Made by a program: the position numbers and the translations under genes. From a virus (lineage: Duplodnaviria > Caudoviricetes): a stretch of 41,527 bases of DNA. How positions within the stretch are numbered: position 1 is the first letter of the stretch; every line of letters starts with the position of its first letter. The DNA lies in the IMG/VR virus record IMGVR_UViG_3300033067_001876, positions 1-41,527 of that record, one strand, 5' to 3'. Under the pieces are notes generated by a model. The model saw nothing but the letters and a program-made list of their open reading frames with translations, ran no database searches and was not told the DNA's origin. This document shows positions 1 to 41,527 of the stretch, piece by piece.

Positions 1-1008
1 TGAGGCCTGGAGAACGTCCGTTTCCCATGGCGCGGCGTCCAAGGTCCCGAACGCTCCGGAGAGCTCGCGATAGCTGCGAGCGCTGAGGCCTTCTCCGACG
101 TGGCGGAAGCGGAATTCCTTGACTTGGGACGCGCCCCAGATGATGTGGTTCCCGCACGCGATATCACAGAGCCCAGTCGCGCCACCGACCGACGCCGCCC
201 CAACCTCCGAGTTCCAAAGGAGGAGAAAACGATAGCCGGAACCTCCATTGGGCAGGCCGATTTCGCGATCCGTGTTCAAGAGAAAGAGAAACGAGTCGCG
301 GCCTGCGCCTGTGGAGTAGTAACAGCCTGCGGGGCGGATGATGTCGCCCTCTTGAACGCGGGTGAACGGGCCGACGTCGGCGGCGGTGGCTCGGCGGGTC
401 GGGCCGGTCCAGTTGGGATCGAGTCCGCCTCCGAACTGGGTCCAAGCGGGCGGGGTCACGTATCGCGCATGGCTGCGCGTGATGCGGTCCTTGACGAGGG
501 TCAGAAGATCGGCGGTCCAAAGGCGGGAATAGCCGGTGCCAGTGAGGGCGCGCGTGGTCCAGCCGTAAGGCGTTCCGTCGCCTGAGGGCTGGTGTGCCAT
601 GAGGGAGACCTGTTCCGTCTGGGAGGCGCGGGCGCGACGCTGAAGGCCGACAGAGAGGCAGTCGGCGGCGAGCATCGCGGGGAGGCGGCGGAGGTAGCCT
701 GCGGGCGCGCCGTCGGCGAGTCCGGCGAGCTGCGAGAAGGCGTGGTAGGAAAGGGCGAGGGGAGCCTTACCTGGGCCGACCTGAACTTGAACGTTTCGGG
801 CGTCGTCGTCGGCGGTGACGATCAGGCGGTGGGAGTCGTAGTCTCGTTCCATGCTCTGCCGCTTGGTCGCCTGGGCTGCGGTGAGCATGTCATCGAGGTT
901 CCAATAGCACTCGTCGGCGGGACGGTTGCGCCATTGCTCGGAGGCGGTCATCAGGTTGCCTCCGGAGAGGGAGACGGAGGGGGCGGCGTAGGGGGTTGTG
1001 ATGGTCAT
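1..1008 (-). CDS. DUF932-like phage/plasmid protein, 3' end truncated by window edge
   Basis: Not in the ORF track because it has no stop. Manual translation from ATG 1008 (AAGGA upstream): MTITTPYAAPSVSLSGGNLMTASEQWRNRPADECYW...AFSQLAGLADGAPAGYLRRLP...LWNSEVGAASVG...CGNHIIWG, matching motifs I recall for DUF932. Confidence 0.75.
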   Translation of the reverse strand, partial: MTITTPYAAPSVSLSGGNLMTASEQWRNRPADECYWNLDDMLTAAQATKRQSMERDYDSHRLIVTADDDARNVQVQVGPGKAPLALSYHAFSQLAGLADGAPAGYLRRLPAMLAADCLSVGLQRRARASQTEQVSLMAHQPSGDGTPYGWTTRALTGTGYSRLWTADLLTLVKDRITRSHARYVTPPAWTQFGGGLDPNWTGPTRRATAADVGPFTRVQEGDIIRPAGCYYSTGAGRDSFLFLLNTDREIGLPNGGSGYRFLLLWNSEVGAASVGGATGLCDIACGNHIIWGASQVKEFRFRHVGEGLSARSYRELSGAFGTLDAAPWETDVLQAS

Positions 1009-1097
1009 TGGTTCGGGTGTCCTTGGTTGGTTGTGCTGGGCCGTGATTGGCTCGCGGTGTGCTCCATGGTCGCAGCCTGGGAGCACTGGCGGGACGA

Positions 1098-1478
1098 TCA
1101 GGCGCGATCCCTTGCAGCTACGTGGGCCGCGATGTCGCGATGGGCCTTCGCAAGCCGGGCGAGGATGACCGCGAGGCGGTACGCTGTGTCGTCGTAGGAT
1201 TCCTGGGGGCGCGGGTTATGCGTGCCGGTGTAGCCTGGGACGGGCAGGGTCGCGAGGTAGGCTACGGAGACGGAAAGCGCCTCGATGGTTTCGGCGCGTT
1301 CGCGGTGGGCGTCGATCTGAGCTCCGAGGGCGGCGTCGTGGGCCGCGAACGTCGCATCGTCCACGCGGCGCGGCTCGTGATGGGTCGGGGCGTGCTTGCA
1401 TGTGGTGCACGCGGTGGCGGATGTTCCACGTGAAACACGCGGAGCGGTGGCAGAAGGAACGGTAGAATCAGGTTTCAT
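1098..1478 (-). CDS. Hypothetical protein (CxxCxH motif)
   Basis: 126-aa ORF co-oriented with the arm and preceded by a leaderless-type promoter. Confidence 0.6.
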   Translation of the reverse strand: MKPDSTVPSATAPRVSRGTSATACTTCKHAPTHHEPRRVDDATFAAHDAALGAQIDAHRERAETIEALSVSVAYLATLPVPGYTGTHNPRPQESYDDTAYRLAVILARLAKAHRDIAAHVAARDRA

Positions 1479-1485
1479 GGTGCCT

Positions 1486-1513
1486 AATTTAACACCGTTG
1501 GAGGCGTTTCTAA
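1486..1513 (-). promoter_or_regulatory. Putative sigma70 promoter, extended -10, leaderless
   Basis: TTAGAA-N16-TAAATT with TG upstream of the -10; 7 nt to ATG 1478. Confidence 0.5.
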
Positions 1514-1888
1514 CAGCAATATTTGCGCGACCATACGAAACGTTTGCAGCAGCCCCGCAGAAATTGCGCCAAGGCCAGCCCCTCGGCGAGACGGAGCCCG
1601 CGCCCCCACAGAATCAACCCGCCCGGCCCGCGACCATAACCCCCACAATCCGGCCCGCGAGTGTCACCCTTACGTAGATACACTCTCTCCCCTACTCGTC
1701 TTCGCGTTCGTCCTTTCCGTTTCCCTTCTCCTCCTCTTCATCCGTCATCCGTACCACCACACCCACACCCCACTCCATGCACCATGCACGCCCATAGACC
1801 GCTCAGCCTTCCCCAGCCAGCACCTTCCCCCCATCGCCAGCCTTCACGTGATCTCACTTCAAGACAGCCCGCGCCTTGCCCGGGCCGC

Positions 1889-1907
1889 CCCCGCTCGAAG
1901 AGCGGGG
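1889..1907. other. Perfect hairpin CCCCGCTC-GAA-GAGCGGGG in non-coding region
   Basis: 8-bp inverted repeat with a GAA triloop. Confidence 0.7.
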
Positions 1908-2041
1908 TTCAGGTACTTAAACCGAGCGAAGCGAGCACCTTCTGTCGTGTGCTGGGTGCTGGCCGGCGATCTTTGATCGCCCGTCCGTTAAGCAGACCCG
2001 ACAACCGAATTCCCCTCTTGGCTAGAGGAGGGGGAGGGAGA

Positions 2042-2065
2042 TCTCTCGCGACAAAAATAGCACTA
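2042..2065. repeat. 24-bp direct repeat, copy 1
   Basis: tctctcgcgacaaaaatagcacta; 22/24 identical to 2782-2805. Confidence 0.85.
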
Positions 2066-2079
2066 GAGTGGTGTTTTGA

Positions 2080-2778
2080 TCACCGGCTCCATTGTTGGGC
2101 CATGGCCTCCGCGATACCGGGATAGGTAATTGAGCGCAGTCTGGCTCGATCTGCGGACGGAGGGAGTTTGTTTTGCCCGGAGTTAGTTTGGTTGGACCAG
2201 CGATGCTTTGGCTTATTGGAGCCTAGGCAGTTGGGGCAGCCGTATTTGTCGGTGAGTGTGATTCCGCAGCAGACCATTCGAGGGCTGACGAGGTGCGTAG
2301 GGGTGAGTTTGGGAAGGTTCTTCAGCCAGAGTTGTGTTGCCTTCGAGGCGTCGTCTCCGAACATCCACGGTTGGATGGTTTGGTCTGCCGGCCGGATGGC
2401 GGTTCCGATTCTGCCGATCGGGTTCTCGATGGCGATTCTGAGGATTGGAGCGTCCATGAGGGTTTGGACGAAGACGAGGGCTTGTTCTGTGAGGGCGTCG
2501 CGGCCTGGGCGGCGTTTGTTCCAGTGTAGGCCCGAGGAGCAGAGGTAGGTGCATGGGGGATGAGCGATGAGGATGTCCCAGCCTTTGGCGATTGCGGAGA
2601 GTGCGTCGCCTTGGATGTGGTGCGGGGAGTCGTCCTCGGCTGGTTTGATGTCGCAGGAGTAGGCGTCGTGTCCGGCTTTTCGGAAGGCGCGTCGTACGGC
2701 TCCGCTGCTTTCGCACGCGATGAGTACGCGGGCTCGCGGTGGGAGGGCTGGGGCGAAGGCGATTGAGGTTTGCGTCAT
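2080..2778 (-). CDS. Short phage-type DNA (cytosine-5) methyltransferase
   Basis: VLIACESSGAVRRAF (motif I variant), AHPPCTYL (catalytic PC), IENP (motif VI), RSITYPGIAEAMAQQW C-terminus. Confidence 0.85.
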   Translation of the reverse strand: MTQTSIAFAPALPPRARVLIACESSGAVRRAFRKAGHDAYSCDIKPAEDDSPHHIQGDALSAIAKGWDILIAHPPCTYLCSSGLHWNKRRPGRDALTEQALVFVQTLMDAPILRIAIENPIGRIGTAIRPADQTIQPWMFGDDASKATQLWLKNLPKLTPTHLVSPRMVCCGITLTDKYGCPNCLGSNKPKHRWSNQTNSGQNKLPPSADRARLRSITYPGIAEAMAQQWSR

Positions 2779-2781
2779 CGG

Positions 2782-2805
2782 TCTCTCGCACCAAAAATAG
2801 CACTA
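2782..2805. repeat. 24-bp direct repeat, copy 2
   Basis: tctctcgcaccaaaaatagcacta, immediately upstream of the MTase start. Confidence 0.85.
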
Positions 2806-2835
2806 CGGTGTTATTTCAGACACCGGAGAGGTGGT

Positions 2836-3513
2836 TCATAGGTCTTCCTCTGGGGTGAAGGTGGGCAGTACCGGCGCTGCGCTGGTGGGGTAGGTTTGCG
2901 GATGAGGAGGAGTGGATGCCGATTTCCGCTTACGTGCGCCCGGTGTTGCTGCCCGTTTTGTTGGGGTGGAGGATACGCCTTGGTTGAGTTCTTTGGCTAG
3001 GGTGAGGGCGATGAATCTGGCGTCGGCTTCGTTGTCGTCGGCGCATTCGTATTCGGGCCATCGTTGGGCGGCGGCCTCGAGCATTTCTTCTTTGGAGGCG
3101 TTTCCGCGTCCGGTGGCGAATTTTTTGATGGTTCCGACTGGGATACCGCGGTATGGGATGGGGGCTGCGGTGATGGCTGAAGCTGTGGGGTCGCCTTCCG
3201 GCCATTTCTTGACCCAGCTTTCGCAGGTGGAGGAGATGATGGCGACGATCCCGCCGTAGATGTGTGCGGCGTCGGTGGCGAAGGACGCGCGGCCGGCGAA
3301 GAAGCGGGTGTGGCTGCGAACTTCTTCGTAGGCGACGGCGTCGATGCCTTCGGCCAGGATGGCACGGAGGTAGGTCTCGAGGCGTAGGAAGCGCATTCCA
3401 CCGCCTTCGTGGCGCCGTGCTGAGAGGTCCCAGACGCCGGATGCGACTACGTCACCGTTGTGAGCGATGGCGTAGCCGCAGGAGGTACCTGGGTCGATTC
3501 CGAGGATCCTCAC
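2836..3513 (-). CDS. ruvC: RuvC-like Holliday junction resolvase
   Basis: GTG 3513 coupled to upstream stop; RILGIDPG, YEE, IKKFATGRGNASKEEM, DDNEADA. Confidence 0.85.
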   Translation of the reverse strand: MRILGIDPGTSCGYAIAHNGDVVASGVWDLSARRHEGGGMRFLRLETYLRAILAEGIDAVAYEEVRSHTRFFAGRASFATDAAHIYGGIVAIISSTCESWVKKWPEGDPTASAITAAPIPYRGIPVGTIKKFATGRGNASKEEMLEAAAQRWPEYECADDNEADARFIALTLAKELNQGVSSTPTKRAATPGARKRKSASTPPHPQTYPTSAAPVLPTFTPEEDL

Positions 3514-3959
3514 GACAGGGCCTCGCGTGCGACCAGTACCGCTTCCATGTCCATCGGTGTTGATCGGGAGATCATCTCCAGCGCCTTCCGCATCTTGCGG
3601 TGTTCGGTTGCAAGGCGGTACCCATCTCCACCCGCTCCGTCGTCGGAATAGATGATGGCAAGCTCTCGATCCAAGCGCGCTTGAATCGAATCGCGGATCT
3701 GCTGAAGCTCGCGCACTTGGGCCTCCAGGGCGGCGATCTTCTCGCGGTCGGCGTCGATGCGGGCTTTGACACGACGAAAGAAGCGCTGCGAAATCTCCGG
3801 CGTCACGTTTTCGCGGGGCTTGCCGCACTGGTCGCAGGGGTAGGTTGGTTCGGACGGACACATCGGAGGACAAGGTACAACATTGACGGTCTTCGGGCCG
3901 CCGCAACGACACTGCCTCACCACGACCCCATGCTTGCACTTGTCAAGGTAGTGGCTCAT
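3510..3959 (-). CDS. Hypothetical Cys-rich (Zn-binding) coiled-coil protein
   Basis: ATG 3959 in ATGA overlap; CKH, CRC, CPPMC, CDQC motifs. Confidence 0.65.
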   Translation of the reverse strand: MSHYLDKCKHGVVVRQCRCGGPKTVNVVPCPPMCPSEPTYPCDQCGKPRENVTPEISQRFFRRVKARIDADREKIAALEAQVRELQQIRDSIQARLDRELAIIYSDDGAGGDGYRLATEHRKMRKALEMISRSTPMDMEAVLVAREALS

Positions 3960-4366
3960 CGCGTCCCTCCCTGCGCCCCGGTCTGCCTGTACCACTCGAC
4001 GATGGGGGCGACGGCGGCGTAGGCCGCATATCCGTCGTCTATCTCTTCGATTCCGCCAGAACCAGTCATGTCATTGAGCAGCCACAGGAAGTACTCCAGC
4101 GCCCCGGCGTACCCTGCGCGGGCGGCGACGATGAAGTTGGCGACGTTGTGGTTGAGATTAGTGGCAACGCACGCTCCATATTTTTCTGGGTACGCGTTAC
4201 CACCACGCACCCATACAGTGCCCTTGGTGGATGGGTACATTCCAGCTCCTTCACCGGCTTCTTTTTGCACGAATAACACCCCTTCATACATTCCTCCGCA
4301 CACCTCAATCGCCGCATGCACTGCTTTGATGGCCTCGGCCACGGGGATCGGCTCAGATATGGTCAT
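3956..4366 (-). CDS. Hypothetical protein
   Basis: MTISEPIPVAEAIKAV...NFIVAARAG; coupled to neighbours. Confidence 0.65.
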   Translation of the reverse strand: MTISEPIPVAEAIKAVHAAIEVCGGMYEGVLFVQKEAGEGAGMYPSTKGTVWVRGGNAYPEKYGACVATNLNHNVANFIVAARAGYAGALEYFLWLLNDMTGSGGIEEIDDGYAAYAAVAPIVEWYRQTGAQGGTR

Positions 4367-4601
4367 GGAGCGCCCTCTTCCCGGTAAGCGCGGCAAGCTG
4401 ACACGCCCCGCACTGGTGCAACGTCGCAGCTTCATGCTGGCTCAGTCTCAGGCCAAGAGCGCAGAGATCATCCGACGCGGATTTCACGTCTTCGGCGGCC
4501 CCTAAACCGTTCTCGAAGCAGGCCACCGCGACGCTATAGCGAATCACGGTTTCCTTCAATTCTGGCCACTCTGCGTCCACGGGGATAGGTTGGTCGGTCA
4601 T
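4353..4601 (-). CDS. Hypothetical protein
   Basis: Start ATG 4601 overlaps the endolysin stop (ATGA); MTDQPIPVDAEW... Confidence 0.6.
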   Translation of the reverse strand: MTDQPIPVDAEWPELKETVIRYSVAVACFENGLGAAEDVKSASDDLCALGLRLSQHEAATLHQCGACQLAALTGKRALHDHI

Positions 4602-5290
4602 GACTGCGAGACCTTGAGAATCCGGAACGACCGTGTGAGCCAGCCTTTGAAGAACGTATCGGCGTCCTCGAGGGTGCGGTATCGGTCGACGCGCGAGAGG
4701 AACATTTTTTCCGGAACCGTGAGGTCGACGGAGTTCACGGACGCGCGGTAGATGGCGGCTGCGATGGTCTCGGGCCCGACGATGCCGTCGGCCGGCACGC
4801 CAAGGGCTCTCTGCAGGTGGAGGATGGCGCGCGGGGTGCCTTCGTTGACGGCGGAGTCGAAGGTCATCACCGCGATCGAGTGAGGCAGATCGTTCCCGCG
4901 GATCACGTCCCAGTAGTGGTTGCGGTAGAAGTAGACGGCGATCGGCTCGCTCCATCCCGGGACGTCGGCCTCGGTGATCTCTCCGTCCTTGTTCACGTCG
5001 AAGGCTTTCCGGAGGTACGCGTCGAGCTTGCCGTCGGCGTCGAGCCGGCGCACCTCGCGGATGGAGATGCCGCGGTTCGTGGCGCCCCCTCGGTCGTTGG
5101 GGTTGTTGGAATATCCGCCCTCGATGTTCTTCGCCAGGACGGCGGAAACGGCGGAGTGAAAGTCTCCGAGCTTGGGGAGGACCTGTGCGACGGTGTTTGT
5201 GTTGGGTGTCATGGGGTGCATTTCGGTGGTGGGGGTCAGTGCGTAGAGGAGACTCCCGGCCGCGAGCACTGAGATCGTGACCGGGAGCAT
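4598..5290 (-). CDS. Glycoside hydrolase family 108 endolysin with peptidoglycan-binding domain
   Basis: IEGGYSNNPNDRGGATNRGI, YRNHYWD, FDSAVNEG, LQRALGVPADGIVGPET, FFKGWLTR; start uncertain (5323 CTG, 5290 ATG or 5212 ATG). Confidence 0.9.
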   Translation of the reverse strand: MLPVTISVLAAGSLLYALTPTTEMHPMTPNTNTVAQVLPKLGDFHSAVSAVLAKNIEGGYSNNPNDRGGATNRGISIREVRRLDADGKLDAYLRKAFDVNKDGEITEADVPGWSEPIAVYFYRNHYWDVIRGNDLPHSIAVMTFDSAVNEGTPRAILHLQRALGVPADGIVGPETIAAAIYRASVNSVDLTVPEKMFLSRVDRYRTLEDADTFFKGWLTRSFRILKVSQS

Positions 5291-5319
5291 GAAGACGTGG
5301 ACGCTGAGCGTCCGCGCGG

Positions 5320-5541
5320 TCAGAGCGGGAGTTCGGACTGTTCCGGATTGCTGGCGCCTTCGTCGGGCGTGGAGGGCTTGTTCTGGGTACAAGGGCAAGG
5401 CTCCTTCGGCTCCTGGGCGTCGATCAGAGCGAGATGGGTGAGGGCAGCACGCCGGTCAGGTGACACGCTCTTCAGGGCGCTCGTGATTTTCTTGAGCGCG
5501 ATGATGGTCGAGTTCTGCCGGCGTTCGGTGTTCTGGGTCAT
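5320..5541 (-). CDS. Hypothetical protein
   Basis: 73-aa ORF filling the operon slot. Confidence 0.55.
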   Translation of the reverse strand: MTQNTERRQNSTIIALKKITSALKSVSPDRRAALTHLALIDAQEPKEPCPCTQNKPSTPDEGASNPEQSELPL

Positions 5542-5550
5542 GGCGGGAGG

Positions 5551-5964
5551 CTACAGTCCTTCGGAGGTGGTAGGGTCGTCGGTGTCCTCGGGCGTGTCCG
5601 GATCGTCGTCGACGTCGGAGTCCTCGGGGATGGTGAGCTGGTCATTGGACTCGAGCGGCCGAGTCCGGATCGTGGCGCCCGTGTCGCATCGGAAGACGTG
5701 GACGACGTCGCCGACGACCTTCTCGTCGACCTCGACCTCTTCCTCGGAGACCCCGTCGCGATGCTGCTTGGCGAGTTCATGCAGCTCCTCGCGGCAGGTG
5801 TCGACCTCGGCTTTGAGCGTCTTGCGCCGGGTCTTCCAGGCGTCGGCCGCGATCGCGAGGCTCTGCTCGGCGTTGAAGAGCGATTTCTCCGCCTCCGTGA
5901 CCTTGCCTGCGAGGTTCTCGAGCTGCTCGGTGTTGAGCGGTGTCTTTACGGTCTCAGTCTTCAT
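5551..5964 (-). CDS. Hypothetical coiled-coil protein with acidic tail
   Basis: ATG 5964 with AGGAG RBS; MKTETVKTPL...RCDTGATIRTRP. Confidence 0.7.
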   Translation of the reverse strand: MKTETVKTPLNTEQLENLAGKVTEAEKSLFNAEQSLAIAADAWKTRRKTLKAEVDTCREELHELAKQHRDGVSEEEVEVDEKVVGDVVHVFRCDTGATIRTRPLESNDQLTIPEDSDVDDDPDTPEDTDDPTTSEGL

Positions 5965-6239
5965 TCGGTCTCCTGTTGGGGTTTGGATGTGACGTGGTAA
6001 CGGTCGCAGGCGCAGAGGTAACTGTAAATCGTCTGTCCGAGTCGGCGAGCCTTCTTTAAGGCAAATTCGATCTGGTCGTGAGTGTAAGGCTTCTTCCAGG
6101 GGCACGTGCAGAGTGCCGCGTTGAACGGTTTGATCGGCGCCCTGCCGCGGGCCTTCACCGGGACGTTCTTCCGTCCGCCCGGGGACTCACGCCGGCCGCC
6201 GTCGCGGCTCTGGAACCTGCTGGCGCGGGCGAAGCTCAT
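5961..6239 (-). CDS. Small basic Zn-finger-like protein
   Basis: CPWKKPY...YSYLCACDRYHVTS; ATGA coupling. Confidence 0.6.
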   Translation of the reverse strand: MSFARASRFQSRDGGRRESPGGRKNVPVKARGRAPIKPFNAALCTCPWKKPYTHDQIEFALKKARRLGQTIYSYLCACDRYHVTSKPQQETE

Positions 6240-6325
6240 TCGGCGTCCCCGTCGAGTGATCCGGGGTCCGGGTGGTTGTGCATGTTCGGATCCATGCGGA
6301 GGTACGCCCTCGGAAGGTTGCTCAT
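6236..6325 (-). CDS. 29-aa mini-ORF or gene remnant
   Basis: MSNLPRAYLRMDPNMHNHPDPGSLDGDAE; TAATG and ATGA overlaps at its two ends. Confidence 0.45.
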   Translation of the reverse strand: MSNLPRAYLRMDPNMHNHPDPGSLDGDAE

Positions 6326-7260
6326 TACGACGCACGCTCCTTGCAGTGTTCCAGCATGATTGCCCGTCCGATCACTTCGACGACGGCGGGACAGACGGCA
6401 TTGCCCAAAGCCTTCAACGCTTCCCTCCTGTGCGCGGAGGTGTAGGAGGTTCGGAATCGAGCCACCCGTCGGGGAAGTTCATCAACTGCGTTACCCATGC
6501 CGGATTCAGGCTCCCGCGTGTCGGATCCGGCCCGCCCGTTGCGTCTGTGGTTCGCGGTGCGGGCCAGTCTTGGCGCTTCCCATGCGTGCTGGGGCTCTCC
6601 AGGGCGAGAAGGCCAGCGTGAACCTGATCCTCTAGGCGGCTCTTGTTGTCCCCTCGATCCCGTCCTATCCCGCCATTGGTCCCAGCCCTCGGCGTCCCCC
6701 AAAAGACCTGAGTCCCGAGATTCGGGCTCTTGCGGTTCCCCTGCGTCGGACCTGAGTCCTTTTTCCAGTCCCGCGCCGTCGCCGTGGGCCACGATCCAAA
6801 CTCGTTTCCTTCGGTGCGGCGCTCCAACGTAATCAGCACCCACCACGAGCGGCCAAGCGGTGTACCCTGATTCCTCCAAGCCTTGGAGGACGAGGTCAGC
6901 CGCGATAGTTCTGAGGCCAGGTACGTTCTCAGCGAGTACCCATCGGGGTCGGATGTCTCGGATGAGTCGTGCGAAATGAGGCCAGAGGTGACGCTCGTCT
7001 TCCGTGCCTTTTTGCTTCCCTGCGACGCTGAATGGCTGGCATGGGAATCCGCCCGCGATAAGGTCGATTCGTCCAAGTCCTCGAAGAGACTCCGCTGTAA
7101 GGGTTCGGACATCATCGAAGATCGGGACTCCCGGCCAGTGCTGGGAGAGCCAGTGCCGCGGCGCCGGTTCGCGCTCGCAGAAGGCAACAGTTCGCATCCC
7201 TGCCCGCTCGAGGCCAAGGGATATGCCGCCGATGCCGCTGAAGAGGTCAAGGACATTCAA
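6325..7260 (-). CDS. dcm: DNA (cytosine-5) methyltransferase, alpha subunit
   Basis: TTG start; LDLFSGIGG, GGFPCQPFS, ENVPG, HRRKRVWIV, motif X LKALGNAV; motif IX absent in this frame. Confidence 0.9.
   Translation of the reverse strand: MNVLDLFSGIGGISLGLERAGMRTVAFCEREPAPRHWLSQHWPGVPIFDDVRTLTAESLRGLGRIDLIAGGFPCQPFSVAGKQKGTEDERHLWPHFARLIRDIRPRWVLAENVPGLRTIAADLVLQGLEESGYTAWPLVVGADYVGAPHRRKRVWIVAHGDGAGLEKGLRSDAGEPQEPESRDSGLLGDAEGWDQWRDRTGSRGQQEPPRGSGSRWPSRPGEPQHAWEAPRLARTANHRRNGRAGSDTREPESGMGNAVDELPRRVARFRTSYTSAHRREALKALGNAVCPAVVEVIGRAIMLEHCKERAS
6414..7115 (-). CDS. Nested alternate-frame beta subunit of the C5 MTase (target-recognition repeats plus motif IX)
   Basis: WPTATARDWK, WGTPRA, WPAPRTTD repeats and GSLNPAWVTQLMNFPDGWL; lies entirely within the dcm gene; start 7115/7112 inferred, frame open from 7256. 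Confidence 0.75.
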   Translation of the reverse strand: MMSEPLQRSLFEDLDESTLSRADSHASHSASQGSKKARKTSVTSGLISHDSSETSDPDGYSLRTYLASELSRLTSSSKAWRNQGTPLGRSWWVLITLERRTEGNEFGSWPTATARDWKKDSGPTQGNRKSPNLGTQVFWGTPRAGTNGGIGRDRGDNKSRLEDQVHAGLLALESPSTHGKRQDWPAPRTTDATGGPDPTRGSLNPAWVTQLMNFPDGWLDSEPPTPPRTGGKR

Positions 7261-7310
7261 GCGTCTGGCATGCCTCTCAACACGTCGAGGGCGTCTCCTA
7301 AGTGAATCAT
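7257..7310 (-). pseudogene. N-terminal remnant of an N4/N6 methyltransferase
   Basis: MIHLGDALDVLRGMPDA* resembles IIQGDALEVLRGMPSE of the 38016-38753 MTase. Confidence 0.65.
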
Positions 7311-7313
7311 CGC

Positions 7314-7982
7314 TCAGCCCTCGAGGTGCGCGCGCCACGTGGCGCAGAACTTTTCGGGGTTGAAGAACTTCGTCGCTTCCAGCTTCGAGACGTGCGAGTC
7401 GAAGGCGTGTTTGATCGGCTCGATGTCCTGCGACGTCAGATTCGGGAGCTTCTTCCGGAGGATCCCGTCAAAGTGCCACGAAGAGGCGGTGAACTTCTCG
7501 CACCACGCGAGTTTGAAAGCCTCGATCACCGCCGCGATGTCTTCAGCCGTAACAGTCGCAGCAGCCTTGCGCTCTCTCCATCGTCGAGAGCGCTCGCTTG
7601 CGGTGTGGTCCTTCTGCCGGTACTTGTCGAAGTTCAGGATGATGAACCCGCCGTCGATTGGAACCATTCGCCGACCCTCAAAGTCCTTGCTCCGGCTGTC
7701 GGTGTCAGGACTCGCAAGAAGTTTGATCGCTTGCTCTCCAGACGCCGGGTCCACCATCGCACGGTAAACGATCCCAAGACTGGCGGCCCGTACGAGCCCG
7801 TACCATCCAGGCGGGATGACGAAGTCGGACTCGTTCAACGTTCCGGGGATGTACGTCTTCGTAGGCGTTCTCAGCTCGACCGGGGACGCCATAAGGAGCG
7901 CGGTGATGAATACTGTTCGAGCGTCCTTCTCGAACCAAATCGTCGAGTCCAGCATCCCGCAGTCGAGTTTCACGTAAGCCAT
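7314..7982 (-). CDS. Phage replication initiator / replisome organizer-like protein
   Basis: YVKLDCGMLDSTIW...SPDTDSRSKDFEGRR...GGFIILNFDKYR...ERSRRWRERK, typical of the N-terminal domain of phage Rep proteins. Confidence 0.7.
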   Translation of the reverse strand: MAYVKLDCGMLDSTIWFEKDARTVFITALLMASPVELRTPTKTYIPGTLNESDFVIPPGWYGLVRAASLGIVYRAMVDPASGEQAIKLLASPDTDSRSKDFEGRRMVPIDGGFIILNFDKYRQKDHTASERSRRWRERKAAATVTAEDIAAVIEAFKLAWCEKFTASSWHFDGILRKKLPNLTSQDIEPIKHAFDSHVSKLEATKFFNPEKFCATWRAHLEG

Positions 7983-7988
7983 GACGCG

Positions 7989-8018
7989 ATACTAGAACAC
8001 GTCGTTATTCCGTGTCAA
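7989..8018 (-). promoter_or_regulatory. Sigma70 promoter for the left arm, leaderless
   Basis: TTGACA-N18-TAGTAT, then 6 nt to ATG 7982. Confidence 0.75.
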
Positions 8019-8158
8019 GCGTAAACTCGTGTCAACCATGCGAAACACTGTTGCGCGTTAACGACACACCGTGTCGAGCCGTTTCGTCACACAAGCATAA
8101 GCAGAAGCAAAAGCAAAAGCAGATAACGGAACACTCCTCCGGCGAAGCCGGATGAGTG
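8011..8158. other. Putative replication origin / control region
   Basis: CGTGTCRA x3 (8011, 8028, 8070), (AAGCAN)x5 at 8093-8122, GCGAAGC hairpin at 8132-8158. Confidence 0.5.
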
Positions 8159-8212
8159 GGCTCATCCTTCGGAGAAAACGGACTTCTGGGGAAGGGAGTT
8201 TGCGTAATGGTC

Positions 8213-8218
8213 TAGGAT
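8213..8218 (+). promoter_or_regulatory. -10 element for the late operon, leaderless
   Basis: TAGGAT 7 nt before ATG 8226; no consensus -35 or SD. Confidence 0.4.
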
Positions 8219-8225
8219 TCTGTGC

Positions 8226-9119
8226 ATGACATTGGACGTGAACGGGTTTGGCACGACGCCTATGGCGACGTCCGTACCTGAACCTCTACCGACGCAACCC
8301 GTGGCCGCGCCAGCCGCCATGGCGCCTATCGCACCGCCCCAGGACAACCCTGGCGCTTCAGTGCAACCCGAACCGACCGCACCTCCTACCACTGCCGCTC
8401 AGCCTCGGATCGAGGCCTTCGGACGAACCTTCGAGAACGCTCAACAGCTCGAGGCCTACACCCGACACGTCATCCGATCCGCAGAGGGCCGCATCAGGGC
8501 AGAAGCAGCGTCACAAGGGACCCAAGCACCGCAGCCAGCCGTAAATCAGCCCCCCGCGCCACCCCAGGCGCCGCCCGAGCCGCAAGGTGCGTACGACGTG
8601 GAAACGTTCGTGCTCATCAAGACTCGATTCGGCGAGGAAGCCGCGGAGGACTACCGCTCGAAAGCTATCGCAGAGCATCACCAGAAGACCACCCAGGCGC
8701 TTCTCGACAAAACGCTCGCCCCCATGCGGGAGCGGGAAGAGGTCGAGTCGTTCCAGGCGGAAATCACGTCGATGTTCCAGAGGGCCGAAAGCGCAGCTGG
8801 AAGCAACGGGCAGCCGTTGATTCCGGAGCTGAAGAGCCAGCCGGCCGCGGAAGCGATCGTGAAAATCTGGCAGGAGTTCCCCATCGAGTATGCCCGCACC
8901 CCGGTCTCGATCTTGCGCGCAGCGCAGATCTACCGTGGTCAGGTCATGCAGATGGTCGCTCCGACGCCGCCGCCCCCGCAGAACGCCCCTTCTGGACAGA
9001 GCCTCGACTCAAGCGTCGGGCCGCCCAGCGGTTTCGTCCCCGGGATTCAGCCGCCGTCAAACATTCCACGCCCGTCCACGGTTCATCCCGTCACGGGTGA
9101 GAGGTACACAATCCAATGA
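8226..9119 (+). CDS. Putative capsid scaffolding protein
   Basis: Pro/Ala/Gln-rich ends, helical core, directly upstream of and coupled to the MCP. Confidence 0.7.
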   Translation: MTLDVNGFGTTPMATSVPEPLPTQPVAAPAAMAPIAPPQDNPGASVQPEPTAPPTTAAQPRIEAFGRTFENAQQLEAYTRHVIRSAEGRIRAEAASQGTQAPQPAVNQPPAPPQAPPEPQGAYDVETFVLIKTRFGEEAAEDYRSKAIAEHHQKTTQALLDKTLAPMREREEVESFQAEITSMFQRAESAAGSNGQPLIPELKSQPAAEAIVKIWQEFPIEYARTPVSILRAAQIYRGQVMQMVAPTPPPPQNAPSGQSLDSSVGPPSGFVPGIQPPSNIPRPSTVHPVTGERYTIQ

Positions 9120-10321
9120 CCTTCGTTGCTCCTCCCCTCACGCGTCCCACTGCGATCACCCAGTCCGTTGACCCTCAGGGCAACAACTCGACCGCGACAG
9201 TTCCACAAGTCGACCCGCGCCTTCACTGGCTCGAGCCCGACGTGGCGCCGTTCATCTCGCTTCTGGAGAACAAGATCCAGAAGTCCAAGCCGGTTCGGAA
9301 CTACCGGCACACGTGGTTCAAGCAGTATCCCTATCCGAATCAGGTGACGTCGCTCGGTGCCGTCGGCGCCGGGACGTCCACGGTCACCCTGGCGGTGGGC
9401 GACGGCGCTTACCTCGCCATCGACTACTCGCTGATGAACATTCGGACGGGTGAGATCGTTCGCGTCACCACGACTCCGACGAACGATTCCGTCGCCACCC
9501 GGCGCAGCATCGGCTCGAACGGTCCTTTCGACATCTTCGACGGCGACAAGTGGCTCATCCTGGGCCCGACGAACGAGGACGGCGCCGGCATGGGCCCGAT
9601 CCGCACCGTCGGAAACTCGGAGGACTACAACTTCACCGAGATCACCCGTCACCCGTTCGGTCTGACGGGACGCATGCTCACCACGGAGCGCTGGACCGGC
9701 CCCGCGATGGAAGAGGAGCAGCGGAAGGCGTGGCACGAGCACGCGAAGTCGCTCGAGCGCAAGGCGTTCTTCGGTCTGCGTGATCAGGATCTCGGAACGC
9801 TCGGCAACGGGCAGAACGCGATGGGCGGTCTCCGCGACTTCATCCGTCGCAACGTGTGGGATCTCGCCGGAGCGAACATCACGAAGACGTCCTTCGACGA
9901 CTTTGCGGTGGAGGTCGGCAAGTACGGCCGCGGTGGCTACCTGCACGGGACCGCGACGAAGGGCATCTTCTGCGGTCGCCAGATGGCGCAGGTCTTCATC
10001 GACTGGGCCGAGGGCAAGGTGCTGTATCGCCCGACGGATCGCGTGGTCGGCATGGAGGTGGACGTCATCCAGAACGCCTCATGCAAGTTCAACATCTTCA
10101 AATGTGGGACTTTCGACACGATTCCCGGCATGGAGAATCGCGCGTTCATCGTCGACATCAACGAGGTCTCGAGCGCTCCGTACGAGGGCCGGTCGACTTC
10201 GATGCTGAGCGACCGTCAGGCGAACGACATCGACGGGAAGAAGTTCGAATTCTTCACCGACCAGACGCTCGAAGTTCCGATGGAAGAGGCTCACGGGATG
10301 ATCCTCAACGCCGGGTTCTAA
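9116..10321 (+). CDS. Major capsid protein (DUF5309/SU10-like)
   Basis: YNFTEITRHPFGLTG, HAKSLERKAFFG, MGGLRDFI, TLEVPMEEAHG; 401 aa followed by a terminator. Confidence 0.85.
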   Translation: MTFVAPPLTRPTAITQSVDPQGNNSTATVPQVDPRLHWLEPDVAPFISLLENKIQKSKPVRNYRHTWFKQYPYPNQVTSLGAVGAGTSTVTLAVGDGAYLAIDYSLMNIRTGEIVRVTTTPTNDSVATRRSIGSNGPFDIFDGDKWLILGPTNEDGAGMGPIRTVGNSEDYNFTEITRHPFGLTGRMLTTERWTGPAMEEEQRKAWHEHAKSLERKAFFGLRDQDLGTLGNGQNAMGGLRDFIRRNVWDLAGANITKTSFDDFAVEVGKYGRGGYLHGTATKGIFCGRQMAQVFIDWAEGKVLYRPTDRVVGMEVDVIQNASCKFNIFKCGTFDTIPGMENRAFIVDINEVSSAPYEGRSTSMLSDRQANDIDGKKFEFFTDQTLEVPMEEAHGMILNAGF

Positions 10322-10343
10322 AGAGCCCGTCGTAGGCCGGATA

Positions 10344-10380
10344 GGGCCGGCCGCTTCAAACGGTCGGCCCTTCTCTCATT
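10344..10380 (+). terminator. Rho-independent terminator after MCP
   Basis: GGGCCGGCCG-7nt-CGGTCGGCCC followed by a pyrimidine tract. Confidence 0.7.
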
Positions 10381-10411
10381 CAACTCTCTCAACTTTCCAA
10401 GGATCAAAACC

Positions 10412-11338
10412 ATGAAGTTCAAGCCTCTGCTGATCGCCGTCGCCGTTGCCGTGCTGCTCTCGCTCTCGACGTCTCCCGTCTCCGCCCAGGACACGGCTCT
10501 GTTCTCGAACTACCTCAAGGGCGACACCGCCCAGATCGCTTTCAACCATGCGACCCAGGCCGGCGACGCCGCGCTCCTGATTCGCTACAACGCGAGCACG
10601 CTCGCCACCACGAAGCCGAGCGGCACGCTCCAGGTCACGACCACGACCCTCCTGTTCAAGACTGGACTGGCGGGCGCCGAAGTCGCTGATACGAGCGTGA
10701 AGTGTCCTTCCGGCGGAACGGGCGGGACGATCGACCTTACCGACGCCTCGTGCGACACGATCGGTGAGGTGGTCGACATCATCAACGCCTCGAGCGGGGA
10801 TCACTGGAAGGCGGTGAACTGGGCGGCCTTGAGGACGGATGGCGTGAACGACAAGTTCGTGGCCGCCGCGGCTGCGAGCGCGAACACGACTTCCGGTATC
10901 CAAGTCGTCTGGGACACGTCGAAGACGCTCTTCGCGGGCGGTGTGCTCGCTCCGGCGCCGTCGATCGACTCGTCCGGCCGCGTGCTCCAGACCATCGGCA
11001 TCCGGAACTTCCTCGACCCGAGCGGGAACCTCTATCCTCAGCCGTCCTACTTCACGCTCAAGCGAGCCGTCCTGCTCTATGCGAACGTGATGCAGACCGG
11101 GACCACGCCCGATTTCAAGATCTATTGCGTGGCGCCGATCTTCAGCGACGCCGGCTCGAGCGAGACCGTGACCCAGATCTACCAGCAGCGCCTCACGAGC
11201 GCCACGGTGACCGCAGTGAACTTCTCTCCGGTCGGGCTCCTTGGTTGCAAGGGTCAGAAGTTCCTGATCCGTACCGTTTCCAGCGCGACGGCGACGACGC
11301 CGTATCTGTTCGCGCATGGAAGCGTTTTCCCGATGTAA
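10412..11338 (+). CDS. Signal-peptide-bearing protein at the capsid decoration position
   Basis: MKFKPLLIAVAVAVLLSLSTSPVSA|QD; Thr/Ser/beta-rich; 4 Cys. Confidence 0.75.
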   Translation: MKFKPLLIAVAVAVLLSLSTSPVSAQDTALFSNYLKGDTAQIAFNHATQAGDAALLIRYNASTLATTKPSGTLQVTTTTLLFKTGLAGAEVADTSVKCPSGGTGGTIDLTDASCDTIGEVVDIINASSGDHWKAVNWAALRTDGVNDKFVAAAAASANTTSGIQVVWDTSKTLFAGGVLAPAPSIDSSGRVLQTIGIRNFLDPSGNLYPQPSYFTLKRAVLLYANVMQTGTTPDFKIYCVAPIFSDAGSSETVTQIYQQRLTSATVTAVNFSPVGLLGCKGQKFLIRTVSSATATTPYLFAHGSVFPM

Positions 11339-11377
11339 GATCCCGGGAGAACGCTTCCACTCTCGGAGATCACCCCT

Positions 11378-11947
11378 ATGCCAGCCCCAATCCAGCGAAA
11401 CAACCCCCCGGCCCGCCACGGGCTTCAGGGGAACCAGCGTGAGGTCGCCAAGGCGGCCGGGATTCTGTTCCCCGGTCCCGAGTCACGTGAACCTGGGCAG
11501 GGCGACGAAGAGGTGATCTTCGAGAGCATCTACTCCTTCTACCGTGTGCAGATCAACTCGCCCGACATCGAGGTCAATCTGGCGACGGGAACGAAGAAGA
11601 AGCAGCGGAACGACGTCATCAAGTTCACGAACGGGAAGTTCATCCCGAAGGGGGAGAACCGGGACCGCGATATCGCGTTCCTGAAGAGCTGCCCGAGCTT
11701 CGGGGAGCCGTTCAAGGGTCTCATGTGGCTGCGTGCCGAGCGACAGGCGCTCGACACGACCCGGGCGCTCGACGCCCTTACCGAGCAGCTCATCGCTCGT
11801 CCTGACCTTCTGGGCCCCGTTCAGAAGCGCCTCAAGGAGCTTGCCGGCGCCGGGAAGAAGTTCGCCCTTCCCACCGCGCTCGAGATGACTCCGGAACAGG
11901 CCGACGCCGACAAGGCGGTCGTGCCGGACTCGACGGACTCGCTCTGA
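11378..11947 (+). CDS. Hypothetical protein (head completion region)
   Basis: GGAG RBS; 189 aa. Confidence 0.7.
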   Translation: MPAPIQRNNPPARHGLQGNQREVAKAAGILFPGPESREPGQGDEEVIFESIYSFYRVQINSPDIEVNLATGTKKKQRNDVIKFTNGKFIPKGENRDRDIAFLKSCPSFGEPFKGLMWLRAERQALDTTRALDALTEQLIARPDLLGPVQKRLKELAGAGKKFALPTALEMTPEQADADKAVVPDSTDSL

Positions 11948-11951
11948 TCCT

Positions 11952-13163
11952 ATGACTCTGCCTCTCGTCGACGACCCTTCCATCGCGGATCTGGTGGATG
12001 ACACCGGGACCGGCCAGGACGGGACTGTTCTCTCAAAAGCCAATTTCGTAGCGATTGCGGAGGCTATCGACGATGCTCTGATCGCCCCCGGGGAGACACA
12101 GACCCCCGGGGAGACGACCACGGAGGTGATCGAGGCCAGGGGAAACATGCCGTCCCTGGACGATCGAATTTCAGGAGTAATCAACGACGACGGTGAGTTT
12201 ATCGTCTCTTCGAGCATCACTACATCTGTTGGCTATCAGCTGTCAGAGAATTTGGTCCAGAACGACGATTTCAGGGTGTGGGATCGAGACACAGCGATTG
12301 GAGTCAGTGTCGCTCCCGTTGGATATCTGCTGTATGGAACCGGAGTCTACACCGTAACAAAGTGCGGGATCGGACAAGCCGACACGAAGCAGCTCGGCGG
12401 AAGGTACTGCGCTCGAGTAGACACAACCGGGACAGCTGGCTTGCTTTTGCAAATCGCTCCAACGTCGTTGTTTGAGGACGACGCTTCTCGCCAGTATTCG
12501 ATTGGGTGCTACGTGTATGCGAACCAACCGAATCAAGCGCGGATGCAGATTGCGTCAGGCTCCGGCTCGGTAGTGACTCCGTACGCATCCATCTTGAACG
12601 GAAAAACGTGGATTTCGGCCACCGGCACACTGGGAGCTGCCGGGGGTGTCCTGTCCGTTCTCCTCGAGGTCGCGCAGCCTGGGACGGTCTATTTCGGCGG
12701 CGTCACCGTGGTATTCGGAGCGGTCGCTCCGCAGCGGTGGGTTCCGTGCCGTAAGGTCAGGCAGACGATGGTTTTACCTTTCAGCGCATTCGCGCTCGGC
12801 ACCGAAACATTGGTTCGTCCGTCGGTGTTTGCTTTCCCTGGTGGCGGACAGGACTTTGATCCGGTCGTTGTGGAAAAGGTCCATCTTTTCAATTACACGC
12901 TCGGGAACGCCTTAATGGTAAACGTGCAACGAGCCTACAGCGGTGCTTGGCAGGCAATGGTTGCTGCCCCGTTGGGCGGCTCTGTCACTCCGGACTATCC
13001 TGGCTACTCGACCGATGCCGACGTCGTTGAGGCCTACTCATGTTTCGGTGGAGCGAACAACAGCTCGATCGTGCGCGGAGTAATTACCACGGCTGGGACG
13101 GGCCCGATCGAGCCGTTTCACTTGGAACTTCTTTGCACTCGATATGCAAAGTTCTCACTGTGA
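11952..13163 (+). CDS. Putative fibre/appendage protein with carbohydrate-binding-like domain
   Basis: ARGNMPSLDDRI (BppU-like segment), NLVQNDDFRVWDR CBM-like start; lower GC in the distal part. Confidence 0.6.
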   Translation: MTLPLVDDPSIADLVDDTGTGQDGTVLSKANFVAIAEAIDDALIAPGETQTPGETTTEVIEARGNMPSLDDRISGVINDDGEFIVSSSITTSVGYQLSENLVQNDDFRVWDRDTAIGVSVAPVGYLLYGTGVYTVTKCGIGQADTKQLGGRYCARVDTTGTAGLLLQIAPTSLFEDDASRQYSIGCYVYANQPNQARMQIASGSGSVVTPYASILNGKTWISATGTLGAAGGVLSVLLEVAQPGTVYFGGVTVVFGAVAPQRWVPCRKVRQTMVLPFSAFALGTETLVRPSVFAFPGGGQDFDPVVVEKVHLFNYTLGNALMVNVQRAYSGAWQAMVAAPLGGSVTPDYPGYSTDADVVEAYSCFGGANNSSIVRGVITTAGTGPIEPFHLELLCTRYAKFSL

Positions 13164-13270
13164 GCCTTGGGCGGTATCGGCTAGGCATGTTGCGCCTGAA
13201 TGCGAGGGCGGCGTCTCGTAATGGGTGCTCCTGGGCTTTCTTTGAGATGATCTTGAGGCTGTTCCGATGA
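13160..13270 (+). CDS. 36-aa mini-protein
   Basis: GTGA and ATGA overlaps; SLGRYRLGMLRLN. Confidence 0.4.
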   Translation: MSLGRYRLGMLRLNARAASRNGCSWAFFEMILRLFR

Positions 13271-13512
13271 CAACAACTCCCCCGGGACGCGCAGGCGTTG
13301 ATGGTCCGATCACGGGACGGATTCGGGCCATCCTTACTGTCCGCCTCGGGGTTGCGAGCCTTGCCGTAGTGAGACTCGGGTTCTCTCAGCGGGAGACGCA
13401 GGACGCGACCGTGCTGGCCGACTCTGGGCCCTTCGTGGCGCAGTGGAGAGAAGATCCTGAGCCGGGGGAGTACGCCCCGGCCTATTCTGGGACTGAGGTG
13501 ATCGCTCCATGA
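13267..13512 (+). CDS. Hypothetical protein
   Basis: ATGA coupling on both sides; VRLGVASLAVVRLG. Confidence 0.55.
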   Translation: MTTTPPGRAGVDGPITGRIRAILTVRLGVASLAVVRLGFSQRETQDATVLADSGPFVAQWREDPEPGEYAPAYSGTEVIAP

Positions 13513-14222
13513 ACCGCGCCGAGATGCGAGCGATGTTGAAGGACTGCCTTCAGGAGCCACAGGGCGCCGAAACGGACTACTGGTCGATCCCGGCTCTGAA
13601 CGCGCTTCTGAACCGCGCGCTGCTGGCGATCGAGATGAAGGTGCTCCGGATCAATCCGACTGCCTTCATGCAGGTAGACACGTTCGCGCAGGTGGCGAAC
13701 AAGAACCTTTATCCGATCCCGCCTGGGTGCATCGCCATCCGCAAGGTGATCTGCACGCGCACGGGGAAGCGCCTTCGCATTCAGTCCGACGGGTACATGG
13801 ACGTGACCTATGGAGCTGGCGTCGGAGAGAACCTTGAGAACGTCACGACCGGGCAGGATCCGGCCGACTACGTTCCCTTCGGTCGCTACATCCGCGTGGG
13901 CCCGACTCCGAACGCCGCGCGCGCGAACGCTATCTCGATCGCCTACACGGCGTCGCTGACGATGGCGGAGGATACGGACGTGCCTCAGCTCGTTGAAGGC
14001 CTCCATGACGCCGTCGTGAACAAGGCGTGGGTCCTCGGGCTCCGGCCGACGGCGGACATCGGGCAGAAGGCGGCGGCGTCTCAGGCGCTCGAACAGTCGC
14101 TCGAGGATTTTGACGATCTGGCCGGTGTTCCGGTGGACAGCGCTATCCAGGTGATCCCCGACTTCGACCCCATCGACGGGCTCTATGGCGAGGTGTCGGC
14201 CTCGTCGGAACTTCGGTCTTGA
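13509..14222 (+). CDS. Head-to-tail adaptor (tail tubular A-like)
   Basis: MNRAEMR...YWSIPALNALLNRA...YPIPPGCIAIRKV...GPTP...HDAVV; synteny before the nozzle. Confidence 0.75.
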   Translation: MNRAEMRAMLKDCLQEPQGAETDYWSIPALNALLNRALLAIEMKVLRINPTAFMQVDTFAQVANKNLYPIPPGCIAIRKVICTRTGKRLRIQSDGYMDVTYGAGVGENLENVTTGQDPADYVPFGRYIRVGPTPNAARANAISIAYTASLTMAEDTDVPQLVEGLHDAVVNKAWVLGLRPTADIGQKAAASQALEQSLEDFDDLAGVPVDSAIQVIPDFDPIDGLYGEVSASSELRS

Positions 14223-16060
14223 AGAGCGATCTCCTTTCCCTGACGGACCTGGGGGGCGGGATCAATCGGTCGGTCAACGCGAACGCGATCGCGGACAACC
14301 AGTGTTCGTACATCGAGAACTTCGACGTGATCGAAAGCCGCTTGCGGCGCCGTGGTGGCATCCGTCGGCTGATGATGCGTCCGTTCGGGCCAACGGCGCC
14401 GTTCGGGTCGATTCCGTACCAGCCGACGAGCACGAGCGTCCACGGGATGCACTTCTTCGACTCCGGCGTGATGCTCTTCGGACAGTACGATCGTTTTGGG
14501 AAGAAGGACGGGTTTGGCGCCGTCGACATCAATAGCGGCGGAGTCACGGTCGACACGAGCCTAAATCCGTGGTCCTTCGTCGACAACAACGGGATCGTAT
14601 GGGGCGGGCGCCGCGGTGGTGGGCTTTGGAGAATAACGGAATCTTTCGCCTCTCACGCCGGGATCATCGCGCCGACAGTGGCAATGACGTCAGCGCATCC
14701 GAACCCCGGGAACGTCGGAGTCGGGACTTACAAGTACGTCTTCACCTATGTGACATTTGTAGGCGACGAAAGTGCCCAGAGCCTTGGGAACGTCGTGTCT
14801 CCGGTGGTGCCTTCACAAGTCGATCTTTCTGGCATCGTTGACTCAACTCAGCCCCAGGTGATCGGCAAACGGATCTACCGCACCCTACCGAACGATCTCG
14901 GGACGTACTGGTACGTTGGGACTGTCCCTGTGGGAACGACCACATTCACGGACGACGTCCCGAACGAAGAGCTGGGCGACCCGCTCGACGCTGACGTGAT
15001 CCTGCCTCCTTCGGAGTGCTACTCGCTGGCGAAGTGGCGAAACCGACTATGGGCTCACAACCGAATCGAGGTCTCGTGCTCGAAGATCAACCGATTCGAG
15101 ACGTTCGACCAGACGTTCGACTCATTCGATTGCCGCGGCGACCGCGAGGTGCGCGCGCTCCACGGGTGGGACAACCGGCTCATCGTCGGGACCACGGAGA
15201 AGCTGTATCAGGTGCTCGACACCGGGTTCGATGAGGCCGGCCAAAGGTTCGACGTCCAGGCGTTCTCACTCGATCATGGGTGCGCGTCGCACCACTCGAT
15301 GAAGTCGTCCGAGGGGATCCTGTTCTGGCTGGATCGGGACGGTGTCTATGCCTCCGGTGGCGGGGCGCCGTCGTGCATCTCGACTCCCTACGTTCGGGAC
15401 ATCATTCGGGACGCCGATCAAGACAGCCTCGAGCATGCGATCGCCTACGTGGATCAGGCGCGGACGGAATACGCCGTCTCGATCGGCCGGCCCGCAGCGT
15501 CTTCCCTGGGGGGGCGCCTGTTCGACCTGCAGCTGGTCTACAACTGGCGAAAGAACACGTGGACGACTCGAAGGTGGACTGAGGATTCCAACGACGGGGT
15601 TGGCGTGCTCTGCGCTCCCGCTGCGATGGTTCAGCGTGAGGACGTGACCTATGTCTCGTTCGGGACCTACAACGTCTATGAGACGAACGTCGGGAACCGT
15701 GACTCGTGCTACAACGACTTCCAGATTGAGGCCTCGGCCCGGTTCAAGGGCATTCAGGAGAACAAGGCTCGAACGCAGCTTCGGAAGGTGCTGGTCGAGA
15801 CCGTCTCGTGCGACGAGGAACTGACGACGCGGATCTATCAGGACGGGCGGCCGGCGATCGCGGCGACGAACACGAGTTCGCTCAACGCGACGCCGAACCG
15901 AGACCTGAAGAGGTTCAGCGTCGGGACGCGGACTGCGGACTGGCGCCCCCTGTGCAAGTATTTTGAGCTCGAAATCGAGTACTCGGGCGACACGCCTATC
16001 GACATCAACGAGGTGCACTTCGAGCGCGACCTCTTCTCGAACATGGGGCGTTCGCAGTGA
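14219..16060 (+). CDS. Tail nozzle / tubular B-like (stabilization) protein
   Basis: DLGGGIN...ENFD...LRRRGG N-terminus, beta-propeller-like repeats, GCASHHS; 613 aa. Confidence 0.8.
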   Translation: MKSDLLSLTDLGGGINRSVNANAIADNQCSYIENFDVIESRLRRRGGIRRLMMRPFGPTAPFGSIPYQPTSTSVHGMHFFDSGVMLFGQYDRFGKKDGFGAVDINSGGVTVDTSLNPWSFVDNNGIVWGGRRGGGLWRITESFASHAGIIAPTVAMTSAHPNPGNVGVGTYKYVFTYVTFVGDESAQSLGNVVSPVVPSQVDLSGIVDSTQPQVIGKRIYRTLPNDLGTYWYVGTVPVGTTTFTDDVPNEELGDPLDADVILPPSECYSLAKWRNRLWAHNRIEVSCSKINRFETFDQTFDSFDCRGDREVRALHGWDNRLIVGTTEKLYQVLDTGFDEAGQRFDVQAFSLDHGCASHHSMKSSEGILFWLDRDGVYASGGGAPSCISTPYVRDIIRDADQDSLEHAIAYVDQARTEYAVSIGRPAASSLGGRLFDLQLVYNWRKNTWTTRRWTEDSNDGVGVLCAPAAMVQREDVTYVSFGTYNVYETNVGNRDSCYNDFQIEASARFKGIQENKARTQLRKVLVETVSCDEELTTRIYQDGRPAIAATNTSSLNATPNRDLKRFSVGTRTADWRPLCKYFELEIEYSGDTPIDINEVHFERDLFSNMGRSQ

Positions 16061-16452
16061 AGGTCGTCTCTGAGATCGGGCCCCTGAACGTCGACACGAA
16101 AGGGCTGACTCAGGTCCAAGTCGAGATGCTTCGCCAGAAGATCAACGAGCTGTGCAAGACGCTCGGACTCACCGCCTACGTTCAGGACTCGACCGCGCTC
16201 AAGGTGCTCGGCGGGAACCAGCGCAACGCTCCAGTACTCCCGCGCGGGATGACGAATTACACCTTCCTGGCGACCTCCACGCCGGAGGAGGTGTCTCATG
16301 GTCTCGACCGGGTTCCGACCGGCTACCTTGTGATCCGCGCCTATCCTCAGCCGACTGTGCCGATCGGGGACGCATCTCTTGCGGACTGGAACACGAAAAC
16401 GGCGTGGCTTGCCGGCGAGGCCGGCGTGAACGTGACGATCCTCTGGTTTTGA
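16057..16452 (+). CDS. Hypothetical tail-associated protein
   Basis: VSHGLDRVPTGY motif; coupled to the nozzle. Confidence 0.65.
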   Translation: MKVVSEIGPLNVDTKGLTQVQVEMLRQKINELCKTLGLTAYVQDSTALKVLGGNQRNAPVLPRGMTNYTFLATSTPEEVSHGLDRVPTGYLVIRAYPQPTVPIGDASLADWNTKTAWLAGEAGVNVTILWF

Positions 16453-16477
16453 CGCTCGGGGTATTCTGATTCCAGAC

Positions 16478-16912
16478 ATGATGACTCCAAACGACGGGAT
16501 GGCGCGGGCGGCTCTCAAGGGGATCACCCTGCGTGTTCAGCGGCGCCCTGGCGCGCCGGACGCGACGGATGACCCCCTGGCGTCCACCATCATCGTAGAC
16601 GGGGCCTTGGATGACGAGATGGCTGGATACGCCGATCTCGACGCGATGGCGATGCTCGGGGAGGAGTCCGGCGAGCCCGCGGGCCTCATGGACGAGGCCG
16701 GCGAGTACCCCATGAGCGACATGGTGAACCGAGACACGGTTCACGACACCGCCTACATCGAGAACGATTACCCCCTCGCGGGGCAGGGCCCGGTGACGCA
16801 GGAAACGTCTCCGATGGACGGGCTCATGGGCATCCCGCCGCAGATGATGGGCGGCCGTCCTGATCCTCGGAAGCGCGCGGCGCCCGGGATCATGAAGGGT
16901 CTCGGGTTCTGA
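16478..16912 (+). CDS. Hypothetical acidic protein (internal virion region)
   Basis: 144 aa, in operon. Confidence 0.6.
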   Translation: MMTPNDGMARAALKGITLRVQRRPGAPDATDDPLASTIIVDGALDDEMAGYADLDAMAMLGEESGEPAGLMDEAGEYPMSDMVNRDTVHDTAYIENDYPLAGQGPVTQETSPMDGLMGIPPQMMGGRPDPRKRAAPGIMKGLGF

Positions 16913-17196
16913 TGATCCGCCCCGGTCCAAAGGAAGGGCCTCGCCCGTTCACCGCCACCCCTCCAGCCCCAGGCTCAGACCGCGGCGGCCGGCCTCCGCG
17001 GCCGAAGCTCGGAATTCTCGAGGGGAACGCTGCACCGCCTCAAAGCGCTGCACAAGCGCCCGCTGCTGCACCTGCAGGGCCTGACTTCACGACTTACGGA
17101 AAATGGCCTTCGATGGGCGACCCGAACGGTCCGAAGCCGAACTATGTCCCCGGGCAGGGGAACTACAACCCTTTCGAGAAGCGGTGGATTGACTGA
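16912..17196 (+). CDS. Hypothetical Pro-rich protein
   Basis: TGATG coupling on both sides. Confidence 0.55.
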   Translation: MIRPGPKEGPRPFTATPPAPGSDRGGRPPRPKLGILEGNAAPPQSAAQAPAAAPAGPDFTTYGKWPSMGDPNGPKPNYVPGQGNYNPFEKRWID

Positions 17197-18275
17197 TGGC
17201 GCTGCCTCCTCTTCCTCGTCTCGACCAGATCCCGACCGTCGGGAATGCCTTCTTCCAAGGCTCCTCGGTCAACTCTCCTCCGCCTTTGCCGGCGCCTTCG
17301 GCGAAGGTGTCCTCCGCGATGGCAAAGCGCTACAACCAAGGCGAATGCCCGTCTGGTCAGCGGTGGGACGAAACTTCTCAGTCGTGCATCGACGATGGCT
17401 CTGGCGGTCCTGACGGTGGCGGCACGAAGGCGCCAGGGGGCGGAGAGCAAGCTCCGAAGAAGAACAAACAGGAGTGTCCCGCGGGTCACGAGTGGGATGC
17501 CGAACACAACGGATGCAAGGTAGCGGGAACCAACTGGGACGATGGGTGCTGGATGGACACCGACGGAAAGGTGTACTGCAAAGGCAATCCGAAGCCTTCT
17601 GGCGGGGGCGGCGGCGGCGGAGCTCCAGGTGCAGGCGGCGGCGGAACGCCCGCGGTCTCTCCGTTCAATCCGACCACGCCGAAATACGAGTTCAAGCCGT
17701 GGAAGCCTCCGGCTCAGACCCCGTTTGAGAAGAGCCTCGAGGAACAGCTCAACGAGTTCCTTGGCAACTGGGACAAGTCGGTCCCTTACACGCCCGAAGT
17801 CATCCGGAACATGAAGACGGATGCCTTCAAGACATCCTTCGGCCGGACGAACGCGAACCGCGAGGCAATCGAGTCTGACGCGGCGCGGCGCGGCGTGATG
17901 AATTCGACCGGGACCGATCGCCGGCTCGACCTCCAGCGCGCGAACGCGGAGGGGAACTTCGCCGGCGCCGAGCGTGACATCACGAACACGTCGACTGTGG
18001 CGAACTTCCAGGCGCAGATGACGAATCGGCTGGCCGCGCTCGACCGCGCTCAGGCGCACGTCAACGCGGAGCGCGAGTTCCTCATGGCGAGCGAGATGAA
18101 CGACTTCGCGCGTCAGGAGAAGCTCGCTCAGATCGCCCTCGCGTATTACAACCTTGAGCAACAGCGGTGGGGTCTGACGCAGCAGCTCAACCTCTCGAAG
18201 ACTCAGTTCAACCAGAATCTCGACTGGCAGAAGATCCTCCTTCAGTGGCAGATTGCAAACGGGCTGACGGCCTAA
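17196..18275 (+). CDS. Putative ejection/internal virion protein with Cys-rich mini-domains
   Basis: CPSGQRWDETSQSC, CPAGHEWDAEHNGC, Gly linker, AARRGVMNST followed by a Gln/Ala helical region. Confidence 0.65.
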   Translation: MALPPLPRLDQIPTVGNAFFQGSSVNSPPPLPAPSAKVSSAMAKRYNQGECPSGQRWDETSQSCIDDGSGGPDGGGTKAPGGGEQAPKKNKQECPAGHEWDAEHNGCKVAGTNWDDGCWMDTDGKVYCKGNPKPSGGGGGGGAPGAGGGGTPAVSPFNPTTPKYEFKPWKPPAQTPFEKSLEEQLNEFLGNWDKSVPYTPEVIRNMKTDAFKTSFGRTNANREAIESDAARRGVMNSTGTDRRLDLQRANAEGNFAGAERDITNTSTVANFQAQMTNRLAALDRAQAHVNAEREFLMASEMNDFARQEKLAQIALAYYNLEQQRWGLTQQLNLSKTQFNQNLDWQKILLQWQIANGLTA

Positions 18276-18289
18276 AGGCGGGAATCAAC

Positions 18290-18754
18290 ATGATCAATCC
18301 ATTGACCCTTCTCGCGATTACGAGCGCTGCGAAGAACATCTTCGGGTCGGTCGCGAAAAAGAAACAGGCGGACAAGGCTCAGGACCTCGAGGAACAGAAG
18401 TACAACGACCAGATTCAGACCTACATGGCCGAGCAACAGAAGGCCGAGGACGAGCGACAGGCTCGCGTGCGTCTCATCACGACGTTTGCCAAGGCGAACG
18501 GTCTCGACTCCGCTCTGACGCCGGAAATGATGGCGCTCGTCGAGAAGCGGCGAGAGCCCGTCGCCCCGCCTCCCTACCGAAAGGGCGGAACGCCCGGGTT
18601 CGGGTGGGATCTTGCCGGAATCGTCGCCGACTCTGCCGCTTCGATCTACGGCGCCGCGAAGGCTCCGAAAAAGAAGATGAAGATGCTTTCTCCTTCGACG
18701 TCGCTTCTGCCCCAAAATTCTATGGTTAGTTTCCCGAGCATGAACCTGGGCTGA
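18290..18754 (+). CDS. Putative internal virion (ejection) protein
   Basis: ATG 18290; hydrophobic N-terminus followed by coiled coil. Confidence 0.6.
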   Translation: MINPLTLLAITSAAKNIFGSVAKKKQADKAQDLEEQKYNDQIQTYMAEQQKAEDERQARVRLITTFAKANGLDSALTPEMMALVEKRREPVAPPPYRKGGTPGFGWDLAGIVADSAASIYGAAKAPKKKMKMLSPSTSLLPQNSMVSFPSMNLG

Positions 18755-19629
18755 TGGGAAACGCTCTCTCGTGGTTCAAGGAGTACGCGCTCCGGAGCCA
18801 GACGGCGGACGCCCTCGCGGGGGTGAAGGAACAGGCTCACGCTGACGCCTCGCAGATGCTTGGCGCCCTTCAGGAGCGTCAGTGGAACGTCGAGGACCAG
18901 ACTGCGAAAGCGGACACGCTGCTTGCGAACGAAGAGATTCAGCAAGCTGGCCTGACCGAGCGCGAACGGATTCAGGAGCGAATCAAGGCTGCGGAGCGGG
19001 CGGCGGCGTTCACTCGTCAGCGTGGAACCGATCTCAACACCGACATCGACAACCTGTGGAAGATCACGGACGAGAAGGCTGTAGATGAATTCGTGAACGC
19101 TCTCCGCGGGATGGGCCGCGAGATCCCCGAAGGCATCGCCACGGCGAAGCGCGGCGCTCTCCAGGCTGCCAGGGAAGCAAAGACGAAGGATGAGACCGAG
19201 AAGGCGACCGCGGATAGCCTGCGCTTCGGAGCGGGCCTCAGCACCGAGGCCGCGGTGAGAAGTTGGTTGAAGTCGAATCCCGAGCTCGCGAAGGATCCAA
19301 GGGCGCAAGCTCTCATCCTCGATGCGAAGGCGAAGGACGCTGAACGCTACCTTCGGAATCGCGAGAAGCCGGAGAAGCCGGAAGTAGGAGAAAAGCCTTT
19401 GACTCCGGAAGCGCGTCTTTCCTACGAAAAGCGGTTCGACGATCTTGAAGACATGCGGTACGGGCTCAAGCCTGGAGATCCGAGGCTGAAGCGAATCAAC
19501 GACCAACAGCGTGAAATCAAAAGGATGCTTGCGGTTCGTCCGATGTCTGGGGGTGGCGTCACAGGCTCTGCACTGGCCAACAAGCTCATAGAGATCATGA
19601 ACCGCCCGACGCCCGGGGCTCGTCCGTGA
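18754..19629 (+). CDS. Putative ejection protein
   Basis: Helical, charged, 291 aa; TGATG coupling. Confidence 0.6.
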   Translation: MGNALSWFKEYALRSQTADALAGVKEQAHADASQMLGALQERQWNVEDQTAKADTLLANEEIQQAGLTERERIQERIKAAERAAAFTRQRGTDLNTDIDNLWKITDEKAVDEFVNALRGMGREIPEGIATAKRGALQAAREAKTKDETEKATADSLRFGAGLSTEAAVRSWLKSNPELAKDPRAQALILDAKAKDAERYLRNREKPEKPEVGEKPLTPEARLSYEKRFDDLEDMRYGLKPGDPRLKRINDQQREIKRMLAVRPMSGGGVTGSALANKLIEIMNRPTPGARP

Positions 19630-22600
19630 ACTGGCGGGACATAGCGAAGAAGCTCCGCGCCTACGCTCCTCCTGAGCTTCTGTCTGAATTTGAGGTCCCT
19701 GATGGGGCCTCTGACTCCGAGCTGGTCGACGCCGTATTCAAGAAAGTGCCGGAGTTCCGACAGGCTTCAGGCGTCGACGAGAACGACCTCAAGGCGGATA
19801 TCCAGAAGTGGGGGCAGCTGCGCGCCGACCGCGAGCAGGCGCGTCTGCTGGGCGGAGCCGCTCGTGACACGCGACGCGCGTTCCAGGCCGGCACGGAGAT
19901 GGGATCGTTCCCGCTGAATGAGGGGCTGAGGGCGGCCGGGAAGATCGGGCCCGAAGAGAACCTTTCGGACGTGGCGAGCGAGGTGGCGGGCGGTGGGGCT
20001 AAGGGCGCAGCCGCGGGAGCGATCACGAGCGTGCTCACGGACCCAACGTCCCTGATCGGAGCCGGTGCCGCGACTCGTCTGGGTGCGGCTGCGAAAGCGA
20101 GCCCGACAGCGGCGAAGGCTCTCAGCGGTGTTGTGCTCGGCGCTTTGGCGAGCCAGAACTACCAGCTTTACAAGGTCGGGCTCGAGAAAGGGTTCACGTC
20201 TCCTGAGTTCGAGGCGGCGGCGGCGGCGGCAAACGCTGGTCTTGTGGCGAGCGCTGCGCTCGGGAACCCGCGGGCGGTCCTAGAGGGCGGGCGTGGGCTG
20301 GTTCGAGAGGGACTCGTCAAGACGCTGGATCGGACGCCGATGCCGGTGCCTGAGCGGGTGACTCCGCCTCTTGAGGTTGTCGACAGGAACCCGATCGCGT
20401 TCCTTGGAGAGCCGTCCGCGCCCCAGGTCTCGAACGCTGCGAGGCTCAAGGCTCTGAAGGATGCAGAGATATACGCGAAGGCGCGGGCCGGCATCGGAGA
20501 GTCGCGGGCCCGCGCCGAGGCCGCGCGGGCTGCCGCTGAGTTCCAGGATGCGACAAACCCGCTCGCGGCTCTTGGTGCTCCAACGGAGCGGCGGAGCATG
20601 GCTGGCGCGATGGCTCCGGTCGACCTTGTCCCCACTCCCGATCGGATGCAAGCCTTGCGGAATGCGGAAATCTACGCGAAGGCGCGTGCCGAACGACGTT
20701 CGATGGATCTTCAAAGGCAGAAGGATCTCGAGGAGGCATTCGCGAGTGTCGACCCCGACTCGGTAGTGCTGAGAGGAGAGATCCTCGGACAGCTGACTCC
20801 GCCGAAGCCTAAGCCTCCTCAGAAGACGCTGTTTTCTGGCGGCAAAAACAACATCACGGAGCTGACACCCGCGGAACTTGAGGCGCGGGATATCGCCATC
20901 AAGGAGCTGGAGCGGGATGTCATGGACATCGACGCTTTGACTCCGGACGCTCCGACCGTCAAGCGGATCGGCGACACGCCGCGCGCCTACGAGCACGGGC
21001 TCCCCGAAGATCGGCTCCCCATCGTCGACAACAGCATCGCGGCGCTCGAGTCCGACGTGGACACGCTGAAGCAGGCGCCGAAGACGCCGACGCTCTACCA
21101 GCGGATCAAGAACCTCGGGAAAATCCACATCGACGACTTCAAGGATGCGACCGGACTCGAGTCGAAGGACATCCCGAAGAAGTATCGAGATATGTTCCGG
21201 CACTCCGGCGAGCGGAACTTCGACCGAATCATTCAGACCCTCGGGCAAGAGAGCTGGTACGACGTGGATGGCGGCCATTTCACGAACGCGACGGAACGTT
21301 TCTGGGACGACGTCTCGAAGCAGATCTCCGGAGATGACGTTTTCGGGCCCGGGGATTCGGCTCTCGCCGAGGCGCGGAACCGAATCGAGGACATCGCCGG
21401 ACGGGTGGGCGTCTCCAGGGGGAAACTAATCGAAGCTCTCCAGAAGCGAGACGGGAACCCGATCGAGCGCCGGTTCAATGAGGTGGTCGCCAAAAACGAC
21501 CCCTATGACATCGAAGGTCAGATGATGGCGTCGGAGAACCCCGACTCGCCTCCTGAGTTCGGCGGTGAGGACGGCTTCGACCCGACGACGTTCGAAGACG
21601 AAGGGTATGGGCACATGAGCCTCAAGAAGCCTCGCAAGCCGGTTCCGTACTCTCGGAACCCCGAGGTGAACGCTGCGGTCGACAGGATCGGCGGCCCGCA
21701 GGTGGCGCGCGACCTGGGTCTTCAGTGGAACAGCGTCACGTCGGGCCCGAAGGCGGAGAAGCTGCCCGGGGTGACGGAGACGCAGATCCGCGGGCTGAAT
21801 GCCGAGATGCTGGCGGATCCGACCATCCGCACGTTCGATGAGACGCCCGCGCCCGTCCCGGGGATTCCTCCGGAGGCGGTGGCGATCGGCCGCGAGAAGG
21901 GATTCAGTTCTCCGGAGTTCAGGGCGGCGATCAAGGCTGCCGCACCGCCTCCTCCCGTGGCGCCCGTCGGTGCTGGCGAAGCCGCGAAGCCGAGTCGGCT
22001 GCCCGAGTACGACGGGAAGGAGTGGTCCGTAGAGCGCCCGATGCAGGAGGGCACTACGTTCGCCGGTAAGGCTGTAGACGTGGTTCGAGAACAGGCTCGG
22101 ACGGCGAAGAGCCTCTTGAAGCGTCATCGTCTCGCAAAGACGGCGGACACCATCGATCAGATCGCATGGCACGCCGACGACCAGATTCAGAAGGCTCGCA
22201 CTGCCGAAGACAAGCTGCGCGCGCTGGGCGCCACGGAGAAGGACTTCGCGGAGCGGGCCCGTCTCGTCGAGGCCGGCGAGAAACCGACGGACCCTCGGCT
22301 GAAGCAGATCGACGAGATCCTGACGGCGGAATTGGATCGGACGCATCAAGTGGCGATCGAAAAGGATCCGCTCGGCGCCGCGCCGTGGGAGCCGAACTAC
22401 CATCCGAGGACCGGCGTCGCCCAGGACGCCGTCAAGCCGGTCTTCTCCGCCCAGGACTACCAGAACCCGCTCGACATCATCGCCTCTCACCGCGCCGCGT
22501 CGCTTTCGAAGACGCGCAAGGTGAACGCGACGGACATGGATGCGGAAGCCTTCACGAAGCCGATCACGGATCCTGAGAAGATCTACGAGATCCTACGGAC

Positions 22601-24248
22601 GCGCGCGCGGACTGCCGGAGCGCTGATCGGTGGAGCTCAAAAACCGCGGACGCCGGAGAACTATCCGTCGCTCTGGGGCGCGATTCTGGACGACCAGCGG
22701 CGGAAGCTGCTGGGGGCGAAGGCCGCGAAAGCCGGGAAGGCGCTTACCGAAGGGCAGTCGCTACAGGCGGAGAAGAAGGCGAAGGAGGTCTTCGACGCGA
22801 TTCAGCTCCCCGATGTCTTCGAGAGTGTCGCAAAGGACACAGGCGACCCGTGGCACAAGATCCTGAAGAACGAGGCGGCGATCAAGGCGGCGAACTCAGT
22901 GATCCGCGGCCGGGATGCGATGGATCCGACCGCGCGTACGATCGCGGAGGGTGCGAAGTCCGTCGCGGCGTTCACTCAGCTGGGCATGGCGGCGCCGCTG
23001 AACCTCATGGGCGTCGCCCACGCCGGCCCGATGGCTCACGACATCGTAAAGGGCGCCGGGAAAGGAGAGCTGGCCGCGCAGGCGGCCGGATCCGCGACCA
23101 TGCTCAAAGCGCTCGGACTGACCGCCAAGGCGAGCGCCCAGGACATCGCGGCGGCGATCAAGAGGCTGGGGGGCTCGAAGGAACTGAGCCCGTCTCAGCT
23201 CGAATTTGGACGTTCTGGGGCCGGATTGAACATTGCACGCCGAGCGGTGCAATTCCTCGATCGAAACGCGCGGAAGGGCGTGGCCGATGCGCTCGAGCCG
23301 TTGATCCCGATGATGAGGCCGGAGACGTTGAAGTACATCGACCGCGGGCTCGAGGGTGGTCTCTCGAACCCGAAGAACGTCGAGATCATCCGGAAGGAGC
23401 TTTCCGCGCGCACCCAGGGGTCGGGCACGTCTGCGGATCGGCTCTTGCCGACCGGGAACGCCTTCGTGGACCTTTATCGAGAACTGGCGATGCAGTACAC
23501 CGGTCCTTCGCTCAGGCAGGCTGAGACAGCGTTCCCGCGCATTGCGACCCCAGGCGCCGCGGCCCTGGGCCTCGTCGGCGCGGCCGGAGTCGGAGAGATG
23601 GTGCAGGACATGCGCGCGGTTGGATACGGGACCGGGATCAATGCTGGTGGAGAAGAGACGTTCGACCAGACAAACCCGGGCGCCGATGGATTCGAGTGGG
23701 CATCGAACCGAATGAAGAAGGTTCTGTCCAAGGATCGGGCGGCGGAACCGATCGCGCGTCTGATCCAGAACATCCTTCCCGGGCTCCCTGGCGGTCAGGC
23801 GCTCGCTCAGATTCCGGCCTACAACGATATCCCCGTGGTCGGTGCGCTGGCGGGCGGGGCGGTCACTCCTGTGGCATCGCAGGCGGCACTCATCAAACGG
23901 GCGGTGGACTTGGCACGTGAAACGGGCGACTGGCGCGCGATACTGGCGGTGGCGAACTATCCAGGCCTCGGCCGCGAATGGCTGAAAGTGGTGAAGTACG
24001 AGGACGAGAAACGACGCGCGCGGAAGGCCGGAACCGACTCCGCGAAGCTCGGACTTGGACAGATGCCTCAAAATAGTGGCTGGCCTGTGAAGATCGACCA
24101 AGTTATCGACGGGAAAATCAGCGTGGACGACGCGCTTCGGTACGTCTTCGGCTCTGGTGGGCCGAGCCTCCCGATCGAGAAGCGGGCGAACACATACCGG
24201 AAGGCCGCCGAAGCGGCAAAGGCGAAGAGAGAAAAGGCGAAGAGGTAA
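19626..24248 (+). CDS. Large internal virion / DNA ejection protein
   Basis: 1540 aa, Ala/Gly-rich helical, no Cys; position equivalent to podovirus gp16-like proteins. Confidence 0.7.
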   Translation: MNWRDIAKKLRAYAPPELLSEFEVPDGASDSELVDAVFKKVPEFRQASGVDENDLKADIQKWGQLRADREQARLLGGAARDTRRAFQAGTEMGSFPLNEGLRAAGKIGPEENLSDVASEVAGGGAKGAAAGAITSVLTDPTSLIGAGAATRLGAAAKASPTAAKALSGVVLGALASQNYQLYKVGLEKGFTSPEFEAAAAAANAGLVASAALGNPRAVLEGGRGLVREGLVKTLDRTPMPVPERVTPPLEVVDRNPIAFLGEPSAPQVSNAARLKALKDAEIYAKARAGIGESRARAEAARAAAEFQDATNPLAALGAPTERRSMAGAMAPVDLVPTPDRMQALRNAEIYAKARAERRSMDLQRQKDLEEAFASVDPDSVVLRGEILGQLTPPKPKPPQKTLFSGGKNNITELTPAELEARDIAIKELERDVMDIDALTPDAPTVKRIGDTPRAYEHGLPEDRLPIVDNSIAALESDVDTLKQAPKTPTLYQRIKNLGKIHIDDFKDATGLESKDIPKKYRDMFRHSGERNFDRIIQTLGQESWYDVDGGHFTNATERFWDDVSKQISGDDVFGPGDSALAEARNRIEDIAGRVGVSRGKLIEALQKRDGNPIERRFNEVVAKNDPYDIEGQMMASENPDSPPEFGGEDGFDPTTFEDEGYGHMSLKKPRKPVPYSRNPEVNAAVDRIGGPQVARDLGLQWNSVTSGPKAEKLPGVTETQIRGLNAEMLADPTIRTFDETPAPVPGIPPEAVAIGREKGFSSPEFRAAIKAAAPPPPVAPVGAGEAAKPSRLPEYDGKEWSVERPMQEGTTFAGKAVDVVREQARTAKSLLKRHRLAKTADTIDQIAWHADDQIQKARTAEDKLRALGATEKDFAERARLVEAGEKPTDPRLKQIDEILTAELDRTHQVAIEKDPLGAAPWEPNYHPRTGVAQDAVKPVFSAQDYQNPLDIIASHRAASLSKTRKVNATDMDAEAFTKPITDPEKIYEILRTRARTAGALIGGAQKPRTPENYPSLWGAILDDQRRKLLGAKAAKAGKALTEGQSLQAEKKAKEVFDAIQLPDVFESVAKDTGDPWHKILKNEAAIKAANSVIRGRDAMDPTARTIAEGAKSVAAFTQLGMAAPLNLMGVAHAGPMAHDIVKGAGKGELAAQAAGSATMLKALGLTAKASAQDIAAAIKRLGGSKELSPSQLEFGRSGAGLNIARRAVQFLDRNARKGVADALEPLIPMMRPETLKYIDRGLEGGLSNPKNVEIIRKELSARTQGSGTSADRLLPTGNAFVDLYRELAMQYTGPSLRQAETAFPRIATPGAAALGLVGAAGVGEMVQDMRAVGYGTGINAGGEETFDQTNPGADGFEWASNRMKKVLSKDRAAEPIARLIQNILPGLPGGQALAQIPAYNDIPVVGALAGGAVTPVASQAALIKRAVDLARETGDWRAILAVANYPGLGREWLKVVKYEDEKRRARKAGTDSAKLGLGQMPQNSGWPVKIDQVIDGKISVDDALRYVFGSGGPSLPIEKRANTYRKAAEAAKAKREKAKR

Positions 24249-24254
24249 AGGCCA

Positions 24255-24905
24255 ATGATTGAGAATTTCACGCGCGTCGTCGGGCTCCTGCGAAAGCATG
24301 ACCTCACCGTCGGCACGAAAAACGCCTACTACCTGTATTCCGGAACGCCTTTCGGGTTCTACCAGCCGCGGGTCATGGACATCGGGCTCTCCACGTCGGG
24401 CTCGAGCACGACCATCTCGACGAACGGGACTCTGAAGCTCCCTACCTCGCTCTTGGCCGGCTCGGTGATCTACGTCAAGACGGGGCTCTTCAACGGTCTG
24501 GCGCCCCTCGTGGCCGGCGACGCGACCCCGACTCGCTGGGAAGAGCGCACGGTCGTGAGCCGCCCAGACGACTATTCGATGGTCGTCAACGACGCTATCG
24601 ACATCGCCGAAGAGACGGAGTGTTTCGCCTACCGAGTGCTCCTCACTGGGGATGCGTCGGACGAGGGCTGGATCGGAACCGGGAACGTCCGCGAGCGAGT
24701 GTTCATGTGTCAGGTGCACAGTGGCGGCCCGGTCAACGTCGAGATCTGGCAGAAGACGGGCGAAGCCGAGGTTATGATCGACTCGTTCTCAGTCGCCGAC
24801 GGGGTGACAAAGGTTTACGGGGGCGTCGCGGACTTCACCCGCGTCGTCTTCGATGCTCCGGTGGCGGTCAACGTCTCGGCGTCACTCGTGAATCGAAGGT
24901 ATTGA
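24255..24905 (+). CDS. Beta-rich virion protein, signal-less paralog of 25758-26594
   Basis: Collinear similarity seen by eye. Confidence 0.6.
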   Translation: MIENFTRVVGLLRKHDLTVGTKNAYYLYSGTPFGFYQPRVMDIGLSTSGSSTTISTNGTLKLPTSLLAGSVIYVKTGLFNGLAPLVAGDATPTRWEERTVVSRPDDYSMVVNDAIDIAEETECFAYRVLLTGDASDEGWIGTGNVRERVFMCQVHSGGPVNVEIWQKTGEAEVMIDSFSVADGVTKVYGGVADFTRVVFDAPVAVNVSASLVNRRY

Positions 24906-24910
24906 AACCC

Positions 24911-25417
24911 ATGCGGAAAGTTCTGGTCTTCGCCCCTGCTCTGGTCCTCCTGGCGGTCTCCTGCAAGACGGACTACACCATCAACGGTAACGGGAACATC
25001 TTCGGGAACAACAACGGGCCTTCTGCGGTCCCGTCCGTTTCCGTGACTCCGGCTCCGTCGCCGTCGGTCTCGCCGACCGTGGCGCCCTCTCCGGTCCCTC
25101 TGGCGTGCTCTCTGCCTCCTTCGGCCGCGGCGTCCTGCCGTGTCATGTCGGACGACGAGAAGCTCGTCTATCGGGTGATCGGAGTTCAGACCACGATCCC
25201 GCTGTCGATCAATACCGAAGGCGCCTATGTGGCCGCGCTTGTGGCCGCGCTCAACAAGGCTGGGATCTGCGCCTCGGGTGGCGCCTCGGCCGGCCTGCCG
25301 AGCGATGAGATCGCGGTCAAGGTCGACAACGCGAAAAGTGAGACTTACGACGTGTGGAACGCGAGCAACGTTCCCCAGACGCTCTATCAGAGCACGTGCT
25401 ATCCGGCTCGGTTCTGA
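24911..25417 (+). CDS. Lipoprotein
   Basis: MRKVLVFAPALVLLAVS|C lipobox, Pro/Ser linker, 4 further Cys. Confidence 0.75.
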   Translation: MRKVLVFAPALVLLAVSCKTDYTINGNGNIFGNNNGPSAVPSVSVTPAPSPSVSPTVAPSPVPLACSLPPSAAASCRVMSDDEKLVYRVIGVQTTIPLSINTEGAYVAALVAALNKAGICASGGASAGLPSDEIAVKVDNAKSETYDVWNASNVPQTLYQSTCYPARF

Positions 25418-25761
25418 TGGGACTGAAAGACAAGCTGAAACTCATCCTCGCGCTCAGGAAGCTCGAGGGCTATTGGAAAGGTGGTCCCGTGAACGGTTTC
25501 GATCCTCGCATCTCACTAAAAAAGGGTCTCATGTCGCTCCTCCGGATGATTGCCGCGGCGGTCATCTTCGGGATCGTCTCCGTGGCGACCGACTCCGCGG
25601 CGGTGACGAAGGCCTTCGCGTCGGCTGGCGTCCCTGAAGCGATCTCCGCGCTGTTCGCAATGGGGATCGTGGCGGCCGGCAAGGCTCTGGCGAATGCTTG
25701 GACTCACGTCCTCGACCCCACGGAGACGGTCCCTCCTTCGACGTCTCAGGAGGGCAAGTGA
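25417..25761 (+). CDS. Holin-like membrane protein
   Basis: 114 aa, basic N-terminus, two hydrophobic helices. Confidence 0.55.
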   Translation: MGLKDKLKLILALRKLEGYWKGGPVNGFDPRISLKKGLMSLLRMIAAAVIFGIVSVATDSAAVTKAFASAGVPEAISALFAMGIVAAGKALANAWTHVLDPTETVPPSTSQEGK

Positions 25762-26594
25762 GCAATACGGTCATCGACGTGAAAATCACTGCCTTCATCG
25801 CGTCGCGCCCGTGGCTCAAGATGATCCTAGTCGCGGCGTCATTTGTGATGGGCGCCGGTCGGGCTCGCGGATGGTTCGCGCAGAAGTACGGGATCGGCCT
25901 ACTGCTGGCGTTCCTGGCTGTGCCTCAGGCATTCGCTGCCGGCGCGGTCAAGCGGGTGGAGCTCTACGCCTACAACCTGAACGCGACCACGGAGACGTTC
26001 TTCGTCCTCGGGCCCTCTCCAGGGACAGACGGGACGGCTCTGATTCAGGCGACAGCCTCAACGACCGTGACCGCAGTTTCTGGGACCCCGTTCGCCTCGA
26101 TCTCGGTCGGTGACTCGCTCACGATCACGAACAGCGACGGCGTCGTCTACACGCGCGCGGTCCATGCGAAGGCGTCCTCGACGTCGATCACGGTCGACCA
26201 GTCGCTCACGCTGACGAACGCCTCTTTCAAGTGGCGGAAGCTCTCGAGCGGGACCACGGCGGCCTATGGATCGTTCCCCGTGGACGATCTGACGGCGTTC
26301 ACGGTCCAGGTGTCGGTCGAACAGATGGTCGTTGCCTCTGGCGGAATCAGCATCCGACTGCAGTGCCGAGCGAACCCGTCCGCGGCATGGGCTCCGGCCT
26401 TCCCGACGTCGACGCCTCCCGCGGACAATACGCCGTTCACTGCCACGACTACGGGCGCCCACACCATGTCGACCTCCGGATCGTTTGACTCATGTCGCGT
26501 GGGGCTGAAACTCTCGGGAAGCGATGATGCGTCCGGAGATGCCGGCTCGAACGCGGAGCGGGTGTTCATCTACGTTGTCGGAGGTCCTCGATGA
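25758..26594 (+). CDS. Exported beta-rich protein (long signal region)
   Basis: GTG with AGGAGG RBS; hydrophobic segments ending GIGLLLAFLAVPQAFA|AG; 2 Cys. Confidence 0.7.
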   Translation: MSNTVIDVKITAFIASRPWLKMILVAASFVMGAGRARGWFAQKYGIGLLLAFLAVPQAFAAGAVKRVELYAYNLNATTETFFVLGPSPGTDGTALIQATASTTVTAVSGTPFASISVGDSLTITNSDGVVYTRAVHAKASSTSITVDQSLTLTNASFKWRKLSSGTTAAYGSFPVDDLTAFTVQVSVEQMVVASGGISIRLQCRANPSAAWAPAFPTSTPPADNTPFTATTTGAHTMSTSGSFDSCRVGLKLSGSDDASGDAGSNAERVFIYVVGGPR

Positions 26595-27727
26595 AGCGTT
26601 TCCTTCGGTGGCTCTTCAGGAAGATCCTCGGGGAGCCTCACTTCCTCGTTCTCGTGGGCGCCGTCGTGCTCTTCGGAGCGCGAGCTGACGCCCAGGGATG
26701 CTTCGGGCCCGGGTGCGGTGGCAGTTCGAGCGGTGGAGGCGTCACCCCGGCGACTCTCAACGACGCGACGTATTGTCCCGACGTTGGCGCATCCGACGCC
26801 TACGTGTGTTCGATGGTGAGCGCCCCATCGTCCTACGCGGCGGGGATGCTGGTGACGTTGTCCGCGAACACGGCGAACACCGGGACAGCCTCGGTGAACG
26901 TGAACTCGCTCGGGGTGAAGACCATCGTGCGCAGCGACGGAACCACGCTCCAGACGGGGGACATCACGGCGGGGATGGTCATACTCCTCAAGTACGACGG
27001 AACCAACTTTCGGGCTGAGTTTCGTGGGGGCTCCATCATTTCTCCGACCGGTGGGGTGACGATCCGCTCGGATACCTACGCCTCGGGGTCTGATGTGGGG
27101 CTCACTGTCCAAGGCTCTCTCACTGGAAACATTCAGGAATGGAAAAATGCTGCTAACACTCGACTTTCGTACATAACAGCGGACGGCACATTGCGTCTTC
27201 CAGTTGGTACATTCGGAGGGAATAGAGCCATCGAATTTGGATCTTCTAACTATTCGATGTATCAGATTTCAACTGGAATCTACATGGTCACCGGGACACA
27301 ATATACGTTTTTCGATGGTGGAGTCGGGATTCCATTGGGCTCAACGATTGGATTTGCTTCTACAACTGACGGATCAGTTAAAGACACGTATCTTCGGCGC
27401 TACTCTGCTGGCGTCTTTGCCGCTGGAGCATCAGCCACAGACATACGAGGCCTAATAGGTGGCGGCGCTGCGGTGGCTTCTGCGACAGCTCTCCCGCTGC
27501 CAACTGGGTCCGTGTTTCATGTCACCGGGACCACCAACATAACGTCGATCACCGCGACCAATCTGGCGAACGGATTGATTATTGCGCTGATTTTCGACGA
27601 CGTTTTGACGTTCACCGATGGGAACAATCTCAAACTGAACGGAAACTTCGTTACCGCGACCGGGGCCACGATCTATTTGGCCTACGACGGTACGAATTTC
27701 TACGAACTTGGCCGCAGCACCAACTAA
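26591..27727 (+). CDS. Tail-fibre-like protein with N-terminal signal peptide
   Basis: FLVLVGAVVLFGARADA|Q; fibre modules ANTANTGTASVNVNSLGVKTI...LKYDGTNF and VFHVTGTTNITSI...YDGTNFYELGRS. Confidence 0.8.
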   Translation: MKRFLRWLFRKILGEPHFLVLVGAVVLFGARADAQGCFGPGCGGSSSGGGVTPATLNDATYCPDVGASDAYVCSMVSAPSSYAAGMLVTLSANTANTGTASVNVNSLGVKTIVRSDGTTLQTGDITAGMVILLKYDGTNFRAEFRGGSIISPTGGVTIRSDTYASGSDVGLTVQGSLTGNIQEWKNAANTRLSYITADGTLRLPVGTFGGNRAIEFGSSNYSMYQISTGIYMVTGTQYTFFDGGVGIPLGSTIGFASTTDGSVKDTYLRRYSAGVFAAGASATDIRGLIGGGAAVASATALPLPTGSVFHVTGTTNITSITATNLANGLIIALIFDDVLTFTDGNNLKLNGNFVTATGATIYLAYDGTNFYELGRSTN

Positions 27728-27736
27728 GGAGCCAAC

Positions 27737-27841
27737 ATGAATAAACTCATCCCTGCCATCACCTATTTGTTGATGGGTGGCGTCATCGCTGCCTCGATCA
27801 CTATGACGGTTACGATCAACGGAACCGTCACTCCAAGCTAA
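27737..27841 (+). CDS. 34-aa hydrophobic peptide
   Basis: TAAGGAG RBS; MNKLIPAITYLLMGGVIAASITMTVTINGTVTPS. Confidence 0.55.
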   Translation: MNKLIPAITYLLMGGVIAASITMTVTINGTVTPS

Positions 27842-27853
27842 GGAACCCCAAAC

Positions 27854-28273
27854 ATGAAGACCATCCCGAAACTGCTCGTCCCAGTTCTGCTCATGCTCGC
27901 CGTCGTCGGCATCGTGACGACCGGCCCAAAGGCCACGGCACAGACCGCTGCCGAAGTCCTCGCGGCTTTCAACGCTGGGGTTTGCGATGCCTTCTCCCTC
28001 GCGGATGGCTGCACTGACGCGCAGGTCCTCACCGCCTACTGCACCACTCAGCCTCAGCCCTGCGTGGACAATCGCACCGCAGAGCAGAAGATCTACTCCA
28101 CGGTCAACGCCTTCGCCAATGCTGTCCTGCTCCCGCCGCGACAGAAGGCCATCTTCGCCCAGCGTCGGGACATCATCCTCGCTCGGCTCATGCGGATCGT
28201 CACGACCGATCCGGTCCGGTGCGCGGCGGTATTGAGCGCGGCGGGCATCGCGGACCAGACGGTGTGCAAGTAG
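27854..28273 (+). CDS. Exported Cys-rich protein
   Basis: AAGGA RBS; MKTIPKLLVPVLLMLAVVGIVTTGPKATA|Q; 6 Cys. Confidence 0.7.
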   Translation: MKTIPKLLVPVLLMLAVVGIVTTGPKATAQTAAEVLAAFNAGVCDAFSLADGCTDAQVLTAYCTTQPQPCVDNRTAEQKIYSTVNAFANAVLLPPRQKAIFAQRRDIILARLMRIVTTDPVRCAAVLSAAGIADQTVCK

Positions 28274-28277
28274 GGCA

Positions 28278-28721
28278 ATGACCGTTCACTCCATCGAAAT
28301 ACTCGCCACGGGTGTAGCTTCTGGCCTGGGTGCCTCTGTGGCGAGCGCGTGGCTGATGGGTGTGGACATAGCCTCGGCCGCAGGCAGCATCACGCCTGAG
28401 ATGCTGGCTCAGAGCGCAGAGCCGGTCTCGAAGTGGCTTGTCTGGGTCGGGATCGGCGCCGTTGTGTGGGTGGGGAAGCGGATGAGCGACGATGTGAAGA
28501 AGTTCGTCGCTCTGCCTTCCAGGGAGGACATTTTCTCTGCCATCGAAGAGGCAGTGAAGAAGGGCGCGGCGCATAACGAAGCGGTTCTGACGGAGGTGCG
28601 CGGGATGCGAGAGGATTTTCAGGGCAACATCTATGGGATCGAGAAGCGTGTGCGTGTTCTCGAGACGGACGTCGTGGCGATCAAGATGAGGCACGAGACC
28701 GAGGATAGGCTCGCGTCCTGA
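28278..28721 (+). CDS. Membrane protein with C-terminal coiled coil (holin or spanin candidate)
   Basis: Two hydrophobic segments, then IEKRVRVLETDV. Confidence 0.6.
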   Translation: MTVHSIEILATGVASGLGASVASAWLMGVDIASAAGSITPEMLAQSAEPVSKWLVWVGIGAVVWVGKRMSDDVKKFVALPSREDIFSAIEEAVKKGAAHNEAVLTEVRGMREDFQGNIYGIEKRVRVLETDVVAIKMRHETEDRLAS

Positions 28722-28726
28722 CCCCG

Positions 28727-29713
28727 ATGTCGTCTTGCTGGCCGGATTTCTTCGATGACGGGATAGAGGCATACCGCACAACGCGCGGGCATTGCCTCGT
28801 AACGCTGCGGTGGTGGTGTCAGTCGCATCGGCGGAACCGAAAGTGGTTCGATACGATGCGGGCGAAGTTTGAGAGCGACTTCGAGTTCGAGCAGGAGTTT
28901 GGAATCAACTGGGCGGCGCGGAGTGGGGACGCCTACTTCCCTGAGTTCGTTCTGCGGGGCCCGAAGTTCTACTCGATCAGGAGCCGTGGGATCTACCCAG
29001 GCCTTCCCATCTACCGCGGGTGGGATTTCGGGACATCGAGGCCGGCTGTGGTGTGGGCCCAGATCGACGAGACGGGGCGGGTGTGGATCCTGCGGGAGAT
29101 CGCTCCGGCGAACATCGACATCCACCAATTCCGAGATCTCGTGAAGTACCTCAGCGGTCAGCTTGACCTGGAGCATCTCGAGCGGGCGTCGATGACGAGG
29201 GCGCTTCAGATCATCAACGAGATCAACAAGCCGGACTCTGGGTATCCGGAGGCGCCGTGGTTTGAAGGGTCGTTGAATGAGTGGGTAGACCACGGGCTTC
29301 CTGAGGCGGTTGCGCCGTCGAGGATCCAGACGACGACGGAGAGAACGGACTCGGACGTGCTGGCGTCGGGTGGGATCTACCTGCAGACCGCCTACGTGCA
29401 CCTCGAGACGCGCGAGCAGGTGATGCGGGCTCTTCTTCGGCGCCGGCCGGACGGGTGGCCTGGGATCATCTGGGACCCTGCCTGCAAGCACTCGTTGAGG
29501 ATGATGAACGGCGGCCTGACTCGGGCGAAGGATGCCAAGGGCCGGGTGATCGGAAGCAAGTACAACAAGCCTGGGATCGTCGACGACCTCTACGACGCGC
29601 ATTCGGCGTTTCTGACGCAGGAGATCGACCCCGCCGACTTTGCGGATGACGGTACTATAAGGCGTACTCGTGAGATCCAAGAGATAGACTCCTACCTGCT
29701 GGAAGTGGCATAG
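28727..29713 (+). CDS. terL: Terminase large subunit, C-terminal (lid plus RNase H-like nuclease) part
   Basis: FEQEFGINW, YFPEF, RGWDFG, WAQIDETGRVWILREI, IIWDPAC, DDLYDA; no Walker motifs. Confidence 0.8.
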   Translation: MSSCWPDFFDDGIEAYRTTRGHCLVTLRWWCQSHRRNRKWFDTMRAKFESDFEFEQEFGINWAARSGDAYFPEFVLRGPKFYSIRSRGIYPGLPIYRGWDFGTSRPAVVWAQIDETGRVWILREIAPANIDIHQFRDLVKYLSGQLDLEHLERASMTRALQIINEINKPDSGYPEAPWFEGSLNEWVDHGLPEAVAPSRIQTTTERTDSDVLASGGIYLQTAYVHLETREQVMRALLRRRPDGWPGIIWDPACKHSLRMMNGGLTRAKDAKGRVIGSKYNKPGIVDDLYDAHSAFLTQEIDPADFADDGTIRRTREIQEIDSYLLEVA

Positions 29714-29724
29714 AAAGGCTCGAC

Positions 29725-29979
29725 ATGGCGAAGAAGGTTTCAAAGGCGAAGGCGAAGGCGGCTATGGCTGCCGTCCCGGGCGCCCCTGCGACGCGGCGGG
29801 CTGTGGTGGGGGCGAAGGGCCTGCCGGTTCTCTCGGACGTCTGGGCCGCCAAATGCGCGATCTCTGGCATGAGCCTGGGAGAGCTGGACGAGTTCGAGGC
29901 GACGCGGCGGGACATGCTTCGCCACGGACAGGGGATCTTGGCTGCGGTGGCGGCGCGGCGGGCTGAGCTGTCCGAATGA
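29725..29979 (+). CDS. Hypothetical protein
   Basis: 84 aa; ATGA overlap with the portal. Confidence 0.6.
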   Translation: MAKKVSKAKAKAAMAAVPGAPATRRAVVGAKGLPVLSDVWAAKCAISGMSLGELDEFEATRRDMLRHGQGILAAVAARRAELSE

Positions 29980-32063
29980 GCTTGACGGTCCCGACCGGGC
30001 GGCAGATTCCTGCGCCGTCCAAGTACCCTGAGCCGGCGCTGGGCGGGTATGGCGCGCAGGATCACGGGCGGATGGTTGACTGGCTTTGTCAGGTGAACCG
30101 TCAGCTGGAGATCAACTGCACTGGGCTCTACCGGGAGATGGTGGCGCACGCCGGGATCTACCTCGGTCAGCGGGTGGACCCTCGAAAGCCGCATGAGAAG
30201 TGGAGATCGAACCTTCATATCCCCTACGGCTCGAGCGCGATCGACACGGCGGTGGCGGCTGAGCTGGACATCCTCTTGTCCGCGAACCCCTGGGTTCAGG
30301 TGGAAGGCGTGGGCGAGGAGGACAAGAAGAACGCGCGGTCGATCGAGAACGCGATCCAGCACACCCTCACGGTGAACAATTGGCCGGTCGAGGCGAAGAT
30401 CGGCCTTCAGAACAAGCACATCTACGGAACACAGCTCTGGAAGGTCTCGAACCGGCCGCGGTACTCGAAGGTCTACATCGAGTATTCGAAGGCGGACTTG
30501 GACGACTGGCAGAAGCGGGTTCAGGACCTCTCGATGTTGAGCGGGATCCCGTGTCCGGATCCAGACGCCCCTGAGGACTTCCCTGGGCAGTCTCGGATGC
30601 TCTTCGAGGCGTGGCGCGACATCATGCTCAAGAGCGGCAAGGGGCGCGTCCCTGACAAGCCGCTGAGCGGGTGGAAGAACGTCATGGTGCGGAACGCGCC
30701 GGACATCTCCAACCAGAGCCTCTTCGACATCCGGCTCGACCCTCGGATCTACGACATTCAGGACCAGCCGATCATCATGCAACGGTCGATCAAGACCGCG
30801 CGCTGGGTGCTCGATCGGTGCAAGACGGACGCCCAAAATGGCATCTTCCACGCTGGGCAGGTGGACCGGGCGCTATCGGGCTCGCCGGCCGAAGCGATGG
30901 GGAACTGGGATGCGGACGTCTCGTCGATGCTGGGCCTGAAGGGGTGGCGCTCGAGCCTCTGGAACTACCTCGACGATGGCGACCGGCCGGTCGAACTGTT
31001 CGAGGTGTGGCGCCGTCACGATCGGGTTCCATACCTCGTGATGATGAACCGGACGTGCCTCATCAACCTCGAGTTCGAACACCTGCCATATCGCCACGGG
31101 CTTTATCCGTACATCCCCGTTCGGAACCAGCCGCAGGCGGGCAGCTTCTTCGGTCTATCCGACCTGAAGCAGACGGCGTCGATGTACGAGCAGATGGATC
31201 GGATGTACAACCTCCACATGGACGCGCTCCTGCTGAGCGTTATTCCGGTGTGGCTGGCGACGAAGGGGGCTGGACTGCCGGCCGACGTCGGGACGATGTT
31301 CCAGCCTGGGCGGATCTGGACGACGAACATGATCGACGCGATCCGTCCGCTCGTAAAGGATCACCCCGACCCGGATATGTGGCGGGTGGTGGCGGACCTG
31401 AAGGCGAACATCGACGAGACCCAGTCGACGACTCAGCCTGTCCGCGGTGGCGCCGTCACGTTGAACCGGGTGAGCGCGACCCAGAGCGAGCGAGCGTTCT
31501 CGCAGTCGCTCCTGAGGAACAAGACGGCGGCGATCGTGACCGAGACCGAGCTGCGCCCGATGGTGCACCAGATTCTCTTCCTGCTTCGGGACTACGTCTC
31601 GTCGGACGATCGGGTGAACCTGGGCGGCCGGGATGCCGGCGTGGACGCCTTGAAGTCGGTGCCGCTCGACAAGCTCATCCTGGCGCTCGATCAGGACTTC
31701 AACTTCCGCGGCGCCACGCAGGCGGTGAACCGTCAGGAGCGGATGGCGTTCTTTAAGGACTTCTTCGCGACGGCTCAGGGCGCCGGCCTGCTGATGCCTC
31801 AGGAGGCGCGCGAGCTGCTGTCTATGTGGTGGCGTGAGAGCGGTGTCCCTGGGGGCGGTGGAGTCATCACGGACCCGGGCACGGTGGCGATCACGAACCA
31901 GATGAAGATGGAGCAGGCTCGCCAACAGGCGGAGGCTGTGGCCGCGGCAGCTCAGACGGTCCCGGTTCCGGACGATCGGCGCGACACGTCGGATCCCGGG
32001 ATGATTGACCCCGGTTCTGCTGGCGACATGGCGCAGGTGGGCACGACGCAACAGCCGTTCTGA
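29976..32063 (+). CDS. Portal protein (P22/SU10-like)
   Basis: WRSNLHIP, IYGTQLWKV, PYRHGLYPY, SFFGLS, PGRIW, SATQ; 695 aa with C-terminal coiled coil. Confidence 0.85.
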   Translation: MSLTVPTGRQIPAPSKYPEPALGGYGAQDHGRMVDWLCQVNRQLEINCTGLYREMVAHAGIYLGQRVDPRKPHEKWRSNLHIPYGSSAIDTAVAAELDILLSANPWVQVEGVGEEDKKNARSIENAIQHTLTVNNWPVEAKIGLQNKHIYGTQLWKVSNRPRYSKVYIEYSKADLDDWQKRVQDLSMLSGIPCPDPDAPEDFPGQSRMLFEAWRDIMLKSGKGRVPDKPLSGWKNVMVRNAPDISNQSLFDIRLDPRIYDIQDQPIIMQRSIKTARWVLDRCKTDAQNGIFHAGQVDRALSGSPAEAMGNWDADVSSMLGLKGWRSSLWNYLDDGDRPVELFEVWRRHDRVPYLVMMNRTCLINLEFEHLPYRHGLYPYIPVRNQPQAGSFFGLSDLKQTASMYEQMDRMYNLHMDALLLSVIPVWLATKGAGLPADVGTMFQPGRIWTTNMIDAIRPLVKDHPDPDMWRVVADLKANIDETQSTTQPVRGGAVTLNRVSATQSERAFSQSLLRNKTAAIVTETELRPMVHQILFLLRDYVSSDDRVNLGGRDAGVDALKSVPLDKLILALDQDFNFRGATQAVNRQERMAFFKDFFATAQGAGLLMPQEARELLSMWWRESGVPGGGGVITDPGTVAITNQMKMEQARQQAEAVAAAAQTVPVPDDRRDTSDPGMIDPGSAGDMAQVGTTQQPF

Positions 32064-32162
32064 TAGGATTCGCTCCGACGCAAGGCTCGCATGGTGGCGC
32101 GGGAGATCCGCGAACCTCAGTCAAATTGGGTGAGCATGAAACACGGGCCTCGCGTCACTTCG

Positions 32163-32171
32163 TGTTAGCCT
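32163..32171 (+). promoter_or_regulatory. Extended -10 promoter, leaderless
   Basis: TGTTAGCCT, then 7 nt to ATG 32179. Confidence 0.45.
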
Positions 32172-32178
32172 CTCGCCC

Positions 32179-32505
32179 ATGAAGAAACCCGATCCGCCGG
32201 TCTTCGAAAAGACGACCGTCGACGACATCCTGGCGATCATCAAGCGCAACTATGACGAGCTTCGGGATGCGAACCTCCTGCAGGACGAATCGAAGCCCGG
32301 CGCGAAGCACATCGAGTGGTTCCGTGGCGCCGCACAAGTCCTCCTAAAGATCTCGTCCGAGATCGAATTCGAGCAACAGTCTCGGCTCGAGGCGCGCAAG
32401 GAGACCGCGGAGGAAGCCATCGAGAAGAGCCTCGGCGTCCTCGAACAGTCGCTCCCGGTGAACTGGAACATGGCGCCACCTCCTGACCGGGACGCGGAGC
32501 TGTGA
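32179..32505 (+). CDS. Hypothetical helical protein after the portal
   Basis: 108 aa; IEWFRGAAQVL. Confidence 0.7.
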   Translation: MKKPDPPVFEKTTVDDILAIIKRNYDELRDANLLQDESKPGAKHIEWFRGAAQVLLKISSEIEFEQQSRLEARKETAEEAIEKSLGVLEQSLPVNWNMAPPPDRDAEL

Positions 32506-32508
32506 GCG

Positions 32509-33027
32509 GTGATTCACTGCCTGGGGCCGGGATGCGGTCAGAAGATCGTCGAGACGGACAGGGCGCTCAGAACGCACATGTGCGAGAGCTGCCTGGAACT
32601 GGCGAGGGCGGAGCTGAAGGGGATCGGGAGATCGAGGTCAGTTTCGTTATTCCCGCCCCTGTACTACGGGGACCTGAGGGGGATCGTCCAAAGAAGCGGC
32701 GCCCCTGTGAAGTTGCTAGCTCCGTGGCTGGGCATTCAGCCGGTGACGCTCCGGATGGCAATGAAGGTGCACAAGGGGAGGAAACGTCTCCCTGGGTGGC
32801 TGGAGCGCGTCGTCTACAGGCCTTTATGGAGCAAGCAAGGAAGCGAATGGCTGGGCATCCTTCCAACACGCGTGTTCCTCGTCGCCAGCAGCGTCCGACG
32901 CCGGAGGTTTCACGTGCGATCCTTGCAGGTCGACCTCTCTATGTATCCCGAGGACTTCTTATATCAACATCCTGGGCGCGCTGGGCTGCGCGTTATGCGA
33001 AAGAGCAAAACGCACACCCCAAAATGA
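32509..33027 (+). CDS. Zn-finger / HTH-like basic protein
   Basis: CLGPGC...MCESC; LAPWLGIQPVTLR. Confidence 0.55.
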   Translation: MIHCLGPGCGQKIVETDRALRTHMCESCLELARAELKGIGRSRSVSLFPPLYYGDLRGIVQRSGAPVKLLAPWLGIQPVTLRMAMKVHKGRKRLPGWLERVVYRPLWSKQGSEWLGILPTRVFLVASSVRRRRFHVRSLQVDLSMYPEDFLYQHPGRAGLRVMRKSKTHTPK

Positions 33028-33329
33028 CGGCGACGGCCGCGGTGATGGTCTTCGCAGACATGGAGCTCGAGGCCGGCCAAACGCTCGACTGGGCGTGTGC
33101 GATGGCGGCCGAAGAGCAGCTCCCGCTGGGTACTTGGATCGCTCAGGTTGTGCAACAATACCGCGATGACTTCGTCGCCCAAGAAGCTCGAAACCGAACC
33201 CTCGAAATACGTCGACGTCGATTTGCCCGCATCCAGGCTGCAGGAATGGCGCTCAACCCTCGTTCGCCGCTGGTCGCGGAGCCCGATGCAGTTCCTCACC
33301 GCGATCGACCCCACAACGATCAGGACTGA
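33024..33329 (+). CDS. Hypothetical protein (terminase small subunit candidate)
   Basis: ATGA coupling at 33024; overlaps the start of the TerL ATPase gene. Confidence 0.45.
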   Translation: MTATAAVMVFADMELEAGQTLDWACAMAAEEQLPLGTWIAQVVQQYRDDFVAQEARNRTLEIRRRRFARIQAAGMALNPRSPLVAEPDAVPHRDRPHNDQD

Positions 33330-34101
33330 CGGGCGGCCGTCGCACGTCTGGGTCACGACGGACGAGCGAGAGAAGAAGGGGATCTTCAACGAGTCGGCCG
33401 CGGGAGGGACGGAGAAGCCGTTCCCACAGTGGGCTTACCTCTCGATGCTCTTCGGCCTGTACCAGAGGGAGGACGTGGTAGGGATCGAAAAGAGCCGGCA
33501 GGTGTTCGCCACGACGGCGACGCTGGCCTATGCATTCTGGGTGGCGGCGTTCCACGACAACCAGAAGATCTTGCTGTCGAAGGCGACCTTGCCGGAGGCT
33601 GAGCAGCTCCTCGAGGAAAAGATCCGGATTCCGTGGGGGCGGATGCCGCCGTGGCTGAAGGACCGATTCGAGATCAAGGACAAGCCGGCGAACCTGATTC
33701 GGTTCCGGTCGACCACGACCCCGCGTCACAACTCGTCAAAGAGCGTGATCCAAGCCGTCGCGGAGAATGCGGCGTTGCGAGGCCTGCGCGGAGGCACGGC
33801 GTCTCTGGTCATCATCGACGAGGCAGCGCTCCAGGGCAATCTCAGCGCAATGCTGAGGGCGGCCGCTCCAATGGCTGCACGCATAATCTGCCTCACGTCG
33901 GCTGATGGCGGCGAGGCAGGGGGCGAGGCGTTCGTCGCCTACTTCGATTGTGCGCCGGAGCGAAAGAAACACCTCAAGCCAATTGTTATCCCGAAGGACG
34001 ATCTTCGCGAGCTTCCCGAAGCCGCGGTATTTGACGAAGAAGCGTCTGGGGATCAGTTTGTTCCTCTCGAGGAAGGTGATGGTTCGGTGGGAATGCTGTA
34101 G
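33166..34101 (+). CDS. terL: Terminase large subunit, N-terminal ATPase part
   Basis: KPFP adenine-binding region, EKSRQVFATT Walker A variant, MPPWLK, LRGGTASLVIIDEAA Walker B, ICLTSA coupling motif; ends without a nuclease domain. Confidence 0.85.
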   Translation: MTSSPKKLETEPSKYVDVDLPASRLQEWRSTLVRRWSRSPMQFLTAIDPTTIRTDGRPSHVWVTTDEREKKGIFNESAAGGTEKPFPQWAYLSMLFGLYQREDVVGIEKSRQVFATTATLAYAFWVAAFHDNQKILLSKATLPEAEQLLEEKIRIPWGRMPPWLKDRFEIKDKPANLIRFRSTTTPRHNSSKSVIQAVAENAALRGLRGGTASLVIIDEAALQGNLSAMLRAAAPMAARIICLTSADGGEAGGEAFVAYFDCAPERKKHLKPIVIPKDDLRELPEAAVFDEEASGDQFVPLEEGDGSVGML

Positions 34102-34260
34102 CAGCTCCTCGAAGTCGACGTAGGCGTCGTCGCAGGCCGCGGAGACGATCCGGCCGGCGTGAAGGTGCAGGACCGGAGTCGTGTCGCATCGGCGCTCGCA
34201 GAAGCGACAGGCGCCGTTGTGGTCGACTGGGATGAAGTGCAGGTGACAAATGCGGATCAT
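33736..34260 (-). CDS. Cys/His-rich protein with run-on C-terminus antisense to terL
   Basis: AAGGAG RBS; MIRICHLH...CRFCERRC. Confidence 0.45.
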   Translation of the reverse strand: MIRICHLHFIPVDHNGACRFCERRCDTTPVLHLHAGRIVSAACDDAYVDFEELLQHSHRTITFLERNKLIPRRFFVKYRGFGKLAKIVLRDNNWLEVFLSLRRTIEVGDERLAPCLAAISRREADYACSHWSGRPQHCAEIALERCLVDDDQRRRASAQASQRRILRDGLDHAL

Positions 34261-34277
34261 CGGGGCGTTGGGCTCCT

Positions 34278-34514
34278 TCAGAAAAGTTCGGATTGTCCGG
34301 CCTTGACGGCATCTCGAACGCTCTTCGATGTCTTGAGGCCTCGCTGGCGTCGGACCTCGTCGCACCAAATCTTGTACGGGTGGTATCGGCGCTCTCCGAA
34401 TGGGTAGGCGTCGCGGAGGGCCGCGCGGATCTGAGGCTCCTTAAGGTCCTTCGTGGCGGCCAGGACCTCGGAGATGACCTTCGCGGCGTGGGCCCGCCAG
34501 TGGCTCCCCGTCAC
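34278..34514 (-). CDS. Small phage hypothetical protein
   Basis: GTGA coupling; AYPFGERRYHPYKIWCDEV. Confidence 0.7.
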   Translation of the reverse strand: MTGSHWRAHAAKVISEVLAATKDLKEPQIRAALRDAYPFGERRYHPYKIWCDEVRRQRGLKTSKSVRDAVKAGQSELF

Positions 34515-34963
34515 AGGTCTGATCCAGGGTCGAAGGCGTCGGGATCGTCGGACGGCGCCTCGGACTTCGTGATGGCGGGGTGTGGGACGAGCGGACACGT
34601 CCCTGAGAAGATCAGGTCTCCGAACGTGACCGTAACCTCCACCGCGGCGACTCCCTTTCGCTGGGCGGTCACGGACGCAGCCGGGCGGGCATTCTGAGGG
34701 GCAGCCTTGGGACGCTCCGGCCGGCCTTCCTTGGCGGGGCAGGTGTCGAAGTGGTTCGTCCACCGCTCCGAACCGTCGTCACGGGTGCCTCCGAAGGTCG
34801 CCTTGACCTCCTTTCCGTCCTGCTGCAGGATCCATTTGGCGTCCTCGCCGTGCGTCGGCTCAGGGTCGAACATCATGTTCGAGGGTGACGAGGCGCCCTT
34901 CTTCGTGAACTTCGCCCAGACGACCTCTTCGTGACAGTCGCGGCATTCGGCGGTCTTAAACAT
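34511..34963 (-). CDS. Zn-binding phage protein
   Basis: CRDCHEEVVWA...NHFDTCP. Confidence 0.7.
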   Translation of the reverse strand: MFKTAECRDCHEEVVWAKFTKKGASSPSNMMFDPEPTHGEDAKWILQQDGKEVKATFGGTRDDGSERWTNHFDTCPAKEGRPERPKAAPQNARPAASVTAQRKGVAAVEVTVTFGDLIFSGTCPLVPHPAITKSEAPSDDPDAFDPGSDL

Positions 34964-35270
34964 TGGGTTCGGCTCCTTCGATGGCGGCCTTCAGGAGCGC
35001 GAGCCCTTGTTTGGCCGGGATGGGGTTGGGTGGGGAAAGAAGTTTCATCGGCTGGGGTGTGGGCGGTACGGGCTCGAGAAGATCGGAGATTGCCGGCCAG
35101 AAGGAATGCGTTCGGACCCATTCGGCGGCACGATCCCTGACGGTCTCGTATTCGAGGCGGGAGCGGATCAGCTCGTAGGAGAGGAGCCCCTGAAAGTCGA
35201 CGTCTCGACGCTGGGTCGGATAGGACTTGAGGAGCTGCGCGATGATGGCGGCCGCCTCATTCTGGGTCAT
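34956..35270 (-). CDS. Helicase loader/inhibitor-like protein (G39P-like)
   Basis: MTQNEAAAIIAQLLKSYP...WVRTHSFWPAISDL. Confidence 0.6.
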   Translation of the reverse strand: MTQNEAAAIIAQLLKSYPTQRRDVDFQGLLSYELIRSRLEYETVRDRAAEWVRTHSFWPAISDLLEPVPPTPQPMKLLSPPNPIPAKQGLALLKAAIEGAEPNV

Positions 35271-35282
35271 GGTCTCGCTCCT

Positions 35283-35588
35283 TCACAACCCGTCGCACCA
35301 TCGGTAAGCGGTCGTGATCGAGATGCCGTACTTCTCAGCCGCGGTCTTGCGGCTCATCCCCTCCGCCACCGCTCGACGCACCTGGGGTCGGATAGCGTCC
35401 TTCGGCGTCGGGAAGGACTGGCAGAGCTTGTAAACTTTCGAGACCGACAACGTAAGCCCGTGCTGGTCCCTGAGCACGTCTCGAGCCTCCTGGTAGGTGC
35501 CTCCGGAGGCGCGGACCTTCATCAACGACGCCATGATCGGCGCCGGCAGCTCGATCCGGTTTTTGTACTTCAGTCCCTTGGGTCTCAT
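35283..35588 (-). CDS. Double helix-turn-helix DNA-binding protein
   Basis: TYQEARDVL...LSVSKVYK and GMSRKTAAEKYGISITTAYRW. Confidence 0.75.
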   Translation of the reverse strand: MRPKGLKYKNRIELPAPIMASLMKVRASGGTYQEARDVLRDQHGLTLSVSKVYKLCQSFPTPKDAIRPQVRRAVAEGMSRKTAAEKYGISITTAYRWCDGL

Positions 35589-36433
35589 AGTTCTCCTTCG
35601 ATCTGGAATTCTGCCATCTGCTCGGCGATGACGGCTCGCGGCGATGGAACGGAAAAAACGGCGGAGAAGTCCCTGGCGTTCTCGGTCCTATTGCCCGCGT
35701 CTTGACGACCTCGAGGGGGTATTCGGATGTCCATCTGCTCGGCGATGACGGCTCGCGGCGATGGAACGGAAAAAACGGCGGAGAAGTCCCTGGCGTTCTG
35801 GTCGGCGACGTTGCCGGTCTTCTCGGGCTCGAGGTAGACGCGCCACGTGGACGCGAACTTTTGAAGGTTCAGGTACATCGGATCCTTGAGGCGCCGGAGA
35901 TACTCGGCGAAGGCGGCCTGGAACCCGTGAACGTCTCGGTCGGTCGCAAGGACGGACAGAACCATGTGCCGAAGGACGCCTGGGGTCGGCTCCGATTTGA
36001 AAACGTCTCTCCAGATCCGTTCAAGAGCGCATGTGATCGGGGTGGCGTAGACCGTCGCGTCTGGCAGTGTGGCTGTCGTCGGTCCTATTGCCCGCGTCTT
36101 GACGACCTCGAGGGGGTATTCGGATGTGTCGAACGCAGGAGCCGCGGCCGGCTTGGTCCCGTGTATCGGGCATCCTGGGGGGCATGGGATCTCTGCGAGC
36201 TGGTATGTCCTCGTGGGCCCGCGCTTGGTGAGCGCCTTCGAGTCGACCAGGGACGAGATCGTCTTTCGGACGGTGGCGGCGTTGCATCGGGCGAGCCACG
36301 CGATCAGATCGACGTTCGGGCACGCGACCCCACCGGCGTCGGCGCCCTCGGCGATGAAGGCGAGGATCATGGTCTCGTGAGCGTTGAGGTTGGTCGCGTG
36401 GCTCTCGACCATCGCTCTCCAGTGGGCGCTCAC
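35585..36433 (-). CDS. Replication-initiator-like protein with N-terminal winged HTH
   Basis: GTG 36433; ETMILAFIAEGADAGGVACPNVDLIAWLARCNAATVRKTISSLVD; followed by a loader-like gene. Confidence 0.7.
   Translation of the reverse strand: MSAHWRAMVESHATNLNAHETMILAFIAEGADAGGVACPNVDLIAWLARCNAATVRKTISSLVDSKALTKRGPTRTYQLAEIPCPPGCPIHGTKPAAAPAFDTSEYPLEVVKTRAIGPTTATLPDATVYATPITCALERIWRDVFKSEPTPGVLRHMVLSVLATDRDVHGFQAAFAEYLRRLKDPMYLNLQKFASTWRVYLEPEKTGNVADQNARDFSAVFSVPSPRAVIAEQMDIRIPPRGRQDAGNRTENARDFSAVFSVPSPRAVIAEQMAEFQIEGEL
35614..35799. repeat. 69-bp perfect direct repeat (35614-35682, 35731-35799) enclosing a 49-bp copy of 36079-36127
   Basis: Direct sequence comparison. Confidence 0.95.
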
Positions 36434-36984
36434 AGGTCGTCCTCGGCGGGGGCGAAGTCTGGAGCGGCGACGTACTTGAACGTCGTGACGACCGTCCCTT
36501 GGATCCCGGTGGAAGGGCAACACTCAAGCCGGTACGTGTTCCTCGACCTCCCGGGCCCGTCCTCCTTCCCGACGACCAGCACGCCCACCTCGCGCAGCCT
36601 CGAGACCTTCGCCTTGGCGTGTCTCAGGTCGCACCTCCAAAGCGCCGCGAGCCCGGGGAACGCGAACGCCGAAACGTGCGTGTCGTCGTGGGCGTGGATC
36701 AGGAGCGAACAAAAATGCATCTCCTGCGCGGTGAGCTTCTCCTGCCATCTCTCTACGAGGGCGGAGTAACAGTTCTGGTTCATCATGGTCGGTTTCGGTT
36801 TCTCTGGTTCGGGTAGTTCGGCGGCCTTGGCTTCCATCTCCCAGGCTTGATCTGATATCTCGATGGCGGTCAGGTCGTGGATGCTGTTCACCCCAAGGGC
36901 CTTCTTCATGGCGGCGGCAAGCTCAGCCTTCCCGCAGCCTGTCTTTCGTGCGAGTTCGTCGAGGGACCTCCAGTAGTGCCTCAG
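36430..36984 (-). CDS. NinB-like N-terminal segment fused to a winged-HTH domain (start uncertain)
   Basis: LRHYWRSLDELARKTG...MKKALGVNSIHDL; FPGLAALWRC...VSRLREVGVL...RSRNTYRL. Confidence 0.55.
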   Translation of the reverse strand: MRHYWRSLDELARKTGCGKAELAAAMKKALGVNSIHDLTAIEISDQAWEMEAKAAELPEPEKPKPTMMNQNCYSALVERWQEKLTAQEMHFCSLLIHAHDDTHVSAFAFPGLAALWRCDLRHAKAKVSRLREVGVLVVGKEDGPGRSRNTYRLECCPSTGIQGTVVTTFKYVAAPDFAPAEDDL

Positions 36985-37763
36985 AGCAAGGTCGGCGGAG
37001 ACTTTTGCTGAACGTGGGCGATCAGAAGCGGGTCTCGTCGGATGAAGTCTCGGCATCGGTGGACAATGTCCTGAAGGATGGGTTTGTCGGAAGGGTCGGG
37101 CTCGAGGAAATGGGACTCGATTCGATCGAGCGTGATGAGGCCGCGGACGTCCTTCGCGCGGCTCCTGGGCTTCGTCACCTTCACCTGAGCGAGCACGAAG
37201 ATCAAAGGCATGTTGTAGGCGACGAGGTAGGCGTATCGCTGGGCCGATCTGAGGTAGCGCATAGCCTTCACCTGCTTCGTGGTCTTCAGCTCGACCGTGA
37301 CACGTCGCATGAGGTAGTCCGCGCGCATCGACATCCGGACGCCTTCGACCCCCAGTTCCTCCGACGTGAGCAGCCGCGGCACCTCTGGGATCCCGGCGCC
37401 GAAGTTGGGAACCTTCTCGCGGATTGCCTCGATCAGTCCCGGGTCTACCTGCCACGTGTTGCCGTCCTTATTGGTGATCGTCAGGTAGTCCCTGGGGCGC
37501 CACGACTCGGGAAGGTCTCCGTCCACGGGAGCGACGGCCGCGATCGACAGAGCGTGATCGAAGGCCGCTTCGTGGACGGCGTTCCCGGCGTCGGCAGGCT
37601 CAGACATAGGCTCGAAGTTGAGAAGCTGGGCTGCGAACTTCGTCGGCGTCATCCACGGGGCGTCGGGGTCGTCGATCGCCTGGAACGATCCGAGGACTGA
37701 CGGGCTGAGCTGGATCTCGAGCCCGTCGTCTTCCCATTCCTTCGGCGTTGGAAACTCGTTCAC
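36981..37763 (-). CDS. PD-(D/E)XK exonuclease-like protein (partner of Bet)
   Basis: GNAVHE, RADYL, VELKTT, QRYAY. Confidence 0.7.
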   Translation of the reverse strand: MNEFPTPKEWEDDGLEIQLSPSVLGSFQAIDDPDAPWMTPTKFAAQLLNFEPMSEPADAGNAVHEAAFDHALSIAAVAPVDGDLPESWRPRDYLTITNKDGNTWQVDPGLIEAIREKVPNFGAGIPEVPRLLTSEELGVEGVRMSMRADYLMRRVTVELKTTKQVKAMRYLRSAQRYAYLVAYNMPLIFVLAQVKVTKPRSRAKDVRGLITLDRIESHFLEPDPSDKPILQDIVHRCRDFIRRDPLLIAHVQQKSPPTLL

Positions 37764-37975
37764 CGGGGGACCCTGGTGATGAAGTAGACCACGAACACGT
37801 AGATGGCGGAGAAGCCTCCGATGATGGCGAACGCGAGGGCGAGCGCCATGCCGATCAGCTGCGCGCTGTTGGCTCGCTGGCGCTTCATCGCCTCATCCGC
37901 CCGCTCCGCCTCTTTGCGGGCGATCCAAAGGTCAGCCTCACTCTTGAGTCGGTTCGTGATGTCTTCGTTGCTCAT
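37760..37975 (-). CDS. Small membrane protein
   Basis: GGAGGAG RBS; C-terminal TM helix. Confidence 0.7.
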   Translation of the reverse strand: MSNEDITNRLKSEADLWIARKEAERADEAMKRQRANSAQLIGMALALAFAIIGGFSAIYVFVVYFITRVPR

Positions 37976-38015
37976 GGCTGGGTGTCTCCTCCCGTTGAAT
38001 GCGGCTGGCTGGTGC

Positions 38016-38753
38016 TCATGAGGCGGACTCCGCGAAGAGAGGGCCACCCGAAAGGCGCAACCGAGCAGCTTCAGCGAAGGCCTCGTCTCTCTCGACCCCA
38101 ATGAAGGTGTGACCGAGGCGCATGGCCGCGACTCCGGTTGACCCAGAGCCGCAAAATGGATCCAGGACGACACCGCCGCTCTTACCCTGCATGGCGGTCC
38201 TCACAGCGCGCTCCATGAGTTCGACGGGCTTCTCGGCGGGGTGATCGGTTACTCCTGTCGAGCCCCCGCCCCACGGGACATCCCAGACATCAGGTTCGCC
38301 GGTAGGCTTTGGTCTGAAGTCATTCATCTGGATGACGGCAAAGGTCTCGTAACTTCTGCGCAGGATCCCACCCATTCCGATCCGCTTCTTGTTCCAGACT
38401 CCGACTACAGGGGCGCGACGAATGCCACGTCGGGCGATGACGTCGTCTAACGTCAAGAGCCCTCGCCAGTCAAGGGAAAGCCACCACAGTCCGTCCGGCT
38501 TCGTCACGCGGATCCACTCGTCGCAATGCTCTACGAGCCACGCTCGATAGAACTGGGTCTCCGCCGTCTGCCGGATCGTGCGCGAGGCAGTGATCGCCGA
38601 ATCGCCTGTTATGGCATATGGAGGATCCGTCACAATGGCGTCGACCGACTCCGACGGCATCCCCCGGAGGACTTCGAGCGCGTCTCCTTGGATGATCGCT
38701 GCCGCCGGCACTGCTTCGATGGCCTCGGCCACGGGGATAGGTTGGTCGGTCAT
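38016..38753 (-). CDS. DNA N4-cytosine/N6-adenine methyltransferase (beta class)
   Basis: TDPPY, HPAEKPVEL, VLDPFCGSGSTG. Confidence 0.92.
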   Translation of the reverse strand: MTDQPIPVAEAIEAVPAAAIIQGDALEVLRGMPSESVDAIVTDPPYAITGDSAITASRTIRQTAETQFYRAWLVEHCDEWIRVTKPDGLWWLSLDWRGLLTLDDVIARRGIRRAPVVGVWNKKRIGMGGILRRSYETFAVIQMNDFRPKPTGEPDVWDVPWGGGSTGVTDHPAEKPVELMERAVRTAMQGKSGGVVLDPFCGSGSTGVAAMRLGHTFIGVERDEAFAEAARLRLSGGPLFAESAS

Positions 38754-38799
38754 GCCCGGTTGACGTCATCCATCATAAAAACGGCCTTGAAAGTGTCGG

Positions 38800-39927
38800 T
38801 CACTGTTTCGAAACCTCGAGCTTCACCTTGTCGAGCGTCCATCCCATTTCGTGGCAGTGGACCTCGAGCTGGGAGATCGCCTCGGCCTTGGCGTCACCCG
38901 ACATCGCGCGGATGATCTCCATGCCCAGCTGCGCGCGCTTGAGATCCTTCCATTCGGAGATCGCCATCGGGCGGATGTCGAAGTGACCTTCAGGGGCGCC
39001 GGCACGCTTGCCGATCTCCCACTGCATCTTGATCCGGTGCTCGCGGAAGATCTTCTTCGCGGCGGAGGCGAGCGGCTCGGGGAAGGCGAAGATCGCAGGA
39101 AGCGCGGCCATCGCTTTCTCGGGCGTCGTCCACGTGGCGATATCGGCGCGGACGTCGTCGAAGTGGTCGACGTTGGCCGGATCTCCGGACGTCTCGCGCG
39201 GGACAGCGGGGGCGGCCACGGGGACGGGCTTCGGCGCTTCTGCGGGCGCCGTCTTGGGCTCGGCCTTGGGCGCCGAGGCCTTCGGTGCGGCGGGGGCCTT
39301 GGGCTGCTCCTGGGGCACCGTCGTGGTCGTGGTCTCCTTCTCGGGCCCGTCGGCCTGGAGCATCTCCTCAGTCGTGTAGAGGCCGGAGAGTTCAGCCGGA
39401 CAGGCCTTGCGGAGCGCCAGAGCTTCGGCGCACTTCGCGATCATTACGTCTCCCATCGTCTCCCACATCTTGGTAAGGGCGCCGCCCGACTTCTTCTGAG
39501 CGTAGGCGTCGAAACGAGCAACGCCCCAGATGGGTTCGCTCCAGCCTTCGCGAAACACTCCGACCTTGGCGGCGACGAGTTCGCCCATGGGCTTCGTCCA
39601 GACATCGACCCATGCGCCATCCTTCCCGCACCACCACGGCCCGTTCTGCCCGCGGTACTGACCGGAGCGCTCGGCCTGAAGGCGGAGCCCGTCGATGCTG
39701 ACCTGGGTCATCGCCTTCTCGATCGACTGACCGTCGACGAACTGGCGGCGCTTCAGCGTGTAGATCTGGCGCGACCACGGATCGAGCTGCGTCCGCTCGC
39801 ACTGACGGAAGAAGGCCTCCAGCTCATCGGCGGTGTGGGTCTGGGCGTGGAGTCGCTTGTAACGCTGCTTGTCCTCCTCGCTGAACGTGAGCGCGGTCGT
39901 TGGAAGGTTTGGTGTGGCCTGCGTCAT
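38800..39927 (-). CDS. bet: Phage recombination protein Bet (single-strand annealing)
   Basis: LDPWSRQIY, QVSIDGLRLQAERSGQY, MIAKCAEALALRKACP, GLYTTEEM. Confidence 0.9.
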   Translation of the reverse strand: MTQATPNLPTTALTFSEEDKQRYKRLHAQTHTADELEAFFRQCERTQLDPWSRQIYTLKRRQFVDGQSIEKAMTQVSIDGLRLQAERSGQYRGQNGPWWCGKDGAWVDVWTKPMGELVAAKVGVFREGWSEPIWGVARFDAYAQKKSGGALTKMWETMGDVMIAKCAEALALRKACPAELSGLYTTEEMLQADGPEKETTTTTVPQEQPKAPAAPKASAPKAEPKTAPAEAPKPVPVAAPAVPRETSGDPANVDHFDDVRADIATWTTPEKAMAALPAIFAFPEPLASAAKKIFREHRIKMQWEIGKRAGAPEGHFDIRPMAISEWKDLKRAQLGMEIIRAMSGDAKAEAISQLEVHCHEMGWTLDKVKLEVSKQ

Positions 39928-41171
39928 AGCATTGACTCCTGTTCGGGTTCCTGGTCTTCAAAGAAACGGGTGGTGGTTTTGTCCCAGTTCAAGCGGACGG
40001 TGTTGGTGTCACCCTCGCGTTGTTTCGCGACGATGATCTCGGCTCGGCCCTTGTTCGCGTCGGTCGGGTTGTGGGCTTCCTCCCGGTAGATCAGGATGAC
40101 GACGTCGGCGTCTTGTTCGATGGCGCCCGACTCACGAAGGTCGGTGAGCTGCGGTCGTTTGTCCTTGCGGGTGTCGGCCGGCCTAGAGAGCTGTGACAGG
40201 GCGATGATCGGGACCTGAAGGTCGACGGCGAGCTGCTTGAGCCCCCTGGAGATCGAGGCGACCGCCTCCTGACGGTTGGGCCCTTTCCCTTCCATGAGCT
40301 GAAGGTAGTCGACGACTATCAGCTCAAGGTTCGGGATGGTGCGCGCGGCGCGTCGTATCCCCCCGACGGTGTTCGCGGAGGTGTTGATCCACATAGGGAG
40401 CCCGCAAACGTCGGCGGCGGCCTTGGCGAGCGCCTGCCATTGGTGCTCCCTGAGACCGAATTGGATCGCTCTCTGGTTCACCTGCGCGGCGGAGGAGATC
40501 ATTCGGCGGGCGATTTGTTTATGGCTCATCTCGAGGCTGACGATGAGACACCGCGCAAACGAACCTCGCGCCATTTGAACGGCCAGGGCGCTTTTACCCA
40601 TGCCAGGGCGGCCGGCGACGACGATCAGCTCCCCATTGTTGAGGCCGGAGAGAATCGCGTCGAGCTGTCCGAAACCCGTAGGACGGCCGATCATCCCCTT
40701 GGCGCCTGCGAGCTGCTCGAAGCTGTCGAAGGCGGCCTTGGCGGCGGTGTAGATCGGGACGGTGTGATCTCGAGCTCGAACGTCGTTCGATTCGATCGCA
40801 CGAAGCGCGGCGGCGATCTGTTCGTCAGGGTCGGCCTTTTCAGCCGCAATTGTGAGCGCCTCCCGAAGCTGGCGATTCTGTGAAGCCGCGCGAACGAGCT
40901 TCGCCCACGGAGCGACGTTTTCGATGCGCGGTAGACCGTCAACGAGGGCGGCGATCTCCGCGGCGGGGATCCGGCCGCCCAGCTCATGGCGGACCGTGAC
41001 GAGGTCGATCGGCTGCGCTCGCTCGTCAATCGCGTGCATGGCGGCGAAGATCGCGCGGTGTACCGGGTCGGCGAAGTCGTGGGCGGTAAGCGCGGCGGTC
41101 GACATCGCGCGGTTGTCGATCAGGATAGCTCCAAGGATGGTTCGCTCGGCGTCTTTGATGGCGTCGCTCAT
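39924..41171 (-). CDS. dnaB: Replicative DNA helicase
   Basis: AERTILGAIL, GRPGMGKS, VVDYLQLM, LSQLSR, DLRESGAIEQDAD, IVAKQREG. Confidence 0.97.
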   Translation of the reverse strand: MSDAIKDAERTILGAILIDNRAMSTAALTAHDFADPVHRAIFAAMHAIDERAQPIDLVTVRHELGGRIPAAEIAALVDGLPRIENVAPWAKLVRAASQNRQLREALTIAAEKADPDEQIAAALRAIESNDVRARDHTVPIYTAAKAAFDSFEQLAGAKGMIGRPTGFGQLDAILSGLNNGELIVVAGRPGMGKSALAVQMARGSFARCLIVSLEMSHKQIARRMISSAAQVNQRAIQFGLREHQWQALAKAAADVCGLPMWINTSANTVGGIRRAARTIPNLELIVVDYLQLMEGKGPNRQEAVASISRGLKQLAVDLQVPIIALSQLSRPADTRKDKRPQLTDLRESGAIEQDADVVILIYREEAHNPTDANKGRAEIIVAKQREGDTNTVRLNWDKTTTRFFEDQEPEQESML

Positions 41172-41199
41172 CGTCGGGCCTCGGGTCTCATAGGTGCGG

Positions 41200-41229
41200 A
41201 TTGTCGTCTTTGTGCGGCGGGCATGTCAA
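41200..41229 (-). promoter_or_regulatory. Sigma70 promoter for the dnaB-bet operon
   Basis: TTGACA-N18-GACAAT with an AT-rich UP-like region; 8 nt to ATG 41191 of a 7-codon leader ORF. Confidence 0.7.
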
Positions 41230-41249
41230 TAATTTTCTGACAAGTTCTT

Positions 41250-41527
41250 TTAAAGGTGCTCAAGGTCCAGTGTGTCGGCGAGTCGCATCATGGCGGCCAC
41301 CCTGGCGGAGTCGGGCGTCGTGGTGATCGCGTCGACTGTTAGGGTCTGGCGCGTCGTCTTCTCTTCGAGGAGCGCGGGGACGCGAACGTCTACCGGGTGA
41401 TCGGCGACGAAGTGGCTGGGAGTCCCGCAGGCCCGGCAGCGGACGATCTTCGTCGGCGTCCGCCTGGACCTGGCGGCGAAGGGGGTCAAGCCGGCGCACC
41501 CGTCGCCGCTGCCGTACCGGTACTCGG
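41250..41527 (-). CDS. Hypothetical protein, probably 5'-truncated
   Basis: Frame open to the window edge; CRACG motif. Confidence 0.5.
   Translation of the reverse strand, partial: EYRYGSGDGCAGLTPFAARSRRTPTKIVRCRACGTPSHFVADHPVDVRVPALLEEKTTRQTLTVDAITTTPDSARVAAMMRLADTLDLEHL

Follow-up and report, generated by a model that had tools for sequence, protein, structure and literature searches.

Two genes in reversed order likely encode the halves of one phage large terminase

In models of packaging, the large terminase (TerL) is a single chain whose lid moves under the drive of ATP and passes this movement via a linker to the nuclease (PMC5727402 and PMC13595956, in the portions of those texts available). 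For D6E TerL, the available part of PMC5727402 gives an ATPase domain of residues 1-234, lid residues that include Y213 and R224, and a linker at 230-241. Two-gene TerLs have already been published, in normal order and with cuts that by eye lie later than the one described below (clusters AY and AT): in Arthrobacter cluster AY the two genes are consecutive (accessible sections of PMC11920828 and PMC12820723), and in KellEzio of Arthrobacter cluster AT five genes lie between the annotated ATPase and nuclease genes (accessible sections of PMC5513430). A 2026 review presents TerL as two domains and a linker, and the word "split" is absent from the available part of its text (PMC13595956). A term search of the available portions of PMC12210895, PMC13729910, PMC8601537 and PMC6379665 yielded nothing further on split TerL, and in the literature covered, which consisted of main texts with few subscription journals, we found neither reversed gene order nor a cut ahead of the last ATPase strand reported.

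The locus described here lies in a window that comprises a whole virus record, linear, 41.5 kb long and an estimated ~90% complete. Its SU10-like capsid gene (9116-10321), together with adaptor and portal genes, indicates that the phage is probably a podovirus. A block on the + strand from 8226 to 34101 holds putative scaffold, capsid and tail genes, followed by the gene for the C-chain of TerL, the portal gene, two small genes and the ATPase gene, which closes the block and meets convergent early genes. The features from the C-chain gene onward are as follows.

28727 to 29713, + strand: TerL C-chain (nuclease) gene, 328 aa, matching phrog_2 at 424-588; model pLDDT 91
29725 to 29979, + strand: 84-aa gene with no family and a weak counterpart in the related locus L003
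29976 to 32063, + strand: SU10-like portal gene, 695 aa (PF23899, E 2.6e-9)
32163 to 32171, + strand: extended -10-like motif, a candidate leaderless promoter, 7 nt before the ATG at 32179
32179 to 32505, + strand: 108-aa gene with a W-x-R-G motif, found in all four reversed lineages
32509 to 33329, + strand: zinc-finger/HTH-like gene whose conserved frame changes by -1 near 32870-32900, a possible programmed frameshift
33166 to 34101, + strand: TerL N-chain (ATPase) gene, 311 aa, matching phrog_2 at 265-419

A preliminary description of this DNA had assigned lid and nuclease motifs to the gene at 28727-29713 and ATPase motifs to the gene at 33166-34101, with the former about 3.5 kb upstream and the portal and small genes in between. 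All of this held: FEQEF, GWDFG and DDLYDA occupy residues 54-58, 98-102 and 286-291 of the C-chain; KSRQ, IIDEAA and TSA occupy residues 109-112, 216-221 and 244-246 of the ATPase chain, which ends in an acidic tail; and the gap, filled by the portal and small genes, measures 3,452 nt. Rather than one polypeptide, ATPase and nuclease are thus two ORFs in reversed order, each with its own stop. That each gene would match a terminase profile was likewise borne out by the PHROG profile phrog_2 (TerL), to which the ATPase gene (E 1.5e-8) and the nuclease gene (E 3e-7) matched over segments that adjoin with zero overlap. Pfam alone gave a sub-threshold Terminase_6N match for the ATPase gene (E 0.043) and, in a search of the window's proteins, zero matches for the C-chain.

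The ATPase profile also matched T4 gp17 (E 1.3e-18), and the ATPase model aligned to T4 gp17 65-305 with a Z of 18.9 and an rmsd of 3.5 over 210 residues, indicating an ASCE ATPase fold with the Walker B DE and motif III present. The predicted layout of this chain comprises an ATPase core with a K109-x-R111 P-loop, Walker B D218-E219, motif III TSA, a K[RH]LKP extension and a low-confidence acidic tail. K109, R111, D218 and E219 are present in 37 of 37 aligned rows, as is a T or S at 244-245. The lysine of the canonical Walker A GKT is absent (KSRQVFAT in the window vs SRQLGKT in T4), and a P-loop lysine stands instead at the start of the loop in all 37 rows. Because the K-x-R motif is also common to 20 of 26 fused relatives, we regard this form of the P-loop as a family trait and not as decay; deviant Walker A motifs were reportedly described for terminases by Mitchell and Rao in 2004. 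The C-chain is an RNase H-like nuclease with conserved acidic residues, of which the putative catalytic acids are D100 (96 of 96 rows), D188 (84) and D/E290 (95). Its model aligned to D6E TerL 233-417 (Z 18.7, rmsd 2.5, 176 residues) and to the nuclease domains of P22, SPP1, G20c and T4. Homologs, together with differences in the related strain L001 at 33101-33140 that alter an ATPase-frame residue, favored the ATPase start at 33166 over a GTG at 33097. The C-chain start lies at most 8 nt from an upstream stop triplet, in-frame or not, in all four reversed lineages, which fits its own coupled translation.

The two genes had been described as an ATPase half and a lid and nuclease half, and here the fold alignments call for a correction. 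The motifs are distributed as described and the lid does lie on the C-chain; the last ATPase strand, however, also appears to lie there, which would place the cut inside the ATPase domain, before its last core strand. The ATPase chain runs to the helix following motif III and stops there, and its model aligned to D6E 11-189, so that D6E 190-232, the stretch with lid residues Y213 and R224, is covered neither by this chain nor by the nuclease core. The C-chain has 65 residues before its nuclease core, which the model folds into strands at 13-17 and 23-27 followed by two helices, with FEQEF at their end. We infer from this uncovered stretch and these additional residues that the start of the C-chain replaces the end of the ATPase domain, with a predicted last ATPase beta-strand at 22-27, a lid to about residue 65 and the nuclease at 66-302. 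In the fused relative P0038, the ATPase profile matches 15-205 and the C-chain profile 231-546, with a 25-residue loop between them. A cut inside the ATPase domain would mean that neither gene encodes a free-standing motor.

A model of the complex of the two chains, suggested by the preliminary description, scored 0.86 compared with 0.05 for the best control, passing a mark that 116 of 157 solved complexes, and 2 of 215 mismatched pairs, also attained. Separate runs shared at least 87% of their contacts, with a partner pLDDT of at least 79. The tightest modeled contacts join C-chain residues 22-27 to ATPase residues 104-108 (127-131 in the model's numbering), the strand that leads into Walker A, and ATPase residues 266-275, the K[RH]LKP extension, contact the first hairpin of the C-chain. 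This extension is specific to the reversed clade: 80-94 residues follow Walker B in the four reversed lineages vs 44-62 in 28 of 30 normal-order splits. Since the halves of a split gene tend to pass this test through likeness to solved one-chain TerLs, the model speaks for the fit of the chains and not for their binding.

The arrangement is not peculiar to the window. We found reversed order in eight loci, which represent four lineages with the window's own included; besides L001, a 99% identical strain, the search proposed in the preliminary description thus returned three further lineages with the same split and order, all with the portal between the halves. The nuclease and ATPase chains are 80% and 71% identical to the window's in L003/L085/L086, 57% and 52% in L089, and 58% and 53% in L088. 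The four lineages form one clade with an SH-aLRT of 100 in a concatenated tree of 39 loci and with support of 1.0 in each half's own tree (the trees omit 13 short-match loci and 15 duplicates). Comparison of the window with L003 gave dN/dS values of 0.20 for the nuclease gene, 0.21 for the ATPase gene and 0.26 for the portal, at a dS near saturation (0.9-1.4); purifying selection thus acts on both terminase genes, as it does on the portal. Each half has close homologs of matching half length, some of them on equally long contigs, and gene-order data among them cover the four reversed lineages. Longer fused close relatives were not found among proteins of 586-2000 aa, which is weak evidence. 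A scan with the portal returned L001 only. Among 50,697 GenBank phage records there was no close relative, the best ATPase match having 29% identity over 46% of the query and the nuclease gene matching three records weakly; a scan of GTDB genomes gave zero relatives.

HMMs of the genes between the halves matched the four reversed lineages only. In the zinc-finger/HTH-like gene, frame A runs from 32509 to 33027 and frame B is open to 33329. The -1 switch is seen in all four lineages, and 10 of 11 differences in L001 at 33014-33140 are synonymous in frame B; we saw no conserved slippery heptamer at the switch. This gene is a weak candidate for TerS. An Atlas search with frame A returned HTH look-alikes, all scoring under 0.9, and with frame B zero matches, and no gene between the halves had a TerS match in PHROG or Pfam. 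Two distant relatives, L005 and L042, do have TerS-family genes, placed upstream of their ATPase gene.

Taken together, the two genes very probably encode halves of one TerL, which would assemble after translation into an obligate heterodimer and work at the portal as an ordinary motor subunit. The two-chain packaging enzyme put forward in the preliminary description therefore stands as the best reading of the complex model, the reversed lineages and the purifying selection on both genes. The chains would be made separately and assemble 1:1 by strand complementation, with the C-chain supplying the missing core strand (22-27) beside the Walker A strand and then lid, linker and nuclease; the path from lid through linker to nuclease that couples ATP state to cutting would remain within one chain.

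We also considered whether the halves could be separately timed or dosed, with an ATPase ring that translocates and a lid-nuclease chain that docks only for cutting. Such separate control of cutting and translocation had been suggested in the preliminary description, and we think it improbable. In its favor, an extended -10-like motif (TGTTAGCCT) stands 7 nt before the ATG at 32179, ahead of the block that ends in the ATPase gene, a similar motif (TGTTACCAT) stands 5 nt before the matching ATG in L003, and, according to the available part of a review, the Sf6 nuclease has higher activity in isolation than within the full protein (PMC13595956). A promoter at 32163 for the ATPase block is plausible from these motifs. 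Chance alone would give about 0.9 such sites per strand, a sigma-70 -35/-10 scan of 27500-35000 returned no promoter, and in the stretches examined of L089 and L088 we did not see the motif ahead of the matching gene. The distribution of parts also weighs against this possibility, as alignments and model leave the ATPase chain without one core strand and the lid, both of which would sit with the nuclease. With lid and nuclease on one chain, separate control of cutting and pumping is unlikely. The available parts of the literature on one-chain enzymes point the same way: the lid residue Y213 is placed in the D6E active site (PMC5727402), and the P74-26 nuclease, when isolated, shows neither DNA binding nor cleavage (PMC5389665). 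The most that a separate promoter could do is to time the appearance of the complete enzyme.

It is less probable still that one half is a relic or has another job while a complete terminase is encoded in the unseen part of the genome. The record is ~90% complete, leaving ~10% of the genome unseen, and the Walker A motif is non-canonical. Within the record, no full-length terL, a possibility raised in the preliminary description, was found: a phrog_2 search gave a single match, the ATPase half, and family HMMs run on all stop-to-stop ORFs of at least 50 aa in the window found one ATPase ORF and one nuclease ORF. A relic also fits poorly with the equal purifying selection on both halves, with the parallel pace at which they diverge among the four lineages (nuclease 56-80%, ATPase 49-71% identity), and with the retention of catalytic residues in chains that cover complementary parts of TerL without overlap.

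Reversed gene order prevents cis-splicing or frameshifting from rejoining the halves, as had been argued before, and we found neither intron RNA nor an intein to suggest otherwise. Rejoining in trans, by RNA or protein trans-splicing, has precedents of a kind in the spliced, intron-split terL of Jug phages (accessible part of PMC12880540) and in a reported split-intein terminase (accessible part of PMC2677866). For the window we judge it very unlikely. The window had no Rfam match, and neither did the gaps of the 20 of 48 normal-order split loci examined; a Pfam search found no intein family in either terminase protein. Rfam intron models can miss divergent cases. The ends of the ATPase chains and the starts of the C-chains also vary freely, leaving no fixed junction of the kind that trans-splicing would use.

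That the order is an assembly artefact is scarcely credible, since, even though no single contig covers the whole 8 kb, the distinct strain L001 spans both genes colinearly and without gaps (14,847 nt aligned, 99.1% identity, 128 mismatches), the same order recurs in three diverged lineages on contigs of 9-47 kb, and overlapping contigs from other studies lack the joint that a misassembly, raised as a concern in the preliminary description, would leave. These contigs come from four runs of four studies, one of which (X1) may be the source sample, and wastewater, riverine and freshwater metagenome contigs cover 28 of 30 bins of the region. One contig (X5) appeared to link 28899 to 33499; it matched over ~18 and 21 nt in otherwise unrelated sequence, and we attribute this to chance.

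Two complementary chains also turned out to be common in the wider family. A C-chain match was present at 150 loci, of which 48 had the split in normal order, 11 had a fused gene and 8 had the reversed order; the remaining 83, lacking an ATPase hit, were left out and by eye were mostly distant one-chain TerLs or contig fragments, so that fused forms are under-counted at long range. After removal of exact duplicates, the 52 distinct loci comprised 37 normal-order splits, 11 fused and 4 reversed. The best 150 of 2,170 cluster representatives, which come without genomic context, included 88 C-chains that stand alone and begin with Met, 9 that stand alone with a different start, 33 fused proteins and 20 fragments. 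The split state is family-wide, which was not visible from the window alone. In the normal-order splits the ATPase ends within ~10 residues of a common point, and the gap of -9 to 1,156 nt often holds small unrelated ORFs. The fused state needs 27 changes on a 133-protein tree (shuffled mean 29.4) and at least 5 on the 39-locus tree, where a single clade of all fused rows was rejected (p-AU 9e-59). The test did not reject a clade made up of the four nearest fused rows (p-AU 0.22), and repeated fission or fusion is therefore seen at the level of the wider family only; with no root on the tree, the direction of change, fission or re-fusion, cannot be read.

A history consistent with these data would begin with a family already split at the loop that precedes the last ATPase strand, the gap in many cases being occupied by unrelated genes. 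Own starts for both halves would have left gene order free, and in one clade the ATPase gene would then have come to close the late operon, downstream of the portal. More tentatively, two chains may be the majority state of a large uncultured TerL family, in which the loop before the last ATPase strand acts as a hinge opened and closed many times. Strand complementation would be order-independent and, here, helped by the K[RH]LKP clasp; the force-bearing joint of ATPase core and lid would do without a covalent link; and packaging could be gated by late supply of the ATPase core from its own promoter.

If this is true, a joint that bears force in the motor would be held without a covalent bond between ATPase core and lid. 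A natural cut at this place would allow the parts to be separately mixed, mutated, labeled and dosed within one motor and would directly test which covalent links force and the control of cutting require. Split genes usually meet the objection that splicing or frameshifting makes them whole again, and the reversed order disposes of it. There is also a practical side, in that TerL is a standard marker gene and the window's family yields half-length hits that Pfam misses.

Compared with one-chain TerLs (T4 gp17, D6E and P74-26; PDB 2o0h, 3cpe and 5oe8; phrog_2; Terminase_6N), the window shares both folds, that of the ATPase and the RNase H-like one of the nuclease, as well as Walker B, motif III and the acidic residues of the nuclease. 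It differs in having two genes, in the predicted cut within the ATPase domain, in the reversed order and in a P-loop lysine at the start of the loop and not in GKT. The intron-split terL of Jug phages (PMC12880540) and the intein-split terL (PMC2677866) are in pieces, like the window's; in the available parts of those sources the pieces stand N-to-C and are rejoined by splicing, whereas the window's are reversed and no such element was found.

The two-gene TerLs of isolated phages come closer. BillyTP of cluster AY (gp2/gp3, PP978841) also has ATPase and nuclease on separate genes, which are consecutive and in normal order, unlike those of the window, where 3,452 nt separate them and the C-chain gene comes first. 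By eye, BillyTP is cut at the interdomain linker into 359 + 198 aa, with gp3 beginning just before the first nuclease motif, so that ~10 residues precede the nuclease in gp3 compared with 65 before the nuclease core of the window's C-chain; the linker cut of AY has no match here. The AY TerL belongs to another lineage, which the HMMs of the window's family match only faintly. KellEzio of cluster AT (gp4/gp10, KU647626; 260 + 328 aa) shares with the window both the separation of the halves, with five unrelated genes between them, and, by eye, a lid on the nuclease chain. It is distant in sequence from the window's family and has normal order with both genes upstream of the portal, whereas the nuclease gene comes first in the window. 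By eye, KellEzio gp4 keeps the strand after motif III, which would put its cut one element later than the window's, while HMM matches are too weak to align the ends. What the window adds to these systems is a cut inside the ATPase fold, as placed by the alignments and models, the coexistence, across the family, of split and fused forms at one loop, and a clade whose reversed gene order excludes rejoining in cis.

The gene immediately 5′ of the ATPase gene, which encodes the N-terminal chain of the large terminase, changes its conserved reading frame by -1, and the position of this change is common to all four lineages that carry the reversed gene order. The loci are as follows:

32509-33329, frame-switching gene in the window
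6339-7081, counterpart in L003
14384-15189, counterpart in L089
6662-7527, counterpart in L088

Conserved motifs surround the switch, ILP..L in frame A (32509-33027) and QRP[TL]PE in frame B, which is open to 33329. We found no frame B start codon common to the four lineages. The gene is a possible candidate for programmed frameshifting, which would yield a zinc-finger/HTH protein whose tail is helical, and this product is a weak candidate for the small terminase (TerS).

At its 3′ end, the ATPase gene is overlapped in four of four lineages by a convergent ORF:

33736-34368, minus strand, Cys/His-rich ORF (M-I-R-x-C-x-x-H-F, from 34260 downwards)

This overlap may therefore have shaped the acidic tail of the ATPase chain. 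Among split relatives, the nuclease-chain ORF of L075 (3247-5205) and the ATPase ORF of L017 (2399-3976) each exceed the usual length by ~300 residues, possibly representing inteins.

The intergenic stretch 3′ of the portal gene (32064-32178) resembles its L003 counterpart, and both contain the inverted repeat AACACG/CGTGTT. By eye, a tRNA-like sequence was seen 3′ of the L089 portal gene; in L004, another locus of the family, a tRNA sits between the nuclease and portal genes.

Elsewhere, the window contains the following:

35614-35799, 35682-35730 and 36079-36127, exact direct repeats (69 nt and 49 nt) within an HTH replication-initiator-like gene (35585-36523)
7320-7372 and 35828-35880; 4574-4602 and 38726-38754, short stretches of coding sequence present in duplicate (repeat families D4, D7, D13)
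6325-7338 and 38016-38753, DNA methyltransferase genes (C5 and N6/N4)
38800-39927, minus strand, RecT
39924-41171, minus strand, DnaB
minus strand, GH108 endolysin

A 99% identical strain (L001) has a single copy each of the 69-nt and 49-nt repeats, and the duplicated segments are shared by early genes lying far apart. Finally, TAnnnT lies 7 nt 5′ of the ATG at 8226 and 32179 (2 of 27 listed starts), a spacing like that of leaderless transcripts.
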